Origin: Opitutales bacterium
Lineage (GTDB): Bacteria > Verrucomicrobiota > Verrucomicrobiia > Opitutales > JAFGAQ01
Assembly (NCBI GenBank): GCA_016933595.1
Contig: JAFGAQ010000042.1
Coordinates: 9,715 to 73,714, forward strand
Direction: 5' to 3'
DNA: 64,000 nucleotides
This document shows, in pieces, positions 1 to 64,000 of this stretch (its first letter is position 1; each line of letters begins with the position of its first letter). The notes beneath the pieces are model-generated. The model saw only the letters and a program-made list of their open reading frames with translations. It ran no database searches and was not told the DNA's origin. The translations under genes were made by a program, and so were the position numbers.

Positions 1-375
1 GTACGCAGGGATTACATTGCCAGACTGGAACATTATCTTTCGTATAACGATGCGGATCTGGTGTCTTCCATCGGTGATGTGGTCAATCCGTTTTTCTTTG
101 AGCAACCGCTGATACTCGCACGTTTTTCGGATGTGGAGAAGGTTTCTGCTTTGGGGGCGGTATTGCAGCGCGATGTCTCAGGGGCAATTGTGAGCGGTGG
201 TAGGAGTTACCTCCAAATGAAGTCGGGTTCACTTTTGCGGGAAGGCGAAACGGTGGTGCGGGTCGTCCCCAGTCTTGGCAATATGAGAGTCGAAGCGGTT
301 GTTTCGGGTATTGCCCAGGATCGTTTCACCTTGCGCATGAACGATGCGGTGGTTGATGTGATCGTCGAGAAATGA
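1..375 (+). CDS. hypothetical protein, 3' part only (5' end lies left of the window)
   Basis: Frame 1 is open from nt 1 (my translation of nt 1-60 is VRRDYIARLEHYLSYNDADL, no stop). It runs into ORF-track 61..375 and ends at TGA 373-375. I recognise no motif. Confidence 0.35.
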   Translation, partial: VRRDYIARLEHYLSYNDADLVSSIGDVVNPFFFEQPLILARFSDVEKVSALGAVLQRDVSGAIVSGGRSYLQMKSGSLLREGETVVRVVPSLGNMRVEAVVSGIAQDRFTLRMNDAVVDVIVEK

Positions 376-508
376 TGGGGTGTTCGAAGTAGCTTCATCA
401 CCTGTTTGGTTCAGAATGGTCTTGCCTCTCTGGTCCTACGTGTTGGGATAAGCCAGTTTGAATCGTTGGTTCCATCCGGTGTGGAGCTGAATAGACGGGT
501 CTTGAATT

Positions 509-1435
509 ATGAGAGTGTTGGTTACGGGAGGAGCTGGTTTTCTGGGGAGTCATCTGTGCGAGCGTTTGCTCGCATTGAAGCATGAGGTGATTTGTCTCGA
601 CAATCTTTTCACCGGAAGAAAGCGCAACATCTATCATCTGCTGAATCACCCCGGGTTTGAATTCATCCGTCATGACGTAGTAGACCCATTCAAATGCGAA
701 GTGGATCAGATCTACAATTTGGCCTGTCCTGCATCTCCGGTTCACTATCAGTATAATGCGATTAAGACCGTTAAGACCTCCGTCATGGGTGCGATTAATT
801 GCTTGGGCCTTGCAAAGCGGATCAACGCTCGGATTCTTCAGGCATCGACTTCGGAAGTCTATGGTGACCCGGATGTTCACCCCCAAACAGAGGCCTACCG
901 CGGAAATGTGAATCCGATCGGGCCAAGGGCTTGCTATGACGAGGGGAAGCGCTGCGCCGAAACGTTGTTTTTTGATTATCATCGCCAGAATGGAGTGGAC
1001 ATCCGGGTGGTGCGGATCTTCAACACTTATGGTCCGCGGATGATGGCCGACGATGGAAGAGTGGTTTCGAATTTCATCGTTCAAGCCCTGCACGGGGCTC
1101 CCATCACGATCTACGGAGATGGCTCCCAGACCCGTTCTTTTTGTTATGTGGATGATCTCGTTGAAGGCTTTGTGCGCTTTATGGATCAGAAAGAGACCAT
1201 TGGTCCCATGAATCTTGGGAATCCAAGGGAATTCACGATGCTGGAGTTGGCCGAGCTCATTCTGAAAATGACGGGAAGCAAATCTTCCATTCAGTTTAGA
1301 CCATTGCCACAGGATGATCCGAAACAGCGCAAACCCGATATATCGGTGGCAAAGGAAGTCATTCGATGGGAACCGGCTGTTGAGTTGGAGGAGGGTCTGG
1401 AAAAGACAATCGCTTATTTTGCAAAGGAGTATTGA
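509..1435 (+). CDS. uxs: UDP-glucuronate decarboxylase / UDP-xylose synthase (extended SDR, NAD-dependent epimerase/dehydratase family)
   Basis: Rossmann motif '[12 protein letters not shown]' and catalytic YxxxK in '[10 protein letters not shown]'. The 308-aa length and overall sequence are typical of UXS-type decarboxylases. Confidence 0.88.
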
Positions 1436-1440
1436 TTTTT

Positions 1441-4400
1441 ATGTTGAATTTCATCTTCAAGCGGCTTTCCGGAAGCCACTACCGAAAGTTCATTCGCCGT
1501 GCGCAGCCGGTTGTGGCGCGTATTAATGCACTGGAACTGGAGTATCAGGAACTGAGTGACGATGCGTTGATGGCAAAGACGGATGAGTTCAAGAATCGTC
1601 TTTCCTCCGGAGAAACGCTCGATTCGCTGCTTCCTGAGGCTTTTGCCGCAGTTAAGAACGCAGCGCGACGCTTGTGTGGATCAAAGCTTTCAGTTTGTGG
1701 TCAGGATCTCGATTGGAACATGGTGCACTATGACGTCCAGCTGATTGGCGGGATGGCGTTGCACAACCGGTACATCTCCGAAATGGCAACCGGGGAAGGA
1801 AAGACCTTGGTTGCGACTGCACCGCTCTATCTCAACTCTCTTACTGGCAAAAACTGTCAGTTGGTTACGGTGAATGATTATTTGGCACGTCGTGACTCGG
1901 AATGGATGGGCTATCTTTACCAGAAACTTGGGGTTTCGGTGGGGTGTATTCAGTCCGGCATGGTACCGGGCCAACGTCAGGATATGTATTCGCGTTCGAT
2001 CACCTATGGAACGGCTTCGGAGTTCGGGTTTGATTACCTGCGGGACAATGGGATGGCTACCCGCAAAGAGGATCAGGTGCAGCGTGATCACTATTTCTGT
2101 ATCATCGATGAGGCGGACTCTATCCTGATTGATGAGGCGCGGACGCCCCTTATTATTTCGGGTCCGGTTGAGGATGACCGTCCGATGCCATTTGATCAGT
2201 TCAAACCGGGGATTCAGCGATTGGTTCAGCTTCAGGCACGGTTTTGCAATGATTTGGTTTCAGGGGCAAAGGCGCAACTTGAAGGGAAGGATGGAGCGGT
2301 ATCCGCCCGGTCGGTCTTGTTGAAAAAGGGCGACTCAAAGACGCCTCCAGAGGAGCTTGAACCTTATGAGGCTCTGGTTCTCGCGAAGTGGGGCATGCCT
2401 AAAAACAAGCCATTGCTCCGCATGATGGAAACGGCTGAGCACCGGAAGAACATTGAGCTGGCGGAGCTTCAGTTGAACAGTGATTTTCGGAAGGAATACC
2501 GGTATTTTCTCAAAGAGCGGCTATACTACTCTATCGAAGAACGCAATCACGCTGCGGACCTTACGGAGAAGGGTCGCAATGAGATGAGTCCAGGCAACCC
2601 GGATGCTTTCGTGATGCCGGATCTGCCGAGCACTTTCATGGAGATTGACGCGAACTCCAGTCTGAGTCCGCAGCAAAAGGAAGAGGCGAGGGCGAAAGCA
2701 CAGGAGGACTTCAGTAAGGTCAGTGAGAGCATCCATTGCATCAGCCAGCTTCTTCGGGCTTACAGCATGTATGAGAAGGACGTCGAATACGTGGTCCAGG
2801 ACGGGAAGGTGATGATCGTCGATGAGAACACGGGACGACTGATGCCAGGAAGGCGTTGGAGTGATGGGCTCCATCAGGCCGTGGAAGCGAAAGAAGGAGT
2901 GGCGATTGAAAAGGAGACGAAGACATACGCCACGATCACCATACAGAACTACTTCCGTATGTATGAGAAGCTCGCGGGCATGACGGGTACCGCTGAGACC
3001 GAAGCCTCCGAGTTCAACGAGATCTATCGCATGGATGTGATGGTGATTCCGACTCACAGGCCATGCGTCCGCAAAGATCTCAATGACGTGGTATACAAGT
3101 CGAGAAGACAGAAATACAATGCGGTTCTGAAAGACATCGAGGAAGCAAATTCACAAGGTCAACCGGTCTTGGTGGGTACCGCATCGGTTGAGGCATCGGA
3201 ATTGATCAGTCGCATGTTGAAACGATCGGGGATTGCCCACACAGTTCTGAATGCGAAGTTCCACCAACAGGAAGCTGAGATCGTGGCGAGAGCGGGATTG
3301 AGGGGTGCCGTTACGATCGCCACAAACATGGCGGGACGTGGGACTGATATCAAACTTGGTGAAGGGGTTGCGGATCTCGGGGGATTGTTCGTCGTTGGAA
3401 CTGAGCGGCACGAATCGAGGAGAATTGACCGCCAGTTGCGGGGCCGCTGTGCCCGTCAGGGAGATCCGGGAAGGTCGAAGTTCTTTGTCTCGCTTGAAGA
3501 TGATCTGATGCGGCTTTTCGCGAATGCGGGAACGCTGTCAAAGGTGCTGAACAATTCGATGGCCGAGGACGAGGCATTGACGAGTCCCATTTTGAATTGG
3601 TCGATTGAAAATGCTCAGAAACGGTATGAGCAGCACAATTTTGCAATCCGAAAAAGGCTGCTGCAGTATGACGACGTTCTGAACAACCAGCGCGAAGTGG
3701 TCTATGGTATTCGCAACGAAGCCATTCATTCGGACGATCCACGGGAGATCATGTTTGATTTGATCCGGGAGGAACTGGACGAAAAGGCTGTCCTCGCATG
3801 TGACGTTGATAGAAAGCAGGAGACCAGGACGGGGGTTGAGGGATTTGTTCAGTATCTGAACCATCATTTCCCGATTGGGGCGAAACTGGATGACTACGCA
3901 GGGAAGCCGGCAGAAGAGATTGCTTCAATCGCTCTCGGGAAAATCAGAGAAGCGTTCCTGAGTCGTGAAACTTTCGAAGATGCTGAAGAACTTAAACGGA
4001 TTGCGCGGTATGTTGTGATCCGATCGATCGACAGGCTTTGGCAGGATCACCTCACGGAGATGGAGGACCTGCGCCGGAGCGTATCGCTCCGGGGCTACGC
4101 CCAGAAAGATCCGCTGAATGAGTATAAGAGCGAAGCCTTTGTTTACTTTGAGGAAATGATGAATCAGATCCGTTCAGAGGTCTGCTCGGCGTGTTTCAGA
4201 ACCGCTGCAAACCTTCAGGCGTTTCAGACCATGCTCTCCCGTTTGTCCCGGCAAGCCCGCGAAGAAGGTCCGAATACGGCCGTATCCAGCTCCGGAACGA
4301 CATCCTCCTCATCCGGATCGGGAGCTTCCCGGTCGGCTTCAGCTTCTCATGATCGTCCGCAGCGTCGTGCAGCTCCGGATGTCAAGATCGAGCCGGTCAG

Positions 4401-4479
4401 GCGGGATGCGCCCAAAGTGGGACGCAACGATCCATGTCCTACCGGATGTGGAAAGAAGGTCAAGAAATGCCAAGGCTGA
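1441..4479 (+). CDS. secA: preprotein translocase ATPase SecA
   Basis: The ORF-track 1015-aa protein has '[14 protein letters not shown]' (Walker A), '[21 protein letters not shown]' (DEAD box), '[14 protein letters not shown]' and '[25 protein letters not shown]'. I prefer the ATG at 1441 because AAGGAG at 1424-1429 sits 11 nt upstream. The ORF-track start at 1432 is TTG. Confidence 0.97.
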
Positions 4480-4533
4480 TTTGTCCGTCTGCCTTTCCGG
4501 CAATCAGACTGGTCCATGCCTGAGCCGTTCCAT

Positions 4534-5700
4534 ATGCTGAGGATTGTCACTCACGAGCATTCGCCCCGAAAAGGTGGTGCGGGGGTAGTGGCTGAACAAT
4601 TGGCGATGGCGGTTGCGCGGCGAGGGCGCGATGTGGAAGTGTGGGCTCAGGATGGTGCGATTCTGCCGGATGAGGCGGTTGGCGCTTCGAAGTATGTGCT
4701 TCATCCCGTCTCGAAACTCAGGGGAACGCGGAACCTGCCCTGTTTGTTTCGCATGGTGGGGGCCATTCAGGCCGATGCTTCATCCTTTTCGAATGCCATT
4801 GTTCACGTCGTTGAACCCGCAGCGGTTGAAGCGTTTTTCTATCTCCAATGGTTTCAGCGGAAACCATGGAAGCGTCTGATTCTGACTGTTCATGGCAGCG
4901 AGATCAGAAGGTGGCGTAAAAACCCGGTAAACAGGTTCTTGTTCTCAAGATTGGCAGGAGCTGCCGATCGCATTCATGTTTTGTCCAATTACAACGCAAA
5001 GGAAATCCTCTCTTGGCTGCCAGGGTTGGGGTCGCGTCTGTTCATGGCGTATGGTGTTCCGAATGCCGAAGTTGCACTTGCTCCGAGGGAGGAAACGGGC
5101 AAAAGTGCAAACAAGAGGAAGGTGTTGCTATGTGTGGGCCGGATACATCCCCGAAAGGGACAGTTATACCTGTTGCAATGCATCAGTGGACTGCCCCGTG
5201 CTTACAAGGACCGTATCGAAATCCGATTTGTGGGCCAAGTGGTTAAGGATGGCTACAATGCCGAGGTCAGCCGATTGGCTACAAAATGCGGGTGTCCTGT
5301 TGTCTTTGCCGGAGGGGTTAGCAGTGAGGATCTGGTGCGGGCCTATGCCGAGGCGGACCTGTTTGCCATGACCAGTGTTCCGGTGGGCGACAGTGTTGAG
5401 GGATTGGGCTTGGTTTATCTGGAGGCGTCCCGACAAGGATTGCCGGTTTTGGCAAATCGCACAGGCGGGGTCGAGGACGCCGTTCTGGACGGTATTACCG
5501 GGCTTCTTTCAGAAGTGGGGGATGCGGATGGATTCAGGCATAACCTGATGCGTCTGATTGATAGCCAATCGCTTTGTTCCGGTTTGGGGGCAGCGGGACG
5601 TCAACATGTCGCAAACCACACATGGGATGATGTCGCGGCCCGCTTGTATCATTTCGATGAGCCGACCAGATCGACTGAAGTGTTGATCGCGAGGGTCTGA
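4534..5700 (+). CDS. glycosyltransferase family 4 (GT-B fold)
   Basis: The N-terminus 'MLRIVTHEHSPRKGGAGV' and the C-terminal 'EGLGLVYLEASRQGLPVLANRTGGVEDAV' (E-x7-E region) are typical of GT4. The ORF-track start at 4516 is an alternative ATG. Confidence 0.85.
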   Translation: MLRIVTHEHSPRKGGAGVVAEQLAMAVARRGRDVEVWAQDGAILPDEAVGASKYVLHPVSKLRGTRNLPCLFRMVGAIQADASSFSNAIVHVVEPAAVEAFFYLQWFQRKPWKRLILTVHGSEIRRWRKNPVNRFLFSRLAGAADRIHVLSNYNAKEILSWLPGLGSRLFMAYGVPNAEVALAPREETGKSANKRKVLLCVGRIHPRKGQLYLLQCISGLPRAYKDRIEIRFVGQVVKDGYNAEVSRLATKCGCPVVFAGGVSSEDLVRAYAEADLFAMTSVPVGDSVEGLGLVYLEASRQGLPVLANRTGGVEDAVLDGITGLLSEVGDADGFRHNLMRLIDSQSLCSGLGAAGRQHVANHTWDDVAARLYHFDEPTRSTEVLIARV

Positions 5701-5724
5701 ATGGTTTAAGGGCAATGGAGTTGA

Positions 5725-6618
5725 TTATCCAATTGAGAATTCGATCTCGTAATGTGCATCAAACTGTTTTCCACCGGGTAAGGTGAGGATGCCGGGTTTC
5801 TCGTTGAGGAAGCCGGTCACATCCAGGGAGTCATCGTAGCCGAACCATGGTTCGAGGCACACAAACGGCGCCCCGGGTTTTGCCCAGATGCCGAGATCGG
5901 GTGCTCCACCGGTTCGAAGGGTGATCCGTGTGGAGTTTAGCCGGTTTGCAAGGTGAATGCGTCGCGAACGGATGTTCTTAAAAATTAGTGCATCTTCGTT
6001 GAAAAGTGTTTGGGTGAGATGAATCGAATTACCTTTGTTGGCCACGGGATAAGACACGGGACTGAGAAGTTCATCACTGATTCGATAGGCTTTGAATGTC
6101 TCCGGGTGCTCAAAACAAACCCGATAGTCCTCAAGTTTCCCACCGGCGAAAGGAATGTTGAAAGCCGGATGGGATCCCATCGAGAACAGCATTGGATGGG
6201 CGTCGGTGTTCACGACGCGGTAGTCCACCCGGATGCCCTCATGGGTGAGGGTGAACTTGGCTGTGAGCTCCCATTCAAAGGGATAGGCTCGATGGGTGGA
6301 TGCGTCGGAGCGGATGCGAAAGCTAGCCGACGATTCCGTATGTTCAGTGGTTTCCCATGTTGCCCGGCGAACGAGGCCATGGGTTGGCATGGAATACTGA
6401 CTTCCGTCCCATAGGTATGCGCCATCTTTCAACCTTCCTACAATCGGAAACAGGATGGGTGCGCTGCCGGTCCATGAGTCTGGACTCCCTTGCCAGATGA
6501 TGTCGGTATTGGAGTCCTTATGTACCAATCTTTTGAGTTCTGCCCCTTTGTTGTGGATGACTGCGGCAAAAGACTCGTTCCGGATGCTGTGAAAAGGTGC
6601 CTGCGATGGGTTTTGCAT
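5725..6618 (-). CDS. aldose 1-epimerase (galactose mutarotase-like) family protein
   Basis: The 297-aa protein has 'APILFPIVGRLKDG' and 'MPTHGLVRR' motifs plus 'GSHPAFN', characteristic of the YihR/LacX-type aldose epimerase family. Confidence 0.8.
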   Translation of the reverse strand: MQNPSQAPFHSIRNESFAAVIHNKGAELKRLVHKDSNTDIIWQGSPDSWTGSAPILFPIVGRLKDGAYLWDGSQYSMPTHGLVRRATWETTEHTESSASFRIRSDASTHRAYPFEWELTAKFTLTHEGIRVDYRVVNTDAHPMLFSMGSHPAFNIPFAGGKLEDYRVCFEHPETFKAYRISDELLSPVSYPVANKGNSIHLTQTLFNEDALIFKNIRSRRIHLANRLNSTRITLRTGGAPDLGIWAKPGAPFVCLEPWFGYDDSLDVTGFLNEKPGILTLPGGKQFDAHYEIEFSIG

Positions 6619-6654
6619 GGGATTTCGGTAGACTGGTTTGGATTTGTGTCAGAT

Positions 6655-8043
6655 TCATGGATCCGTTGTGAGCTTGGCCCGGGGTAGATCAAACGAAAAC
6701 ACTGATCCTTTTCCGGGTTCGGACTCGACCCGAACGGTTCCCTGATGAAGTTCGATAATGGATTTGACAATCGATAGCCCAAGGCCGGTGGAAGATTCAC
6801 CTGCAGTCGGGCGCGCCGAAAGCTTTTGGAAGCGTTGGAAGAGCTTGGTTTTGTCGGTCTCAGTCAATCCTGGACCTTGGTCTTTGACGGAGAATCGAAT
6901 CCATTGTTTCCCATTGGAATCGACGAGATCATTCAATGATATGTCGACCGGAGAATGGAACGGACTGTATTTTACCGCATTGCTGATGAGGTTGTCCATG
7001 GCCTCATGAATCCGGAGTGCATCGGCCTGGACCATGAGATCGGGCTCTGAATTGAACCGGAGCTCGATATCTTTGCTGATCGCATTGGATTGGTTCATGG
7101 CTACCACCTTCCGGGCGATCTTTGCGAGATCAAGGGGCTCAGTGTTGAGCTGGATCTTCCCGCTATCGAGTGATTCCGAATTGATCAGCTCATGGATGAC
7201 CTGAACCATGTGGGAAACCGAGTGTTCGACCTGTTGAAGCATGTCGATTGATTCAGCGTAGTCCAGAGGCGCTCCATTGGCGGCCTCCTGAAGCGAAAAT
7301 GCCACGATCTGGGTGAACCCTAGAATGGCGCTGAGCGGATTCTTCAAGTCATGTGCTGCGATCCCCAAAAACTCGCTTTTGACCTCGTTCAAACGCTTCA
7401 GTTCGAGGTTGCTCTGATACAGATGATGGTTCGCTGATCGCAGTTCCTGCGTTCTCGTTTCGACGGTTGCCTCAAGGCTCAGATTATAGTCCCGCAATTC
7501 ATTGTGTAGAATTTGGTTTTCAAGCACAAAAACGGTAGCGTCGATCAGAACCGACAAGATCCGCAGCATGGCACTGCGCGTTCCAGTGTGATCGCTTTTG
7601 AGAAATCCGATGAACATCCCGATCGAATGGGTTCGGGTGGACATACCGTGGAGGATGGCCTGCTTTCCGGGAAGGTCGGGATGGTTGTCGACAAGGATGG
7701 GCCGGTTCTGTTGCAAAGCCCATGAGAACCTACCCTCCCTTATCTGTTCGGTGAGGAACTGATCGACTGCTTCAAGGTGATCCGGGTTGGAACAGAGCTG
7801 GAGCTCGAAGAAGTGATTGGCATCCACAACCGCAAAGGCGGTTTCATGAAACAGTTGTATCGCATGAATGTAGTTCTGGAGGAGGGTAAGGGCCTCATGT
7901 TGCGTCCTGCAGTCCTGGATTTCCTTCTGGAAGCGTTCGATGGATTCGAAGATGACGATCAAGTCTTCGCTTCCATCGGTCAGATTGTGGATGCGATGAA
8001 TCCGCTGCTCCAGAAAGCGGGCATTGATCGGTTGTGAATTCAT
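6655..8043 (-). CDS. cytoplasmic sensor histidine kinase (GAF-like N-terminal region, HisKA, HATPase_c)
   Basis: H-box 'FLGIAAHDLKNPLSAILGF', N-box 'DNLISNAVKYS', 'VKDQGPGL' and 'GLGLSIVKSIIELHQG'. No hydrophobic TM segment is seen. Its start ATG overlaps the upstream stop (ATGA at 8040-8043). Confidence 0.85.
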   Translation of the reverse strand: MNSQPINARFLEQRIHRIHNLTDGSEDLIVIFESIERFQKEIQDCRTQHEALTLLQNYIHAIQLFHETAFAVVDANHFFELQLCSNPDHLEAVDQFLTEQIREGRFSWALQQNRPILVDNHPDLPGKQAILHGMSTRTHSIGMFIGFLKSDHTGTRSAMLRILSVLIDATVFVLENQILHNELRDYNLSLEATVETRTQELRSANHHLYQSNLELKRLNEVKSEFLGIAAHDLKNPLSAILGFTQIVAFSLQEAANGAPLDYAESIDMLQQVEHSVSHMVQVIHELINSESLDSGKIQLNTEPLDLAKIARKVVAMNQSNAISKDIELRFNSEPDLMVQADALRIHEAMDNLISNAVKYSPFHSPVDISLNDLVDSNGKQWIRFSVKDQGPGLTETDKTKLFQRFQKLSARPTAGESSTGLGLSIVKSIIELHQGTVRVESEPGKGSVFSFDLPRAKLTTDP

Positions 8044-8900
8044 GTTGGGTTGCGTAGGAACAATCCCACGGTGTCTTCGAATTGGCTCGAGGTCTCTTTG
8101 ATCGTGTTTCTAAGCGCGGACATGGGAAGGTCCAGACGATCCCAGGTGTCGGAACTGATGGGGGGGACAAAGGTCTCACCACTGTTTCCGAAATCGAGAC
8201 CATGCACGATGAAATCGGCAACGGAAATCACGGCTGCATGGGTATAGTAGACTTCGGCCAATGCGGGTCGGTGATGGTACTTAACTGCATGAATCAGGGA
8301 GTTTGGGAAATCCCATTTTTTGAGGAGTTCACCGGCAACCTCGCCATGGTCGAAGCCGTAGGACTGTTTCTCGTATTCATACAAGGGAATGTCAGGGTTT
8401 CGGCTGTAGCATTCGAGCACCCGGGCGGCTTCCTCGGGCATCCTCAGGTAGAAGACAAGACGGCCAATGTCGTGGATGAGCCCCGCCACAAAATAAAGCT
8501 CGGGATCAGGAGCCTTTCGTTGGACGGCGAGCACTTTGGCGGCGATACCAGTTGCGATGCTGTGCTTCCAAAATGATCGCATGTTTACGGCATCCGATGG
8601 AATGTTGTGGAAGTACTCCATGACCGAGCTTCCGGTCAGAAGCTGTTTCATCTGTTCGATGCCAATGAGGGCCAATGCCTCGGCGACGGTTTCCACCCCC
8701 TTTGGGAATCCGTAGAAACTGCTGTTGGCGAGTCGTAGTAAGCGGGCGGTGAGATCGGTGTCCTTCTTGACGATTTCGCCAAGATCGGCCATCGAAGCCT
8801 CTCCCGAGTCAAGTGCGCGTTCAAGTTCTTCGACCACTGCCGGCAGGGAGCTGAGCGCGGGCAAGTCGCGTATGAGGTGTTCGGCTGATTTGGCACACAT
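8040..8900 (-). CDS. HDOD domain protein
   Basis: 'DLGEIVKKDTDLTARLLRLANSSFYGFPKGVETVAEALALIGIEQMKQLL' and 'AGLIHDIGRLV' are typical HDOD motifs. I chose the ATG at 8900 (MCAKSAEHL...) because the ORF-track extension to 9005 is P/S/W-rich junk that overlaps the upstream gene. Confidence 0.85.
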   Translation of the reverse strand: MCAKSAEHLIRDLPALSSLPAVVEELERALDSGEASMADLGEIVKKDTDLTARLLRLANSSFYGFPKGVETVAEALALIGIEQMKQLLTGSSVMEYFHNIPSDAVNMRSFWKHSIATGIAAKVLAVQRKAPDPELYFVAGLIHDIGRLVFYLRMPEEAARVLECYSRNPDIPLYEYEKQSYGFDHGEVAGELLKKWDFPNSLIHAVKYHHRPALAEVYYTHAAVISVADFIVHGLDFGNSGETFVPPISSDTWDRLDLPMSALRNTIKETSSQFEDTVGLFLRNPT

Positions 8901-8919
8901 ATGGCAATCGGGCGGGTGG

Positions 8920-9255
8920 TTATGCGGGCTTGATGATGTCTTTGCGGGCCATGAGTTCGGCCACGCACCGGATGGTTTCCGAAACAAGCGGTTGGCTGCA
9001 GTCACACCGGCGGAAGCGAGGACGTATGGCTTGTTCCATCCTCATGACGAGTTGCTGATAGCGACGGGCCTCTTCGGGATCCTCGCCATCCGGGCTGGAT
9101 ACGCTGGCTTCAGGGATGCCCCATGCCATCATCATGGTGATGTGTTTCTCTTTCAGCACGTGTCCGCTCCCGAAAAGCACTTGCCCCTGGGTGTTTTTGA
9201 CCGGTGCGTCCAGTGTCATTCCTTCTTTGAGCATGTCAGTGGATACGATGGGCAT
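8920..9255 (-). CDS. small hypothetical protein; N-terminus resembles the DUF3391-type module found ahead of HD-GYP/HDOD signalling proteins
   Basis: The 111-aa ORF starts 'MPIVSTDMLKEGMTLDAPVKNTQGQVLFGSGHVLKEKHITMMMAWGIPEASV', which fits the pattern L-x-x-G-M-x-L-x-x-x-V...G-x-x-L...I...L...GI. It stops 19 nt before the HDOD start on the same strand. Confidence 0.5.
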   Translation of the reverse strand: MPIVSTDMLKEGMTLDAPVKNTQGQVLFGSGHVLKEKHITMMMAWGIPEASVSSPDGEDPEEARRYQQLVMRMEQAIRPRFRRCDCSQPLVSETIRCVAELMARKDIIKPA

Positions 9256-9564
9256 AAGGGAGGGAAGTTGGTGTTTGGAGTCGAATCAGTATCGGATAAG
9301 TGATCGGCGGATTGTGGATGGTCCTTAGAGAAAACGGTCCAATTGTGATGAATTTGGCTCATGCGGATCGCTTCAGGATCAGCTTTATCGGATAGGATGG
9401 CAGGGTGAGGAGGCTTCCAATGGTTTGGTGGGAGTTGATGTGAATGCGGGAACCTCGGCTTTGGATGAGTTTGGGATGCGTTGAGTGCGGACCCGGGACA
9501 AAGGAATCGGTATGTCCTCCCTTTCGGATTGTCATCGTGAGCCGTTCATCCTAGACGGAGTGAA

Positions 9565-12135
9565 ATGCGTTTTCCTCTTAAGCCACCGGACCAATACCTC
9601 GAATCGGATGTGATCCTGGAGCGTTTCATATCTTACGTTCACAGTGAGGGATTTGAGATGTATCCGGCTCAGGAGGAGGCCATTCTGGAGCTCTACGGAG
9701 GGCAGAATGTTATCCTGAACACTCCGACCGGGTCCGGAAAGTCGCTCGTCGCGACAGCACTGCACTATCTGGCGATCTGTCAAGGACGCAGATCGGTTTA
9801 TACTTGCCCCATAAAGGCATTGGTAAACGAAAAGTTCCTGGCGCTCTGTCGCCTGTTTGGGCCCGAAAATGTCGGGATGATGACGGGTGACGCCAGTGTG
9901 AACCGGGATGCGCTGGTGTTGTGCTGCACGGCAGAGATTCTCGCGAATATTGCCTTGCGGGACGGCCCGTTTGCGCGGGTGGATGACGTGATCATGGACG
10001 AGTTCCACTACTACTCCGACGAGGATCGCGGCGTGGCATGGCAGGCCCCGTTGCTCACACTTCCCCATGCCCGCTTCCTCTTGATGTCGGCGACCTTGGG
10101 TGATACCCGGTTTTTTGAAAAGGATTTGGAGCGGGCAACCGATCGGAAGACATTGACTGTGTCGAGCACGGACCGGCCGGTTCCACTCGAGTTTTCATAC
10201 GAGGAACGTCCGTTGACCGAGGCGATCGATCTTTTGCAGTCCAGTGGCAAGCTCCCGGTGTATCTGGTGCATTTCACTCAAAGATCGGCTGCTCAAACCG
10301 CCCAGAACCTTCAGAGCGTGACGGTGTGCTCGAAGGAGGATAAGGCAATGATTGCAGAAGAGTTGGAAACGGTTCCCTTCAACAGTCCGTTTGGCAAAGA
10401 TATCAAGCGGTTTATCCGCAATGGGGTGGGCCTTCACCATGCCGGATTGCTTCCCCGTTACCGTTTATTGGTGGAGAAGCTCGCTCAGCGGGGTTTGCTC
10501 AAAGTGATCTGCGGGACGGATACCCTGGGTGTTGGGGTGAATGTACCCATTCGGACGGTGTTGTTTACCCAGTTGTGCAAGTATGATGGCAAGAAGACGC
10601 GCATTCTGAGTGCGCGGGATTTTCATCAGATCAGTGGGCGGGCCGGGCGCCGGGGATTTGACTCAATCGGTTATGTCGTTGCCATGGCCCCCGAGCATGT
10701 GATCGAAAACCGGCGGCTCGAGATGAAGGCGGGAGATGATCCGGCCAAGAAACGGAAGATGGTCCGCAAAAAGCCTCCCGAAAAAGGCTATGTGCATTGG
10801 GATGGACAGACCTTTGATCGCCTTATCCAGTCAAAACCGGAGGCTCTTGAGTCGCGTTTCAAGGTAACGCACGGTATGCTGTTGAATGTGCTCAGCCGTC
10901 AGGGCGACGGATGCCGCGCGATGCGAAACCTGATCGCGGAGTCTCATCATCCGGAGGCTGCGAGGCCGGGCTTGCGCCGGCAGGCTTTTCAGTTGTTCCG
11001 GTCGCTTCTTGAACGGCAAATTGTCGAGATATTGCCCCATCCGCAAGAGGGGCGGAAGCTCAGGGTCAATGTGGAGCTTCAGGATGACTTCTCTCTAAAT
11101 CAAACGCTGTCACTGTATTTCGTGGATACGCTCGCCTTGTTGGACTCGGACGCTTCGGACTATCCCTTCAAGGTGATTTCGCTGGCGGAATCCATCGTTG
11201 AGGATCCGGATGCAATTCTACGCCGACAGTTGATGCGGGTCAAAGAGGAGAAAATCGCCGAGTGGAAAGCAGCCGGAATCGAGTATGAAGAACGAATGGA
11301 ACGGCTCGAAACCCTTGAGTATCCGAAGCCGGAGCGGGATTTTATCTACGACACTTTCAATGCGTTTGCCCGTGAGCATCCGTGGGTGGGCAAGGAGAAT
11401 ATTCACCCGAAATCGATCGTTCGGGAGATGTACGAAGGCTATAGCAGTTTTGGTGACTATATCAAAACCTACGGAATTGAGCAGGTCGAAGGCCTTTTGC
11501 TACGCCATCTCTCGCAGGTGTATCATGTGCTTGAGAGCACCCTGCCACCGGTCTACCGGACGGAGCCGGTGGATGAGGTTTTGGTGTACCTTGAGGGGTT
11601 GCTGCGGACGGTTGACTCTAGCTTGTTGGACGAATGGGAGCGGATGAGGAATCCCGACTTGCCCGTGGGATGGAGGACAGAGTCCTCCTCCATCGTGGCT
11701 CACGAAAAAGCTGTGGACATCACGGCGAACCGGGATGCTTTCACCAAATTGGTCCGGAGTGAGGTTTTCCGATTGGTGCGAATGCTTGCGAACCGTCAGT
11801 ATACCGACATCCGGGACACCTACGATTTGTCGTTGCTGTTTCCGGATGCGCCCGCCGAAGGGGTTGGAGCAAGGGACTTTGTGCTGACCAGACGAATGGA
11901 AGACTACCATTTATCCCACTCGTGGATACGCCTGGATCCGGAGGCTCGGGCGACCAAGCATACTCGGATCGACCGTGATGACCCCAACCGATGGGTGGTG
12001 CGTCAGACCTTGGTGGATGCGGAAGAGCTGAATGATTGGGAGATGGTTTTCCAAATCGACCTTGCAGGGAGTCGTGAAGCGAGTCACGTGGTAATGATTC
12101 CACTCGGCCTGGGGCCTATTGGAAATGAGCAGTAA
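9565..12135 (+). CDS. Ski2/Lhr-like DEAD/DEAH-box helicase with long C-terminal (DUF3516-like) extension
   Basis: Walker A '[12 protein letters not shown]', '[10 protein letters not shown]' (DEFH box), 'LMSATLG' and motif VI '[12 protein letters not shown]'. Length is 856 aa. Confidence 0.88.
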
Positions 12136-13117
12136 AGGAAAATTCACGCGATCGGTGATTGATGACGGGATTCGGGAATATGCTTCCCGCATGAACCGTG
12201 TCATGGATTATGTCGAGCGTCACCTCGATCAGGAAATGTGTCTCGATGAACTCGCGGGAATTGCCCATTTTTCGGCATTCCATTTTCACCGCCTGTTTCG
12301 AGCCTATACGGGTGAGACCCTCGGAAGGTTCATATCCCGACTGCGGCTGCAAAAGGCTGCCGGCCAGTTGCTCCACAATCCGGAGAAGAGTGTTACCCAC
12401 ATTGCATTGGATTGTGGATTTGGGAGTTCAGCCGCTTTTGCAAGAGCGTTCAGGGATTGCTTCGGGATGTCGGCATCCGAGTGGAGACGATCGCCAAATC
12501 CCATTCAGAGCAATTTGGATCAAAGGTTGAGCAACATGCGTGAAGCAGCTTCGGAAAGCATCTGCTACAGTGGGGTTATCCAATCCATCCCGGTTTGGAC
12601 AATAAACATGAAAAATACCATGAATCAGAAAACACTGACTGTCGAAGTAAAGGACCTTCCCGAACGTCATCTCGCGTATGTTCGCCATATCGGGCCCTAT
12701 GTTGGAGATGAGGCTCTGTTCAAAAACCTTTTCGAGCGGATTTGCCGTTGGGCGGGTGCGCGCTCGCTGATAAACGAAAAAAGCGGGTTTTTCGCGGTTT
12801 ACCACGATGATCCCGAGATCACCGATGAGGAGAAGCTCAGGGTCTCTGTGGGGATAACCGTGCCTGCGGGAACCCGCGGGGATGAAAAGGTTTCGGTGAT
12901 GCGCCTTGAGGGAGGCCGCTATGCGGTTGCTCACTGCCGAATCGCGGAATCAAGTGATTTCTGGCCGGCATGGAGAGCATTGTATGGAGAATGGTTACCG
13001 CAAAGCGGTTTTCAGCCGGATGACCGCCTGTGCTTCGAGCAATACCTGAATGACCCGAAAGAGGATCCGGATGGTATCATGATCGTCGATATGTGTGTGC
13101 CGGTGAAGCCTCTGTGA
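12125..13117 (+). CDS. AraC-family transcriptional regulator with C-terminal GyrI-like effector-binding domain
   Basis: AraC HTH region '[40 protein letters not shown]...[29 protein letters not shown]'. The C-terminal half ('YVRHIGPY...[18 protein letters not shown]...CVPV') is GyrI/SOUL-like. I chose the ATG at 12125. Confidence 0.85.
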
Positions 13118-13319
13118 GGTTGGACCCCTTCGAGACCGAAAGTTCGGAGGGCTTCGGGTGAAAATCACCGGATTTCGGTCTGAATCGCCAGTTTTTATAT
13201 GGAATATTTTGGGCGCAGGTGTCCGGAGTTTCGCTTCCCGTTTGACGTTGAGTTGATTTCCGGTGCCTGCGCTCACTTTTGGCGTAAGATTTGCACACAT
13301 GAATTTGTGGAAGATCGAC

Positions 13320-13346
13320 TTGACAGAAACAGGGAAGTGATAATTT
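13320..13346 (+). promoter_or_regulatory. candidate sigma70-type promoter for the marR-efflux operon (-35 TTGACA, extended -10 TGaTAATTT, 15-nt spacer)
   Basis: TTGACA sits at 13320-13325 and TG-a-TAATTT at 13338-13346, about 70 nt upstream of the marR ATG (13415). The spacer is shorter than optimal. Confidence 0.3.
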
Positions 13347-13361
13347 GTTTGCTGACTATTA

Positions 13362-13382
13362 GGAAGCCGATAGTTCGCTTCC
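13362..13382. promoter_or_regulatory. inverted repeat GGAAGC-N9-GCTTCC, candidate MarR operator
   Basis: GGAAGC is at 13362-13367 and GCTTCC at 13377-13382. This lies just downstream of the candidate -10 and 33 nt upstream of the marR start. Confidence 0.25.
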
Positions 13383-13414
13383 AAATCAAATATGACCCAT
13401 TCCATTTTCTAGCC

Positions 13415-14008
13415 ATGCCAAACATGCTTCTCAGAGATCTCCCGCCACGCAGCCATTTGGAAATGGCTTGCTCGATTTATCCGGAGCTGGATCCGAGTGC
13501 GACGGAGGCTGTGCTGTTGCTATTGAGGGCGGGGGATGATCTCACGGCAAAGTTTCAGGAATACATGCATCATTTCGGTGTATCGTCCGGTGGATTCTCT
13601 TTGATGATGCTGCTGGTGAACAAGGGTACGGGTGAGTTCCTTCAATGCTCGCCCGCCGAGTTGGCCGAGCGGTCGGGGGTTTCCAGAGCTACCGTTACGG
13701 GTGTTCTGGACACACTTGAGCGGGCTGGATTGGTCATGCGGGAGCCGGACTTGAACGATCGCCGGATGGTGATGGTCCGTCTCACTCCAAAGGGCCAGGA
13801 TGTGATCATGAGAATGCTGCCAGTACATTTTAAGTATATGGCCGATTTTATGCGTGATTTCTCAGAGGAAGAACGGTCGATGTTGTCGCAGCTATGCAGG
13901 AAAATTATTGAAATGGCCAAGCGTCCGGAGCGGACCGGGGCGCATGTTGCTGGATGGCAGTCGGTATCTTTTGGAGCGGAAAAGGCGGGTAATCCCGGAC
14001 AAGAGTGA
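13415..14008 (+). CDS. MarR-family transcriptional regulator
   Basis: Winged-helix region 'SPAELAERSGVSRATVTGVLDTLERAGLVMREPDLNDRRMVMVRLTPKGQDV'. I chose the ATG at 13415 (MPNMLLRDLP...) because the ORF-track 5' extension from 13199 has no MarR-like sequence. Confidence 0.85.
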   Translation: MPNMLLRDLPPRSHLEMACSIYPELDPSATEAVLLLLRAGDDLTAKFQEYMHHFGVSSGGFSLMMLLVNKGTGEFLQCSPAELAERSGVSRATVTGVLDTLERAGLVMREPDLNDRRMVMVRLTPKGQDVIMRMLPVHFKYMADFMRDFSEEERSMLSQLCRKIIEMAKRPERTGAHVAGWQSVSFGAEKAGNPGQE

Positions 14009-14070
14009 AGGGCACCGGGGTATCAGGTCAGGGGATGATGGGTGAACAAAACCGTTAAGCGAAAGTGATT

Positions 14071-15183
14071 ATGTTAAAGAAGGCGTTTCTATTTTTTGTA
14101 TTGATCGTTGTGATCGTCGGAGGGTTGGCCGCAGCCTATGCGAGTCAGATCCGGATGCTGATCGCGGCTGGAGAAAGCATGGTTCCTCCTCCTGAATCCG
14201 TTTCAACAGTTGAAGCCGTGCAGCAAAAGTGGAGGCGCAGTGTCTCAGCTGTTGGATCAGTGGTTGCGGTTCAAGGGGTGATGGTGAGTCCCGAAATCCC
14301 TGGAAAAGTGGTATCCTTTTCCTTTGAGTCCGGTGAGTGTGTTGAAGCGGGACAGGTTTTGGTCGAACTGGACGCATCGACTGAAAGAGCCCAACTGAAG
14401 TCAGCGGAGTCCTCTTTCCGTTTGGCCCAGATCAGTCTAGACCGGTCCCGGGAGTTACTCGCACGGGATGCGGTTGCCAAGTCCGACTTCGATGCAGCTG
14501 AGGCACAGGCTCAACAGGCCGAGGCCCAGGTTGAGAACCTGCGGGCAGTGTTGGCCAAAAAGACCATTCGGGCGCCCTTTTCCGGACGTTTGGGCATCCG
14601 GCAAGTGAATCTCGGGCAGTTTGTCGGGAGCGGAGCTCCTATCGTGTCGATCCAAAGTATTGATCCGGTTTTTGTGGATTTCTATGTCCCCCAGCAACGT
14701 TTGGCGTCTGTCAAAGAAGGTTATGAGGTCGAAGTGAAATCAGACCTTCAGACGGAGGTGCTCCGGGGATCTGTCTCAGCTGTTGCCGCGGAGATTGATG
14801 AGGCAACCCGTAATGCCCGGGTGCGTGCGTCCCTGCCGAGTCCTGACGGGATATTGCGCCCCGGAATGTTTGTGCGGGTGAGGGTTTATGAACCTGTGGA
14901 GGCTGAGGTGACGGCGATCCCGGTTACATCGGTGGTGTACGCTCCCTATGGGAATTCGGTGTTTGTAGTGGAGGAAAACGAGGCGGGCGCGACGATTGCG
15001 CGGCAGCGTTTTGTCCGGCTCGGAGAAGTCCGTGGCGACTATGTTCAGGTATTGCAAGGGGTGAACTCCGGAGAGCAGATTGTGAGCAACGGGGCGTTCA
15101 AGCTTCGCAACAATGCCAAAGTGAAAGTAGACAATTCGAGCAATCCTGAGATCCAGCTCGATCCGAAACCTTCTGAAGCCTGA
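14071..15183 (+). CDS. RND efflux periplasmic adaptor (membrane fusion protein, HlyD family)
   Basis: N-terminal anchor 'MLKKAFLFFVLIVVIVGGLAA', coiled-coil segment 'AEAQAQQAEAQVENLRAVLAKKTIRAPFSGRLG', and a beta-barrel/MP-domain-like C-terminus. Confidence 0.9.
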   Translation: MLKKAFLFFVLIVVIVGGLAAAYASQIRMLIAAGESMVPPPESVSTVEAVQQKWRRSVSAVGSVVAVQGVMVSPEIPGKVVSFSFESGECVEAGQVLVELDASTERAQLKSAESSFRLAQISLDRSRELLARDAVAKSDFDAAEAQAQQAEAQVENLRAVLAKKTIRAPFSGRLGIRQVNLGQFVGSGAPIVSIQSIDPVFVDFYVPQQRLASVKEGYEVEVKSDLQTEVLRGSVSAVAAEIDEATRNARVRASLPSPDGILRPGMFVRVRVYEPVEAEVTAIPVTSVVYAPYGNSVFVVEENEAGATIARQRFVRLGEVRGDYVQVLQGVNSGEQIVSNGAFKLRNNAKVKVDNSSNPEIQLDPKPSEA

Positions 15184-15215
15184 TGCGTAGCGGAAAATCC
15201 AATCGGGCTATTGAC

Positions 15216-18200
15216 ATGAAAACCCATTCGAAAGCTTTTACGGACGTCTTCATACGGCGTCCGGTTTTGGCAATTGTTGTCAACCTGGTGATTATTATCG
15301 CCGGGGTGCAAGCCTACAATTCGCTGACTGTCCGGCAGTATCCCCGCAATGAGAATGCGGTGATTTCGGTGAGTACGGTTTACGTTGGCGCGAATGCCGA
15401 CTTGGTGAGGGGCTTTATCACCACTCCATTGGAAAGGGCCGTGGCATCGGCTGACGGGATTGACTACATCGAGTCCACGAGTTCGCAGAGTATTTCGACC
15501 ATCCGGGCTCGTTTGAAGCTTAACCATGACGGGAACAAGGCTTTGGCGGAGATCAGTACGAAAGTGGACCAGGTCCGTGGAGATCTTCCTCCCGAATCCC
15601 AGATTCCGGTGATATCGATTGAAACGGCGGATTCAGGCTTTGCATCGGCCTATCTGCGCTTCAATTCCAGCATTCTGGAGTCGAATGAGATCACAGATTA
15701 TCTGACCCGTGTAGTGCAGCCGCGGCTGACAGCAGTGCCGGGTGTGCAGCGGGCGGAAATTCTCGGTGGACGGGTGTTCGCGATGAGGATTTGGCTCGAT
15801 CCGGACCGTATGGCGGCTCTCGGAGTTAGTCCGGCCCAGGTGCGTCAGGCGCTTGCCGCCAACAACTATCTGGCGGCCATCGGGCAGACCCGTGGAGCAC
15901 TGGTGACCGTGAATTTGTCGGTCAACACGGATTTGCGTAGCCCGGAGGAGTTCCGGCAGCTTGTGATCCGTGAGGAAGGTGGTGCGATTGTGCGGCTGGG
16001 GGATATTGCCGAGGTGGTGTTGGGCGCCGAAGACTATTCCTACGATGTTCGGTTCTCGGGGCAGAGTGCCGTGTTTATTGGGATCTATGTGATGCCGAAT
16101 GCCAATACCTTGGATGTGATCCGGGGCATCCGGAATGAGATGGACCAAATTGAGAAGGATCTACCTGTCGGAATCGAAGGTGGAATTGCCTACGACTCCA
16201 CTTTGTATATCGAGGACGCAATCAGCGAGGTTTACCATACTTTGGGTGAGACGCTCCTGATTGTGGTGGTGGTGATCTTCCTGTTTTTGGGAACCTTCCG
16301 GTCCGTTCTGGTTCCGGTTGTGGCGATTCCGGTTTCGCTGATCGGAGCCGTCTTTCTAATGCAGTTGTTCGGGTTCAGTATCAACCTGCTCACCCTTTTG
16401 GCGATTGTTTTGTCGGTTGGGCTCGTGGTGGACGATGCCATTGTGGCGGTGGAGAATGTGGAGCGGCACATGCGAATGGGAAAAAAGCCATTCGATGCAG
16501 CTATTCATGCGGCCAGGGAGCTTGTGGGTCCGATCATCGCGATGACGATAACCCTTGCTGCTGTTTATGCACCGATTGGCTTGCAGGGCGGGCTTACCGG
16601 GACCTTTTTCCGGGAATTTGCATTCACCTTGGCCGGGGCGGTGTTGATCTCCGGCATGGTGGCCCTGACATTGTCTCCGATGATGGCATCGAGGATGCTG
16701 CATCAGGACGAGTCCGAACGTGGACTTGCCGGACGGATTACCAGAGGATTTGACCGTCTGCGTGCAGCATATGGAAGGTGGCTGGATGGTGCGTTGGAGG
16801 CCCGTGGTTTTGTGTATGTGCTTTGGGTTGTGCTCGGTCTCTTGGCGGTGGCGATGTTCATGCTTTCTCCCAAGGAGCTCGCCCCATCTGAGGATGAGGG
16901 ATTCCTGTTCTCGATTGTGCAGACGCCGCCTAATCCCACCTTGGAGCAGTCTCTGCATTATACCGATCAAATCTATGAGTTGATCTCCGCGATCCCCGAA
17001 TACGCATACGGATTTCAGATCACGTTGCCGAGTATGGGGATGGCGGGTATTGTGATGAAACCGTGGAGCGAGCGGGATCGGCATGTGTCCCAGATTCTGC
17101 AGGAGTTGCAGAGCAAAGCCAGTGGAATAACAGGTGTGAGTGCGATGATTGTGAACCCTTCTGCCCTGCAGAGTGGGGGGCAATTTCCGGTGGAGTTTCT
17201 GATCGCATCAACGGCTGACACCGAGCAGATTCTGGACTTTGCCAAACAAATCCAGTTGCGGGCGGTTGATAGCGAGCTCTTCGCTTTTCCTCCGATCATC
17301 GATGTGAAATACGATCAGCCACAGGCCGAAATTGTGATCGATCGGGACAAGGTGGCCGCGCTGGGACTCAACCTGCAGCAGATCGGGCAGGATCTTGGGG
17401 CTGCGGTTGGAGGCAATTTCGTGAACCGGTTCAACATTGACGGTAGAAGCTACAAGGTCATCCCTCAGATCTCGAGACAACACCGTCTGTATCCAGAGCA
17501 GCTTGAGGATATCTATGTCAGCGGGCCCATGGGCCGCATGATTCCCCTGAGCACGGTGGCCACCATCGATTATAAGGTTCAGCCCCGTTCATTGAATCGT
17601 TTTCAGCAGCTTAACGCGGTGAAGATTTCGGGTGTTTCGATCGCTCCGCTCGACAAGGCTTTGAGGTTTTTGGAAGAAACCGCGGCCGAAATTCTTCCAC
17701 AAGGGTATTCGATCGACTACACGGGGGAGTCGAGGCAGTTGAGAAAGGAAGGTGGCAATAGCCAATTCCTGCTGACCTTCGGTTTTGCGGCACTGCTGAT
17801 TTTTCTGGTGCTCGCGGCTCAGTTCAACTCATTCCGCGACCCGTTTATCATCCTGGGGGGGTCTGTCCCTCTGGCCATGTTTGGAGCTCTGATCTTTACT
17901 TTCCTGAAGATGCCAAATCCCAATCTGCCGTCGTGGACCGATGGATGGACAACCACCTTCAATATCTACACTCAAGTTGGGCTCGTCACACTGGTGGGAC
18001 TCATTTCGAAGAACGGGATTTTGATTGTCGAGTTTGCCAATCAGCTGCAGATTCAGGGGGCCACCAAGCTGAAGGCGATCCGTGAGGCCTCGCTGACCCG
18101 GTTCCGTCCGGTTCTCATGACAAGTTTTGCGACGGTCTTTGGTCATTTTCCGCTGACGCTCGTGTCAGGACCCGGTGCGGAAGCCCGGAACTCGATTGGC

Positions 18201-18347
18201 CTTGTTTTGGTCGGCGGTATGGCAATCGGCACCTTTTTCACCCTGTTTGTCGTTCCCGCTCTTTATGTGCTGATTGCAAAAGAGCACCGGTCCAATCCGG
18301 ATCATATCCTTTCCGAAAACGATGAGGAGATGGTCCAATCCTCATGA
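15216..18347 (+). CDS. RND efflux transporter permease (AcrB/HAE1-type)
   Basis: 'FTDVFIRRPVLAIVVNLVIIIAG' start, 'VLSVGLVVDDAIVAVENVERH' and 'GLVTLVGLISKNGILIVEFAN', with the 12-TM architecture. I chose the ATG at 15216. Confidence 0.95.
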   Translation: MKTHSKAFTDVFIRRPVLAIVVNLVIIIAGVQAYNSLTVRQYPRNENAVISVSTVYVGANADLVRGFITTPLERAVASADGIDYIESTSSQSISTIRARLKLNHDGNKALAEISTKVDQVRGDLPPESQIPVISIETADSGFASAYLRFNSSILESNEITDYLTRVVQPRLTAVPGVQRAEILGGRVFAMRIWLDPDRMAALGVSPAQVRQALAANNYLAAIGQTRGALVTVNLSVNTDLRSPEEFRQLVIREEGGAIVRLGDIAEVVLGAEDYSYDVRFSGQSAVFIGIYVMPNANTLDVIRGIRNEMDQIEKDLPVGIEGGIAYDSTLYIEDAISEVYHTLGETLLIVVVVIFLFLGTFRSVLVPVVAIPVSLIGAVFLMQLFGFSINLLTLLAIVLSVGLVVDDAIVAVENVERHMRMGKKPFDAAIHAARELVGPIIAMTITLAAVYAPIGLQGGLTGTFFREFAFTLAGAVLISGMVALTLSPMMASRMLHQDESERGLAGRITRGFDRLRAAYGRWLDGALEARGFVYVLWVVLGLLAVAMFMLSPKELAPSEDEGFLFSIVQTPPNPTLEQSLHYTDQIYELISAIPEYAYGFQITLPSMGMAGIVMKPWSERDRHVSQILQELQSKASGITGVSAMIVNPSALQSGGQFPVEFLIASTADTEQILDFAKQIQLRAVDSELFAFPPIIDVKYDQPQAEIVIDRDKVAALGLNLQQIGQDLGAAVGGNFVNRFNIDGRSYKVIPQISRQHRLYPEQLEDIYVSGPMGRMIPLSTVATIDYKVQPRSLNRFQQLNAVKISGVSIAPLDKALRFLEETAAEILPQGYSIDYTGESRQLRKEGGNSQFLLTFGFAALLIFLVLAAQFNSFRDPFIILGGSVPLAMFGALIFTFLKMPNPNLPSWTDGWTTTFNIYTQVGLVTLVGLISKNGILIVEFANQLQIQGATKLKAIREASLTRFRPVLMTSFATVFGHFPLTLVSGPGAEARNSIGLVLVGGMAIGTFFTLFVVPALYVLIAKEHRSNPDHILSENDEEMVQSS

Positions 18348-19672
18348 CAGCCAATCCAGCTTACCACCGTATTGCAATGAACTCACGTTTCTCAAAAGGA
18401 ATATTGCTTCTGTTTGGATGCCTATGCGCCGGACATGGAGCTGATTCGATTCCCGCAACGCTCGATTTGTCTTCGGCGACGGCTTATGCATTGGAGCACA
18501 ACTACGCGATCCGCATGGCGAAGGAGCGGATCCGCGAGCAGGAGGGGATGATTGTCGAGGTAAAAGCGTCGGTTTTGCCAAACGCATCGATTCAGAGTTC
18601 CTACAGCCGAACCGATGAATCGCTGGTGAGCGGCCCCAATAGCGATCAGAATTGGTCGGTTGCCCTTCAGGTTTCGCAGCTTATCTATTCGGGGGGGGGC
18701 GTATCCGCCACCCTGGACGCGCAGCGTTTGACCCGCGAAGCTTCGTTGCTGGATCTGCGCGCGACCGTTGATCAGGTATTGGCTCAGGTGCGGGGCGCCT
18801 ATTACGATGTGATTCTTGCGCGCAATCGGATTGCGGTTCAGGAGCAGAACGTCCGTTTGCTTGAAGAGCAGCTGGCAAATGCACAGAGCCGTTTTGATGC
18901 GCAATCGGTATCCCGTTTCGATGTGTTAAGGGCGGAAGTGGAGCTGGCAAATGCACAACCTCCACTCATTCGCTCGAGAAACGCGCACCGGATTGCGGTG
19001 GATGAATTGTTCCGGGTCATTGGATTCAACCGGTCGGACTACGTTGGAGTGATTCCTCAGGTCGCGGGAGATTTGGACTTCACTCCGGTCGAGGCGGAAC
19101 TGGAGTCAGCACTGAGTCAAGCACTGCAGAATAGGCCGGAGTTACTCTATCTTGACGTGATGAGAAAGGCAAGGGAAGCCGGTGTGCGGATTGCCCGTTC
19201 AAACTACCTTCCGAATCTGTCGGTTTTCGGGGGATACGAGTGGGTCAAAGATGGTATGTCCGATCGGGTTGCGGATTCCAATGATGGTTGGAGGGTTGGG
19301 ATTCAGTCCTCTTGGGCAATCTTTGACGGCAGGGCCACCGAGGGGCGGGTGATTCAGGCCCGTTCTCAGGTCCGCCAGGTTGAGCTTCAGCTCGCGGATC
19401 AGCGGGTGGCTGTTGAGCTTGAGGTTAGGCGTGCGATCTCCTCGCTACAGGAGGCATTGGAATTGACCGAATCGGCGGGAAAGGTGGTTGACCAGGCGGA
19501 GGAGGCTTTGCGGTTGGCGGATGCCCGCTACAATGCAGGATCGGCCACTCAATTGGATGTGTTGCAGACACGGGTGGCTTTGACTCAGGCCCGGACCAAT
19601 CAGCATGAGGCGAATTACAGTTACCTGATGGCGGAGTCAGCGCTCCGGAAAGCATTGGGCGAGACCCGTTGA
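18344..19672 (+). CDS. TolC-family outer membrane efflux protein
   Basis: A signal-like segment 'GILLLFGCLCAGHGA' is followed by two OEP repeats with coiled-coil signatures ('LDLRATVDQVLAQVRGAYYDVILARNRI', 'AGSATQLDVLQTRVALTQARTN'). ATGA overlap with the RND stop at 18344-18347. The ATG at 18377 is an alternative start. Confidence 0.85.
   Translation: MTANPAYHRIAMNSRFSKGILLLFGCLCAGHGADSIPATLDLSSATAYALEHNYAIRMAKERIREQEGMIVEVKASVLPNASIQSSYSRTDESLVSGPNSDQNWSVALQVSQLIYSGGGVSATLDAQRLTREASLLDLRATVDQVLAQVRGAYYDVILARNRIAVQEQNVRLLEEQLANAQSRFDAQSVSRFDVLRAEVELANAQPPLIRSRNAHRIAVDELFRVIGFNRSDYVGVIPQVAGDLDFTPVEAELESALSQALQNRPELLYLDVMRKAREAGVRIARSNYLPNLSVFGGYEWVKDGMSDRVADSNDGWRVGIQSSWAIFDGRATEGRVIQARSQVRQVELQLADQRVAVELEVRRAISSLQEALELTESAGKVVDQAEEALRLADARYNAGSATQLDVLQTRVALTQARTNQHEANYSYLMAESALRKALGETR
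18691..18699 (+). repeat. G9 homopolymeric tract inside the TolC-family gene
   Basis: The sequence 'attc ggggggggg c' reads in frame as TCG GGG GGG GGC, encoding S-G-G-G of '...LIYSGGGVSA...'. Confidence 0.95.
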
Positions 19673-19685
19673 AATTGCCAAGAAA

Positions 19686-19714
19686 AAAGGCACCTTCCGC
19701 AAGAAGGTGCCTTT
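19686..19714. terminator. bidirectional rho-independent terminator between tolC-like (+) and hpf (-)
   Basis: Perfect 12-bp stem AAAGGCACCTTC / GAAGGTGCCTTT with loop CGCAA. An A6 run on the left reads as TTTTTT after the hairpin on the minus strand, and TTT follows on the plus strand. Confidence 0.75.
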
Positions 19715-19742
19715 GAAATGCCAAAAGTGCTGGATTCAGTGA

Positions 19743-20108
19743 TCAGGCAGGAACCTTTGGTAGTTCGGCCGGCAGGTCAATTTGTTTGGTTGTTTTGCGT
19801 TTGACGCGAATCAACCGGGATCTCCTGCGTAGCTTGCGGTCCAGTTTTTCCACCATGATGTCGATCGATTTGTAGAGATCATCACTCACTTCCCTCACGA
19901 TCATGGGTTTGCCGTTGATTTCAATGTGTCCCTTGGCCCAAAGTTCCCTTTCACTCGTCGAGATGATATCACATCCGAGTTCCACGCGGAGACGCTGAAT
20001 CCGATCTTCATGGTTAAAAAGCCTTTCACATTTCGAGAGAACGGCATTTTTCAGAGCATCGGTCAGTTCGAGGTGGTTCCCTGAGATGATGATTTCACTA
20101 TTATTCAT
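19743..20108 (-). CDS. hpf: ribosome hibernation-promoting factor (HPF/RaiA, sigma-54 modulation protein family)
   Basis: 'IIISGNHLELTDALKNAVLSKCERLFNHEDRIQRLRVEL' and 'GKPMIVREVSDDLYKSIDIMVEKLDRKLRR' match the HPF/YfiA fold pattern. Confidence 0.85.
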   Translation of the reverse strand: MNNSEIIISGNHLELTDALKNAVLSKCERLFNHEDRIQRLRVELGCDIISTSERELWAKGHIEINGKPMIVREVSDDLYKSIDIMVEKLDRKLRRRSRLIRVKRKTTKQIDLPAELPKVPA

Positions 20109-20190
20109 GATTATCCTTTGTTTTCCTTAGTTCAGGTTTAGGAGAAATGGTCTCGCCAACACGGCAAGATGGTGGAAATACTCTTTTTGA

Positions 20191-21015
20191 ATGAACGCGC
20201 CCTCTAACAGCCTTAACGCTTTTGGCACGCTGGTGATTTCCGGTGGATCGTCTGGTATCGGGAATGAATTCATCAGACTGTTCTTGAAGCATAGTCCGAC
20301 TGCCCGGGTTTTCAACCTTTCCCGAACGAAACCTGACTTTTCAGACGGAATTTACAATGGGGACCATCTATCAGTGGATTTTACGGATCGTGTCGCTTTG
20401 GATGCGGCCTGCACGGACTTGGTCAAGCGACTTGAAGCCGTCCCCGGCCCGGTCCTGTTGGTGAACAACAGTGGCTTTGGATCATTTGGAGTATTCAATG
20501 GCGCCGATGTGGAAAGGGATGGTTGCATGATAGATGTGAATGTGCGTGCGCCCATGGTGCTCACCGGTCGGCTTTGGCATATTCTGAAGGAGCGCGGTGG
20601 AATGGTGGTGAACATTTCATCCACGGCTGCCTATCAACCGACCCCGCTTTTTGCAACCTATGGGGCGAGCAAAGCCTTTCTCGCACACTGGAGTCTGGCG
20701 TTGTGGAGGGAGAACCTGGGAACGGGGCTCCATGTGCTCACGGTTTGTCCGGGACCGACATCGACTTCATTTTTCCGGAATGCGGGGTTCCGCGAGCGTC
20801 CGAACGTTGGCCGTGGCATGGGCCCGGAGCGGGTTGCACGCATGATATTGGAAGCGGTCCGCCAAAAAAAGGTGCTATTGGTTTGCGGATTCCGGAATCG
20901 CGTTATTGCAGCATTTGCCGGGGTGCTTCCAAAAGTGTGGGTCACGCGTCTGGCGCATTGGCTTGTGAAAAGTTTCGATCTCGAACGCTTCAAACACCGG
21001 AAGGAATCGGCCTGA
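20191..21015 (+). CDS. short-chain dehydrogenase/reductase (SDR) family oxidoreductase
   Basis: Cofactor motif 'ISGGSSGIGNEF', 'NNSGFG', and catalytic 'YGASKAF' (YxxxK). Confidence 0.85.
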   Translation: MNAPSNSLNAFGTLVISGGSSGIGNEFIRLFLKHSPTARVFNLSRTKPDFSDGIYNGDHLSVDFTDRVALDAACTDLVKRLEAVPGPVLLVNNSGFGSFGVFNGADVERDGCMIDVNVRAPMVLTGRLWHILKERGGMVVNISSTAAYQPTPLFATYGASKAFLAHWSLALWRENLGTGLHVLTVCPGPTSTSFFRNAGFRERPNVGRGMGPERVARMILEAVRQKKVLLVCGFRNRVIAAFAGVLPKVWVTRLAHWLVKSFDLERFKHRKESA

Positions 21016-21091
21016 CGATAACGGATCTACCAATGGGTTTCAGTTTGGGCAAATCATATGGAATGTCCGGGTCCTCGCATTAGTGGGGAAC

Positions 21092-22366
21092 CTATTGATT
21101 CAGGGGAAGGGAGAAGCAAACCTTCAGTCCCCGAGGATTGACTTGTTCGGCGTGCATCGATCCTCCGTGTAAATCGATAATTCCTCTGGCTATGCTGAGA
21201 CCGAGCCCGGAGCCTCCGGAGCTTTGTGACCGGGACTTGTCTGCGCGGTAAAATCGCCTGAATATCTCTGACAGTTCGGAGGATGATACCCCAGGGCCGT
21301 TGTCGGCGACGGAGCACAAGAGCTGATGGTGTTCGGGTGTGGCGTCCATGCGGATCCGGATTTCGGAATCCTGTCCCGCGTAGCGGATCGAGTTGTCGAT
21401 CAGATTCGAGAAGACCTGGGAGATTTTGAGCGAATCGACCCGGACGATCGTTTCCCATCCGTTCCCTTCCTCGATGATCGTCAGATCGGGATTATCGGTC
21501 CGATACGATTCCACCAGGGGTTTCACGACGGTCGATATGGATTGATCGGATTTTTTCAAGTAGTCCGTCTCCGCAGTCATACGCGAGAGGGTCAGCAGGT
21601 CTTCGACCAGCAAATGAAGGCGTTCCGCGTTGGATTGAATCTTCCCGACGAATCGCATGATGGTGCCGGGGTCGAGTGTGTCCATGTCCTCACTCAGGGT
21701 CTCCGAAAATCCTTTGATAATGGTGATGGGGGTCTTGAGTTCGTGGGACACGTTGGCGACAAAATTATCTTTTACGGTTTCCGCATGTTTCAACGGGGTA
21801 ATATCGTGCAGTACGAACAGGATCGACCCCCGGGGGCTATCCGGAGTCGGTGGCAGCCGGTTGGAGTTGATGTCAAACCAGCGGTCTTTCCCGTTTCCTT
21901 CCCACTTCACGGAATCCCTTTTAGGGCCCTTTGTCGATTTGGATTGGTAAACACAGCGTAGCAGATTGGATGAGGAAACGCAGCTCTCGATCGGGAGCCC
22001 GGTCATGGGATTCCCATTGTTGAAGCAGTCTCGCGCCGCTTGGTTGTCATGAACAATGTCATTCGAAGGATCCAGCGAGAACACGATTCCAGGGATGCTC
22101 TCGATGAGGTTACGGAGTTCCTCCCGATTGTCTTCGCACGCTTTTTTTTGTGTGCGCTCGTTTGTCAATGCTTCGGAGTAAGCATGGATGATGCGATCCA
22201 TGCCCATGTGCCGAATGAGACCGGATTCTGTTCCCTCGAGATAAGGATGCCTGTTTTCGAGGGCTTCGGCAAACTCGCAGAGGATTCGCCTCTCGAGTTT
22301 GCGTTGCCAGAGCATCCGGATAAGGATTCCTCCCAGCACGACCACGGTTAGGATCAGGATCCACAT
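21092..22366 (-). CDS. PhoR-like sensor histidine kinase (TM, PAS, HisKA, HATPase_c)
   Basis: TM segment 'MWILILTVVVLGGILIRMLW', H-box 'FVANVSHELKTPITIIKGFSETL', 'NLIDNSIRYAG', 'VADNGPGV' and 'GSGLGLSIARGI'. I chose the ATG at 22366, 8 nt after the response-regulator stop. Confidence 0.88.
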   Translation of the reverse strand: MWILILTVVVLGGILIRMLWQRKLERRILCEFAEALENRHPYLEGTESGLIRHMGMDRIIHAYSEALTNERTQKKACEDNREELRNLIESIPGIVFSLDPSNDIVHDNQAARDCFNNGNPMTGLPIESCVSSSNLLRCVYQSKSTKGPKRDSVKWEGNGKDRWFDINSNRLPPTPDSPRGSILFVLHDITPLKHAETVKDNFVANVSHELKTPITIIKGFSETLSEDMDTLDPGTIMRFVGKIQSNAERLHLLVEDLLTLSRMTAETDYLKKSDQSISTVVKPLVESYRTDNPDLTIIEEGNGWETIVRVDSLKISQVFSNLIDNSIRYAGQDSEIRIRMDATPEHHQLLCSVADNGPGVSSSELSEIFRRFYRADKSRSQSSGGSGLGLSIARGIIDLHGGSMHAEQVNPRGLKVCFSLPLNQ

Positions 22367-22376
22367 GCGAAGGGCG

Positions 22377-23081
22377 TTACGGTTCGGCAGGGATTGTGTA
22401 TCCCACTCCCCTGACGGTTTTGATGATGTCCCCTTTGGGTTCGAGTTTTTCACGAAGCCTGCGAACATGAGTGTCCACAGTTCGTGTTTCGACATCCGCG
22501 TTGTAGTTCCAGACGTGAGTCAAAAGCGACTCGCGGGTGTGCACTTTTCCGCTGCGTGTCATCAGAATGTGAATGAGCCGGAACTCTGTGGCGGTGAGGA
22601 CCACTTCTTTTCCATCCACTTTAACAGTATGGCTGTCCGGGTTGATGCAAACTCCGCCAATTGAAATCTCCTGAAGTGCTTTCTCCGACCGGCCGGATAC
22701 ACGCCTGAAAATCGAGCGGATCCTAAGGATCAACTCCATGGTATTGAACGGTTTAGTGATGTAATCATCCGCTCCTGCTTCCAGTCCTTTTACCCGGTCG
22801 GGCGAATCGCCTTTTGCCGTGAGGAAGATGATCGGAATGGATTCGAAGTCGGAATTGGACCGGATCATCTTGCAGAGTTGGATGCCGTTCAACTCTGGCA
22901 TCATGATATCGAGGATGATGAGATCCGGAAGAAACTCTTTGACCGCCCCAAGGATTTGAAGGGGGTTGTTGGAAACCCGGACTTCGAACCCTTCGTTTTT
23001 GAGTTTGTACTCGATGAGTTCGGTGACGTCAGGTTCGTCATCGATGACCAGAATTTTTTTTCCTGAAGGGGGAGTTTTCAC
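22377..23081 (-). CDS. OmpR/PhoB-family response regulator
   Basis: Receiver 'KILVIDDEPDV...DLIILDIMMPELNG...IIFLTAKG' and winged-helix output domain '...LTATEFRLIHILM...VDTHVRRLREKL...IKTVRGVGYTI'. Confidence 0.95.
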   Translation of the reverse strand: MKTPPSGKKILVIDDEPDVTELIEYKLKNEGFEVRVSNNPLQILGAVKEFLPDLIILDIMMPELNGIQLCKMIRSNSDFESIPIIFLTAKGDSPDRVKGLEAGADDYITKPFNTMELILRIRSIFRRVSGRSEKALQEISIGGVCINPDSHTVKVDGKEVVLTATEFRLIHILMTRSGKVHTRESLLTHVWNYNADVETRTVDTHVRRLREKLEPKGDIIKTVRGVGYTIPAEP

Positions 23082-23443
23082 TTAGTATGGAGTTGGAGTA
23101 CGATTTGCGGTCACGCCGATGTCAACCATGTAAATTTGGAAAAACACGGGAAGCTTGAATTTTACGTGATTTGCGAAGTCAGTCCCGCGAGTGACGGGTT
23201 TGATGGGTACCCAACCAATGTTATAAGTTGTCCGGCCTCCTGAGCAGAATGGATAAGCGTCGTATCTGAAGCGCATGAGTGTCGAAATGGTCAATGGGGT
23301 ATAGCCTCATGATCAGCAGCAGAGGAGAGATCAGGACCGAAGGATGATTTCGGGTGGGAGTGGGGTTGCAGTATTATGCTATCTCATTGACAATTTCCCG
23401 TCTGTGTATGGTACTCAGTAAATGGACGTGAGGGGATGGGGCC

Positions 23444-23457
23444 TCGTCGATCGACGA
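23444..23457. promoter_or_regulatory. 14-bp perfect palindrome TCGTCGATCGACGA, possible operator or 5' hairpin
   Basis: It ends 11 nt upstream of the ATG at 23469. TCGTCGA is the reverse complement of TCGACGA. Confidence 0.25.
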
Positions 23458-23468
23458 CGTGATTTGAA

Positions 23469-24005
23469 ATGATGAGTTTAAGTCGGCACATGCATGGTAT
23501 CGCCTGTTTGGCTTGCGGAGTGATCGTCTCATCGTTCCTGTACGGTGAGGACCGGTTTAGCGGTACCGTTGAGAACCCTGAAGCCGGTGTTCGTTTCACC
23601 ATTCCGGAGGGATGGCATGGGGAACTCTCGGGTGATGTGTTGATCATGCGTTCTCCTGATGTATCCTTCACGATCTTGCTCATCGAGCATCAGCATTCGG
23701 ATTTGATTAGTCTGAGGCATGAGTTGGAAAAGGGCGTGAATCAGGACGGGTTTTGTTTGGAGCTGATGGGGATGGTGTCTCCGTTTGGAGTGGGGGGCTT
23801 GTCGGCCCAGTACCAAGGCTCGGTCAGGTCGCGTGAAACATCCGCCTATCTGGTGTCGTTGTTGCATCCCTTTGGACGAGGGTTGAGCATCATGGGAATC
23901 GGGGATGCCCACGAAATGAACCGCGAATGGATTGAGCTTGTGAATGATTTTGCGGACTCATTCGAGTTTACCGATCCGGATCAAATGGATGTGAGGCATT
24001 CCTGA
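23469..24005 (+). CDS. hypothetical exported protein
   Basis: Signal-like N-terminus 'MMSLSRHMHGIACLACGVIVSSFLYG'. I recognise no family motif. Same strand as the TPR kinase and 112 nt upstream of it. Confidence 0.45.
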   Translation: MMSLSRHMHGIACLACGVIVSSFLYGEDRFSGTVENPEAGVRFTIPEGWHGELSGDVLIMRSPDVSFTILLIEHQHSDLISLRHELEKGVNQDGFCLELMGMVSPFGVGGLSAQYQGSVRSRETSAYLVSLLHPFGRGLSIMGIGDAHEMNREWIELVNDFADSFEFTDPDQMDVRHS

Positions 24006-24116
24006 TCGTCATTGAGTCGTAGCTTGACGGGGGCACGGATTTGAATGTAGAGTTACCCAAGGAAGATGGCACGGTTTTGGCCGGCTTGAACCATATCTGA
24101 GAATACCGGAGCGATT

Positions 24117-26396
24117 TTGACACCCATAGTGAAATTTCCGTTGCCATACATTTATCCGCGGTGGGCGGTGGGTATTCTGCTTTTTTGTTCGGTTTGGTTT
24201 GTATGCCGCGCGGAGCAAGTGGATTGGGAATCGAGGTGGACTGACCTAGATCGACTGTCCAGAGAAAAACCGGGTGAGGCATTGGCAGAAGCGATCAGAT
24301 GGCTTGAGGATGAAGGGACGAAGCCTGAAGATGCAGAGCATGAACTTCAGTTGTTACTGAAGATTGCGCGTTTGGAGCACTCGATGCGTGGTTCCAAGAG
24401 TGCGTTGGGTCGACTGAAGCGTGCTGAAACGATAGCAAGGGAGATGAATGCTCCCGGCTTGCTGGCGGAGACATTGGATCTGTTGGTTTTAAATCACGCC
24501 AGAAACGGAGATATTCGGAAGGCGCAATCATACTTGGATGAAGCGATGGCACTGCGGAAGCGCATGGATCCGCCCCGCAACATGGGGCATTCCTTGTATG
24601 CGAAGGCGATTACCCATTGGTTTGAGGGGGATTATGCCGAATCCCTCGCCTGTGGGATTGAAGGTATCCGTCTCTATAAGCAGGGCGACAGCGATGATTC
24701 GACGGCGGCTCATCTCTATAACGCTTTGGGCATCACGTCCTATTATCTGGGAGACTATGTCCGAAGCATGGACTACTATGAAAAGTCGATGGAACTGCAC
24801 CAACGGCTAGGCAATCGTGTGGCTGAGGCCGCGTTGCTCAGTAATATTGGCGAGGCTCTCGCGCGCCAGGGAGAATTGGAGCGCGCGTTGGATTACCATC
24901 GGCGTTCGTATGCGATGGAGAATGATCTGGGCAATATAAGAGGGGTGGCGTATTCGCTCAATGTGATCGCCGAGACCATGGGAGGGCTCAAGCGTTACGC
25001 CGAGATGCGGGACTATGCAAAACAGGCGTTGGTTTTGCATGGTAATCTTAGCAATCCATGGGGGGAAGCCTACTCTCACCGTTTGATAGGGGAGGCCGAA
25101 GGGAAGCTGGACAACTGGTCGAATGCCAGATCCCATTTGGAAAGCGCTATTCGCATCAGCGAGTCCATTCAGGCACGGGAGCACCTCAAAGAAGCGCATC
25201 GGGTGATGTCGAGTGTTTACGAGCGCTTGGATGATCCCTCGTCGGCTCTTCACCACTATCGCCAGTTCAAGGAGGTGAGTGATGAGATTCTGAACCGCGA
25301 AAGCCAGGAGCGGATCAAGGAATTGGAGGTCCGTTTTGAGACAGAAACCACCCGGGAGCATTTGGAGTATGTACAGAAAGAGGCGAGTCTTCAATCGGCC
25401 CAGTTGGGCGCGGAGCGTCTCATGAGACGCGTAATGGTGGTGGGAGTGCTCTTGATGGGAGTTTTCGTCGCTGCGATTGGCGTTTTGTATGCACTGAAGC
25501 GGCGGGCAAATGCGGAGATTGAATCCAAGAATCGGGCGCTTGCGAAATTGAATGGTGAGCTCGAGCGTATTGTGGAGCAACGAACGGCTGATTTGAGGCA
25601 GGCGAATGCAGGGCTTGAAGCGGCAAAGACACGTATCGAAGAGGCCGATCGCTTGAAATCCGAGTTCCTGATGCTGATGTCCCATGAGTATCGAACGCCC
25701 CTGAACATCATACTTGGGTTTGCGGGTTTGCTTCACAAAACCGTTGATCCGGAGGCTCAGAGTATGACACAGGCGATCCTTTCGAGTGGCCAACGTCTCA
25801 ACGAACTGCTCACGCGGATTCTTGACTTTTCGGAGTTTGACACGGGAGATCAGATTCCTGATCCGGAGTCGCTGGATTTGCACGCGTTGGTGGAGGGAAC
25901 CTGCCAATCCTTCAGAAGGCGTGCGGATGAGAAGGCACTACGTTTCAGGACAATTGTTGCGGATGACACTCCTCTGGAATTTGTCGGTGACCGTCGGCGC
26001 CTCACTATCATCCTCAAGGAGGTGATCGACAATGCGGTGAAGTTTACGGACTCAGGATGTGTGACCGTTCGTGTGTATGGTGGAGGAAAGGAGCGGGCTC
26101 CCGTTCCATCGGCTGTGTTCGAGGTTAGCGATAGTGGCCCTGGTATAGCCCCGGAGGTGATGGTTCAGCTATTCCGTCCGTTCACTCCGGGAGATGCTTC
26201 GCTGAAAAGGAGCAAGGATGGGGTTGGCTTGGGTTTGGTGATGGCTCAGCGATTGGTTGAGCACCTTGGAGGTGAGCTGTCCTATTCGGGCGCCCCGGGA
26301 GTTGGCTCGACCTTCAAGATATGGATTCCATCGCTTTCAAGCCCTTCCTTGACTGCGGCTGAGCTTTATTCCGGCAAGGTAGCATCCCGCTGCTAA
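24117..26396 (+). CDS. TPR-repeat sensor histidine kinase
   Basis: Multiple TPR-like repeats ('YNALGITSYYLGDYVRSMDYYEKSMELHQRLGN', 'LSNIGEALARQGELERALDYHRRS'), a TM segment 'VMVVGVLLMGVFVAAIGVLYAL', a coiled coil, H-box 'FLMLMSHEYRTPLNIILGF', 'VSDSGPGI' and 'GVGLGLVMAQRL'. The start codon is uncertain: there is no nearby ATG, and TTG 24117 or GTG 24129 are candidates. Confidence 0.85.
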   Translation: MTPIVKFPLPYIYPRWAVGILLFCSVWFVCRAEQVDWESRWTDLDRLSREKPGEALAEAIRWLEDEGTKPEDAEHELQLLLKIARLEHSMRGSKSALGRLKRAETIAREMNAPGLLAETLDLLVLNHARNGDIRKAQSYLDEAMALRKRMDPPRNMGHSLYAKAITHWFEGDYAESLACGIEGIRLYKQGDSDDSTAAHLYNALGITSYYLGDYVRSMDYYEKSMELHQRLGNRVAEAALLSNIGEALARQGELERALDYHRRSYAMENDLGNIRGVAYSLNVIAETMGGLKRYAEMRDYAKQALVLHGNLSNPWGEAYSHRLIGEAEGKLDNWSNARSHLESAIRISESIQAREHLKEAHRVMSSVYERLDDPSSALHHYRQFKEVSDEILNRESQERIKELEVRFETETTREHLEYVQKEASLQSAQLGAERLMRRVMVVGVLLMGVFVAAIGVLYALKRRANAEIESKNRALAKLNGELERIVEQRTADLRQANAGLEAAKTRIEEADRLKSEFLMLMSHEYRTPLNIILGFAGLLHKTVDPEAQSMTQAILSSGQRLNELLTRILDFSEFDTGDQIPDPESLDLHALVEGTCQSFRRRADEKALRFRTIVADDTPLEFVGDRRRLTIILKEVIDNAVKFTDSGCVTVRVYGGGKERAPVPSAVFEVSDSGPGIAPEVMVQLFRPFTPGDASLKRSKDGVGLGLVMAQRLVEHLGGELSYSGAPGVGSTFKIWIPSLSSPSLTAAELYSGKVASRC

Positions 26397-27182
26397 AATC
26401 ACGATAGTTGCTGATGTCGGAAGGTCGGTCTGCCATGAGAGCGCGAATCCGGCGAGTGAGACAACTCCGGTTAGCATGCAGCTGCGTATCATGAGCGTCC
26501 GTAGCGAATAGGTGTGCGGCAGCAGCGTGGCGGCGGGTAAGGTCATCAGTGCGATGACAAGAAGAATACCCGAACTTGCCAGCATGACGACAACGGCTAT
26601 CGCCACGAAAGCGAGCGTTGCGGTTCGGAGAAGCTTCACTTTCACCCCATGGAGTTGGGCAAACTCAGGATCAAACGCCATCATTTCGAGTATCGGATAG
26701 GCATACGATACAATTCCGATGAGGACCAACCCGAATCCTGCTGTCAGCCAGAGGTCGGAGCCTGTTACAAGCAGGACGTTTCCGAAGAGATAGGAGGCTG
26801 GATCATGGTAGCCTGGCGTGCGATGCATGGCGATCATGCCGATGGCCATGCTAACCGTCCACACGAGACTGATCGCAATGTCCGAGCGGTTGGGGAACCG
26901 GTGACTGATTTCACTGACAATCCATGCTGATAAAACCCCAGAGACGAGCCCACCTGAGAAAGGCGTAATCCATGCCCATCCGGTGAGATGGTTCAGGAAG
27001 ATCCCGATCCCCACTCCTCCGAGCACTGCGTGTGCAACTGCGGCGGCGAGATACGATATCCGGTTAACCACAATCCATGATCCGACGATGCCAGCAGGAA
27101 TCGCGGAAAAAGCGATCGTGATGGCCGTAAGTGCGAAAAACGCCACTTGTGGTGAAGTCATCCAATCTTGAAATGCAATCAT
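26337..27182 (-). CDS. znuB: metal (Zn/Mn-type) ABC transporter permease, ABC-3 family
   Basis: The 281-aa polytopic protein has 'AAAVAHAVLGGVGIG' and 'FGNVLLVTGSDLW', typical of ZnuB/TroC/MntB permeases. It lies in an operon with the ATPase and binding protein. Confidence 0.85.
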   Translation of the reverse strand: MIAFQDWMTSPQVAFFALTAITIAFSAIPAGIVGSWIVVNRISYLAAAVAHAVLGGVGIGIFLNHLTGWAWITPFSGGLVSGVLSAWIVSEISHRFPNRSDIAISLVWTVSMAIGMIAMHRTPGYHDPASYLFGNVLLVTGSDLWLTAGFGLVLIGIVSYAYPILEMMAFDPEFAQLHGVKVKLLRTATLAFVAIAVVVMLASSGILLVIALMTLPAATLLPHTYSLRTLMIRSCMLTGVVSLAGFALSWQTDLPTSATIVILAAGCYLAGIKLSRSQGRA

Positions 27183-27214
27183 GTGGTCGAAAAAACTGTC
27201 ATGCGCTGATGCGG

Positions 27215-27979
27215 TTATCCCGAAGCAGTCAACTTGTTATGATGGGAGACGTTGCAGCTTCCGTTGTCATGATCGACCCACCGGAGCTTTCCGCCGTAGA
27301 GTTCGCGCAGAAGTGTGGCATCGAGTTCATGGGTGTGGTGCGTCCATACTGCCCGATTGACGCAGAGAACCTGACGAAACATGGCATAAACGAAGGAAAT
27401 ATCATGGGTGACTACGAGCAACATACATTCGCTTTGGATGCGAAGCAGTTCTTCCTTGAATGCGTTCTCCACTCTGGGATCGGCATGAGCGAGCGGTTCA
27501 TCCAGAATCAGAAGGCGGGGGTTGCCAACCAACGCCCTTGCAACGAGGGTGCGTTGTTTTTGCCCCGATGACAGATTGTGAAAGGACGTGTGCCGTAAAT
27601 CCAGGAGTCGAAACCGGTCAAGGAGGTCATCCACGCGGTTTCCCTTGTGCGGTTTGCCCGATGCTCGACCGGCTGCCATTTTAAGAACTTGCTCCACTGT
27701 GATGGGAACCAATGGATTGACTTGCTGGATTTGCGGAACGTAAGCCACTCCTTCTTTGATGCCGGAGGGGTTTTTCCCAAAAACTCGGATGTGCCCTTTT
27801 TGAGGAGTCAGGAGCCCGAGCATCAATCTTACCAGTGTGGTTTTGCCCCCACCATTTGGTCCTATGATACAGTAGGAATTCCCGGACGATATTTGGAATG
27901 ATGCGTCCTGAATAATTGGAGTGTCATTGTATGCGAATGATACTCCATCGAACTCGATACCACTAAACGAAGCAGTCAT
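27215..27979 (-). CDS. znuC: metal ABC transporter ATP-binding protein
   Basis: Walker A 'GPNGGGKTTL', signature 'LSSGQKQRTLVARAL', Walker B 'LLILDEP'. Its start overlaps the upstream stop by 4 nt (27976-27979). Confidence 0.9.
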   Translation of the reverse strand: MTASFSGIEFDGVSFAYNDTPIIQDASFQISSGNSYCIIGPNGGGKTTLVRLMLGLLTPQKGHIRVFGKNPSGIKEGVAYVPQIQQVNPLVPITVEQVLKMAAGRASGKPHKGNRVDDLLDRFRLLDLRHTSFHNLSSGQKQRTLVARALVGNPRLLILDEPLAHADPRVENAFKEELLRIQSECMLLVVTHDISFVYAMFRQVLCVNRAVWTHHTHELDATLLRELYGGKLRWVDHDNGSCNVSHHNKLTASG

Positions 27980-28944
27980 GTTTCCGGATCCTTGGAGTAA
28001 TGGTTGAGAAGGACGTTCCTGAGACGCTCCATCATCCCGAAGTAATCGGTGGACAAGGGGTCGATGACCTCGGCTGGCAGTCCGATCCGGGATGCAAGCC
28101 TGCGGATGGGGGGGGTGTCAAATTGCGGCTGAATGAGCATGCAGGCAATCATTTGTTCTTTTGAGGGGCTCATCATGTCAGCGATTTTTCGGGCAGATGG
28201 GCTCTTCCCTTCACTTTCGATGGCGAGTTGCTTCAGACCATAGGCGTCGGCGTAATAGCCAAAGGCGGCATGGTAGCTTAGCAGGGTAGCGCCATACATT
28301 GGCCGCAGGACAGAAAGGTTGGTCTCGTGGAGATTCTCGAGTCGTTCAACCAAATCTTTGGAGTTTGCCGCAAGGGCATCGGACGCAGATGGCAGTTCTT
28401 TTGCGAGGGCGGCCTCAAGCGCTTGTGCCATGTGAATCATGTTGAGAGGATCCATCCAGATGTGAGGGTCCTCCGTTGTTCCGGTATGGCAGTTCGGTGT
28501 GTGGTGGTGATCTGCGTGGTCGTGCGCGGACCCCATGGCGATCCGCCGGATTCCGTCTTCAAGATGCACGATGATCAGCTTCGGGTTGCGGTTTTGCAAT
28601 GAATCGGCAATCTGCTCTTCAAACGGCAGGCCAATGGTCAGGAATACCCGGGCTTCGAGCAGCTTGGAAACAGTTTTGGCGGTGATCGATGAGAATTCAT
28701 GATTGGATCCTTCGGGGAGTGCTGTGATCACATCAACCTTGTCCTCCCCAATCTCGCGTGCAAGAAAAGCGGCCGCTGGCATGCCCGCACCGATGGTGAT
28801 TCTATCCACTGATGTCGATGCTTCGCCCGAAGCGTCATGGATACAAAGTCCTGCCACAACAAGGAGAAATGAAACCAGCCCTTGAAATGGGATACCCCGC
28901 ATGCGCTTGAAGAATGGAAAACCCTGAATCATATGTGTTCCCAT
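27976..28944 (-). CDS. znuA: metal ABC transporter substrate-binding protein (ZnuA/TroA family) with His-rich loop
   Basis: Cluster A-I binding-protein pattern ('DPHIWMDP', 'YHAAFGYYADAYGL') plus the His-rich insert 'GSAHDHADHHHTPNCHTG', which is typical of zinc-specific ZnuA. Alternative starts are the internal Met codons (MIQGF.., MRGIP..). Confidence 0.85.
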   Translation of the reverse strand: MGTHMIQGFPFFKRMRGIPFQGLVSFLLVVAGLCIHDASGEASTSVDRITIGAGMPAAAFLAREIGEDKVDVITALPEGSNHEFSSITAKTVSKLLEARVFLTIGLPFEEQIADSLQNRNPKLIIVHLEDGIRRIAMGSAHDHADHHHTPNCHTGTTEDPHIWMDPLNMIHMAQALEAALAKELPSASDALAANSKDLVERLENLHETNLSVLRPMYGATLLSYHAAFGYYADAYGLKQLAIESEGKSPSARKIADMMSPSKEQMIACMLIQPQFDTPPIRRLASRIGLPAEVIDPLSTDYFGMMERLRNVLLNHYSKDPET

Positions 28945-29160
28945 TTGCGATAGCTCTGATTGCTCCAGCTGTCAACTGTGAGCCCATTGTGCATCTCAGT
29001 AGAGGCGTTCACATGGCCGACTCGGGATGGTCATGACAGAAAGGCTGATTCCCCGATTTTGGGTCCGGATTTGCTCAGATTTAAATGGCGTTCAAAAATA
29101 ACACGCTCATCCGATGGCAAACATCAGGTGACGGCCAATGGCGATATTCAGCAGAATGTG

Positions 29161-29400
29161 TGTGGGATTTTTATTTATTTCTATCTGAATAAAACCTTTA
29201 TCTCATTCGGTTGAGAAATTCCAATTCGTGTGATATTCGCTGGCAATAATACAACGGAACATAAACACTATAAACCAGATTTCTTAAAATTAATTACGAT
29301 ATATTACCTATCTCAAAGGGTTTTGGGTTTGAGATTTTAATACTAACATTAGAAACAGGGGGTATTATGCTTTATTGTCGGAGTAGAATTTTGCTAGTCT
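29161..29400. other. AT-rich island (about 31% GC) upstream of the first TonB-dependent receptor gene
   Basis: Hand count gives 74 G+C in 240 nt (16, 22, 15 and 21 per 60-nt line). The first coding line of the next gene has 34/60. Confidence 0.9.
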
Positions 29401-29419
29401 GTAGGCTCTACCCTAAAAC
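29391..29419 (+). promoter_or_regulatory. candidate sigma70-like promoter of receptor gene 1 (-35 TTGCTA, 17-nt spacer, -10 TAAAAC)
   Basis: Both hexamers and the block CTCTACCCTAAAACA are identical at 33011-33039 ahead of the paralogue, while spacer positions differ (7 mismatches in 34 nt, none in the hexamers). The -10 ends 5 nt before the ATG at 29425. Confidence 0.4.
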
Positions 29420-29424
29420 AAAGT

Positions 29425-32400
29425 ATGATCAAAACTACTATAACGAAAAGCAGAAGGGCTTGGCTTATGGCCCCCCTTCTCATGTGCGTAGGCGCATCCG
29501 TAAACTCGCAGGATATGGTCGAGAATGAGGAAGATGTCTACATACTGAATCCGTTCGTGGTGGAATCCTCCGGAAACGTAGGATACCTTGCCACGAGCAC
29601 ACTGGCTGGAACGCGTCTGAATACCCAATTGAAAGACGTTGGCTCCGCCATTTCGGTTGTCACGAAGGAGTTCATGCAGGACACCGGAGCGACAAACAAC
29701 GAAACGTTGCTTGTTTACACCATGAACACGGAAGTGGGCGGTGTTGGAGGTAACTTCACCAACGTGAGCAATGGCGCATCCTCATATGAAGGGATGACAA
29801 CCTTCCTCACGCCTCATTCCAGCACACGTGTCCGCGGTCTTTCCGCTGCGGATAACACCCGGGACTATTTCGTGACTGAAATTCCATGGGATGGATTCAA
29901 TGTCGATCGCGTCGACTTGCAGCGTGGGCCGAACTCGATCCTTTTCGGTTTGGGTTCTCCTGCGGGTATCATCAACACCGACCTGAAGGATGCCGATTTC
30001 GGCAAGAACTTCGGTGAGGTGGAAGCCCGTTATGGTCGCTTCGGATCCTACCGTGGGGCGCTCGATGTCAACCGCATCATCATGGACAACGAGTTGGCGG
30101 TTCGTGCAGCTGTGCTCTATGCCGATACCAAGTATCAGCAGAAGCCAGCCTACGCGGAAGACGAACGTTATTATGCCGCTGTTAAGTATGAGCCTTCCTT
30201 CCTGAAGAAAGGTTCGGCCCGTACTACTTTGCGCATGAACGCGGAAGTCGGTGATCTCACCAGTAACCGTCCTCGTACGGTCACTCCGGCTGACATGATC
30301 ACGCCTTGGTTTGGCGCGATGAACAAGCTCACGATTGATCCGTATGACAATCAGGATACGGAATCGGAACGTCCCAACTCCGCTTGGGAGTTCGAGCAGT
30401 ACGCGAGCGGTAATGCCAATCCAAACTATAGCCCGTATATTGGTAACTTCGGACAACTCTTTGGTGGGGTTTTGGCTTACTTCGAGCAGCCGGACTCTTC
30501 GAACATGGCCCGCTATTACGGAGAACCGGAACACGTGAACGGACACACTCCGCATGGTAACCGTGTCGGTGGTGTCGCACCCGCGCTTTTGCGTTCGGTC
30601 GCGGACTATTCTGTTATCGCGAGCAACTTGAATCTGCCGTTCTCTGAGGCTGGCGGTTACAAGACGAAGTATCTCTCCGATCCTTCAATCTTCGACTTCT
30701 ATCATAAGCTGCTGGATGGTCCGAACAAGAAGGAGTATCAGGAATGGGATTCCTTCAACGTCAACCTCTCCCAAGGGTTCTTTAATGAGAAGGTTGGTTT
30801 GGAGTTCGTCTATGACGATCAGAACTATTCCAACATCTTCTTGGGTCTGTTGAACAACGAACGCCAGAATATCTACATCGACATCAATCATAACATGCCC
30901 GATGGCAGCCCGAATCCAAACGTGGGACGTCCGTTTGTTACGGACTCTGGTCGTTATGGAAATGGTCAGCAATACAGTCAGCGCGAGAGCACCCGTTTCT
31001 CGGGATTTGTTGATCTCGACATCGGCGACATCACCCAGAAGGAAAACCTCCTGACCAAGATCATTGGACGCCATGTGTTCAGTGGAGTGTATGCCAATCA
31101 GGGTCGCAGCGTCTATCGCGAGGAGTTCCAGCGTTATGCTACGGATGGCGCATTCGGAGACTTGATTGGAATGCACGGTATTGATGATAACCGTCGCCAG
31201 ATCAACACCGTCCATTACTTGGGCGATTCGATGATGAGTGCAACTTCCGCATCGGGTGCGCATCTCCCACGGTTGTCAAAGGTTCAGAAGCCCGAAGACG
31301 GTTCGATCTATATCTTCGATACGCATTGGAATGCAAGCGGTGTCGATTATGAAGCACCTTGGGTGAATCCCCGCACGGGCGTTGAAATGACCGAGGCAGA
31401 CAATCCGGCCAACTATGTGGGATGGGTGAATGTGCCCTTCAACGTGTTGGATACCACTGATCCGGACGAACATGTTCCCACGATCACTCAAGCCAACCGC
31501 ATCAAAGACGAAGTTGAATCAACTGTCTTCGTTTGGCAGGGTTACCTGTGGGATGGCGCGATTGTTGGTACATACGGATGGCGCGAAGACACCGCCCGCA
31601 ATTGGAGCATGACCGCACCGCTGTATGATGACCGTACCGTCAACATGACGGATTTCAAAATCCGTGGTAAGGAAGGATCGGAGCAGAGCGAAGAAACGAC
31701 CAGCTACAGCATTGTTGCCCACATCAATGATCTCGTTGGTGACCGCCTCCCGGTTAACTTCAGCGTGTTCTACAACAAGGGTGAAAACTTCCAGCCAGCT
31801 GCTGGTCGTGTTGACATTCTTGGAAGAGGACTGCCGGCTCCTTCCGGTGAGACTGAGGACTATGGTTTCATGATCTCGACCAAGGACAACCGTTACGCTG
31901 CACGCGTGAACTGGTATGAAACGACGGTCGCAAACGACGCTAACAATAGCTTCAATGCATGGCCTGCCGGTATCGTGGAAAACTGGGCGCACGCGTTTGC
32001 AACCCGTTTCCGTGACAATGTTGGTAATGATCCTGACTTCACTCCGAAGGATGGGATGAGTGCTGAAGCAACGGCTGCCCTCGAAGCGGCGGCTCTTGAA
32101 GCTTGGTTCGCAAACCCGCCGGAAGAAATTATTCTGGCCTGGGGTGGCAACATCAGCACTGAATCGCTCCATACCACCAATCAGACCACGAATCCTCCCA
32201 ACGGATTCACCATCACGGCTGACACCATGTCAAAAGGGATGGAAGTCGAGCTGATGGCAAACCCGACCGATAGTCTGCGTATCTCGATGAACATCTCCCG
32301 GACGGAAGCCTCCTACAGCAATGTGGGTGGGACCTTCGGAGAATACATCGAAGAACGTTTGGCCTATTATCGCTCGACTGCTGCCGGTGAGATGCGTATC

Positions 32401-32883
32401 TGGGGAGCCGCTGGCCCAACGATTCTCGAACAGTGGGCTGACCAGGGCGGTTTCCTCGGAAACTACCAACGCTTGAAGCTGCAGGATGGCGCAGCCACTC
32501 CGGAACTTCGCGAATGGCGTTTTAATGCCGTAGCTAATTACACCTTCGTCGATGGAGCGCTCAAGGGCTTGAACATTGGTGGTGGTGTTCGTTGGCAGGA
32601 TGAGATCGCGATCGGTTATCCGATGTATTATGATGACAATGGTGATCCGACCTACGACATCAATAACCCATACATGGGACCGGACGAGTGGAACTTCGAC
32701 ATGTGGGCCGGCTATGAGCGTCCGATCAACGACAAGATCGATTGGCGCATTCAGCTGAATGTCCGCAACGTCGGTGCAACGAATGAAGTGGTTCCAATCT
32801 CGGTGCAGGTTGACGGGTCGCCGGCAGCTGTCCGCGTAGCCCCGAACATGACATGGGAAATCACGAACACCTTCAAGTTCTGA
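29425..32883 (+). CDS. TonB-dependent outer-membrane receptor (large, 1152 aa), paralogue 1
   Basis: Signal peptide 'MIKTTITKSRRAWLMAPLLMCVGASVNS', TonB-box-like 'VYILNPFVVES', plug motifs 'LKDVGSAISVVTKEF' and 'VDRVDLQRGPNSILFGLGSPAGIINT', and a beta-barrel-type C-terminus ending in 'TNTFKF'. Confidence 0.85.
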   Translation: MIKTTITKSRRAWLMAPLLMCVGASVNSQDMVENEEDVYILNPFVVESSGNVGYLATSTLAGTRLNTQLKDVGSAISVVTKEFMQDTGATNNETLLVYTMNTEVGGVGGNFTNVSNGASSYEGMTTFLTPHSSTRVRGLSAADNTRDYFVTEIPWDGFNVDRVDLQRGPNSILFGLGSPAGIINTDLKDADFGKNFGEVEARYGRFGSYRGALDVNRIIMDNELAVRAAVLYADTKYQQKPAYAEDERYYAAVKYEPSFLKKGSARTTLRMNAEVGDLTSNRPRTVTPADMITPWFGAMNKLTIDPYDNQDTESERPNSAWEFEQYASGNANPNYSPYIGNFGQLFGGVLAYFEQPDSSNMARYYGEPEHVNGHTPHGNRVGGVAPALLRSVADYSVIASNLNLPFSEAGGYKTKYLSDPSIFDFYHKLLDGPNKKEYQEWDSFNVNLSQGFFNEKVGLEFVYDDQNYSNIFLGLLNNERQNIYIDINHNMPDGSPNPNVGRPFVTDSGRYGNGQQYSQRESTRFSGFVDLDIGDITQKENLLTKIIGRHVFSGVYANQGRSVYREEFQRYATDGAFGDLIGMHGIDDNRRQINTVHYLGDSMMSATSASGAHLPRLSKVQKPEDGSIYIFDTHWNASGVDYEAPWVNPRTGVEMTEADNPANYVGWVNVPFNVLDTTDPDEHVPTITQANRIKDEVESTVFVWQGYLWDGAIVGTYGWREDTARNWSMTAPLYDDRTVNMTDFKIRGKEGSEQSEETTSYSIVAHINDLVGDRLPVNFSVFYNKGENFQPAAGRVDILGRGLPAPSGETEDYGFMISTKDNRYAARVNWYETTVANDANNSFNAWPAGIVENWAHAFATRFRDNVGNDPDFTPKDGMSAEATAALEAAALEAWFANPPEEIILAWGGNISTESLHTTNQTTNPPNGFTITADTMSKGMEVELMANPTDSLRISMNISRTEASYSNVGGTFGEYIEERLAYYRSTAAGEMRIWGAAGPTILEQWADQGGFLGNYQRLKLQDGAATPELREWRFNAVANYTFVDGALKGLNIGGGVRWQDEIAIGYPMYYDDNGDPTYDINNPYMGPDEWNFDMWAGYERPINDKIDWRIQLNVRNVGATNEVVPISVQVDGSPAAVRVAPNMTWEITNTFKF

Positions 32884-32922
32884 TAGTTACATGATCGGGT
32901 AACCAATCCCGCATCATTTTTG

Positions 32923-32963
32923 AAAGAGCTTCCGATCCCTGGGTCGGAGGCTCTTTCTCGTTC
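32923..32963 (+). terminator. rho-independent terminator after receptor gene 1
   Basis: 15-bp stem AAAGAGCTTCCGATC / GGTCGGAGGCTCTTT (two G-U pairs) with loop CCTG, followed by a T-rich CTCGTTC. Confidence 0.6.
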
Positions 32964-33010
32964 TAACATTCGAAAATTGTTTTTTTGAGCTTTTTTGTTG
33001 GCGGGTGAAT

Positions 33011-33039
33011 TTGCTACTCTGCGGACTCTACCCTAAAAC
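33011..33039 (+). promoter_or_regulatory. candidate sigma70-like promoter of receptor gene 2 (-35 TTGCTA, 17-nt spacer, -10 TAAAAC)
   Basis: Same geometry as 29391-29419. The -10 ends 5 nt before the ATG at 33045. Confidence 0.4.
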
Positions 33040-33044
33040 ATAAC

Positions 33045-36000
33045 ATGATAAAAACTACTATAATAAATAGCAGAAGGGCTTGGCTTGTTGCCCCTCTTCT
33101 CATGTGCGTAGGCGCATCTGTAAACTCGCAGGATATGGTCGAGAATCAGGAAGACGTCTATGTGCTCAATCCGTTCGTGGTGGAATCCTCCGGAAACGTA
33201 GGATACATTGCCACGAGCACGCTGGCCGGAACCCGCTTGAACACGCAATTGAAAGACGTGGGTTCTGCCATCTCGGTTGTCACCAAGGAATTCCTCCAGG
33301 ATACCGGAGCTACGAACAACGAAACGTTGCTGGTCTATACCACGAACACGGAAGTGGCGGGTGTGGATGGTAACTTCACCAATGTATCGAATGGATCGAT
33401 GTCCTATCAGGGTGCCTCGACCTTTCTGACCCCTCACTCGAGTACCCGTGTCCGTGGACTTTCCGCAGCGGACAACACCCGCGACTTCTTCGTCACGGAG
33501 ATTCCATGGGATGGATACAATGTGGACCGAGTGGACCTGCAGCGTGGACCAAACTCGATCCTTTTCGGGTTGGGATCGCCCGCCGGTATCATCAATACCG
33601 ATTTGAAGGACGGTGACTTCACCAAGAGTTTTGGCGAGGTCGAAGCCCGTTACGGCCGTTTCGGATCCTACCGTGGTTCCTTGGACTACAACCATGTGGT
33701 TTTGGAGGACGAACTGGCTGTCCGGATCGCCGGAATGATGGGCGAGACCAAGTATCAGCAGAAACCGGCATTTTCGGAAGAGAACCGTCGTTTTGCTGCG
33801 GTGAAGTATGAGCCCAAGTTCCTCAAAAAGGGATCGGCCCGTACAACGATTCGCGTGAATGCGGAAGTCGGTGAGATTACCAGCAACCGTCCGCGTATGG
33901 TAACCCCTGGTGACAACATCACCCCTTGGTTCACTGACATGAACAAGCTGACCATCGATCCCTATGACAATATGGAAAGGGACTCGAAGCGTCCGAACAC
34001 GGCATGGGAGCACAACACGTTCTCAGACGGGTCCGCAAATCCCGACTTTGAGCCATGGATTGCCAATTGGGGACAGCTGTTCGGTGGGGTTCTGGCAATA
34101 TGGGATGACAATAACTCCTCGCAAATGGCCCGTTTCTTTGCGGAACCGGAACGCGTACGTGCGCATGCTCCACACCGTGATGCAAATGGAAATCTCGTGA
34201 ATGTGGCTGGTGTGGCTCCATCGCAATTCCGTGCGATTGGTGGTTTCTCAGATACCGCGATTCGCCGTGGCTTGCCAAATGCATCGGATGGGGTTTACAA
34301 GAACCAGCACCTTCTGGATCCAACGATCTTTGATTTCTACCATCAGCTTTTGGATGGTGACAACAAGCGTGAGTTTCAGGACTGGGATGCCTTCAGCGTA
34401 AACCTTTCCCAAGGATTCTTTGACGAGAAGGTTGGTTTCGAATTCGTGTATGACGATCAGAATTACTCGAACAGCATCTTGAGGCTGTTGGCAAACGAAC
34501 GTCAGAATATCTACATCGATATCCACCATACGCTTCCCGATGGCAGCCCGAATCCTAATGTGGGCCGTCCGTTTGTAACCGATGCCGGCCGCTACGGAAA
34601 TGGAGCCGATTCCAGCCAGCGCGAGAATGTCCGGTTCTCCGGCTTTGTTGACCTCAACATTGCTGATTTGACCCGGAAGGACAACGTTTTGACCCGGATT
34701 CTGGGACGGCATGTGCTGAGTGGTGTTTACTCCACTCAGGAACGTCGTCAGTACCGTGAAGAGTTCCAGCGCTATGCGACGGATGCGGATTTCGGTAACC
34801 TGATTGGCTTTAGCAGCTACGAAGAAAACGATCGTCAGATTAACACGGTGCATTACCTTGGCGAGTCCTTGATGAATCGTTCGACCGCTTCTGGAGCAAA
34901 TATTCCACGCATCAAGGCCATCCAGCGCCCGCAGAGCGGTTCGGTATATATCTTCGATTCCCATTGGAACGCGACAGGTGTGGACTATAATGCGCCATGG
35001 ACCAATCCTCGCACGGGTCTTTCGACGTTGGGTAACCCCGGTAATCCTACCCGTGACCTTGTCCAGGGCGACAATCCCGCAAACTATGTGGGTTGGACTA
35101 ATGTTCCATTCCGTGTTTTGGATGCAACCAATCCTGATGACCGTCCCTATACCCTCACGAATGCGACACGGATCAAGGATATTGTTGATTCTCAGGTCGC
35201 TGTTTGGCAGGGATACTTCTGGAAGGGTGCGATCGTCGGAACGGTCGGATATCGTGAAGACACCGCCAAGAACTGGTCGATTAATGCTCCGAAGAATGCT
35301 GATCGCACTGTCAACATGGATGACTTCAAGATCAGTGGCCCTGAAGAAGCGAAACAGACTGGCGAAACCACTAGCTACAGTTTGGTTGCCCACATCAATG
35401 ATCTGTTAAACGATCGTTTGCCAGTAAACTTCAGTGTGTTCTACAACAGCTCTGAAAACTTCCAGCCTGCCGCTGGCCGTGTTGACATTCTCAACCGTCC
35501 ATTGCCGGCTCCTTCTGGCGAAACCACTGACTACGGTTTCATGATTTCGACGAAGGACAACCGATATGCTGCGAGGTTGAATTGGTATGAGACCAAGGTG
35601 ATGAATGATAGCAACAGTCAGATTGCCAATATCCATTGGGCGATCGGTATACCGGAGAACTGGGCCCATTCGTTTGCCGTGCGTTATCGTGATGGACTGA
35701 TGGAATGGTCACCCAAGGATGGAATGACCCCGGAAGAGACTGTCGCTGCGCAGGCAGCATCGCTGGAGGCTTGGTTTGCAAATCCGCCCACTGCTATCAT
35801 CGAGGCATGGGGTGGCGATCTCAGTGATGCGTCTCTGCGCGTGAATCATCAGACGACCAATCCTCCATCCGGTATGACCGCTACCGCAGACACCGTTTCG
35901 GAAGGTTTGGAACTCGAGTTGATGGCTAATCCGACCGATAGTCTCCGTATTTCGCTTAATGTTGCTAAGACTGAAGCTCAGCAGGCAAATGTTGGTGGGA

Positions 36001-36545
36001 CCTATGTTGACTATGTTGAAGAACGGCTGGCATACTACCGCAACACTCCTGCCGGGGACATGCGCATCTGGTGGGGTGGAGGTGATTCGATCCTTCAGGA
36101 TTGGACCAACCGTTTTCTCGGTCAGTACGAAATTATGAAGGTTCTGGAAGGGACCGCCCAACCCGAACTCCGTAAGTGGCGTGCAAACCTGGTTGTCAAC
36201 TACTCCTTCCTCGATGGCGCCCTCAAGGGATTGAACATCGGTGGTGGTATGCGTTGGCAGGACAAAGTGGGTATCGGATACCCGATCATCCCGAGACCTG
36301 AAGGTGGAGTCGATTACGACATCAAAAATCCTTACATGGGTGATGCCCGAACAGACTTCGACTTCTGGGCCGGTTATGAACGTCCGCTCAACGACAAGAT
36401 CGATTGGAAGATTCAGATCAATGTTCGCAATGCATTTGCGGAAAACGAACTGATCCCAATCTCGGTTCAGCCTGACGGTTCGACGGCAGCCGCTCGTGTT
36501 GCTCCGAACATGACCTGGGAAATCACGAACACCTTCAAGTTCTGA
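33045..36545 (+). CDS. TonB-dependent outer-membrane receptor (1166 aa), paralogue 2
   Basis: Signal peptide 'MIKTTIINSRRAWLVAPLLMCVGASVNS', 'VYVLNPFVVES', 'VDRVDLQRGPNSILFGLGSPAGIINT', and C-terminal 'TNTFKF'. It is collinear with paralogue 1 over the full length. Confidence 0.85.
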   Translation: MIKTTIINSRRAWLVAPLLMCVGASVNSQDMVENQEDVYVLNPFVVESSGNVGYIATSTLAGTRLNTQLKDVGSAISVVTKEFLQDTGATNNETLLVYTTNTEVAGVDGNFTNVSNGSMSYQGASTFLTPHSSTRVRGLSAADNTRDFFVTEIPWDGYNVDRVDLQRGPNSILFGLGSPAGIINTDLKDGDFTKSFGEVEARYGRFGSYRGSLDYNHVVLEDELAVRIAGMMGETKYQQKPAFSEENRRFAAVKYEPKFLKKGSARTTIRVNAEVGEITSNRPRMVTPGDNITPWFTDMNKLTIDPYDNMERDSKRPNTAWEHNTFSDGSANPDFEPWIANWGQLFGGVLAIWDDNNSSQMARFFAEPERVRAHAPHRDANGNLVNVAGVAPSQFRAIGGFSDTAIRRGLPNASDGVYKNQHLLDPTIFDFYHQLLDGDNKREFQDWDAFSVNLSQGFFDEKVGFEFVYDDQNYSNSILRLLANERQNIYIDIHHTLPDGSPNPNVGRPFVTDAGRYGNGADSSQRENVRFSGFVDLNIADLTRKDNVLTRILGRHVLSGVYSTQERRQYREEFQRYATDADFGNLIGFSSYEENDRQINTVHYLGESLMNRSTASGANIPRIKAIQRPQSGSVYIFDSHWNATGVDYNAPWTNPRTGLSTLGNPGNPTRDLVQGDNPANYVGWTNVPFRVLDATNPDDRPYTLTNATRIKDIVDSQVAVWQGYFWKGAIVGTVGYREDTAKNWSINAPKNADRTVNMDDFKISGPEEAKQTGETTSYSLVAHINDLLNDRLPVNFSVFYNSSENFQPAAGRVDILNRPLPAPSGETTDYGFMISTKDNRYAARLNWYETKVMNDSNSQIANIHWAIGIPENWAHSFAVRYRDGLMEWSPKDGMTPEETVAAQAASLEAWFANPPTAIIEAWGGDLSDASLRVNHQTTNPPSGMTATADTVSEGLELELMANPTDSLRISLNVAKTEAQQANVGGTYVDYVEERLAYYRNTPAGDMRIWWGGGDSILQDWTNRFLGQYEIMKVLEGTAQPELRKWRANLVVNYSFLDGALKGLNIGGGMRWQDKVGIGYPIIPRPEGGVDYDIKNPYMGDARTDFDFWAGYERPLNDKIDWKIQINVRNAFAENELIPISVQPDGSTAAARVAPNMTWEITNTFKF

Positions 36546-36588
36546 AAATCGAGTGATCGGGTGAGGTAACCCGGATCATATTGTTGCT

Positions 36589-36620
36589 AAGCCTCCGGCC
36601 TCAGGGTCGGGGGCTTTTTT
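36589..36620 (+). terminator. rho-independent terminator after receptor gene 2
   Basis: 12-bp stem AAGCCTCCGGCC / GGTCGGGGGCTT (two G-U pairs) with loop TCAG. The last two stem bases begin a T6 run (36615-36620). Confidence 0.8.
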
Positions 36621-36886
36621 GTGGGCGGAGCAATGGTTGTCGAATTCCTGCATCGGATGATAGGATACGGGTTGGGGTAATTGCCCTCAATGAGATATTG
36701 GGGTTGAGTTTCGGTCTCAGCGTCGATGGCTTTTCAGATTCAGGCTGCTGTCTCTGGGGGCGGGTAAGTCTGATGTGTCGGGGCACGCCCTCGTTCGAAT
36801 ATGCTACGGGTTCCACGGGTTGTATTCTTGCGACACTCGTGTTTTCTCTATCGCGAATGGGCAGGAGTTGTCGTCCAATGATAATA

Positions 36887-37726
36887 CTATGGAAGAGATC
36901 CCGAATCGTCATGGAATAGTGAACGGGTGTGAAAGAGGAGGCTCCTGTCCCCTTGTTTTCCGTGTCCCGGAATCACCAAGGTCGCTTCAGGGTACCGCTG
37001 GATGAGCGCATCGATTGCATTGGGCCAGTTATCAATATCTGCATCGAACGTGTTGCCAAGTTTGGTTGAATCAGCGGATTTGACAGCACAGCCACCGAAT
37101 AGAAGCTTTTTTGAATGGAAGTAGACCGTAGTATTGTCTGGCGAGTGACTGGCTCCTGGATACCAGACTTCGATGGTTTCCTCTCCGGATTTCAAAAGAA
37201 GTCCATCTTGAAGCGGAAAAACGTGATTTGGCGGAAGTAGGATGAGATTTGAATAGTAGTCATATAACGGAGAACCCTTTAACCATGGAAGCATGGCGTC
37301 GTGCGAACGTTTAGCATCGGTTTTCAGCAGTTCAACGGTTAGGTCAGACCCATGAACGGGGATTCCGTTCTCGATAAGATACGATACTCCACCCAGGTTA
37401 TCGATGTGGAATCCGGTGACGATCGCCACGATGTTTTCTGGACCGAGGCATTCCTTCACCCATCCAATAATGAGCCCGGTGGCTTCGGGAGTGCAGGGCG
37501 TATCCACCATATAAATATCACCGTTTTCTGACTGGACGACCAACGAGTTGCATGGCCATGGAAAGGAATGGGTCACCAGAAACACGCCGTCGGACAAGCC
37601 GTGGATGATTAGCTCATCCGACAATTGGAGGCGAATGTTTGGATTCGCGGACTTGTCGAAGCCGAATAAAAACACCAGTGGGAATAGGATAAGGCTGAGA
37701 ATAGAAACAATTGAGGTTCGGTTCAT
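36887..37726 (-). CDS. subclass B1-like metallo-beta-lactamase (exported), with Gly at ligand position 116
   Basis: It aligns by eye to BcII-type enzymes: 'AIVTGFHIDNLGG' vs 'VIITHAHADRIGG', 'WYPGASHSPDNTTVYF' (His196), 'LFGGCAVKSADSTKLGN' (Cys221) and 'VIPGHGKQGD' (His263). Signal/anchor 'MNRTSIVSILSLILFPLVFLFGF'. I chose the ATG at 37726. Confidence 0.8.
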   Translation of the reverse strand: MNRTSIVSILSLILFPLVFLFGFDKSANPNIRLQLSDELIIHGLSDGVFLVTHSFPWPCNSLVVQSENGDIYMVDTPCTPEATGLIIGWVKECLGPENIVAIVTGFHIDNLGGVSYLIENGIPVHGSDLTVELLKTDAKRSHDAMLPWLKGSPLYDYYSNLILLPPNHVFPLQDGLLLKSGEETIEVWYPGASHSPDNTTVYFHSKKLLFGGCAVKSADSTKLGNTFDADIDNWPNAIDALIQRYPEATLVIPGHGKQGDRSLLFHTRSLFHDDSGSLP

Positions 37727-38036
37727 GGTGCGATTAAACCTGTGTTCCGGATGAGTTTTCAAGCCCTTTGGTCTGTGCTTTTCTATGACCTTTGACAAAA
37801 GCTATTCATTCCCAGAAGCACCACTAGGGACAGGAATGAAAGAAATCGTATCAGGTGCTTTAGGGCATGCAGGCATTCTGGGCCCAGAAAAGGATGACAC
37901 TGTCAGGTCTCGCAAAAACCTGGATTTAGGAAAGTGGTCGGTATGCCGAATATAGTATGTGGTATTCGAGTTTTCGGTCGTTCGGAGTGTTCGATCCGTT
38001 CTGACAGACCAGACATTCCTCCAAACTCTTGCGTTT

Positions 38037-40838
38037 ATGAAAACTTCGCTGAAGCAGACTTTTGTATCTTTCGGGATTCTCTTTTTGTTGGTCTTGCAGG
38101 GCTGGGCCAGGCCGGTTGATTTGGAACAAGCGCGGGCTCTCGGGCAAAGGTTTCTGTCCCAATATCATCGGCCCGAGCATGCGGTGCAGTCGGACTCGAG
38201 TGACTTGAAGCTTACCTTGGTGTCAGGCGTGAAGGGACTTGACCGCTCCGATTCCGGGCATCCCGAATTGTATTTGTTTCTAGCGGATGGTGGCGGTTTT
38301 GTGATCGTCGCGGGCGACGATGTGGCATGTCCTATTCTGGGATACTCGGGTGATAGTCGCTTGGATCCTGACAATCCCGGTCCTGCTTTTCTATTCTGGA
38401 TTGAGAGTTTGAGCCGGCAGATCCGGCAGGCGATGGATTCCGGTGTTGAGTCTGAACCGGTTACTTTGGCTGAGTGGCAAGCTCTGGCAAATGGGGGTCC
38501 TCTCGAACCGCATGATGCCGATTCGGTTGCTCCCTTGTTGCGCACGAAATGGGGCCAGTTTCCTTATTACAATGAATTGTGCCCTTACGATGAGTCCAGA
38601 GGGGAGCATGCGGTTACCGGGTGCGTTGCAACGGCGATGGCTCAGATCCTGAAGCATTGGGATCATCCCCGGTCAGGGGTTGGTTCCTCCCGTTACCGCC
38701 ACCCCGACTACGGAACCCTTTCTGCCGACTATGGATCGACGGTCTATCAATGGAATCAGATGCCGAATCAATTGGGATCGGGTAGTTCGTCCGCTCAACT
38801 ATCGGCAGTTGCCACGCTCATGTCGCATTGCGGAGTGAGTGTTCAGATGGGCTACGGAGTCGATGGAAGTGGCATCAGTGATATCCGGATGGTTGTGGAT
38901 GCTTTGACCCGGTATTTCGATTATGCCGGCTCAGTTGCTCAGGTCAAAAAGAAGGAGTCCAGTGACTCTCTCTGGAAAGCGGCGCTCCGTAGTGAGCTGT
39001 CCGCTGGAAGGCCGGTCTTCTACGTAGGGTATAGTCCCGATGGTGATGAGGGCCACGCATGGGTGTGTGATGGATATGACCGCAATGGCCTTTTCCATAT
39101 GAACTGGGGTTGGGATGGCAGTGCGGATGGTCATTATGCGCTCACGGCATTGACGGCTGCCGGATCGGATTTCTCTGAAGATCAGCTGGCGATTATCGGA
39201 ATCGTCCCCAACGGGAGTGCTTCCACAGCCGAACTGGAGCTTTCGGAGGCTGTTTCAGTCTCAGCAAATCCAATTGCGGTGGGTGCGCCGTTCTCGGTCC
39301 GGGCAAATGTCAGGAATGCTGGCAATGCCGCATTTTCCGGATGGGTGACGGTGGGGATATTCGATATCTCGAACAACTATGTTGAGCAGGTCGCTCAAGC
39401 CCAACAGATCAATGGATTGGCTCCCGCTGCTTCTGTTGCCGGTGGATTGACGTTCTCGACGAACGGACTGGCTGAACTCAAGGCGGGAAGCTATACTCTG
39501 AAGGTCATGTTCAATCGTGCAGGAACGGAAGACTGGTTTCTTGCCGGAGGAGAGCGGTTTGCCAATGGATTGGCATTGACCGTTCAGTCGGGCGCATCGG
39601 ATCTTGAGTTGTATGCTCCCCTCACGGTGGGTTTGGATTCGGTGTTGGTGCAGAATACTCCGTTTGAGGTTTCCTTTAACGTTTTCAACAATGGCAGCAG
39701 TGCGTTCTCAGGTGATCTTGATGTGGATTTTTATGATTTGGACGGGTCCTGGCGATCGGATGTGGGTGTGATATATCATCGCGATGTGAATTCCCTCGCC
39801 GCTGGTTACCGGTATCAGAATAACATGTCGACTACTGTTTCGGGTGTTGATTTGGACACCGGCGAATACCTGGTTGCCGTGACCCACAAGCAACAGGGAT
39901 CGAGTGATTGGTCACTCACGGGTGCTGGTTCCTATAGCAACCCTGTTCGCGTATGGGTTCAGGCTGGGCCGGACCGGTATGAACCGAATGACGATGATGT
40001 GACGGTTCTACCTGTCTCGTTTTCCGGTAACTCCGCAAGGATCAAGACCGAGCGTGCGAGTATTCACCATGAGGAGGATTGGGACTTCTATGGCATTGAA
40101 TTGCCTGCTGGCTTCGATTATCGGGTCGATGCCAGAGTTCACGATTCATGGCGTGCCGGGGATGGAACGGCGTATACGGCGGATGTCCTTTGGGTCATGG
40201 TGGGCTCCGACGATTACTCCGGTGTGTTTGATGATGTGATGGACGCCCCCCATATTCTGGCGAATGGTGGTGTGGTGGTTTTTGGAGTCGCCGGATGGGG
40301 AGCCAATGTCGGTAGTTATTCGCTGGAGGTGGCGATTAACCGGCTTGCGCGTGGAGCGGGGGCAGGCACCGATGCGAGAGCCTATTCGATTCCACTTTAC
40401 CGTTTCCACCGCAGCGATAACAACAGTCACTTTTTTACCGCCAACATAAACGAAAGGGATTATCTGATCGCGAATACCGCCAATGGCGTTTGGACCTACG
40501 AGGGTCCATCGCACCGTGTGTTGCACACGCAGGTCCAGCATTCAACACCGGTTTACCGCCTCTACAACAGCCGTGCGGGTAGTCATTTTTACTCAGCATC
40601 GCTATCGGAGATCGCTTCAATCCAGCAGACGATGGGATCATGGTTTACGGTTGAAGGGGTCGCTTTCTTTGCGCTTGCGGGGCCGGTGGATGGGGCGCTT
40701 CCGGTGTATCGTTTCTATTCGCCCGGTACGGCGTCTCATTTCTTCACGATCAGCGAGGCGGAGAAACGTCAGATTATCGCTACGATTCCTCCATCTCAAC
40801 TCCGGTATGAGGGAATCGCTTGGTATGCCTTCCCCTGA
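38037..40838 (+). CDS. secreted multidomain cysteine peptidase, family C10 (streptopain/SpeB-like) with propeptide, two CARDB-like repeats, PPC-like domain and three C-terminal DUF5648-type repeats
   Basis: Signal 'MKTSLKQTFVSFGILFLLVLQGWA', propeptide-like 'GGFVIVAGDDVACPILGYS', catalytic Cys 'AVTGCVATAMAQILKHWDHP' and catalytic His 'EGHAWVCDGYD'. Two roughly 115-aa repeats ('VRNAGNAAFSGWVTVGIFD', 'VFNNGSSAFSGDLDVDFYD'). 'RYEPNDDD...' is PPC-like. Three repeats 'YRFHRSDNNSHFFT', 'YRLYNSRAGSHFYS' and 'YRFYSPGTASHFFT'. Confidence 0.85.
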   Translation: MKTSLKQTFVSFGILFLLVLQGWARPVDLEQARALGQRFLSQYHRPEHAVQSDSSDLKLTLVSGVKGLDRSDSGHPELYLFLADGGGFVIVAGDDVACPILGYSGDSRLDPDNPGPAFLFWIESLSRQIRQAMDSGVESEPVTLAEWQALANGGPLEPHDADSVAPLLRTKWGQFPYYNELCPYDESRGEHAVTGCVATAMAQILKHWDHPRSGVGSSRYRHPDYGTLSADYGSTVYQWNQMPNQLGSGSSSAQLSAVATLMSHCGVSVQMGYGVDGSGISDIRMVVDALTRYFDYAGSVAQVKKKESSDSLWKAALRSELSAGRPVFYVGYSPDGDEGHAWVCDGYDRNGLFHMNWGWDGSADGHYALTALTAAGSDFSEDQLAIIGIVPNGSASTAELELSEAVSVSANPIAVGAPFSVRANVRNAGNAAFSGWVTVGIFDISNNYVEQVAQAQQINGLAPAASVAGGLTFSTNGLAELKAGSYTLKVMFNRAGTEDWFLAGGERFANGLALTVQSGASDLELYAPLTVGLDSVLVQNTPFEVSFNVFNNGSSAFSGDLDVDFYDLDGSWRSDVGVIYHRDVNSLAAGYRYQNNMSTTVSGVDLDTGEYLVAVTHKQQGSSDWSLTGAGSYSNPVRVWVQAGPDRYEPNDDDVTVLPVSFSGNSARIKTERASIHHEEDWDFYGIELPAGFDYRVDARVHDSWRAGDGTAYTADVLWVMVGSDDYSGVFDDVMDAPHILANGGVVVFGVAGWGANVGSYSLEVAINRLARGAGAGTDARAYSIPLYRFHRSDNNSHFFTANINERDYLIANTANGVWTYEGPSHRVLHTQVQHSTPVYRLYNSRAGSHFYSASLSEIASIQQTMGSWFTVEGVAFFALAGPVDGALPVYRFYSPGTASHFFTISEAEKRQIIATIPPSQLRYEGIAWYAFP

Positions 40839-40882
40839 TGGGCTCTTTCAGAAGTCCTATCAAAACGGTGGAAAATGCTGCG

Positions 40883-41191
40883 TTATTCCCATCCCAGGGT
40901 TTCGCGGGCGGAGGGACTGAGCATTTCGGGATGCCATGGCGGATCCCAAACCAGCGCGACCTCGGCACGCGAAATCCCGGGAACCGATTCAGCCGCAGAT
41001 TGGACCCCTTCCAATAAGACCTGCCCGGCCGGACAACTGACCGAGGTCAGGGTCATGGCTATTTGGGCAACCCCATCGTTGACCTTTATTCCGTAGATCA
41101 GCCCGAGATCCATCAGGTTGATTCCGAACTCCGGGTCGTGAACATGGTAGAGTGCTTCCGATACAGCGATCTCAAGGTTTTCAGTTGTCAT
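40883..41191 (-). CDS. DUF59 / MIP18-family protein (Fe-S cluster assembly-associated, SufT/PaaD-like)
   Basis: 'VSEALYHVHDPEFGINLMDLGLIYGIKV...AQIAMTLTSVSCPAGQVLLEGV' is the classical DUF59 pattern with the conserved Cys. Its ATG (41191) overlaps the upstream TGA (ATGA at 41188-41191). Confidence 0.8.
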   Translation of the reverse strand: MTTENLEIAVSEALYHVHDPEFGINLMDLGLIYGIKVNDGVAQIAMTLTSVSCPAGQVLLEGVQSAAESVPGISRAEVALVWDPPWHPEMLSPSARETLGWE

Positions 41192-42516
41192 GGTGTCCGA
41201 GGGTGGATCAGGTGAAGGGCAATCTGGATCGCATTTGCAAAATAGCAAAGGGATCCGACCGCAAAAATGATTGTGCCTACAGTGGCCAGGACTTGGAAGC
41301 TACTGGCGATTGCAAAGATGCATACCATGATGCCGATTGTGTGGAGCAGCATCCATGACCATTCCAACTGACGGGAAGACAGCTCGGTGGCGAGTGGCAC
41401 TTTTTGTTTCCCGATCCGGCCTCCATAGGCTTTCATCCAGACGAGGAAAGGCAGAATTTTGCAGAGCATCCCGAGAATCGCCAGGCTCAATGCGAGCGCG
41501 ACGCCCATTGCAAAATACACGCGGGCGATGATGGGATCGTTCGCCAGATCCGGTTGCGTGCGGACGGCATAGCCTCCAATGATCGCGGTAGCCGCAAGCG
41601 CCAGCATTCCCCAGACGAAGCTTTTGATTCCGGGTTCGAGGCGTCTGCGTTTTCTTGATCCAAGTGTTGCCAGGAAAGCGTGCCCCGAAAACGCAATCGC
41701 GAGAACAAGCAAGAGTCCTCCTGTCAGCAGCAATGGCTTCCAGTTCCACGCCATAGCGGGAATGAGGAGCACCAGTCCGGTTTGGGAAAGCATCAAACCA
41801 GTGCGGATGCTGTCCGGTTTTTGCAATTGTCCCATAGTGAACATCGGAACAAGCTGAAAGGTGGAGCCTTGCAGGAGGGTCAGAAAAAAACCGATGAGAC
41901 CCATATGTGCGTGAACCGAGAGTAGTTGGGTTGCTGGAAGGGGAAACAGGGTCCATTGCCGGTTCAGGGCCAGCAAGGTTCCAAACACCACGGTCGCAAA
42001 TAGCCAGTAACCGGCGAGCAGGAAGGTCCAGGCCACCGCATCCCTGCGATTCGATCGGGAAAATGTGGTCTCACAAGTGATCATGAAGATCATCACCCCC
42101 AGCGACACCAGTATCCCCCCGATCGCGGCCAGCGGATAGTCTCCATGGGCGAATCCCGCCACAAGAGTCAAGCTGCCGATCACGTGAATGGAGAGATGTC
42201 CCCAAAGCCATCCGGAGCGCACTGCGAGATCGGTCCCCAGCACCACCGGCATGAGTTGATAGACTGCTCCGAAGCAGATGCTCAGGAGAAATCCAGGCAA
42301 CCATGCGTGAACCAGCGCAACTACGCGCGGTAGCAGAGCTGGAGAAATCAAGAGGTCGGGCGACGCTGCGACCCAGATCGACGATGCTGTGCCTGCAAGG
42401 AGACCCCAGAAGACGAATCCAATCGGAATCCATCCTCCCCCCGTGAGGGCCACCATTCCGGCTCGTGCTGGTGAAGCTCCACCCTTATTTGGAGATGATG
42501 TTAAGCCAGCTGCCAT
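41188..42516 (-). CDS. 12-TM integral membrane protein with partial heme-copper-oxidase subunit I-like signature (function unknown; NnrS-like is an alternative)
   Basis: I predict about 12 hydrophobic helices by eye. 'VALVHAWLPGFLLSICFGAVYQLMPVVLG' resembles HCO helix II plus loop. 'SVHAHMGLIGFFLTLLQGSTFQLVP' resembles the cbb3/NOR helix VI region '..GHNAVGFFLT......P'. There is no HH pair and no later HxH. The start is ambiguous: TTG 42537, ATG 42516 or ATG 42456. Confidence 0.6.
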   Translation of the reverse strand: MAAGLTSSPNKGGASPARAGMVALTGGGWIPIGFVFWGLLAGTASSIWVAASPDLLISPALLPRVVALVHAWLPGFLLSICFGAVYQLMPVVLGTDLAVRSGWLWGHLSIHVIGSLTLVAGFAHGDYPLAAIGGILVSLGVMIFMITCETTFSRSNRRDAVAWTFLLAGYWLFATVVFGTLLALNRQWTLFPLPATQLLSVHAHMGLIGFFLTLLQGSTFQLVPMFTMGQLQKPDSIRTGLMLSQTGLVLLIPAMAWNWKPLLLTGGLLLVLAIAFSGHAFLATLGSRKRRRLEPGIKSFVWGMLALAATAIIGGYAVRTQPDLANDPIIARVYFAMGVALALSLAILGMLCKILPFLVWMKAYGGRIGKQKVPLATELSSRQLEWSWMLLHTIGIMVCIFAIASSFQVLATVGTIIFAVGSLCYFANAIQIALHLIHPRTP

Positions 42517-43000
42517 CGTGTTGTTCGAAGCTTTCAAATGAAACGCCCCGGGCTAAAAGCTCGTTTTGCAGGTGCATGGGACGGCGGTCAGTCGTGGCGT
42601 GCAACTCGCAATCCGGATGCAGGGTTTCCAATGCCTCGATAATGCGCATCATCGGAACCGGGGGCTCATGTCCTCGCACATCCAGTTCCCGGATTTGCTT
42701 GGGCTGATCATCGTTATCATCGACGCTTTCATCCCCTGAACAGCACGAAAATGCCACTTCTGATGAACTGTTTCCGGTTTTCGTGATCCGGATTTCCACA
42801 TTGTCCGGTCCCTCCTTAAGGTATTCCCATTTGTGGGCTCCCGGATAGAGGCGTTCGAACTGCATCCGCAAGGGGGCCGGATCGAATCCGTTCACCAGCA
42901 CGAAGGATTCACCCTTTTTGAGTTCACTCCACTGTTGGAAAATGGTCGACAGTTTGGATTCGCAGGGAAGCTTGGAAACATCGAGTCGATTGGGATTCAT
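42485..43000 (-). CDS. tandem DUF2249-domain protein
   Basis: Domain 1 is 'LDVSKLPCESKLSTIFQQWSELKKGESFVLVNGFDPAPLRMQFERLYPGAHKWEYLKEGPDNVEIRITK'. Domain 2 is 'ELDVRGHEPPVPMMRIIEALETLHPDCELHATTDRRPMHLQNELLARGVSFESFEQHDGSWLNII' (TusA-like fold pattern without the CP Cys). The acidic linker carries 'FSCCSGDESVDDNDD'. Confidence 0.75.
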   Translation of the reverse strand: MNPNRLDVSKLPCESKLSTIFQQWSELKKGESFVLVNGFDPAPLRMQFERLYPGAHKWEYLKEGPDNVEIRITKTGNSSSEVAFSCCSGDESVDDNDDQPKQIRELDVRGHEPPVPMMRIIEALETLHPDCELHATTDRRPMHLQNELLARGVSFESFEQHDGSWLNIISK

Positions 43001-43018
43001 ATGGATGTATGGTTTGGA

Positions 43019-43408
43019 TCAGGACAATTGGATGGTGCCGCTTGGTTTTGAAAGCGGGATGAGTGCCGGCTCGGAGCCCAGGGTCAGTAACATCGTGAAA
43101 GTGCCAAACGATGCTTTTACGGCGTGGAGGTGATCCGGGGGCATGTGAAGGAAGGCTCCGGCCTCGAGTGTGTGCCATGCTTCAGCGAAGTAGAATTCGC
43201 AGGAGCCCTCAACGATTTGGACCAGTGCCCTTCGTCGACTGGTGTGCGGGGTGAGTTCCTGTCCTTCGGCAAAGGTAAACAGCACCACCCGCAGTTCGGG
43301 GCTTTGCAGCAAGGTCCGGCTAACAATACCGGCGGTGGATGCCTGAACCGCTTCGCCTATCATGAGGGATTCGGCTTTTGTTGCGTCTATTAGGGTGTGT
43401 TTGCTCAT
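43019..43408 (-). CDS. cupin-domain protein
   Basis: 'VVLFTFAEGQELTPHTSRRRALVQIVEG' is cupin motif 1 with only one His. 'LEAGAFLHMPPDHLHAVKA' is motif 2. I chose the ATG at 43408 (MSKHTLID...). Confidence 0.7.
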   Translation of the reverse strand: MSKHTLIDATKAESLMIGEAVQASTAGIVSRTLLQSPELRVVLFTFAEGQELTPHTSRRRALVQIVEGSCEFYFAEAWHTLEAGAFLHMPPDHLHAVKASFGTFTMLLTLGSEPALIPLSKPSGTIQLS

Positions 43409-43566
43409 CCCCGCATTATCGCATGCTTCCCAACGCAATGTATTGATCCACATCAAGGAGAAGATGTTTTTTCCAGCTGACCGCCATTTGGGGGGAGGAT
43501 CCCGGATGAATCGTGTTTGAAAATGCACATTGACCGTTTGCGCTTTGTTGAGCTAGGGATTGAGCC

Positions 43567-44658
43567 ATGACAGATTCGTCCATCCAGCACCTGCAGCTTG
43601 AGGAGTTCCATAAGGCACGTGGCGCCCGTTTTGTGCCATTTGCCGGTTGGCAAATGCCGGTGCAGTATTCGAGCATCATACAGGAGCACATGACCGTCCG
43701 GAAGCGTGCGGGTCTATTTGATGTTTCCCACATGGGTGAGGTCCGTGTAGCGGGAAAGGATGCGTTGCGGTATCTGAATCATTTGCTCACGAATGCGTTT
43801 GATTCGTTGCAGGCCGGACGCTCCCGCTACGCGCTGATGTGCTATTCGGATGGCGGGGTGGTGGATGATCTCATTGTGTATCGGCTGGAGGGCAATGAGT
43901 ATTTGGTCTGTGTGAACGCTTCCAACCGTGTGAAGGACGTGGCTTGGATGCAGGAACACGCGTCCAGCTTTGAAGTGGAGGTGGAAGACCAGTCGGATCG
44001 CTGGGGCTTACTTGCATTGCAGGGGCCGGACAGCGAAGGTTTCCTGCAAGGGATTGTGCATGCGCCGCTCACCGGGTTGAAACGATTCGCCCATTTGCGG
44101 GCTTCGCTTGCCGGGGTGGAATGCATTATCTCGCGCACGGGATACACGGGAGGAGATGGATTCGAGATATACTTTGACGCGTCCTCCGGATTGGATGTGA
44201 TCTGTGCAATCGATGCCCGGGCGGAGGTTTTGACCATTCCGGATTTCTATTGCGGACTGGGTTGCCGCGATAGCCTGCGGCTGGAGGCTGGATTGCCTCT
44301 GTATGGTCACGAAATCAGCGAATCCATTGATCCGATTACAGCGGGTTTGGAATGGGCAGTGAAGTTGGGCAAAGCAAACGGGTTTATCGGGTCGGATGCT
44401 TTGGCCAAGCGAAAGGCCGCTGGTTTGCGCGAGCGCGTTGTTTATTACACGCTCGATGACCGGAGAATTGCCCGTGAGGGAGACAAAGTATTCCAGAGTG
44501 AGCAGGAGGTTGGGCGGGTGTTGGCTGGGAGCTATTCTCCGGTATCAGGGAAAGCGATCGGATCCGCACTGGTCGGGGTGGACGCAGTCCGCTCAGGATC
44601 GTTGCAGGTCAACCTTCGGGGGAATCCGGTCCGGCTTGTTCCCAATAGTTTGTTGTAG
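43567..44658 (+). CDS. gcvT: glycine cleavage system aminomethyltransferase (T protein)
   Basis: 'HKARGARFVPFAGWQMPVQYSSIIQEHMTVRKRAGLFDVSHMGE', 'YTGGDGFEIY' and 'GLGCRDSLRLEAGLPLYGHE' are classical GcvT motifs. Confidence 0.95.
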   Translation: MTDSSIQHLQLEEFHKARGARFVPFAGWQMPVQYSSIIQEHMTVRKRAGLFDVSHMGEVRVAGKDALRYLNHLLTNAFDSLQAGRSRYALMCYSDGGVVDDLIVYRLEGNEYLVCVNASNRVKDVAWMQEHASSFEVEVEDQSDRWGLLALQGPDSEGFLQGIVHAPLTGLKRFAHLRASLAGVECIISRTGYTGGDGFEIYFDASSGLDVICAIDARAEVLTIPDFYCGLGCRDSLRLEAGLPLYGHEISESIDPITAGLEWAVKLGKANGFIGSDALAKRKAAGLRERVVYYTLDDRRIAREGDKVFQSEQEVGRVLAGSYSPVSGKAIGSALVGVDAVRSGSLQVNLRGNPVRLVPNSLL

Positions 44659-44718
44659 GGGCTATCGCCGTTGATTCCATTTTTCCGGATGAAAAGGATT
44701 GGATCCGGCGTCGTTCGA

Positions 44719-46599
44719 TCAGAAGGAGGCTTCGGTTTCGACCCCACTCGCCGTGCCGGCTTCGATGGCGTTTTGGGCCTCCTGATAACGCATGAATCGC
44801 TCGAATCCTGAATCGCCGAGGTGCCGTTTAAGGATCGCTGGATCGGTTAGGGTCAGGTCAACCAGAATCAGACCATCAATGACGTTGCTGAATCCGGGAT
44901 CCCGGTTAAAGCTGAGCATTAAGCCATTAAGTTTGAGGTAATGCTTGAGGAGAATGGGAATCCCTTTCCGGTCGGACTCGATTTCCGATATCAGGGCGGA
45001 GATGTCGTTGATGTCTTTTGGACTGTCGCTTTCCGATTCCGTAAAAAAATGTTTGAGTTTGCGCGCCCTGTGGGGTTTCCGGGCCTTTACCATCTTCGAA
45101 AACTCGGGATGCAGGTTATTGTCCTTCAGGAATTGGACGATCAAATCTTTGGAGAGCGCATTGTATTCCGCTGTGATGCTGACGGGACCAAAAAGATAGG
45201 AGTATCTCGGATTGCGGGCCACGTATTCGCCGATTCCTCTCCAGATCAGACTGAGCGAGGCGTGTTTGCGTTGGTACTCCGATCGGATGAAGGATCGGCC
45301 GAGCTCGATTGCCGGGTTCAGTTCTTCAAGCAGCTCCGGTTTGAGTTTGAACAACGTGGTGGTGTATAGGCCATTCTTGCCACGTTCGCCGAGGATTTCG
45401 TCAGTCAGTCCCATGCGATAGGCTCCCATGACTTCGCGGGACTCGTGGTTCCACATGAAAATGTGGTAGTAGTGATCGTCAAAGGTATCCAGATCGCATG
45501 AGCTGCCGGTCCCTTCTCCCACTTCGCGGAACGTGACCTCCCGGAGGCGTCCGATCTCGCGCATGATGTTGGGGATCTGGGGGCGCTTGGCCAGGTAGAC
45601 GCTGAAAGAGCTGTGTTTTGCCAGCTCCGCATCGGCGGGCAATGCCATTAATTCCTGTTCAAGCTTTTCGACCGGAACCGGAGGGATGATCGCTTTGTAT
45701 GCTGGCTTGGGTAAACGGATCCGCTTGGGAAAGCGTTTGATTTTGCGGGTGTCCGGGTCGGGTCGGTTTTTCAGGATGTAGGTGTGCAGCCTAAGGAATT
45801 GTGTCAGCTCTTCATCCGTTTCATATCGCTGGATCTTGCCGCTGGAGATCGGGCTGCCGATTTTGACTCCGATTTGTGCATTCTTCTTCCGGATCATTTC
45901 CCTCGGGAGCATGATGGTGCGCATCCTGGGGTGCAGCATGCCCATGGTTTGAAAGAGCAGCGAATTCCGGCCTGGGAAATACATGGGAAGAACGGTTGCA
46001 CCCGAATTCCGGATAATGCTTGCAATATGGGTTTTCCACGCGGGGTCCACGACTCTCATGCGATCAATCATGAAGTGGGATACTTCGCCGGATGGAAAGG
46101 TTCCGACGCATCCATCACTTTTAAGCCATCGCAAGGTTTGCTTGATTGAGTGCAGATTGCCCCGTGTCGCTTCTTTTCCACCAAAAACATTCACCGGAAA
46201 GACATAGTCCCCCATGTTCCGAACCCGAAGCAGCATTTCATTGACCAACATGCGGGAGTCCGGTCTCGCCTGCGTGAGGATCGCGCCCATGATCAAGCCG
46301 TCAATTGCGCCATAAGCATGGTTGGCTACTACAAAGAGCGGGCCTGTTTTGGGGATCCGATCCAAATCCTCTTCGGATACTTCATATTCCACACCGAGTT
46401 CACGCAGGCATGCAACCCAGAGATTGGTTTCAGCACCTTCCGTTGCGTCCATCCTGGCGCATATCCGGGTGTAGATGTCATTGAGTCCTTCGATTTTCAT
46501 CCATGACTTGACGAAGGGCAGCATGGGTTTCAACCAGGGTTTCCATTTCGGGCTGGCATCGACGGCAGCATCGAGGTCGACAAGCTTGGGTGTGGTCAT
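44719..46599 (-). CDS. bifunctional acyltransferase, OlsF-like (N-terminal PlsC-type O-acyltransferase + C-terminal OlsB-like GNAT N-acyltransferase); probable aminolipid synthase
   Basis: The N-terminal half has the HX4D motif 'VVANHAYGAIDG' and 'GTFPSGEVS'. The C-terminal half has 'LREVTFREVGEGTGSSCDLDTFDDHYYHIFMWNHESREVMGAYRM' and 'IELGRSFIRSEYQRK', typical of OlsB/hemolysin-like N-acyltransferases. Confidence 0.7.
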   Translation of the reverse strand: MTTPKLVDLDAAVDASPKWKPWLKPMLPFVKSWMKIEGLNDIYTRICARMDATEGAETNLWVACLRELGVEYEVSEEDLDRIPKTGPLFVVANHAYGAIDGLIMGAILTQARPDSRMLVNEMLLRVRNMGDYVFPVNVFGGKEATRGNLHSIKQTLRWLKSDGCVGTFPSGEVSHFMIDRMRVVDPAWKTHIASIIRNSGATVLPMYFPGRNSLLFQTMGMLHPRMRTIMLPREMIRKKNAQIGVKIGSPISSGKIQRYETDEELTQFLRLHTYILKNRPDPDTRKIKRFPKRIRLPKPAYKAIIPPVPVEKLEQELMALPADAELAKHSSFSVYLAKRPQIPNIMREIGRLREVTFREVGEGTGSSCDLDTFDDHYYHIFMWNHESREVMGAYRMGLTDEILGERGKNGLYTTTLFKLKPELLEELNPAIELGRSFIRSEYQRKHASLSLIWRGIGEYVARNPRYSYLFGPVSITAEYNALSKDLIVQFLKDNNLHPEFSKMVKARKPHRARKLKHFFTESESDSPKDINDISALISEIESDRKGIPILLKHYLKLNGLMLSFNRDPGFSNVIDGLILVDLTLTDPAILKRHLGDSGFERFMRYQEAQNAIEAGTASGVETEASF

Positions 46600-46709
46600 G
46601 AACCTTGATCAAATTGAATAAACTGGGAGTCAGGGAAAAATGCCTGGGATTTTTTTTTATAGGCAACGGTAGCATTTTATCGCACCATAGGGAAGCAAGA
46701 TCGCAATTC

Positions 46710-48188
46710 ATGGCAAGCGAAACCGATCCATCCTTTTCTTTTGATCCATACGACCCGGCGGAAAAGCTGTTGAGTATCGGTATTGATCGGATTGAGCCGG
46801 AAACGAAGGGGGCTCTCATGGGGGCATGGCAGGCGGGCGAAGAAGTCGGGCTGGCTTGTTCCGGCGGATTGGACTCCATGTTTTTGCTGAGCTTGATGGC
46901 CGCGTGGTCTCGAAAAAACGGTGGAAGGGTTTGTGTCTTGCATTTCAACCACCGAACACGGGGAGATCGTTCAGATGGAGACGAGGTTCTTGTCTCGCGC
47001 GCGGCAGGAGCATTCGGCTTGCCGTTCGTGTCGGACCATATCCGGACCGATGGAGCTGACGATCCGGGGCAGTTCAGTGAGGATCGCCTACGCCGTCTCC
47101 GTTTGGAAGCGTTACACGGAATGCTGAAACACCGCGGTATCCGGTTGCTGCTGACGGCCCATCACCAGGACGACCGGATCGAATCGTTTCTCATGCGCCT
47201 ATCCATGGGAGCTCCTCCGGAATCTCTCTCGGTTCCGAAGCCTCTGCATGTCATGTCCAACGGAATTGTGCATGGGCGACCGCTGCTCTTGATCCGTAAG
47301 AATGAAATCAACCAATGGATGACCGACGTTGGCATCCCTTGGCGGGAGGATTGCAGCAACGCTTCCGACGCATATTTCCGGAATCGCATTCGCAATCATC
47401 TGCTTCCGGCATGGAGGGATGCATGCCCCTACGAGCTTGATTCCAATCTTGTTCGGTCGCTGGATGAAATGGATGAAGACAGCCGTTACATGGAGCAACT
47501 GGCGGATCAGTTATGGAATGGGTTGAATGCGGTGGATGGCTCGCTCGATGCCACGGCCTTGGATGGGGTGGCCCGACCGGTTGTGAGGCGTATCATCGCA
47601 CGGTGGCTTCCGGAATTGCCGCATCGCCGGAGGACTGTGCTTTTGGATGCGATCCGGGATGGTAAAGACCTTCATATGCCGCTCGCGGCTGGAAGAGTGC
47701 TGGAGTTCCGGAAGGGCCTGATCGTTGTTCGGATAGCCTCCACGTCCGATTCCCGACCGCCCTATCCCAACACTGGCTGGGGGTATTCGCTTCTGCCGGA
47801 TCATGGGATCATTTGTTTTCCGGATGGTCATTGCCTTGTATGTGGCGAGTCGGAAGCACGGGAGGATGCGTTGTTCCGGATTCGTTCGGGGGCATATTCC
47901 TGTTCGGATACCGTTTTCCTCGACAAAGACGCATTGAAGAGCAGGGGAGGGTTGTATGTTTCATCGTGGAAGATGGGGGATGGATACCATTCTCTCGGTG
48001 CGCCCGGGTGGAAAAAGCTTCAGGACCAGTTTGTGAACCGGAAAATCCCGGCGACGGCCAGACGCGTCTTGCCGGTGGTGCGAATTCCCTTTACGGATGC
48101 CATTGTGTGGGTTCCGGGGCTTCCTCCATGCGAACAGGGGCGGGTGACTGAATCAACGAAAACCCTTCTTAGGTTGACTTACACTTGA
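46710..48188 (+). CDS. tilS: tRNA(Ile)-lysidine synthase
   Basis: PP-loop 'GLACSGGLDSMFLL' and 'LLTAHHQDDRIESFLMRL'. Located directly upstream of ftsH, a conserved pairing. I chose the ATG at 46710. Confidence 0.88.
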   Translation: MASETDPSFSFDPYDPAEKLLSIGIDRIEPETKGALMGAWQAGEEVGLACSGGLDSMFLLSLMAAWSRKNGGRVCVLHFNHRTRGDRSDGDEVLVSRAAGAFGLPFVSDHIRTDGADDPGQFSEDRLRRLRLEALHGMLKHRGIRLLLTAHHQDDRIESFLMRLSMGAPPESLSVPKPLHVMSNGIVHGRPLLLIRKNEINQWMTDVGIPWREDCSNASDAYFRNRIRNHLLPAWRDACPYELDSNLVRSLDEMDEDSRYMEQLADQLWNGLNAVDGSLDATALDGVARPVVRRIIARWLPELPHRRRTVLLDAIRDGKDLHMPLAAGRVLEFRKGLIVVRIASTSDSRPPYPNTGWGYSLLPDHGIICFPDGHCLVCGESEAREDALFRIRSGAYSCSDTVFLDKDALKSRGGLYVSSWKMGDGYHSLGAPGWKKLQDQFVNRKIPATARRVLPVVRIPFTDAIVWVPGLPPCEQGRVTESTKTLLRLTYT

Positions 48189-48224
48189 TATTCCGGTTCT
48201 TTTGCCCCTTTTGACTGATACTGA

Positions 48225-50264
48225 ATGAACAAACGCTTGCGCAACAACATGGATTCCAACAACAGAAATCGTAGCCCCAATGACCGGTTCATGGAACCGA
48301 AGGTGCTCATTGTCTGGATGGTGCTTGTTACCGCGATTCTGGCATTTGCAACCTTGGGCAATTCCCAGCGGAACAAGGTGGCTGAGCTGAGTGTGAAAGA
48401 GGTCGTCACGGCCGTCCGCAAAGGCGAAATCGCCGGTGGATCAATGGTGAGTGACTATCGCGGAGGAGAAGGCTGGTACAAGATTCAGGGCGAATTCCGT
48501 CAGACTCCTATTGTTGAAGGGGAAGACCCTTCGAAAGGCGGGGTGATGCGCTTTGTCGCGGAAGGGCGGCTCACGCAGGAGGATTTTGTCATCATCCGGG
48601 ATGCGTTCAAGGAGAAGAGGGCAAGCAATTGGGCCTCCGAGCTGCTGGGAAGCCTGCTCCCAATTCTGTTTATTGTGGGGCTGCTTTATTTCATCTTCAC
48701 CCGGCAGTTGAGAAGCGCCGGCAGGGGTGCGATGAATTTCGGCAAGAGCAAAGCCAAGATGCTGACCCGTGATCGCGAGAAGATTACATTCAAGGATGTC
48801 GCCGGGTGCGATGAGGCCAAGGAGGAGGTCCGGGAAATCGTGGAATTCCTCAGGGAGCCAAAGAAGTTTCAACGCATTGGTGGCCGTATCCCAAAAGGGG
48901 TTTTGATGGTGGGTCCTCCGGGAACCGGTAAGACCCTTTTGGCCAAGGCCGTAGCCGGTGAGGCGGATGTGCCGTTCTTCACGATATCGGGTTCCGATTT
49001 TGTGGAAATGTTTGTTGGGGTGGGCGCCGCCCGGGTTCGGGATATGTTCGAACAGGGCCGCAAGAATGCGCCTTGCCTGATTTTTATCGATGAGATTGAC
49101 GCAGTTGGTCGCCAGCGCGGAGCCGGCTTGGGCGGGGGGAACGATGAACGCGAGCAGACCCTGAACTCGCTGTTGGTCGAGATGGACGGTTTTGATGGAC
49201 ACGAAGGTGTGATTATCATTGCTGCAACCAATCGTCCGGATGTATTGGACAGCGCATTGCTGCGGCCAGGCCGTTTTGACCGTGAGGTTGTGATCGATTT
49301 GCCCGACTTGAATGGACGTTACGAGATCCTGAAGGTTCATGCAAAGAAGATCAAACTGAGCAGCAAAGTGGATCTGTCGATCACTGCCCGGAACACGCCC
49401 GGTTTCTCCGGGGCGGATTTGGCGAATCTGCTCAACGAGGCGGCACTCATTGCGGCCCGCTACGGAAAGAACGAGGTTGAAACATCCGATATGGATGAAG
49501 CACGCGAGAAGATTGCCTATGGGCGCGAGCGTCGGCGCTTGATGGATGACGAGGATAAAAAGATCGTCGCCTACCACGAAGCCGGCCATGCGATTGTTCA
49601 GGCCGTCATCGATGATGGCACGCTTCCGGTTCACAAGGTGACGATTATTCCGAGAGGCCAGAGTTTGGGGAGCACCATGATGTCCCCGAGCAAGGACATT
49701 CTCAACCAGTCCAAGCGCCGTTTGATCAATCAGATCTGTTGTTCGATGGGTGGACGTGTGGCGGAGGAAATTGTTATCGGCGATATTACAACCGGTGCTT
49801 CCGGTGATATCAAAATGGCGACTAAGATCGCCCGCAAAATGGTGTGTGATTGGGGGATGAGTCCGATGGGGCCGGTGGCTTTCGGCGAAAACCAGGATCA
49901 TATCTTCCTTGGAAAGGAAATTGCGCGGGATCAGAATTACAGTGAAAAGACGGCTCAGCTCATCGATGTCGAGATCCGGCAATTGATTGAGGGCCAGTAC
50001 CAACGTGCACGGGATATCCTGCTGGATAAACGGTCGGCAATGGACCTGCTGGCAGAGTCTTTGCTCAAGCATGAGACCCTTGATGGGGTTCATGTGAAAG
50101 AGATTCTGGAGCATGGGGAAATCCGTTCACCGATCCATGTCAGACCTCCACCCCCAAATCCATCGGATGACGAGGAAGATGGGAAACCAAAGAAGGCTGC
50201 GGGCAAAGAGGATAAAGGTGAAGTTGGACCCGAAGCGGCGGCTCCAGCCGGGGCTCCCGCCTGA
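48225..50264 (+). CDS. ftsH: ATP-dependent zinc metalloprotease FtsH
   Basis: Walker A '[18 protein letters not shown]', Walker B 'IIFIDEIDA', SRH '[20 protein letters not shown]' and zinc site '[11 protein letters not shown]'. Confidence 0.97.
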
Positions 50265-50316
50265 TTAGAGGGCATCTCCTGTTTCTCCGACTCGCTTGTA
50301 ACCATACTGTATCCAT

Positions 50317-51693
50317 ATGCCTACTGTTGCTCTGGTATCGTTGGGTTGTGCCAAGAATCTGATCGATTCCGAGATCATGATCGGGCATTTGCACAAGGCA
50401 GGGGTGACCCTGACTCCTCACCCTGAATTGGCGGATGCCGTGATCATTAACACCTGTTCCTTTATCGACACGGCAAAGAAGGAAAGCATCGATGCGGTGT
50501 TTGAAGTGATCGAGCAGCGGATGGAGGATCCCACGCGAAAGCGGCAGAAATTGATCGTTGCGGGCTGTTTGCCCCAGCGTTTTTCCAAGGAGCTCCCGAA
50601 ACTGTTGCCTGAAGTAGACGCCTTTGTCGGACTGGACGAGATTGTCCGGATTCCGGAAATCCTGTCGGATGTATTGGAATTGAAGGATGGCAATGCCGCC
50701 GAACGCGACTACGTGAGTCGGGTATCCAAGTATGTGCCGGACTACGATACCCCGCGGTACCGCCTGACTCCCAGGCACATGGCTTACATCAAGATTGCGG
50801 AAGGGTGCAATCATCCATGTTCTTTCTGTATCATCCCTCAGATCCGTGGGGGTCACCGTAGCCGGACGCTCGCATCGGTCGTAAGGGAAGCGCAAATCCT
50901 GATTCAGGAAGGGGTCCGTGAGATCAATCTCATATCTCAGGATACCACTTATTTCGGGATGGACCGATGGGAAACTGGAAGAGCAAAACCAAACAGCCCC
51001 GTGGACTCGTCCAGAGGAGAGTCGATTGCCGATCTTCTGCGTGCCCTCAATGGGTTGGAGGGCGACTTTTGGGTGCGCTTGCTCTACACTCATCCCGCAC
51101 ATTGGAGCGATGAATTGATTCAGACTATTGCCGCGTGCGATAAGGTGGTGAAATACGTGGATATCCCGCTGCAGCATATCTCGGATCCCATGCTGTCGAG
51201 GATGCGACGCGAGACGGACCGTGCCCACATCGAAGGCCTGTTGTCCCGCATGCGAAAGGGTATTCCCGGGCTTGCCATTCGAACGGCCTTCATCGTCGGA
51301 TTCCCCGGAGAGACCGATGATGATTTTAATCAGCTGCTGTCGTTTGTGGAGTCCAGTCGATTTGAGCGGATGGGAGTGTTTCAGTATTCCCGTGAGGAAG
51401 GGACCAATGCCTACCGTCTGGACTCTCAGGTTCATCCGATGCGCCGTAAAAGCCGGTGGAACCGGACCATGGCGTTGCAGCGCAAGATCAATGAGGAAAT
51501 CAGCACAGCCCAGATTGGTAAGACGATACGGGTCATCGTGGATTCCCCCGGAAAAGCCCGTTCATGGATGGATGCGCCTGAGGTGGACGGAATCGTTCAT
51601 GTCGATCCCGCTATGACCGTTGGATCATTTGTGGATGTGGTCATCCGGGATGCGCGTGGCTACGATTTGATCGCGGATGGGGCAATTGTTTGA
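50317..51693 (+). CDS. rimO: ribosomal protein S12 methylthiotransferase RimO (radical SAM MTTase)
   Basis: N-terminal 'VALVSLGCAKNLIDSE', radical-SAM 'KIAEGCNHPCSFCIIP' and a C-terminal TRAM-like region. Confidence 0.93.
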   Translation: MPTVALVSLGCAKNLIDSEIMIGHLHKAGVTLTPHPELADAVIINTCSFIDTAKKESIDAVFEVIEQRMEDPTRKRQKLIVAGCLPQRFSKELPKLLPEVDAFVGLDEIVRIPEILSDVLELKDGNAAERDYVSRVSKYVPDYDTPRYRLTPRHMAYIKIAEGCNHPCSFCIIPQIRGGHRSRTLASVVREAQILIQEGVREINLISQDTTYFGMDRWETGRAKPNSPVDSSRGESIADLLRALNGLEGDFWVRLLYTHPAHWSDELIQTIAACDKVVKYVDIPLQHISDPMLSRMRRETDRAHIEGLLSRMRKGIPGLAIRTAFIVGFPGETDDDFNQLLSFVESSRFERMGVFQYSREEGTNAYRLDSQVHPMRRKSRWNRTMALQRKINEEISTAQIGKTIRVIVDSPGKARSWMDAPEVDGIVHVDPAMTVGSFVDVVIRDARGYDLIADGAIV

Positions 51694-51848
51694 ACTTCTT
51701 GTGACAATGTGCATACAATTAGCGGTTGACGAAGACTTATTCGTTGCCTTTTGCTCGAAGGGTGCCTAATTAGGTGACCCGCTGTAAATGGCTCCCCATT
51801 TCTGTGGTGCCCGAAAAGTTTGAGCCCATAAGACATCCTGACCACCCT

Positions 51849-53360
51849 ATGGAAAACAATAGACCCGTAATTTTCAATAATACTGTATTGCGCGACGGAC
51901 ATCAGTCTCTCGCAGCGACCCGATTGTCGACGCAGCAAATGCTGCCAGTTTGCGGACTGCTCGATGAATGGGGCTTTGGAGCTCTTGAGACATGGGGCGG
52001 TGCCACAATTGACGCAGGACTGCGTTTCCTGAAGGAATGGCCGTTCGACCGTTTGGACGCCATGGAAAAGGCATGCCCGAAATCAAAGCAGATGATGCTG
52101 TTGCGGGGGCAGAACATAGTGGCCTATGCCCACCTCCCGGATGATGTCGTGGAAGCATTTGTGCGTTGCTCGGCAAAGCATGGTATGGACATCTTCCGTA
52201 TCTTCGATGCGCTCAATGACCCGCGGAATATGCGGTGTGCGATTGAGTCCGCCAAAAAGGTGGGCGCCGAAGCCCATGGGGTGATTTGTTACACCACGAG
52301 TCCGGTTCATTCGATAGAGAAATTTGTCAAATTGGGATGCGAGCTCGAGGAAATCGGGGCTGATGCGATCGTCATCAAGGACATGGCTGGCCTGATTCCT
52401 CCCCAGAAGGCTTATAATCTGGTGAAGGGGCTCAAACAGAACGTGAAGGTTCCGGTTTGGATCCATACCCATGAGACTGCGGGGCTTGGCGGAGCAACCT
52501 ATTATGCAGCTGTTGAAGCCGGAGTGGATGCGATCGATTGCTCGGTGGTGCCGTTTGCGAATGGAACCGCTCAGCCAGACACCATTCGGATGCTTTCCTT
52601 GTTGGAAGATCATCCGCGTTGCCCGAAAGTGACAGCCCGTCAGCGGGAGATTCTTGCTGAGGTTCGCAAACATCTTGAAAAGGTCTATGGTGAGTTGTCC
52701 AAGTTTACCTCCCACATCAATGAAGTGGTGGACAGCGATGCGTTGAACTACCAGGTCCCGGGTGGAATGCTTTCCAACTTCCGAAATCAGCTCAAGGAAT
52801 ACAAGATGGAAGACAAGTTTAACGAAGTCTTCGCGGAGGTTCCAGTGGTCCGCAAGGCGCTCGGATGGATTCCTTTGGTAACACCTACCTCCCAGATTGT
52901 CGGCAACCAGGCGTTTTTCAATGTCAAGATGGGTCGCTGGAAGCAGTTGAGCAAGGAAACCTTGGATGTGGCCTTGGGTTACTACGGCACAACTCCGTCT
53001 CCCGTGGATCCGGATTTGCAGGCGCTTGCCGCAAAGCAGGCCAACCTTGAACCCATCACTTGCCGTCCGGTCGACTCACCTGCCGTGAAGCGGAAGGGTA
53101 TGGAGGATCTGCGCAAGGAGCTCGCAGCGAAAGGGTATCCGACGGATGATGAACATTGCGTGATTTGGGCGATGTTCCCGCAACAGGTGGATGAGTATTT
53201 CAAAGCAAAGAATGCGCCACCTCCTCCGCCTCCTCCTGCAGCTACGCTGTCGGCTGCTCCGGAACCTGCTCAGTCTTCGGGATTTGCCTTTGCCGGAAAG
53301 GCGCATATGCGTTTGTCGGTGAACGGCCATCAGCACGAAGTGATGGTCGAGGAGGCTTGA
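51849..53360 (+). CDS. carboxyltransferase of the oxaloacetate decarboxylase alpha / transcarboxylase 5S type, lacking a biotinyl domain
   Basis: 'VIFNNTVLRDGHQSLAATRLS', 'FRIFDALND', 'IVIKDMAGL' and 'VWIHTHETAGLG' (HMGL-like/PYC_OADA). The C-terminus has a 'PPPPPPP' linker and ends 'MRLSVNGHQHEVMVEEA', with no AMKM biotinylation motif. I chose the ATG at 51849. Confidence 0.85.
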   Translation: MENNRPVIFNNTVLRDGHQSLAATRLSTQQMLPVCGLLDEWGFGALETWGGATIDAGLRFLKEWPFDRLDAMEKACPKSKQMMLLRGQNIVAYAHLPDDVVEAFVRCSAKHGMDIFRIFDALNDPRNMRCAIESAKKVGAEAHGVICYTTSPVHSIEKFVKLGCELEEIGADAIVIKDMAGLIPPQKAYNLVKGLKQNVKVPVWIHTHETAGLGGATYYAAVEAGVDAIDCSVVPFANGTAQPDTIRMLSLLEDHPRCPKVTARQREILAEVRKHLEKVYGELSKFTSHINEVVDSDALNYQVPGGMLSNFRNQLKEYKMEDKFNEVFAEVPVVRKALGWIPLVTPTSQIVGNQAFFNVKMGRWKQLSKETLDVALGYYGTTPSPVDPDLQALAAKQANLEPITCRPVDSPAVKRKGMEDLRKELAAKGYPTDDEHCVIWAMFPQQVDEYFKAKNAPPPPPPPAATLSAAPEPAQSSGFAFAGKAHMRLSVNGHQHEVMVEEA

Positions 53361-53448
53361 TAGTTTTTGGCTAATCGGATCGGGTGTGGAACATCGTCCT
53401 CACCCGATTTGATTTTAGTCGGGAGATGAAGCGCAAGATCAACTAGGT

Positions 53449-54006
53449 ATGTCGATTGTCACCAAGAAGGGAGATGGCGGCCAAACTGCGTTGCGAATGG
53501 GGCGAAAAACCTCGAAAGCATCATGGAGAGTGGAGGCCTATGGTACGGTTGATGAGTTGTCCGCCGCATTGGGTGTGGCCCGTTCGTTTCTTAGTCAGGA
53601 CGCCCGTTTTGGGGATTATGCTTCCCGGATTCTGACCGTTCAGAATCAGCTTCTGTCAGTTGGCGCGGATTTGGCGACGCGCCCGGAGGACGCACAGGCT
53701 CCCGGCGGTGGCATCAAGCATTTTTATGAGGATTCATTTTTGACCTGGCTGGAGGATCAGGTGCCCGCTTTGGAGTCGGGCCTTAGAATGGATCGCTTTG
53801 TGCTTCCGGGTGAGAATCCGGCGTCGGCTCATCTCCATTATGCGCGAACAGTATGCAGGCGTGCCGAACGCAGCGTCATTCGCCTGCGCGAAGAGGGAGG
53901 GGAACCGATTGTTCCCGACATGCTGCCCTACCTCAACCGTCTTTCGGACTATCTGTGGTTGATGGCGGAGAAGTGTGCTTTGGCCACGTCTGACACCGGT
54001 TCCTGA
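53449..54006 (+). CDS. PduO-type ATP:cob(I)alamin adenosyltransferase
   Basis: 'TKKGDGGQTAL...RVEAYGTVDELSAALGVAR', 'VLPGENPASAHLHYARTVCRRAER' and 'YLNRLSDYLW' match the MMAB/PduO family. Confidence 0.9.
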   Translation: MSIVTKKGDGGQTALRMGRKTSKASWRVEAYGTVDELSAALGVARSFLSQDARFGDYASRILTVQNQLLSVGADLATRPEDAQAPGGGIKHFYEDSFLTWLEDQVPALESGLRMDRFVLPGENPASAHLHYARTVCRRAERSVIRLREEGGEPIVPDMLPYLNRLSDYLWLMAEKCALATSDTGS

Positions 54007-54173
54007 CGAACACTGCTCTTCGGGCGAAGAAGAGTTGAGTTGTGGGGAGGCTCTGCTCCGTTTGTTGGTGGCGTCTCCATTTAACATGTTTTTAGTTAAG
54101 GGGGATCCGATTCATCCGATATTGATCCCATCCGGGTGAGTGGAGGCATATCCTGCTATCCGGATGGATATTC

Positions 54174-57100
54174 ATGGAGAGCAATTGGACAGAATGTGGC
54201 GCATTCCACCGGATGCAGCCGGTTCCTCGTGTCGTGGGAAGGATGGTCTTTTTGGTCTTTGGCCTCTTGATGCTGTCTTGGGTATCTGTCCCCGCTTCTG
54301 CAGGGGTTGCTGCTGCTCCGGCTCCGGTCAACGTGAAGGTGGGTGTGTTGGCACACCGCGGGCCGGATATGTGTGTCGAACAGTGGGAACCCCACATGCG
54401 GTATCTCACGGAGAATGTTCCAGGGTACGTTTTCGAAATGGTTCCGCTTGATTTTGAGGCTGTTGAGGGAGTGGTCAGGCGAAACGAGGTGGACTTTTTG
54501 CTCACCAATCCGGCCCAGCATGCGTACCTTGACGCGGACTACGGATTGTGTGCGGTAGCGACGCTCAAAGAATCGGCAGACGGTTCGTCCACACCATTGT
54601 TTGCCGGAGTGTTTATTGCGCGTGAAGGCGCATTCGTGGATCGCGATGTTTCGGTTTTCAAGGATGCCAGAATCGCTTTCGTAAGCCCATTGTCCTTTGG
54701 AGGGTATTTCGCCGGATTGTGTGAGCTCAAGCGACTGGGTATGGATGTCAGGGAAGAGGCTTCGGAAGTCCTATTCGCGGGGACCCATGATGAGGTGGTG
54801 AACCATGTGTTGACGGGAAAGGCGGATATAGGGCTGATCCGTTCGAACACACTTGACCGGATGGCCGGCGAGGGTCGTCTGGATCTCGATTCCATCATGT
54901 ATTGGGGGCTGAAGCCGACGGATGGCGAATACGCATTGCCCCATTCGACCGATGTATACCCGAATTGGCCGTTTTCCGCTTTGGCTCATGTACCGGCGGA
55001 TTTACGGTGGGGGATCTCCCAGGCGTTGATTGGTATGTCCGATGTCGATCCGGCCTCAAAAGCGGCCGGCTCCGGTGGTTGGTCCTATCCATTGAGCTAT
55101 GCGAGTGTCCGGGAGTGCCTGCGGTATTTGGGCGCCGATCCTTTCAGGAAGGAACCTCCGTCGGTATGGCAGGCGGCTTTGTCGAAATATTGGCCTTGGA
55201 TGCTGCTTTGGGTGGGGATTGCAGCTGCGTTGGCGACGCTCTACATCCGGGCGGCACGGCTGCAACACCACTACCGGAGTATGGCGAGCGCTCTACAACG
55301 CAACCAGGACCGTATTGATGGGATGTCGGCGCACAGTCGTACCTTCTGGTGGGAGGTTGATCTCAAAGGAGTTTACACTGCTTTGAGTCCGGTGGTAGAG
55401 GCGGTTTTAGGATTTCGTCCCGATGAACTGGTGGGAAGACGAACCTTTTATGACATCCACCCGGAAGAGGGAAGGGAGGCCTTCCGCGAGCATTCATTTG
55501 CTGCTCTCGAAAGCGGAGCCGTCTTCTCGGGGGTTTTGAATCCAGCGGTTTCCAAAAAAGGACGGATCGTTTGGCTTTCCACAAGCGCATCGACCGTGTT
55601 GGGCCCGGATGGAAGTCCGCTCGGATACAGGGGTATGGACACGGATATATCCGAACAGGTTCTCGCAAAAATGGCAGTGGAAGAAAGTGAGACGAACTTC
55701 CGAACCTTTTTCGATACCCTCGATGACATCATAGTGGTGGCTTCTCAGGATGGGCATATTCTCTATGCCAACCGGTCCTTGCACACAAAGCTTCAGTATT
55801 CCGAACAGGATCTTCACGGGATGCACATCCTGGATCTTCATGCGAAAGAAGACCACGAAGAGGCCCGATCGATTCTTGCAGATATGTTCAAAGGATTGCG
55901 TGGGGCTTGTCCGCTTTCGCTGCAACGCAAAGATGGTTCATTAATGCCGGCGGAGACACGGGTTTGGTTTGGAAAATGGAATGGTGTTCCCTGCATTTTT
56001 GGTTTGAGTAAGGATCTGACCTTTGAACAGGAAGCGCAACAACGCTTTGAAAAGTCGTTTCGGAATAACCCCGCGCTTATGGCATTGTCTTCGTTCGAAG
56101 ACCGGAGGTTCACCGATGTGAACGATGCATTCCTCAAGACGCTTGGCTATGAGCGGGAAGAGGTGATTGGAAAAACAAGCCGCGAGCTTGGATTTTTCAC
56201 AGAGGGCGATCAACTGGAGCGTATCGTCCGGAAACTCAGGAATGAGATGCGGGTCATCAACCAGGAGATGCAGGTGCGGAGCAAAAGCGGGCAGTATCTC
56301 GATGGCTTGTTCTCCGGAGAAACCATCACGATCCAAGGCAGAAAGACTTTTCTAACGGTGATGATCGACATCACCGAACAAAAGCGGGTGGAGCGGGAGC
56401 TTCAGGCCAAGACGGATGAATTGGATCGGTATTTTACCTCCAGTCTGGATCTTCTCTGCATCGCTAATACGAGAGGGGAGTTTGTCCGTCTTAATCCGGA
56501 GTGGGAAAAAGTCTTAGGATATCCGGTCGATGAGTTGCAGGGCCGTCCGTTCCTCGATTTTGTTCATCCGGACGACCTTCCTTCGACTCTGCATGCGATT
56601 TCCGACCTGAGCCGTCAAAAGGAAGTGACAAGCTTCGAGAATCGATACCGCGGAAAGGACGGGTCTTACCGTTGGATTGAATGGCGATCCCGTCCCGAAG
56701 GTGAGATAATCTATGCGGTGGCTCGGGATGTGACGGAGCGAAAACGCATTGAGGACCAGCTGAGGCATGAACGCACCCGACTCGAGAACATCATTCAAGG
56801 GACCCATTGCGGCACGTGGGAATGGAACGTCCAGACAGGCGAGACGGTTTTTGATGAGATGTGGGCCGAAATCTGCGGCTATAGGCTGGACGAGCTCGGA
56901 ACTGTATCCGTCCAGACATGGAAATGCCTGCTTCATCCAGATGATGTCAGGGTCTCGGAAGATGCCTTGAATCGGCATTTCTCCGGTGAATCGCCTTACT
57001 ATCAATGTGAAGTGCGAATGTGGCACAAGTCAGGTGGCTGGGTTTGGGTTCAGGATCGGGGGGTGGTCAAGACCCGCGACGATAGGGGAAGACCCCTTTT

Positions 57101-58790
57101 GATGTATGGAACGCATATTGATATTTCCGAGCAGAAGCGGGTTGAGTCGGAGCTCCTCGCTATGAATGGGAGGTTGAAGGAAGCGACCATTGAGGCACAA
57201 AAATTGGCAGAGGCAGCAGAACAGGCGAGCGTTGCCAAAAGTCAGTTTCTTGCGAATATGAGCCATGAGATCCGGACTCCCATGAATGGAGTCATCGGGA
57301 TGGCGGGATTGCTCTTGGATACGGATCTGACGCAGGAACAAAAACGCTATGCCGACCGCATCCGCACGAGCGGTGAGATCCTGCTCGACCTGATCAATGA
57401 TATTCTGGATCTCTCCAAGATCGAGGCGGGAAAGATGGAGCTGGAGGAGGCTGACTTCGATCTCTTGCATCTGCTGGATGATGTGGCTTTCCAGTTCCGC
57501 ATGCGCTGCGAGGAGAAGGGTCTCCGATGGACAATGGAATGTGGCAAGGATGTGCCGCATATTGTGAAAGGTGATCCGGGTCGGCTGAGGCAGGTTCTGG
57601 TGAACCTGCTGGGAAATGCGGTCAAGTTTACCCGTGAGGGTAGTGTGTCCTTGAAGGTGGACAGCGATCGCGAGGATGCAGGCCGATACCAGGTTGCTTT
57701 TGAGGTAAGCGATACCGGAATCGGAATCCCCGAGGACAAACAACGGACACTTTTCGAAAAGTTTTCTCAGGCGGATACGTCCACTGCCAGGATATTCGGA
57801 GGCAGCGGCTTGGGGTTGGCGATATCCCGGCAGCTTTCACGGATGATGGGTGGGTCGATTGCGATGTCCAGTCAGGAGGGGAATGGATCGGTCTTTCGCG
57901 TGGAGCTTACGCTTATGGTTGGCGACTCCCATTCGGAGAACTGGTCGGGACCCGTCCCCGGTCGGAAACGCGCACATTTGGATCGGGATTTGAATCAGTT
58001 GTTTGCGGGTTGTGGGTATCGTGTGCTTTTGGTTGAGGACAATCCGACCAATCAGGAGGTTGCTTCGGGACTTTTGAGGAAAATGGGATTGGAACATGAT
58101 TTTGCCGGCAGTGGCGTCCAGTGTCTGGAAATGCTTGCCCACGGGGGTTATGATCTGGTCTTGCTGGATGTCCAAATGCCGGGGATGGATGGATACGAAA
58201 CCGTCCGGAGAATTCGTTCGGAGTTCGAGGATCGAAGACCGGTCGTGATCGCCTTGACCGCCCACGCGATGGCGGGCGATCGTGAGACATGTCTCGCAGC
58301 AGGAATGGATGACTATTTGGCGAAGCCGATATCCGGACAGCTCCTGGCTGAAGCTTTGGAGCGTTGGCTGGGTGGTAAGGAGCCGGATTTCAATCCCATT
58401 GCCGATACGACGTTATTTTCGAACTCGGCTGAGGTCCCTGATACCTCAGTATTGGATGAGAACGCGATGCTCGAAAACCTGATGGACGACAGAGAGCTTG
58501 CGGCCCGTGTGGCGGGTCGGTTCCTGAATGATTTGGACGGTCAGTTGCAGGCCCTTCACGACGCCTTTTTGAGGAACGATTTGGAGACGGTAAGAGAAGT
58601 GGCGCATTCACTGAAAGGCGGGGCATCCTATTTGGGTGCTTCGAGAATGCGACAAGCCTCGGAGTCGTTGGAGATGAGCATTCGGGAGGGTGTGGTGGAT
58701 CCGCTGAACGCCATGGTAAGCAAAGTGGACGAGGAAGCATCCTTGCTGGTGGAGGCCCTTCGAGTTGCCGGATTCTCTGCGTCACCGTAA
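54174..58790 (+). CDS. hybrid sensor histidine kinase (periplasmic PhnD/SBP-like domain, TM, multiple PAS/PAC, HisKA, HATPase_c, REC, HPt)
   Basis: The N-terminal binding-protein-like segment 'VKVGVLAHRGP...FVSPLSFGGYF' lies between two hydrophobic helices. At least four PAS/PAC units are present ('DGSYRWIEWRSRP', 'SGGWVWVQDRGVV'). H-box 'FLANMSHEIRTPMNGVIGM', 'VSDTGIGIP', 'GSGLGLAISRQL', REC 'VLLVEDNPTNQ...DLVLLDVQMPGMDG' and HPt 'AHSLKGGASYLGA'. The exact start is uncertain. Confidence 0.9.
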   Translation: MESNWTECGAFHRMQPVPRVVGRMVFLVFGLLMLSWVSVPASAGVAAAPAPVNVKVGVLAHRGPDMCVEQWEPHMRYLTENVPGYVFEMVPLDFEAVEGVVRRNEVDFLLTNPAQHAYLDADYGLCAVATLKESADGSSTPLFAGVFIAREGAFVDRDVSVFKDARIAFVSPLSFGGYFAGLCELKRLGMDVREEASEVLFAGTHDEVVNHVLTGKADIGLIRSNTLDRMAGEGRLDLDSIMYWGLKPTDGEYALPHSTDVYPNWPFSALAHVPADLRWGISQALIGMSDVDPASKAAGSGGWSYPLSYASVRECLRYLGADPFRKEPPSVWQAALSKYWPWMLLWVGIAAALATLYIRAARLQHHYRSMASALQRNQDRIDGMSAHSRTFWWEVDLKGVYTALSPVVEAVLGFRPDELVGRRTFYDIHPEEGREAFREHSFAALESGAVFSGVLNPAVSKKGRIVWLSTSASTVLGPDGSPLGYRGMDTDISEQVLAKMAVEESETNFRTFFDTLDDIIVVASQDGHILYANRSLHTKLQYSEQDLHGMHILDLHAKEDHEEARSILADMFKGLRGACPLSLQRKDGSLMPAETRVWFGKWNGVPCIFGLSKDLTFEQEAQQRFEKSFRNNPALMALSSFEDRRFTDVNDAFLKTLGYEREEVIGKTSRELGFFTEGDQLERIVRKLRNEMRVINQEMQVRSKSGQYLDGLFSGETITIQGRKTFLTVMIDITEQKRVERELQAKTDELDRYFTSSLDLLCIANTRGEFVRLNPEWEKVLGYPVDELQGRPFLDFVHPDDLPSTLHAISDLSRQKEVTSFENRYRGKDGSYRWIEWRSRPEGEIIYAVARDVTERKRIEDQLRHERTRLENIIQGTHCGTWEWNVQTGETVFDEMWAEICGYRLDELGTVSVQTWKCLLHPDDVRVSEDALNRHFSGESPYYQCEVRMWHKSGGWVWVQDRGVVKTRDDRGRPLLMYGTHIDISEQKRVESELLAMNGRLKEATIEAQKLAEAAEQASVAKSQFLANMSHEIRTPMNGVIGMAGLLLDTDLTQEQKRYADRIRTSGEILLDLINDILDLSKIEAGKMELEEADFDLLHLLDDVAFQFRMRCEEKGLRWTMECGKDVPHIVKGDPGRLRQVLVNLLGNAVKFTREGSVSLKVDSDREDAGRYQVAFEVSDTGIGIPEDKQRTLFEKFSQADTSTARIFGGSGLGLAISRQLSRMMGGSIAMSSQEGNGSVFRVELTLMVGDSHSENWSGPVPGRKRAHLDRDLNQLFAGCGYRVLLVEDNPTNQEVASGLLRKMGLEHDFAGSGVQCLEMLAHGGYDLVLLDVQMPGMDGYETVRRIRSEFEDRRPVVIALTAHAMAGDRETCLAAGMDDYLAKPISGQLLAEALERWLGGKEPDFNPIADTTLFSNSAEVPDTSVLDENAMLENLMDDRELAARVAGRFLNDLDGQLQALHDAFLRNDLETVREVAHSLKGGASYLGASRMRQASESLEMSIREGVVDPLNAMVSKVDEEASLLVEALRVAGFSASP

Positions 58791-58819
58791 CAGGATTCAC
58801 CCGGGAATAACGAATGGCT

Positions 58820-58838
58820 TCACACGTGTGATTTTTTT
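58820..58838 (+). terminator. weak candidate terminator after the hybrid kinase
   Basis: The palindrome TCACACGTGTGA at 58820-58831 gives only a 4-5 bp usable stem. T7 follows at 58832-58838. Confidence 0.3.
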
Positions 58839-58909
58839 AATGTACAGGGTTTATCACTCGCGAGTGAACGGAGTCTGGCGGGCTTTTGCGCAGATGCTTA
58901 AGCCCTTCC

Positions 58910-59509
58910 CTATGGCAGGGTAAAGCCAGCCGAGTGAACCAGCCAGTGTTCAAGGGCTTGTAAGAGATCAGCGGTATCCTGTCGGGGTTGTTGTTCAGCG
59001 AGAGGTGAAAAGATCGCATCAGCTGCCCGTTGTTGTATGTTGGGACTCAGGGAATTATACCATTCCTGACGAACCGGAAACCCTTCGGATGATGCCAGAA
59101 GATACAGGCTTTTGAGTAGAATTGTATTCGGATCTCCTCCTTTTTCCCATCCGTCGAGGCAACGGTTGATAAGATCAAAAAGGTCCAAGGTTACTTCCAT
59201 GTGGCGAGTGTTCATCACGAGAATCCGTGAGAATCGGCATGCGGTTTCAAACCCGGGTATTGTTGAGGCCATCCGCACCCGTGCAATGATCGCTTCAAAT
59301 CCCGTGAGAAAGGCGATTTGTTCGGTGTTTTTCCGTTCGATCGTTGCGCTTCCGGTTTGGAAGAGATCCGGCATTCCTGTCTTGCGGCGGACGGACTTCC
59401 GCATCAGCGCGGTGATCAATCCATGCTCCCGTGTGTAGAGATTGAATCTGATGAAGGACTCTCCATGGAGATCCTTTGATAAAACGACCGCCGGGGTTTC
59501 GGATTTCAT
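58910..59509 (-). CDS. recO: DNA repair protein RecO
   Basis: 'PAVVLSKDLHGESFIRFNLYTREHGLITALMRKS' fits the RecO N-terminal OB-fold pattern. The position downstream of ybeY is conserved. I chose the ATG at 59509. Confidence 0.65.
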   Translation of the reverse strand: MKSETPAVVLSKDLHGESFIRFNLYTREHGLITALMRKSVRRKTGMPDLFQTGSATIERKNTEQIAFLTGFEAIIARVRMASTIPGFETACRFSRILVMNTRHMEVTLDLFDLINRCLDGWEKGGDPNTILLKSLYLLASSEGFPVRQEWYNSLSPNIQQRAADAIFSPLAEQQPRQDTADLLQALEHWLVHSAGFTLP

Positions 59510-59570
59510 GAATGCAGTCCAATCACTCGGGTTTGGGGTTCTTCCAAGTGTCAACAAGAAGCCTTTTCAA

Positions 59571-60053
59571 TTATGGGCGGGCCTGCGTCTCCTTGATTGA
59601 AAAGCCGGGAATCCGCCCTTCGGATTGAAGGTGTGCCATGGTGGAACGTTCCGCTTTTCGTATGGCCGCGATGTCCGGCTCGGAATGGTCGTCATAACCC
59701 GCCAGATGAAGGCATCCATGCACGATGTAAAGCATCAGTTCCTCAGCGAATGAGGTCTGATGTTTGCGGCAGGCCGACCATGCTCTGGAAACCGATACAC
59801 AGATCTCGCCTGCAAACGCATGCTTGGGATCGCCCGGGAACGTAATAACATCGGTTGGACTGGGGTCGTCGAGAAATTGGGCATGAATCCGCGAGAGCTG
59901 GGGACCCGTCATCAGAGCAATGGAAAGCATTCCCGATGGCATCTTTTTCCCAAGGTAGCTTCGAACGGCTTCAATTGCGTTTTGGAGTTCGCATTCGTTC
60001 CACACGAGACGGCGGTGGGAGCAGGAGACTTCGATGGAGTCTTCAGGATGCAT
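59571..60053 (-). CDS. ybeY: rRNA maturation endoribonuclease YbeY
   Basis: Zinc motif 'IVHGCLHLAGYDDH' and 'TDVITFP'. Confidence 0.9.
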   Translation of the reverse strand: MHPEDSIEVSCSHRRLVWNECELQNAIEAVRSYLGKKMPSGMLSIALMTGPQLSRIHAQFLDDPSPTDVITFPGDPKHAFAGEICVSVSRAWSACRKHQTSFAEELMLYIVHGCLHLAGYDDHSEPDIAAIRKAERSTMAHLQSEGRIPGFSIKETQARP

Positions 60054-62514
60054 TGGTGGGAGAGGCGGCAGCTGATCCTGCGTCGTTATCTTCGGATGGA
60101 GCCTTGCTCGCGACGGGCGCAGGCGGATTCGGTTCGGTAGTTGGCGCGAGGCCTTCTTTCGAAGGTTCGGACTTGTTCGGATCCTGAGGATACTCGATTC
60201 TGGAGTGGAGAATGTTCAGAACGCTTTTCACGAAGCTGGACCGGAGTAAGGCAACTTCCTGAAAAGACAGTGGACAATCATCCAACTGACCGTCTTTGAT
60301 CGCGGTATCGATCAAGGAATCGATCAGGTCCTCCACGCTCTGATGGGTGACTTTTTTAAGGCTTCGGCTGGCTGCTTCCACACTGTCAGCCAGAAATATA
60401 ATGGCGCTCTCTTTGAATTGAGGTCTAGGGCCGTCGTAGCGGTAGTTGCTTTGGTCAATGGGTGTTGGCTCCACATTGTTGCCTTCTGCCTGCTTCTTTG
60501 TTTCGTTGATCGCCTGATAGTAAAAGTAGCGGATCAGAGAGGTGCCGTGGTGTTGGCGAATGACATCGATGATGATGGAAGGGAGCGAATAGGCCCGAGC
60601 GATTTCCACCCCGATTTTGACGTGGTTTTTGATGATGAGTGCGCTCATGGATGGGCGCATGCTATCGTGGGGATTGGTGGATCCGAGGGTTTGGTTCTCG
60701 GCGAAGAACTGAGGTTTCTCCAGTTTTCCAATGTCGTGAAAAAGGGAACAGGTCCGGCAGACCAACGAATTGGCATTGAGCTCCACCGCGGCCTTTTCCG
60801 CTATGTTCGCAACCATCAGACTATGATGGTAGGTGCCGGGGGTTTCCATTTGCATGCGCCGGAGCAGCGGGTGGTTGTAGTCCGTTAGTTCCAGCAGGCT
60901 GACGTCGGAGTAGATCTTGAAGGTGGATTCAAGAATGGGAATGATCCCGACCACGAGCATCCCGTAGACCATGGAAAGGATGATGATGAGCAGGACCCTC
61001 TGTCCCAAAAGGGACAAGCCGATTCCTTCAAACAGTCCCTGCGCAAGGGAGAACAGCGCAAGCACAAGTCCGGCAATGATGGAGGCTTTGACGATTTTGG
61101 TCCGCATCCTCGCGCCACGACTTAAAAGGATCCCGCTGAGGCAGGTCACCATGACAATCAGGAACACCTCGATACCCCCGCCTTGTGTCATGGCATAGAG
61201 GGTGGCGATGAAAAGCGAAACCAGAATCGCCGGGATCGCTCCAATCAATAGATTCACGGTGATCGGACCCAGTAGAAACGGTGGTGCGTATACCAGCAGA
61301 GTGGCGAAGGCGGCGTTTTCACCGAATAAACGGGTTTCCCCAAGTTCACTTACCAAGCGGATTGCGATCATGTTGATAACCAACATCAACGCGGTAAGGG
61401 AGTGCGCGCGGTTTCTCCTGTTGAGCCGGTTGTAGGTAAGTGGAACGAAGATCATTCCGAGGATGGTCGCCACAAAGGTGTAGTAAACCCGTTCCTGCAT
61501 GTAGCGCCCGAGCACAGGGTCGGTTTTCGCCAATGCTCTTCTGTTTTGCTCATAGAAGCTCAGTTTTTCGAGGTCGCGTCCCGAAACGATGGACCCCAGC
61601 TCGATAATCGTATCCCCTTTGGCAACCGACACCTTGATGGGCTCGACTTTGCTGACGGATTCCTCGATCAAACGGGTGTGTCGGACCTCATTGTAGAATA
61701 GATTGGGCACAACCCCTTCTTTCATGATCTCGAACATCGCCTGGTAAATGGTTTCGCTGCGGTCCAACTCTCCCAATGCTCTTCTGAGATTCAGAAGTGC
61801 ATCGGTAACTTTTTGCAGACGGACCTCCACCAAATCATTGTTTTCGGTCTCGAGCTGGATGATCTTGAACTCACCTCTGGATGCGAACCATGGAATGGAT
61901 GGATCCACAATACCGGGTTGGCAAATATTCCATAGTTTGTTCAGTCCATTTTGGAACAGACGGTAGCGTTCCTGTGAGTCCGTCTCACGATAGAGGGTGA
62001 GCAGGCTTTTGACGTCTGGGTGGAACTTCGAGTTGGTGATGATTTCGGCAAGCTCGAGTTCGAGTTTTTCGACCTGGGTTTCCCTTGGAAGTGAGCGGTT
62101 CGCGCGGGAGAAACGCAGGATCTTCTCGTTCAGGGTGTTGATAAACGTTTCGAACTCCGTGAAATGCTGGTAGTTAACGGTGTAGACCGGCGGGATTTCC
62201 TTGCGTCTGATTTCTTTCGCCCGATCGGTGAGGATGCGGCTCTCGTATTCGAACGGAAAATCCGCCACCACCCGGGTGCGTGCTACCTGATCGGGAGCAA
62301 GCCTTGGGCCGGAGGGTGCTTGTCCCCAGAAAGTGACAAAAATGGTTGCCAGAAACGAAATGAATAGAATCAGCAGGACAATGCGCCGACTCGACTCGTA
62401 GAACACGAACTTCTTTTCCGCCCGTTTGTCACGGCTGTGACGGGATCGGGTGGAGGTCCGGTTTTGTCCGGAGAAGAGCCTTTTCAGAAACGAAGCCATG
62501 TGAGCTTTGAACAA
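60043..62514 (-). CDS. pgpH: 7TM-receptor HD/HDIG phosphohydrolase (PgpH/YqfF family, putative cyclic-di-AMP phosphodiesterase)
   Basis: Large extracytoplasmic N-terminal region, seven hydrophobic helices, then the HD domain 'YHHSLMVANIAEKAA...CSLFHDIGKLEKPQFF...IIKNHV...IRQHHGTSLIRYF'. Confidence 0.85.
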   Translation of the reverse strand: MFKAHMASFLKRLFSGQNRTSTRSRHSRDKRAEKKFVFYESSRRIVLLILFISFLATIFVTFWGQAPSGPRLAPDQVARTRVVADFPFEYESRILTDRAKEIRRKEIPPVYTVNYQHFTEFETFINTLNEKILRFSRANRSLPRETQVEKLELELAEIITNSKFHPDVKSLLTLYRETDSQERYRLFQNGLNKLWNICQPGIVDPSIPWFASRGEFKIIQLETENNDLVEVRLQKVTDALLNLRRALGELDRSETIYQAMFEIMKEGVVPNLFYNEVRHTRLIEESVSKVEPIKVSVAKGDTIIELGSIVSGRDLEKLSFYEQNRRALAKTDPVLGRYMQERVYYTFVATILGMIFVPLTYNRLNRRNRAHSLTALMLVINMIAIRLVSELGETRLFGENAAFATLLVYAPPFLLGPITVNLLIGAIPAILVSLFIATLYAMTQGGGIEVFLIVMVTCLSGILLSRGARMRTKIVKASIIAGLVLALFSLAQGLFEGIGLSLLGQRVLLIIILSMVYGMLVVGIIPILESTFKIYSDVSLLELTDYNHPLLRRMQMETPGTYHHSLMVANIAEKAAVELNANSLVCRTCSLFHDIGKLEKPQFFAENQTLGSTNPHDSMRPSMSALIIKNHVKIGVEIARAYSLPSIIIDVIRQHHGTSLIRYFYYQAINETKKQAEGNNVEPTPIDQSNYRYDGPRPQFKESAIIFLADSVEAASRSLKKVTHQSVEDLIDSLIDTAIKDGQLDDCPLSFQEVALLRSSFVKSVLNILHSRIEYPQDPNKSEPSKEGLAPTTEPNPPAPVASKAPSEDNDAGSAAASPTNAS

Positions 62515-62606
62515 TGATCTTCGATGTAACCCCGAAAGATTTCATCGAAACGAACGGATACCATAGGGTGATTGGGTTGGTTCTGCAAGAAAAAGGCCGA
62601 AGCGGA

Positions 62607-63566
62607 TCAATCCGCCAAATTGGCGTGTCGACTGTAGGCCTCAATGATTTTTTGGACCAGCGGGTTCCGGACAACATCGGATTCATCCAGATAGAAAAGC
62701 TTGATTCCGGGTATCCCTCCGAGGACTTCGGTAGCCTGACGAAGTCCGGACCTGCGGGATCGGGGAAGGTCAATTTGGGTGATGTCTCCGGTGATGATCA
62801 TTCTGGCGTTGTCGCCAAGCCGGGTCAAAAACATCATCATCTGCTCGGTTGTGGTGTTCTGCGCCTCATCGAGAATGATGAAGGCGTTGGAAAGCGTTCT
62901 TCCCCGCATGTATGCGAGCGGCGCGATCTCGATCGCGCCTTTTTCGATGATCTTGAGGGTTTCCTCTTTGCCCAGCATGTCATACATCGCATCGTAGAGA
63001 GGGCGCAGGTAGGGGAGAATCTTTTCCTGCAAATCCCCCGGCAGGTAACCCAGCGCTTCACCGGCTTCGACTGCGGGACGCGTGAGGATCACCTTTTCAA
63101 CGCTTCCGGCTAATAGTGCCCGAAGTGCTACTGCCATCGCCAGATAGGTCTTGCCAGTGCCAGCAGGTCCGATCCCGAAAACGATCTCGTTCTTTTCGAT
63201 GAATTTGAGGTATCGCTTTTGGTTAATGGTTTTGGGGACAATGGTTTTGCGGCGGACCTGAATAATCAGCGGTTCTTCAAAGACCTGACGCAATTCCACA
63301 GGATCACCGTGAAGCGTGGTGTCCAGAATGTGCATGAAGTCACTCCGTTTGATTTGGATCCCCTGAATCCTTGCCGCATTCAGGATCTCAAAAAACTCGC
63401 TTGCCTTTTTGACATTGGCATCGGGACCCTCGAATTGAATCCACTCGTCCCGTGTGACAATGCTTACTCCGAGTGCTTGTTCGGCTTGCCGGAGGTTTGC
63501 CTCGCTGGAAACGTAGAGCTGGTCCAGATGTCGGGAATTCTGGAACTGGATGCGTTCGGTGCCCAT
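62607..63566 (-). CDS. phoH: PhoH-family ATPase (PhoH-like, with N-terminal KH-like region)
   Basis: Walker A 'GIGPAGTGKTYLAMA', 'LTRPAVEAGEALGYLPGDL', 'PLAYMRGRTL' and 'FIILDEAQN'. Confidence 0.95.
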   Translation of the reverse strand: MGTERIQFQNSRHLDQLYVSSEANLRQAEQALGVSIVTRDEWIQFEGPDANVKKASEFFEILNAARIQGIQIKRSDFMHILDTTLHGDPVELRQVFEEPLIIQVRRKTIVPKTINQKRYLKFIEKNEIVFGIGPAGTGKTYLAMAVALRALLAGSVEKVILTRPAVEAGEALGYLPGDLQEKILPYLRPLYDAMYDMLGKEETLKIIEKGAIEIAPLAYMRGRTLSNAFIILDEAQNTTTEQMMMFLTRLGDNARMIITGDITQIDLPRSRRSGLRQATEVLGGIPGIKLFYLDESDVVRNPLVQKIIEAYSRHANLAD

Positions 63567-63752
63567 GTCAGCCCTTTCGCATCATGGGATGGCCGGTCGA
63601 TACCGGCCTCTCAGTGACAACACGTTTTTCAACCATTGAGGATACTGTGTGGGATGCTTCCATCTGCGGTGAAACTCCCATCCCTTGTAGATCGTTCCGG
63701 AATTCAAAACAAGACCTAAGTTTGACCGTCCCGCTTAGAGCAACAAGGTGCC

Positions 63753-63780
63753 CGTATACCGCGAAATTCCCGCTTGTCAA
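63753..63780 (-). promoter_or_regulatory. candidate sigma70 promoter for the phoH operon (-35 TTGACA, 16-nt spacer, -10 TATACG on the minus strand)
   Basis: The plus-strand tgtcaa at 63775-63780 and cgtata at 63753-63758 read TTGACA-N16-TATACG on the minus strand, about 185 nt upstream of the phoH ATG. Confidence 0.3.
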
Positions 63781-63842
63781 AAGCGACCAAACCAAACCCG
63801 TGATTCGGGCGATGTCGAAACACGCTCCAACCCTTGTCCCGC

Positions 63843-64000
63843 TTAGAACCTGACTCCGCCTTCCACCCCGAAGGTGAAGGCACTGTCTGTATCAAACTCG
63901 ACAATTTTGTTATCGTCCTGCCTGACTTCTATTTCACGACGGGTCGCAAATTCCGCAAAGGCGCGAACACTGAAGATGTCACGGAAGGTCCGTTTGATCC
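63843..64000 (-). CDS. outer-membrane beta-barrel-type protein, C-terminal end only (5' part lies right of the window)
   Basis: My minus-strand translation of 64000->63843 is ...IKRTFRDIFSVRAFAEFATRREIEVRQDDNKIVEFDTDSAFTFGVEGGVRF*. The frame is open to the window edge. It shows an alternating hydrophobic pattern and a terminal Phe. It is absent from the ORF track because no start codon lies in the window. Confidence 0.45.
   Translation of the reverse strand, partial: IKRTFRDIFSVRAFAEFATRREIEVRQDDNKIVEFDTDSAFTFGVEGGVRF

What the first reader, a model, noticed from the sequence alone, without database searches (positions are those of the whole stretch)
40883..43408. Tightly coupled four-gene operon made only of uncharacterised modules: cupin, double DUF2249, HCO-like 12-TM protein, DUF59
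**Organisation seen in the sequence.**
- Four co-directional minus-strand genes are packed with almost no spacing.
- The gap from the cupin stop to the DUF2249 start is 18 nt.
- The junction between the DUF2249 gene and the membrane-protein gene is either a 28-nt gap or a 32-53 nt overlap, depending on the start codon chosen.
- The membrane-protein stop and the DUF59 start overlap as ATGA.

**State of the components.**
- The cupin has only one His in motif 1.
- The DUF2249 protein carries two TusA-fold-like domains that lack the TusA Cys. They are joined by an acidic linker containing a CC pair.
- DUF59 is linked to Fe-S cluster handling.
- None of the four has an established biochemical role.

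**Inference.** A membrane protein related to O2/NO-reducing enzymes together with soluble metal- or sulfur-handling folds suggests a gas, redox or metal-centre maintenance module. I do not know of a described function for this combination.
Basis: partly seen in the sequence, partly recalled or inferred. Interest (0 to 1): 0.68.

Follow-up and report, generated by a model that had tools for sequence, protein, structure and literature searches.

The report
FNR-box operon with haem-copper-oxidase-like protein
This is a real, tightly packed four-gene operon from an Opitutales bacterium whose core (a double-DUF2249 protein, a membrane protein folded like the catalytic subunit of respiratory oxidases but lacking most of its metal ligands, and a DUF59 protein) recurs in hundreds of bacteria beside nitric-oxide and denitrification genes, so it most likely helps cells cope with nitric oxide, although its chemistry has never been tested.

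Summary
In detail: all four minus-strand genes, the junction distances and the domain calls are as described.

**What the parts are**
- The membrane protein has no Pfam or NCBIfam hit. Its AF2 model (pLDDT 90.7) matches only haem-copper oxidase (HCO) and NO-reductase subunit I. It has no His in TM7 or TM10, so 4 of the 6 canonical ligands are absent.
- Only H77 (TM2) and H209 (TM6) are invariant family-wide. H211 and Y341 co-vary.

**Conservation**
- The conserved unit is DUF2249x2, then the HCO-like protein, then DUF59. It is found in about 70-77 of 80 Verrucomicrobial species and in 68-69 of 76 loci of a second, low-GC clade.
- The stop/start overlap is conserved, and natural fusions of the HCO-like protein to DUF59 exist.
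- The cupin is an accessory gene (34 of 80 loci).

**Regulation**
It is conserved in 52 of 73 loci.
- The spacing implies a leaderless transcript.

**Context in relatives**
- Verrucomicrobia: nirK, nosZ, cupredoxin, SCO1, and Crp/Fnr regulators.
- Second clade: Rrf2 regulators, RIC (YtfE-like) fusions and truncated globin.

**Best reading** (confidence 0.5): an NO/anoxia-induced effector module in which a haem-binding HCO homologue couples to cytoplasmic iron-centre-handling proteins.

**Novelty**: a new member of a kind already noted bioinformatically and never characterised experimentally.

The parts
43443..43456 (.). Perfect FNR/DNR-type palindrome TTGATGTGGATCAA in the 158-bp divergent intergenic region between the cupin gene and gcvT. 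Its centre lies 41.5 nt upstream of the cupin ATG.
   Evidence: It is the only perfect match in the 64-kb window. A box with at most 1 mismatch lies upstream of the operon in 52 of 73 related loci, against about 3 expected. In 28 cases the box is centred 40 to 44 nt upstream of the start codon.
43415..43420 (-). -10-like hexamer GATAAT. It ends 6 nt before the cupin ATG, which implies a transcription start at or next to the A of the ATG (leaderless mRNA; inferred).
   Evidence: Sequence read. A TAnnnT element at the same distance from the box and the ATG is present in 26 of 26 cupin-led operons.
43019..43408 (-). Small single-domain cupin (129 aa), the first gene of the operon. It is an accessory component of the module.
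   Evidence: Cupin_2 27.2 bits and AraC_binding 28 bits. The closest solved chains are structural-genomics cupins 3rns (E 1.9e-15) and 1yhf. H55, H88, H93, H95 and C70 are conserved in 33 orthologues. The gene is present in 34 of 80 loci.
42485..43000 (-). Double-DUF2249 protein (171 aa): two TusA-fold domains without the TusA Cys. It is DrpB-like but lacks DrpB's N-terminal DUF1858 domain.
   Evidence: DUF2249 121 bits in 2 stretches and TusA 30 bits. Found upstream of the membrane gene in 69 of 80 loci. In the window lineage the N-domain has lost the family-conserved His17 and His39. The DrpB architecture is from PMC6282519.
41188..42516 (-). 12-TM membrane protein (442 aa from ATG 42516; alternative starts 42456 and 42537). 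It is a divergent homologue of HCO/NOR subunit I that lacks the TM7 HH and TM10 HxH ligands.
   Evidence: No Pfam or NCBIfam hit. AF2 pLDDT 90.7 with 12 helices. Foldseek best hit is 8smr_E cbb3 CcoN, E 1.5e-6, TM-score 0.66, and all of the top 46 hits are HCO/NOR. The family spans 2548 clusters at 50% identity. Family member P0215 passes the Pfam COX1 gathering score.
42307..42309 (-). Codon of His77 (TM2). It is invariant family-wide and is a predicted haem ligand.
   Evidence: 100% His in 117 diverse members. It aligns with CyoB H421 in the repeat-level alignment (83% probability) or with H106 in the colinear alignment.
41905..41913 (-). Codons of His209-Ala-His211 (TM6), an HxH motif analogous to the TM10 HxH of HCOs.
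   Evidence: H209 is 100% and H211 is 76% conserved. The motif aligns to CyoB H419-F-H421 and has the same 22- and 20-residue spacing to a conserved Pro.
41515..41517 (-). Codon of Tyr341 (TM10). It occupies the position of the high-spin haem ligand H419 and co-varies with H211.
   Evidence: 83 of 117 members have His at 211 together with Tyr at 341, and Tyr almost never occurs without that His. Alignment.
40883..41191 (-). DUF59 (FeS_assembly_P) protein of 102 aa, with the conserved TxxxCP cysteine (C53). It is translationally coupled to the membrane gene by an ATGA overlap.
   Evidence: PF01883 62 bits. SufT and PaaD NCBIfam models score below their cut-offs. The closest solved chains are TTHB138 and TM0487. 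Found downstream of the membrane gene in 76 of 80 loci. The -4 overlap is seen in 47 of 63 and 33 of 67 loci. Fused to the membrane protein in P0175 and P0215.

Best explanation
**What it is.** The four genes form one transcription unit driven by a class-II-type promoter that depends on a Crp/Fnr-family activator. The promoter reads FNR/DNR box, TAnnnT, then the ATG, which implies a leaderless mRNA. The unit is a local version of a widespread effector module of the nitric-oxide / anaerobic N-oxide response.

**How I think it works.**
- The core is a complex at the cytoplasmic face of the membrane.
- The 12-TM protein keeps the fold of HCO/NOR subunit I but has lost the catalytic binuclear centre.
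- I infer that it binds haem b through the two invariant histidines H77 (TM2) and H209 (TM6).
- In most members I infer a second cofactor site formed by H211 (TM6) and Y341 (TM10). The TM6 HxH motif would then play the bridging role that the TM10 HxH plays in true oxidases.
- The C-terminus and the most conserved loops face the cytoplasm. There the protein would work with the translationally coupled (elsewhere fused) DUF59 protein and the DrpB-like double-DUF2249 protein. In this lineage a His-rich cupin joins them.
- Proposed job: protect, repair or re-metallate iron centres (Fe-S or non-haem Fe) when NO is present. The membrane haemoprotein would supply or remove electrons, or capture NO.

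**Shown versus inferred.**
- Shown: the gene structure, the fold, the ligand pattern, the synteny, the box, and the NO/denitrification gene context.
- Inferred: haem binding, complex formation, the leaderless start, and the biochemical role.
For: **Operon structure**
- Junction distances are as described.
- No sigma70-like promoter lies inside the unit.

**Regulation**
- A perfect TTGAT-N4-ATCAA box lies at 43443-43456 and is unique in the window.
- A box with at most 1 mismatch is present in 52 of 73 orthologous upstream regions, against about 3 expected.
- The layout box, about 20-22 nt, TAnnnT, 6-9 nt, ATG is fixed in 26 cupin-led operons.
- Crp/Fnr genes adjacent to the operon in 20 loci carry the E-x-x-S-R recognition motif and no FNR-type Cys cluster.
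- DNR binds an FNR-like TTGATnnnnATCAA site (PMC1274295).

**Gene context**
- Verrucomicrobia: SCO1-CusF in 26 loci, Crp in 20, cupredoxin in 19, NirK-cytochrome c in 16, NosZ in 14, a NirV-like FGE protein in 12. In Opitutaceae TAV5 the operon lies beside nos and nrfHA.
- Second clade (76 loci with the HCO-like gene):
  - DUF1858 plus two DUF2249 domains in 69;
  - DUF59 in 68;
  - an Rrf2 regulator in 43;
  - a DUF2249-ScdA_N-hemerythrin (RIC) fusion in 38;
  - truncated globin in 7.
- The Chitinophagaceae locus L089 carries RIC, two cupins, a DrpB-like protein, the HCO-like protein and DUF59 in series.

**Coupling to DUF59**
- The -4 overlap is conserved.
- Natural fusions of the HCO-like protein to DUF59 exist: P0175 and P0215.
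- In L088, DUF59 is replaced by a DUF59-Mrp/ParA Fe-S carrier whose gene overlaps the HCO-like gene.

**Fold and ligands**
-.

**Literature**
- DUF59/SufT acts in Fe-S protein maturation under high demand (PMC4982691, PMC8593673).
- DUF2249 genes are induced during denitrification in Haloferax (PMC11218638).
- Thermus drpAB mutants make NarG but have about 10-fold lower nitrate-reductase activity (PMC6282519).
Against: - There are no experimental data for any protein of this family.
- Haem binding and the pore assignment rest on repeat-level alignments and on conservation. I could not measure the AF2 coordinates.
- The 64-kb window holds no nirK, nos, nor, RIC or Crp/Fnr gene, so the NO link for this organism rests on the box and on relatives.
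- An FNR-type box could report oxygen limitation rather than NO.
- The window's DUF2249 N-domain has lost the two His conserved in 92% of orthologues, so this copy may work differently.
- AF2 did not resolve how DUF59 docks in a natural fusion: the DUF59 part scores pLDDT 53-84.
- It is unclear why Fe-S or iron repair would need an HCO-fold membrane protein with cofactors near the periplasmic side.
Confidence: 0.5

Rival explanations
1. The HCO-like protein is itself an unrecognised NO-consuming enzyme, for example a new type of NO reductase. The soluble proteins would be its subunits or assembly factors. In Opitutaceae it would fill the position next to nirK and nosZ that nor genes usually occupy.
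For: - The fold is HCO/NOR.
- The operon lies beside nirK in 16 loci and nosZ in 14, and no canonical norB is seen in those flanks.
- It has a DNR-type box.
- H211 and Y341 occupy the positions of the CuB ligand and the high-spin haem ligand in the canonical catalytic pore, and they co-vary.
Against: - There is no His in TM7 or TM10, so no canonical FeB/CuB site and no His-ligated high-spin haem.
- I searched only about 8 kb on each side, so nor genes may lie elsewhere in those genomes.
- The operon also occurs in contexts without nirK or nos (the window, L087).
- The partners (DUF59, RIC, Mrp) point to iron-centre handling rather than respiration.
Confidence: 0.17
2. It is a sensor or signal-transduction module, as proposed for Thermus DrpA/DrpB. 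The membrane haemoprotein would sense NO, nitrite or redox state and relay this through the DUF2249 protein to Crp/Fnr- or Rrf2-type regulators.
For: - drpA and drpB mutants deregulate the nar and dnr promoters, and DrpB is cytoplasmic but associates with the membrane (PMC6282519).
- A regulator gene lies directly downstream of DUF59 in 20 Verrucomicrobial and 43 second-clade loci.
Against: - Dedicated NO- or redox-sensing regulators (Rrf2 with a Cx7Cx5C motif; DNR-like Crp) are already encoded next to the operon, and the operon carries their target box. That is the pattern of an effector.
- No output or DNA-binding domain is present.
- The DUF59 fusion and the Mrp Fe-S carrier partner are hard to fit to signalling.
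Confidence: 0.15
3. It is a copper-delivery or assembly system for the periplasmic Cu enzymes NosZ and NirK.
For: - A SCO1/SenC-CusF lipoprotein is co-directional and upstream in several of the 26 loci that have it.
- Cupredoxin and CopD genes are neighbours.
Against: - The cupin, DUF2249 and DUF59 proteins have no signal peptides, and DUF59 is fused to the cytoplasmic C-terminus of the membrane protein.
- No Cu-binding motif (CxxC or Met-rich) is conserved.
- The second clade pairs the core with RIC, Rrf2 and globin, not with Cu proteins.
- The window has no Cu enzymes nearby.
Confidence: 0.06

Closest known systems
Catalytic subunit I of haem-copper oxidases and NO reductases (cbb3 CcoN, aa3/bo3 subunit I, cNOR NorB; Pfam COX1 PF00115)
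   Same: - 12 TM helices in three pseudo-repeats, with a full-length structural match (TM-score 0.66-0.72 to oxidases, 0.59 to cNOR).
- N-in/C-in topology.
- A His on TM2 and a His on TM6.
- Each repeat aligns to CyoB TM9-12.
- Some family members reach the COX1 gathering score.
   Different: - 9-14% identity, and the window protein has no Pfam hit.
- No His in TM7 or TM10, so the HH (CuB/FeB) and HxH (both haems) ligands are missing.
- The HxH motif sits on TM6 and a Tyr takes the place of the high-spin haem His.
- There is no subunit II or NorC partner.
- The partners are small cytoplasmic proteins.
HCO-homology (HCOH) proteins, including NnrS (Pei, Li, Kinch & Grishin 2014, Protein Sci 23:1220; recalled from memory because the paper is not in the held library; cited for the DUF2249 link by PMC11218638)
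   Same: - A 12-TM, three-repeat HCO homologue with only two universally conserved His.
- Genomic association with denitrification and NO-detoxification genes and with DUF2249.
   Different: - I could not check which named HCOH family, if any, this one corresponds to.
- It is not NnrS, since there is no PF05940 hit.
Thermus thermophilus DrpA/DrpB (PMC6282519)
   Same: - DrpA is a single DUF2249 domain. DrpB has two tandem DUF2249 domains, is cytoplasmic and binds the membrane.
- The genes depend on a Crp-family activator (DnrT) and are tied to nitrate respiration.
- The double mutant has low nitrate-reductase activity despite normal NarG levels.
   Different: - The window protein lacks DrpB's DUF1858 domain, although the second-clade orthologues have it.
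- No HCO-like or DUF59 partner is reported for drpAB.
- The proposed role there is nitrate sensing.
SufT / DUF59 proteins (PMC4982691, PMC8593673)
   Same: - A single DUF59 domain with the conserved reactive Cys (TxxxCP).
- An accessory role in Fe-S protein maturation under high demand.
   Different: - It scores below the NCBIfam SufT and SUF_assoc cut-offs (92 bits against 143 and 203).
- It is not next to sufBC.
- It is coupled or fused to a membrane protein.
NsrR/DNR regulon effectors: RIC (YtfE/DnrN/ScdA), NnrS, truncated globins (PMC1274295)
   Same: - The same regulatory logic: an FNR-like box or an adjacent Rrf2 regulator.
- The same neighbourhoods.
- In the second clade a RIC protein is fused to a DUF2249 domain within the same operon.
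   Different: - The window operon has no RIC, globin or regulator of its own.
- Its proteins are different folds with no assigned activity.

Membership tests
Haem-copper oxidase / NOR subunit I (PF00115 COX1) | 12-TM fold with three pseudo-repeats | tested here: met
   AF2 pLDDT 90.7 with 12 helices. The top 46 Foldseek PDB hits are all HCO/NOR subunit I.
Haem-copper oxidase / NOR subunit I (PF00115 COX1) | Sequence match to the family model above its curated cut-off | tested here: not met
   The window protein has no Pfam or NCBIfam hit at E<=1. A profile of 41 homologues finds no PDB HCO chain. Only some distant family members match: P0215 scores 41.5 bits against a cut-off of 34.8.
Haem-copper oxidase / NOR subunit I (PF00115 COX1) | Six canonical His ligands (one on TM2, one on TM6, HH on TM7, HxH on TM10) | tested here: not met
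   No His at all in TM7 (241-263) or TM10 (335-374). Only H77 (TM2) and H209/H211 (TM6) are present.
Haem-copper oxidase / NOR subunit I (PF00115 COX1) | Partner electron-entry subunit (subunit II, CcoO/P or NorC) encoded alongside | tested here: not met
   The operon holds only a cupin, DUF2249 and DUF59. The flanking genes are a C10 peptidase and gcvT.
NnrS (PF05940) | Match to the NnrS model | tested here: not met
   No hit at E<=1.
HCOH three-repeat proteins (Pei et al. 2014) | 12 TM helices, remote HCO homology, only two conserved His | tested here: met
   H77 and H209 are the only residues that are 100% His in 117 diverse members. Repeat-level hhalign to CyoB TM9-12 gives 83%, 63% and 8% probability.
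HCOH three-repeat proteins (Pei et al. 2014) | Identity with one of the families named in that paper | not testable with these tools
   The paper is not held, so no family definitions were available.
DUF2249 (PF10006) | Match above the gathering score | tested here: met
   121.3 bits against 29.5, in two stretches.
DUF2249 (PF10006) | Signature His residues of the orthologue group (K-H at position 17, N-D-H-D-P at position 39) in the N-domain | tested here: not met
   The window has L17 and F39. 92% of 69 orthologues have His at both positions.
DrpB-type protein (DUF1858 plus two DUF2249 domains) | N-terminal DUF1858 domain | tested here: not met
   No DUF1858 hit in the window protein. The domain is present in the second-clade orthologues.
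TusA sulfurtransferase (PF01206) | Catalytic Cys in the CPxP motif | tested here: not met
   The C-domain reads RGHEPPVP. The hit is weak: 30.2 bits against a cut-off of 28.6.
DUF59 / FeS_assembly_P (PF01883) | Match above the gathering score, plus the conserved Cys | tested here: met
   62.3 bits against 23.5. C53 lies in MTLTSVSCP.
SufT / SUF-associated DUF59 (TIGR02945, TIGR03406) | Equivalog score and suf-operon context | tested here: not met
   92.5 and 91.7 bits against cut-offs of 143.4 and 202.6. No suf genes lie nearby.
Cupin_2 (PF07883) | Match at the gathering score; canonical two-His motif 1 | tested here: inconclusive
   27.2 bits, equal to the cut-off. Motif 1 has one His (H55). 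H88, H93 and H95 are conserved around motif 2. 3rns matches at E 1.9e-15.
FNR/DNR-type (Crp/Fnr family) regulon | TTGAT-N4-ATCAA site at class-II distance from the promoter, conserved in orthologues | tested here: met
FNR/DNR-type (Crp/Fnr family) regulon | Binding by, and dependence on, a cognate regulator | not testable with these tools
   No Crp/Fnr gene lies in the window. Relatives have adjacent regulators with the E-x-x-S-R motif.

The most novel reading that the evidence does not exclude
The HCO-like protein, with DUF59 and DUF2249 as fixed cytoplasmic subunits, could be a new class of membrane NO-handling haemoprotein: either an NO-consuming enzyme or the electron conduit of an NO-damage repair system.
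- Its cofactor sites would be rotated by one pseudo-repeat relative to every characterised haem-copper oxidase. That means an HxH bridge on TM6, a bis-His site formed by TM2 and TM6, and a His/Tyr site in the old catalytic pore.
- The system is widespread: at least 2500 clusters at 50% identity. It occurs in Verrucomicrobiota, in at least one Chitinophagaceae genome, and in a large low-GC clade that I take to be mainly Bacteroidota (not classified).
- It is wired to different NO regulators in different clades.
Probability: 0.22. Interest if true: 0.8.

Novelty: new member of a known kind. Interest (0 to 1): 0.5.

Why it matters
- **Scale.** This is one of the larger conserved gene modules that travels with denitrification and nitrosative-stress genes yet has no assigned chemistry.
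  - The family spans 2548 clusters at 50% identity.
  - It occurs in at least two distinct clades: Verrucomicrobiota, and a low-GC clade that includes a Chitinophagaceae genome.
- **Ecology.** Many Opitutaceae carry nirK and clade-II nosZ and matter for soil and freshwater N2O budgets.
- **Enzyme evolution.** For HCO evolution the family is a natural experiment. The fold is kept, but the ligands sit on a different pseudo-repeat. That bears on how the three-repeat scaffold acquired its haem and Cu/Fe sites.
- **Testable handles from this analysis.**
  - Four candidate ligand residues: H77, H209, H211 and Y341.
  - A predicted leaderless FNR-type promoter.
  - Cultivable hosts that carry the operon.

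Tried and rejected
**Searches that found nothing or failed**
- Sequence searches of the membrane protein and of a 41-sequence profile against the PDB found nothing relevant.
- Global hhalign against CyoB failed. Only local and repeat-level alignments were informative.
- The Pei et al. 2014 paper could not be read.
- A homologue search with the DUF2249x2 protein returned only 4 proteins. I therefore made no structure model of it.
- An 86-sequence alignment was too diverse for the metagenome scan. A 34-sequence subset worked.
- AF2 on a natural fusion of the HCO-like protein to DUF59 did not give a confident interface.
- Rfam found nothing in the region.
- The consensus scan found no internal promoter and no convincing terminator.
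- tblastn of the recurrent neighbours (nirK, nosZ, Crp, SCO1, cupredoxin and others) against the window found none.
- Literature searches for whether Opitutaceae have or lack nor genes were uninformative.

**Ideas rejected**
- 1-mismatch FNR-like sites elsewhere in the window are at chance level, and those at 11230 and 19801 lie inside ORFs.
- TusA-like sulfur transfer is rejected because the Cys is absent.
- A canonical oxidase or NOR is rejected because the ligands are absent.
- SufT or PaaD equivalence is rejected because the scores fall below the cut-offs and the gene context is wrong.

Full report
**1. The observation**

The region holds four minus-strand ORFs.
- Cupin: 43408..43019.
- Double DUF2249: 43000..42485.
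- 12-TM protein: 42516..41188, with alternative starts at ATG 42456 and TTG 42537.
- DUF59: 41191..40883.

- There are 18 nt between the cupin stop and the DUF2249 start.
- The next junction is a 28-nt gap, a 32-nt overlap or a 53-nt overlap, depending on the start codon chosen.
- The membrane gene and DUF59 share an ATGA stop/start overlap.

Pfam supports the domain calls.
- Cupin_2 scores 27.2 bits, exactly at its cut-off.
- DUF2249 scores 121 bits in two stretches, with a weak TusA hit on the second domain.
- FeS_assembly_P scores 62 bits.
- The membrane protein hits nothing in Pfam or NCBIfam.

No Rfam family, internal sigma70-like promoter or convincing terminator lies in the region.

The flanks are unrelated housekeeping genes.
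- A C10 peptidase lies convergent downstream.
- gcvT lies divergent upstream.
- Beyond these are an acyltransferase-GNAT protein and tilS.

The source is an Opitutales MAG.
- L001 is 94% identical across the membrane protein.
- An NCBI MAG protein is 100% identical to the DUF2249 protein.

**2. The membrane protein**

*Fold.* An AF2 model built on 41 homologues is confident (pLDDT 90.7, pTM 0.89) and has 12 TM helices. Foldseek against the PDB returns only haem-copper oxidase and NO-reductase subunit I chains as its first 46 hits.
- The best hit is cbb3 CcoN 8smr_E, at E 1.5e-6 and TM-score 0.66.
- aa3 and bo3 oxidases score up to 0.72.
- cNOR 3o0r_B scores E 3.6e-4.
- Identity is 9-14% over the full length.

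*Sequence signal.* Sequence methods do not see this similarity for the window protein. Some family members do hit Pfam COX1. P0215 scores 41.5 bits against a gathering score of 34.8. UniRef labels one homologue 'Cytochrome oxidase subunit I ...'. The fold assignment is therefore sound.

*Ligands.* Membership of the enzyme family fails.
- TM7 (241-263) and TM10 (335-374) contain no histidine.
- The HH ligands of CuB/FeB and the HxH ligands of both haems are therefore missing.

*Size of the family.* A profile search of 1.84 billion cluster representatives finds 2548 clusters at E<=1e-3 and 1472 at E<=1e-10.

*Conservation.* In 117 diverse full-length members:
- only H77 (TM2) and H209 (TM6) are 100% conserved;
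- H211 is 76%, Y341 is 72%, K360 is 95%, and P97, P231 and P363 are 92-98%.

**3. Internal-repeat logic (inference)**

Each four-helix repeat of the family is most similar to CyoB TM9-12. The hhalign probabilities are 83% for TM1-4, 8% for TM5-8 and 63% for TM9-12.

The second helix of each repeat carries a Pro 22 residues after a 'position 1'.

| Protein | Helix | Motif | Pro |
|---|---|---|---|
| This family | TM2 | L75-x-H77 | P97 |
| This family | TM6 | H209-x-H211 | P231 |
| This family | TM10 | Y341-x-A343 | P363 |
| CyoB | TM10 | H419-x-H421 | P441 |
| CyoB | TM2 | H106 | P128 |

In true HCOs the two positions have distinct roles.
- Position 1 ligates the haem in the helix's own pore (H106, H419).
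- Position 2 reaches into the neighbouring pore (H421 to the low-spin haem, H284 to CuB).

Mapped this way:
- H209 (position 1) and H77 (position 2) face the same pore and sit at the same depth. Each is 7 residues from the periplasmic end of its helix. This is the geometry of a bis-His haem.
- H211 (position 2) and Y341 (position 1) face the canonical catalytic pore.

The second pair gives independent support because the two residues co-vary. Of 117 members, 83 have both, and Tyr almost never occurs without that His.

The TM6 HxH motif therefore looks like the functional analogue of the TM10 HxH that bridges two cofactors in oxidases. I could not measure the coordinates, so this remains a prediction.

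*Topology and cytoplasmic face.*
- The positive-inside rule gives an N-in/C-in topology.
- The most conserved non-TM segments are cytoplasmic loops: RRD after TM4, RxR after TM8, and YGxxxGxxxVPxAT after TM10.
- The Verrucomicrobial subfamily adds a co-occurring His set, H114/H118/H442, at the cytoplasmic ends of TM3 and TM12.

**4. Synteny**

*Verrucomicrobia.* A scan of one genome per species returned 80 loci, nearly all labelled Verrucomicrobiota and mostly Opitutaceae or Opitutales. A few MAG labels look wrong. tblastn results:
- DUF59 lies directly downstream in 76 of 80 loci.
- DUF2249x2 lies directly upstream in 69 of 80. Five of the 11 misses are at contig ends.
- The cupin is present in 34 of 80.
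- About 25 loci show all four genes in the window's order.

*Second clade.* A second scan was seeded with a Chitinophagaceae-type subfamily. It returned 80 metagenomic loci with a median GC of 40%.
- 76 of these loci carry the HCO-like gene.
- 69 carry a protein with DUF1858 plus two DUF2249 domains.
- 68 carry DUF59.

*Other contexts.* Single look-ups of distant members agree with this pattern.

*Coupling to DUF59.*
- With a heuristic choice of start codon, the stop/start overlap between the membrane gene and DUF59 is a -4 overlap in 47 of 63 loci in the first set and 33 of 67 in the second.
- Natural fusions exist in which DUF59 is attached to the C-terminus of the HCO-like protein: P0175 and P0215.
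- In L088 a DUF59-Mrp/ParA Fe-S carrier takes the DUF59 position and overlaps the membrane gene.

These are the strongest indications that the two proteins act together at the cytoplasmic face. AF2 on a fusion protein did not resolve the interface.

**5.

*The box.* A perfect TTGATGTGGATCAA palindrome lies at 43443-43456. It is the only perfect match in the 64 kb.
- Of 73 orthologous operons with usable upstream sequence, 52 have a box with at most 1 mismatch within 250 bp, and 25 of those are perfect.
- About 3 would be expected from the loci's own rate, which is already enriched.

*Promoter layout.* In 26 cupin-led operons the layout is fixed: box, about 20-22 nt, TAnnnT, 6-9 nt, ATG.
- The box centre lies 40 to 44 nt upstream of the start codon.
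- Class-II FNR sites are centred at -41.5 from the transcription start, so the transcript should begin at the start codon. A leaderless mRNA is inferred.
- In the window the -10-like element is GATAAT, at 43420-43415.

*Regulators.*
- Crp/Fnr genes flank the operon in 20 loci. They carry the E-x-x-S-R recognition motif and lack an FNR-type Cys cluster. That pattern resembles DNR, NnrR or FixK more than FNR.
- DNR is documented to use an FNR-like TTGATnnnnATCAA site (PMC1274295).
- In the second clade an Rrf2 regulator with a Cx7Cx5C motif follows DUF59 in 43 of 76 loci.

**6. Neighbours**

*Verrucomicrobia*:

| Neighbour | Loci |
|---|---|
| SCO1/SenC-CusF lipoprotein | 26 |
| Crp/Fnr regulator | 20 |
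| Cupredoxin | 19 |
| NirK-cytochrome c | 16 |
| NosZ (with nosD, nosF, nosY) | 14 |
| FGE/NirV-like protein | 12 |
| CopD | 7 |

In Opitutaceae TAV5 the operon lies beside nos and nrfHA.

*Second clade*:

| Neighbour | Loci |
|---|---|
| DUF2249-ScdA_N-hemerythrin (a RIC/YtfE-type protein fused to DUF2249) | 38 |
| Truncated globin | 7 |
| Hemerythrin | 5 |
| NosZ | 9 |

*The window.* None of these genes lies within the 64 kb.

**7. The soluble proteins**

*Cupin.*
- H55, H88, H93, H95 and C70 are conserved, which suggests a metal site.
- Its solved relatives are structural-genomics cupins.

*DUF2249 protein.*
- Its consensus orthologue has K-H at position 17 and N-D-H-D-P at position 39 in the N-domain, and T-D-R-x-P-x-H in the C-domain.
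- The window lineage (window, L001, L002) has L17 and F39 and has gained a CC pair.

*DUF59.*
- It keeps the reactive Cys.
- It resembles TTHB138 and TM0487.
- It scores below the SufT and PaaD equivalog cut-offs.

*Literature.*
- DUF59/SufT assists Fe-S protein maturation under high demand (PMC4982691, PMC8593673).
- All four DUF2249 genes of Haloferax mediterranei are induced during denitrification (PMC11218638).
- In Thermus thermophilus (PMC6282519):
  - DrpA (DUF2249) and DrpB (DUF1858 plus two DUF2249 domains; cytoplasmic, membrane-binding) depend on the Crp-family regulator DnrT.
  - The double mutant has about 10-fold lower nitrate-reductase activity despite normal NarG.
- A DUF1858 protein is among the most NnrR-dependent genes of Bradyrhizobium (PMC6710368).

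**8. Interpretation**

The module behaves as a target of NO- or anoxia-responsive regulators, not as a sensor. It carries their binding site, or sits in one operon with an Rrf2 regulator. Its partners (DUF59, an Mrp-type carrier, RIC) are iron-centre-handling proteins.

My best reading, at confidence 0.5, is an NO-stress or denitrification accessory complex. In it a haem-binding HCO homologue is coupled to cytoplasmic proteins that protect, repair or load iron centres.

The rivals are:
- a cryptic NO-consuming enzyme (0.17);
- a DrpAB-like signalling device (0.15);
- a copper-assembly system (0.06).

**9. Novelty and score**

- The operon is an ordinary member of a very widespread module that has never been tested experimentally.
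- HCO homologues with two conserved His and a DUF2249 link were noted in 2014. I recall this from memory, and PMC11218638 cites the paper for the link.
- I therefore file the finding as a new member of a known kind.
  - the conserved leaderless FNR-type promoter;
  - the H211/Y341 co-variation and the TM6 HxH analogy;
  - the conserved overlap and the fusions with DUF59;
  - the use of a Crp/Fnr-type regulator in one clade and an Rrf2-type regulator in the other.
- Interest: 0.5.

Noticed in passing
L005:4902-6137 (-), L140:6960-8225 (-), and 15 further loci: A second uncharacterised membrane family recurs next to the operon, in 7 Verrucomicrobial and 10 second-clade loci. Members are about 411-421 aa, have no Pfam hit, and carry the motif LHaHSHfAFxGW. 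hhalign links the family to the HCO-like family (96% probability, E 2.6e-9), with its N-terminal His-rich helix aligned to TM6 HAH. It looks like a paralogous HCO-homologue family shifted by one repeat.
   Followed up: partly
window 42485-43000 (residues 13-39 and 86-87 of the DUF2249 protein): The window lineage (window, L001, L002) has replaced the His17 and His39 that are conserved in 92% of orthologues: K-H became K-L and N-D-H-D-P became N-G-F-D-P. It has also gained an FSCCSG motif in the linker. This may be a ligand switch or a degenerating N-domain.
   Followed up: partly
window 43409-43566: The FNR-type box lies in a divergent intergenic region shared with gcvT (start 43567), about 117 nt from the gcvT ATG. 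I did not examine whether it also affects gcvT.
   Followed up: no
L083:1808-4396: P0148 (862 aa) matches the family profile in two stretches, which suggests a tandem duplication of the HCO-like protein in one polypeptide. It lies beside two single-domain DUF2249 genes and a Crp regulator.
   Followed up: no
L088:7904-10353: Here a 366-aa DUF59-ParA/Mrp (ApbC-like Fe-S carrier) protein overlaps the start of the HCO-like gene in place of a stand-alone DUF59. A Crp regulator lies upstream and a NirK-cytochrome c gene is nearby.
   Followed up: partly
window 37959-40838 (+): A 959-aa secreted-looking protein combines an Inhibitor_I69 propeptide, a Peptidase_C10 (streptopain-family) domain, CARDB repeats and a C-terminal DUF5648. 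It is convergent with the operon, with 44 nt between the two stop codons.
   Followed up: no
window 44719-46599 (-): A 626-aa fusion of a lysophospholipid-type acyltransferase domain and a GNAT (Acetyltransf_5) domain. The architecture is reminiscent of bifunctional ornithine-lipid synthases (my recollection, not tested).
   Followed up: no
Verrucomicrobial loci, membrane-protein residue 399: H399 (TM11) alternates with Gln among Verrucomicrobial orthologues. His is more frequent where a cupin gene is present: 22 of 36 loci with His399 have a cupin, against 8 of 37 with Gln399. This may only reflect phylogeny.
   Followed up: partly

What the first reader, a model, noticed from the sequence alone, without database searches (positions are those of the whole stretch)
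41188..42516. Heme-copper-oxidase subunit I-like membrane protein retaining only part of the metal-ligand set
Residue numbering follows the 449-aa ORF-track translation.

**What resembles HCO subunit I.**
- 'VALV-H77-AWLPGFLLSICFGAVYQLMPVVLG' resembles HCO helix II. That helix carries the low-spin heme His and is followed by the 'FGN(W/Y)L(V/I)PLMIG'-type loop.
- 'SV-H209-A-H211-MGLIGFFLTLLQGSTFQLVP' resembles the cbb3/NOR helix VI CuB-His region, '..YGHNAVGFFLT......(I/V)P'.

**What is missing.**
- I see no adjacent HH pair (helix VII CuB ligands).
- I see no HxH in the later helices (helix X heme ligands).
- The only later His residues are H286, H399, H442 and H445.

**Interpretation.** This would be a 12-TM HCO-fold protein that cannot build the canonical binuclear centre, so it is either a degenerate or a repurposed member. 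The 'HAHM' motif is also reminiscent of the NnrS 'HAHEM' signature, so an NnrS-like assignment remains open. The reference motifs are quoted from memory.
Basis: partly seen in the sequence, partly recalled or inferred. Interest (0 to 1): 0.6.

Follow-up and report, generated by a model that had tools for sequence, protein, structure and literature searches.

The report
Haem-copper-oxidase-like membrane protein, denitrification-linked
This gene encodes a 12-helix membrane protein with the fold of respiratory oxidase subunit I but without its catalytic metal centre; it belongs to a widespread, untested family that always travels with two small cytoplasmic partner proteins and is switched on by a low-oxygen/nitric-oxide type promoter.

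Summary
ORF 41188-42516(-) encodes a 12-TM protein with a confident AlphaFold model. All 50 best PDB fold matches are oxidase or NO-reductase subunit I. Helices VII and X carry no His, so the canonical haem-copper centre cannot form.

It is not degenerate and not NnrS. The family has about 2,500 clusters at 50% identity across bacteria and archaea. No Pfam or NCBIfam model matches this protein, and NnrS gives no profile match. The family profile hits cbb3 CcoN (E 7e-11) and NorB (E 1e-4).

The protein is a near-perfect internal triplication. H77 and H209 are invariant. H211 and Y341 are gained and lost together. By register, the ligand pattern is the canonical one rotated by one four-helix unit.

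The gene sits in an operon: cupin, DUF2249, this gene, DUF59. The operon lies behind a textbook class II FNR-type promoter. DUF59 follows in 80/83 related loci and is fused in some homologues. Relatives lie in nar, nir/nor and nosZ clusters.

Best reading: a haem-binding accessory protein of the "HCO-homology" group (Pei et al. 2014, computational only), acting in denitrification or NO stress. Haem binding and function are inferred, not shown.

The parts
43443..43456 (.). FNR/CRP-family box TTGATGTGGATCAA (as read on the minus strand). It is centred 41.5 nt upstream of the cupin ATG.
   Evidence: It is the only TTGAT-N4-ATCAA in the 64 kb window (0.11 expected). A box with <=1 mismatch lies within 250 nt upstream of the cassette in 44 of 72 evaluable related loci. 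About 20 of these sit 41.5-43.5 nt from the start codon.
43415..43420 (-). -10-like hexamer GATAAT. It lies at -12..-7 if the transcript starts at the A of the cupin ATG (43408).
   Evidence: Read directly from the sequence. The spacing to the FNR box equals class II FNR promoter geometry. This rests on established knowledge and is an inference. The simple sigma-70 scan found no -35/-10 pair, as expected for an activator-dependent promoter.
43019..43408 (-). Cupin-fold protein, first gene of the operon. The likely start is M41 of the 169-aa ORF.
   Evidence: Pfam Cupin_2/AraC_binding matches. Homologues are called at 119-122 aa. It lies upstream of the cassette in 37/83 loci.
42485..43000 (-). 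Tandem DUF2249 protein (TusA-like second half), with no signal peptide.
   Evidence: Pfam PF10006, E 1.5e-35, two stretches. It lies upstream of the membrane gene in 72/83 loci. It overlaps the next gene by 32 nt.
41188..42516 (-). 12-TM HCO-subunit-I-fold membrane protein (442 aa), the subject of the finding. Key residues in 449-aa numbering: H77 and H209 (invariant), H211 with Y341 (co-varying), H114/H118/H442 (cytoplasmic side, clade-specific), and Q94/Q228/K360.
40883..41191 (-). DUF59 / FeS_assembly_P protein (SufT/MIP18-type). Its ATG overlaps the membrane gene's TGA as ATGA.
   Evidence: Pfam PF01883, E 8.5e-17. The ATGA overlap was read. It lies downstream in 80/83 loci. It is fused to the C-terminus of family members P0176, P0213, P0219 and P0267. 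Solved structures exist only for uncharacterised homologues.

Best explanation
**What it is.** The gene encodes a non-catalytic member of the haem-copper oxidase superfamily, of the 'HCO-homology' type. It keeps the 12-helix, three-unit scaffold but has relocated its ligands.

**Proposed cofactor sites (all inferred).**
- H77 (helix II) and H209 (helix VI) lie at equal depth in the outer half of the membrane. They are predicted to face each other across the unit-1/unit-2 interface and bind one low-spin b-type haem. Canonical oxidases leave this pore empty.
- In this protein and about three quarters of the family, H211 (equivalent to the CuB His) and Y341 (in place of the high-spin-haem His) form a second site in the canonical catalytic pore.
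- The helix VII HH pair is absent, so the protein cannot reduce O2 or NO in the known way.

**Proposed role.**
- It is the membrane core of a conserved module with cytoplasmic DUF2249 and DUF59 proteins, plus a cupin here.
- The module is transcribed from an FNR/DNR-type promoter under low oxygen or NO.
- The most likely role is accessory to denitrification or nitrosative stress. It would supply electrons or an NO/redox signal from the membrane haem(s) to partners that maintain Fe-S or other metal centres.

**Shown versus inferred.**
- Shown: the fold, the ligand inventory, the internal repeat, the co-variation, the gene linkage and fusion, and the promoter motif.
- Inferred: haem binding, which residues face each other, and the physiological role.
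For: **Fold and homology**
- AF2 pLDDT 89.3; 12 helices.
- The top 50 Foldseek PDB hits are all HCO/NOR subunit I, TM 0.58-0.73.
- The family profile hits cbb3 CcoN at E 7e-11 to 1e-6 and P. aeruginosa NorB at 1e-4.
- hhalign against Rhizobium NorB gives Prob 90%.
- Distant members reach Pfam COX1, two of them above the gathering score.

**Ligands**
- Only H77, G90 and H209 are invariant in 135-137 sequences.
- The three 4-TM units align with one another at Prob 98.4-98.8%. The equivalences are L75=H209=Y341 and H77=H211=A343.
- The offsets to the conserved Pro match the canonical first- and second-position His residues of CyoB and cbb3.
- The interface rule taken from canonical enzymes predicts exactly two pairs: the invariant H77+H209 and the co-varying H211+Y341.
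- Co-variation counts: HY 100, H only 7, Y only 1, neither 29. About 11 coincident changes occur on a UPGMA tree.

**Partners**
- DUF59 is present in 80/83 loci and DUF2249 in 72/83.
- Natural DUF59 fusions exist. The two genes overlap as ATGA.

**Regulation and context**
- An FNR box sits at -41.5 and is conserved in related loci.
- Family members lie in three kinds of cluster:
  - Thermus nar-drpAB;
  - Rhizobium nor-hemN-...-nnrS-nirK;
  - Haloferax nor/nirK-like.
- They also lie beside clade II nosZ/SCO1 in Opitutaceae.
- DUF2249 genes are NO-regulon members and affect nitrate reductase activity in Thermus (PMC1274295, PMC6282519). They are induced in haloarchaeal denitrification (PMC11218638).
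Against: - No cofactor has been measured for any family member.
- Because the three units are homologous, sequence alignments to HCOs come out collinear or rotated either way. The register argument is therefore indirect.
- In this window the operon sits among housekeeping genes with no denitrification gene nearby. Only 17/83 verrucomicrobial loci are near nosZ.
- DUF59 and DUF2249 have no defined biochemical activity.
- The co-variation statistic is only roughly corrected for phylogeny.
Confidence: 0.55

Rival explanations
1. It is a membrane signal transducer. The haem protein senses NO, redox state or a periplasmic nitrogen oxide. It passes the signal to DUF2249 proteins (DrpA/DrpB-like), which modulate DNR/FNR-type regulators.
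For: - In Thermus JL-18 the homologue lies on the same strand just downstream of drpA-drpB.
- That homologue carries the same TGACCCAGGTCA palindrome as the drp promoter.
- The Drp paper reports nitrate-dependent regulation. It explicitly lacks a membrane component to carry the signal, and DrpB is partly membrane-associated (PMC6282519).
Against: - The tightest and most universal partner is DUF59, including fusions, and DUF59 is not a known signalling domain.
- No kinase, HTH or other output domain is linked.
- The module also occurs in genomes and loci without denitrification regulators nearby.
Confidence: 0.15
2. It is a cofactor-free scaffold, transporter or assembly factor. The HCO scaffold would be reused as a channel or chaperone, for example for iron, copper, haem or a small N-oxide, serving denitrification metalloenzymes. 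The conserved His residues would bind a transported metal rather than haem.
For: - It lies next to SCO1/CusF and nosZ in 15-17 of 83 loci.
- It lies next to hemN in Rhizobium.
- The three units carry symmetric polar residues Q94/Q228/K360.
- A cytoplasmic His cluster, H114/H118/H442, is present in 44/137 sequences.
- DUF59 relatives act in metal-cluster assembly (established knowledge).
Against: - The invariant pair sits exactly at the positions that ligate haems in canonical enzymes, and at the same membrane depth.
- No transporter-like features or ATPase partners are present.
- The link to copper genes is limited to Opitutaceae.
Confidence: 0.2
3. It is a genuinely catalytic enzyme of a new type. 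It would reduce or convert NO, or another N- or O-species, at an unconventional site built from a His/Tyr-ligated haem plus K360.
For: - H211 and Y341 occupy the canonical catalytic pore and are co-conserved.
- K360 is 95% conserved.
- The context is rich in NO-producing and NO-consuming enzymes.
Against: - There is no second metal site: the helix VII His pair is absent and no conserved Glu cluster was seen.
- The Rhizobium, Thermus and Haloferax members lack H211 and Y341 yet keep the module.
- No electron-donor subunit (NorC, CcoO or subunit II) is linked.
Confidence: 0.07
4. It is a divergent NnrS-family protein.
For: - HAHM resembles the NnrS HAHEM signature, which was verified in Rhizobium NnrS (YWHAHEMLFGF).
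- Both are 12-TM proteins linked to NO responses.
Against: - No PF05940 hit for the query or for 10 distant relatives, while COX1 does hit those relatives.
- hhalign against a 61-sequence NnrS alignment gives Prob 1.5%.
- The motif sits on helix VI here and on helix II in NnrS.
- Both genes coexist side by side in Rhizobium.
Confidence: 0.03

Closest known systems
HCO Homology (HCOH) proteins, three-unit class (Pei, Li, Kinch & Grishin 2014, Protein Sci 23:1220). The paper is not held in the library, so its content is cited from my own recollection of the abstract and from PMC11218638.
   Same: - 12 TM helices made of three homologous four-helix units.
- Two conserved His residues, taken to bind a single haem.
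- Genomic association with denitrification and NO-detoxification genes and with DUF2249.
- No experimental characterisation.
   Different: - I could not check which HCOH family, if any, this one corresponds to.
  - the H211/Y341 co-varying pair;
  - the cytoplasmic H114/H118/H442 cluster;
  - the near-universal DUF59 partner and its fusions;
  - the FNR-type promoter.
cbb3-type oxidase subunit CcoN and NO reductase NorB (C-family HCO / NOR; PDB 3mk7, 9g6b, 3o0r)
   Same: - Same 12-TM fold (TM-score 0.62-0.68).
- Significant profile similarity (E 7e-11 to 1e-4).
- Shared helix motif H-x12-G-x2-[YF]-x3-P.
- An HxH pair on one helix.
   Different: - No His pair on helix VII and no His on helix X.
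- The HxH sits on helix VI instead of helix X.
- The helix II His is shifted by two residues.
- No CcoO/NorC-type partner. Instead the partners are cytoplasmic DUF59 and DUF2249.
- Much stronger internal three-fold sequence symmetry.
NnrS (PF05940), a haem- and copper-containing membrane protein of NO regulons
   Same: - 12-TM protein.
- An HAH(E)M-like motif.
- NO/denitrification regulon context, and adjacency in Rhizobium.
   Different: - No detectable profile similarity.
- The motif is on a different helix.
- The conserved partners differ.
DrpA/DrpB system of Thermus thermophilus (DUF2249 proteins; PMC6282519)
   Same: - The same domain family as the gene immediately upstream.
- The Thermus homologue of this membrane protein lies four genes downstream of drpA.
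   Different: - The published work does not mention the membrane protein or DUF59.
- DrpB has an extra DUF1858 domain.

Membership tests
Haem-copper oxidase / NOR catalytic subunit (Pfam COX1 PF00115) | 12-TM subunit I fold with three pseudo-symmetric four-helix arcs | tested here: met
   The AF2 model has 12 helices. The top 50 Foldseek PDB hits are all subunit I of aa3, bo3, ba3, cbb3 or NOR enzymes.
Haem-copper oxidase / NOR catalytic subunit (Pfam COX1 PF00115) | Significant match to the family profile | tested here: inconclusive
   The query has no Pfam hit at E<=1. The family profile hits cbb3 and NorB chains at E 7e-11 to 1e-4. Distant members hit PF00115, two of them above the gathering score, but only over profile positions 306-411. 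This shows superfamily homology, not family membership.
Haem-copper oxidase / NOR catalytic subunit (Pfam COX1 PF00115) | Six canonical His ligands: helix II (1), helix VI (1), helix VII (HH) and helix X (HxH) | tested here: not met
   Helices VII (241-263) and X (335-374) contain no His in the query. No conserved His occurs there in 137 relatives.
Haem-copper oxidase / NOR catalytic subunit (Pfam COX1 PF00115) | Linked electron-entry subunit (subunit II, CcoO or NorC) or quinol site | tested here: not met
   The operon partners are a cupin, DUF2249 and DUF59. No such subunit is consistently present in 83 loci.
NnrS (PF05940) | Match to the NnrS profile | tested here: not met
   No hit for the query or for 10 relatives at E<=1. 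hhalign against an NnrS alignment gives Prob 1.5%.
NnrS (PF05940) | HAHEM signature on the second TM helix | tested here: not met
   The query has HAHM on helix VI (H209-H211). Helix II has a single His. Rhizobium NnrS has YWHAHEM at residues 63-69.
HCOH three-unit proteins (Pei et al. 2014) | Three homologous four-TM evolutionary units | tested here: met
   Unit-versus-unit hhalign gives Prob 98.4-98.8%, E 1e-15 to 1e-16.
HCOH three-unit proteins (Pei et al. 2014) | Two conserved His residues (a putative single haem) in place of the six-His set | tested here: met
   H77 and H209 are invariant in 137 sequences. No other His is universal.
HCOH three-unit proteins (Pei et al. 2014) | Genomic association with denitrification/NO genes and DUF2249 | tested here: met
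   The DUF2249-HCO link is attributed to Pei et al. in PMC11218638.
HCOH three-unit proteins (Pei et al. 2014) | Identity with one of the families listed in that paper | not testable with these tools
   The paper is not held. No family accessions were available.
HCOH three-unit proteins (Pei et al. 2014) | Actual haem binding | not testable with these tools
   This needs protein chemistry, or at least model coordinates, which the tools do not return.

The most novel reading that the evidence does not exclude
The family is a functional two-haem redox protein whose cofactor layout is the canonical oxidase layout rotated by one four-helix unit.
- A bis-His haem (H77/H209) sits in the pore that is empty in all known oxidases.
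- A His/Tyr-ligated haem (H211/Y341) sits in the old catalytic pore.
- The two are bridged by the helix VI H-A-H turn, just as helix X bridges haems a and a3.
- Docked to DUF59 on the cytoplasmic face (H114/H118/H442), it would form a previously unrecognised membrane-to-cytoplasm electron or NO relay. That relay would repair or mature Fe-S and other metal centres during denitrification.
- It would also be a living near-symmetric intermediate in oxidase evolution.
Probability: 0.2. Interest if true: 0.75.

Novelty: new member of a known kind. Interest (0 to 1): 0.5.

Why it matters
- **Scale.** The family is large: about 2,500 clusters at 50% identity. It spans Verrucomicrobiota, Deinococcota, Alphaproteobacteria and haloarchaea.
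- **Annotation gap.** No Pfam or NCBIfam model matches this protein, and no member has been studied experimentally.
- **Location.** It sits inside or beside nitrate, nitrite, NO and N2O reductase clusters.
- **Possible roles.** It could be the missing membrane partner of the DUF2249 (Drp) proteins. It could also link a DUF59 Fe-S assembly-type protein to the membrane.
- **If the rotated haem arrangement is real.** It would show how the oxidase scaffold can host cofactors at any of its three symmetric interfaces. That bears on the origin of oxidases and NO reductases.
- **Practical use.** The conserved FNR box and the invariant His pair give direct handles for genetics in Thermus or Rhizobium.

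Tried and rejected
**Searches that gave nothing**
- Pfam and NCBIfam on the query: no hit.
- phmmer of the query, and an HMM of 40 close homologues, against PDB sequences: no HCO hit. Only the 135-sequence profile worked.
- hhalign against single-sequence E. coli CyoB: Prob <5%.

**Literature**
- Reading Pei et al. 2014 by PMC id and by DOI: not held.
- The text search for 'HCOH' returned chemistry papers only.
- The search for Rhizobium papers naming the gene found nothing usable.

- The Pfam scan of the whole alignment exceeded the residue limit.
- Model coordinates are not exposed in /data, so no His-His distances could be measured.

**Ideas rejected**
- H114/H118 as the symmetric image of the CuB His pair. 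They lie near the cytoplasmic start of helix III, while the CuB pair lies at the outer end of helix VII. The topology comes from the positive loops at 161-167 and 293-302.
- NnrS membership.
- A copper-delivery role specific to NosZ. nosZ is nearby in only 17/83 loci and is absent from this window.
- PDB search with the DUF2249 protein gave only a spurious de novo protein hit.
Full report
**1. The observation**

- The minus-strand ORF 41188..42537 encodes 449 aa from a TTG codon.
- Homologues start at the internal ATG at 42516 (M8, 442 aa).
- Both quoted motifs and the His inventory are correct.
- The AlphaFold2 model built on 40 homologues is confident (pLDDT 89.3, pTM 0.88). It has 12 long helices: 36-58, 70-100, 108-130, 134-161, 167-195, 202-233, 241-263, 267-293, 302-327, 335-374, 389-412 and 415-443.
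- Strongly basic loops at 161-167 and 293-302 place the N-terminus and the even-numbered loops in the cytoplasm.
- H77, H209 and H211 therefore lie in the outer half of the membrane. H114, H118 and H442 lie on the cytoplasmic side. This is inferred from the positive-inside rule.

**2. Relationship to haem-copper oxidases**

- Foldseek against the PDB returns only subunit I of aa3, bo3, ba3 and cbb3 oxidases and of NO reductases among the top 50. TM-scores are 0.58-0.73, sequence identity is 9-14%, and E is about 1e-6 to 7e-4.
- The query itself matches nothing in Pfam or NCBIfam or among PDB sequences.
- I built a broad profile from 135 sequences with 23% mean column identity. It uses representatives found by an exhaustive HMM search that returned 2,530 clusters at E<=1e-3.
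- That profile hits cbb3 CcoN at E 7e-11 to 1e-6 and P. aeruginosa NorB at 1e-4.
- hhalign against a Rhizobium NorB sequence gives Prob 90% over all 12 helices.
- Several distant members reach Pfam COX1, two of them above the gathering score.
- Superfamily homology is therefore real.
- NnrS is not detectably related. There are no PF05940 hits. Prob is 1.5% against a 61-sequence NnrS alignment. NnrS is a separate neighbouring gene in Rhizobium.

**3. The ligand set**

*Conservation across 137 diverse members*

| Residue | Conservation |
|---|---|
| H77, H209 | 100% |
| Q94 | 96% |
| K360 | 95% |
| H211 | 78% |
| Y341 | 74% |
| H442 | 64% |
| H114, H118 | about 40% |
| H399 | 23% |

Helices VII and X never carry a conserved His. 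A canonical binuclear centre is excluded.

*Internal triplication*

- The protein is a strikingly regular internal triplication. Units 30-165, 166-299 and 300-449 align with one another at Prob 98.4-98.8% (E 1e-15 to 1e-16).
- The equivalences are:

| Unit 1 | Unit 2 | Unit 3 |
|---|---|---|
| L75 | H209 | Y341 |
| H77 | H211 | A343 |
| Q94 | Q228 | K360 |
| P97 | P231 | P363 |
| H118 | Q252 | H399 |

*Register relative to canonical enzymes*

- I call the two His-bearing positions 'first' (Pro at +22) and 'second' (Pro at +20).
- In E. coli CyoB, read from L003, H106 on helix II is a first-position His, with P128 at +22.
- On CyoB helix X, H419 is first and H421 is second, with P441.
- In cbb3, from the alignments printed, H60 aligns with H209. 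H207 and H347 align with H77.
- The canonical pattern is therefore helix II first, helix VI second, helix X both.
- This family has helix II second, helix VI both, helix X Tyr at first. That is the canonical pattern rotated by one unit, with Tyr replacing one His.

*The interface rule*

- In the known structures each cofactor site is built from the second-position residue of one unit and the first-position residue of the next. CuB-His with haem a3-His is one case. Helix X His with helix II His for the low-spin haem is the other. This is established knowledge of HCO structure.
- Applied here, the rule predicts three interfaces:
  - H77+H209, which is the invariant pair;
  - H211+Y341;
  - an empty third interface, A343+L75.
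- The second predicted pair is gained and lost together. Counts are HY 100, H only 7, Y only 1, neither 29, with Fisher p 5e-22. About 11 coincident changes occur on a UPGMA tree.
- I take this as indirect support for the geometry.
- H114, H118 and H442 co-occur in 44/137 sequences. They mark a clade-specific site on the cytoplasmic face.

**4. Operon and regulation**

- The gene is third in a four-gene minus-strand operon:
  - cupin (43019-43408);
  - tandem DUF2249 (42485-43000);
  - the membrane protein (41188-42516), which overlaps DUF2249 by 32 nt;
  - DUF59/FeS_assembly_P (40883-41191), joined by an ATGA overlap.
- The only TTGAT-N4-ATCAA box in the 64 kb window lies at 43443-43456 (0.11 expected).
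- Its centre is 41.5 nt upstream of the cupin ATG. A GATAAT hexamer lies 29.5 nt downstream of the box centre.
- That is the geometry of a class II FNR-type promoter. It predicts a leaderless transcript (inference).
- Flanking genes are housekeeping: gcvT, tilS, ftsH, a radical-SAM methylthiotransferase and a C10 peptidase.

**5. Related loci**

- The closest genome is an Opitutales MAG at 94% identity.
- Counts across 82 verrucomicrobial loci plus the window:

| Neighbour | Loci |
|---|---|
| DUF59 downstream | 80/83 (the misses are at contig ends) |
| DUF2249 upstream | 72/83 |
| Cupin | 37/83 |
| Clade II nosZ within 6 kb | 17/83 |
| SCO1/CusF | 15/83 |

- An FNR box with <=1 mismatch precedes the cassette in 44 of 72 evaluable loci, and 22 are perfect. 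The background is about 0.05 per equivalent stretch. About 20 boxes lie 41.5-43.5 nt from the start codon.
- Members outside the phylum:
  - On Thermus thermophilus denitrification plasmids the order is nar operon, drpA, drpB, hypothetical gene, protoglobin, member, DUF59. The same TGACCCAGGTCA palindrome sits before drpA and before the member.
  - On Rhizobium plasmids the order is norCBQD, hemN, DUF2249, member, DUF2249, DUF59, nnrS, nirK, nnrR, nnrU.
  - On Haloferax plasmids the member lies next to a multicopper-oxidase gene (likely nirK) and near a long, qNor-like subunit I gene. It is preceded by an 11/12 match to the haloarchaeal denitrification motif (motif from PMC11218638).
- Four homologues are natural fusions with a C-terminal DUF59 domain. 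This argues for a direct interaction on the cytoplasmic side.

**6. Literature**

- DUF2249 (COG4309) genes were predicted members of the NnrR/NsrR NO regulons and are co-transcribed with nor (PMC1274295).
- DrpA and DrpB of Thermus affect nitrate-dependent regulation and the activity of nitrate reductase (PMC6282519).
- Haloarchaeal DUF2249 genes are induced during denitrification. That paper cites Pei et al. 2014 for a DUF2249-HCO association (PMC11218638).
- Pei et al. 2014 described 'HCO Homology' proteins, including 12-TM forms with two conserved His and a presumed single haem.
- I could not read that paper, so the attribution rests on my recollection of the abstract and on the citing paper.
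- No experimental work on this membrane family was found.

**7. Interpretation**

- Most likely this is a non-catalytic, haem-binding HCO-superfamily protein.
- It forms the membrane core of an FNR/DNR-controlled DUF2249, membrane protein and DUF59 module that supports denitrification or nitrosative-stress tolerance.
- Proposed mechanism, inferred throughout: one bis-His haem b at the helix II/VI interface and, in this protein, a second His/Tyr site in the old catalytic pore. These would relay electrons or an NO/redox signal to the cytoplasmic partners, which act on Fe-S or other metal centres.
- Rivals are a signal transducer for the Drp-type regulators, a cofactor-free scaffold or transporter, an unconventional catalytic enzyme, and NnrS membership. 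The last is rejected.

**8. Verdict**

Its core inference, an HCO fold without the canonical centre, is also right.
- The NnrS option and the 'degenerate' reading are not supported.
- The protein is a member of an already recognised but experimentally untouched group.
- New points from this analysis:
  - the rotated ligand register;
  - the H211/Y341 coupling;
  - the near-obligate DUF59 partner, including fusions;
  - the conserved FNR-type promoter.
- Interest is moderate. The protein is not categorically new, but it is a large, unannotated, testable family at the heart of the nitrogen-oxide cycle.

Noticed in passing
window 29425-32883 and 33045-36545 (+): Two adjacent, very large (1152 and 1166 aa) TonB-dependent-receptor-like ORFs. 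Their Plug-domain coordinates are identical (69-182), so they look like tandem paralogues.
   Followed up: no
window 37959-40838 (+): A 959-aa secreted-looking protein. It combines a Spi inhibitor propeptide, a peptidase C10 (streptopain-like) domain, CARDB and a C-terminal DUF5648. It converges on the operon's DUF59 gene with only about 44 nt between the stop codons.
   Followed up: no
window 54174-58790 (+): A 1538-aa hybrid histidine kinase. It has an N-terminal phosphonate-binding-type periplasmic domain, multiple PAS domains, HisKA/HATPase, a receiver domain and an Hpt domain.
   Followed up: no
window 1-64000: GC skew is positive in every 2-kb bin across the whole window. The cumulative skew rises monotonically to 3.68, so no replication origin or terminus lies inside the window.
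   Followed up: no
L004 (T. thermophilus JL-18 pTTJL1801) 6571-6586 and 8912-8929: The same TGACCCAGGTCA palindrome occurs upstream of drpA and upstream of the HCO-like gene. A protoglobin-domain gene and a 144-aa hypothetical gene lie between drpB and the HCO-like gene. This suggests one DnrT-controlled unit that is larger than the published drpAB operon.
   Followed up: partly
P0148 (862 aa): A family representative of twice the normal length, with two matched stretches and no Pfam hit. It may be a tandem duplication or a fusion of two family members.
   Followed up: no
L001 2018-2031 and 2073-2086; L014 2033-2046 and 2088-2101: Paired perfect FNR boxes lie in the divergent region between the cupredoxin/nosZ genes and the SCO1-CusF gene in Opitutaceae loci. 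The nos genes and the cassette therefore probably share a regulator.
   Followed up: partly
L002 (Opitutaceae TAV5) 12514-12768: A second, single-domain DUF2249 gene lies about 5 kb downstream of the cassette, next to a GST-like gene.
   Followed up: no
window 36887-37798 (-): A metallo-beta-lactamase-fold protein (303 aa) with an N-terminal hydrophobic segment lies two genes downstream of the operon, beyond the convergent C10 peptidase gene. It was not seen as a conserved neighbour.
   Followed up: no
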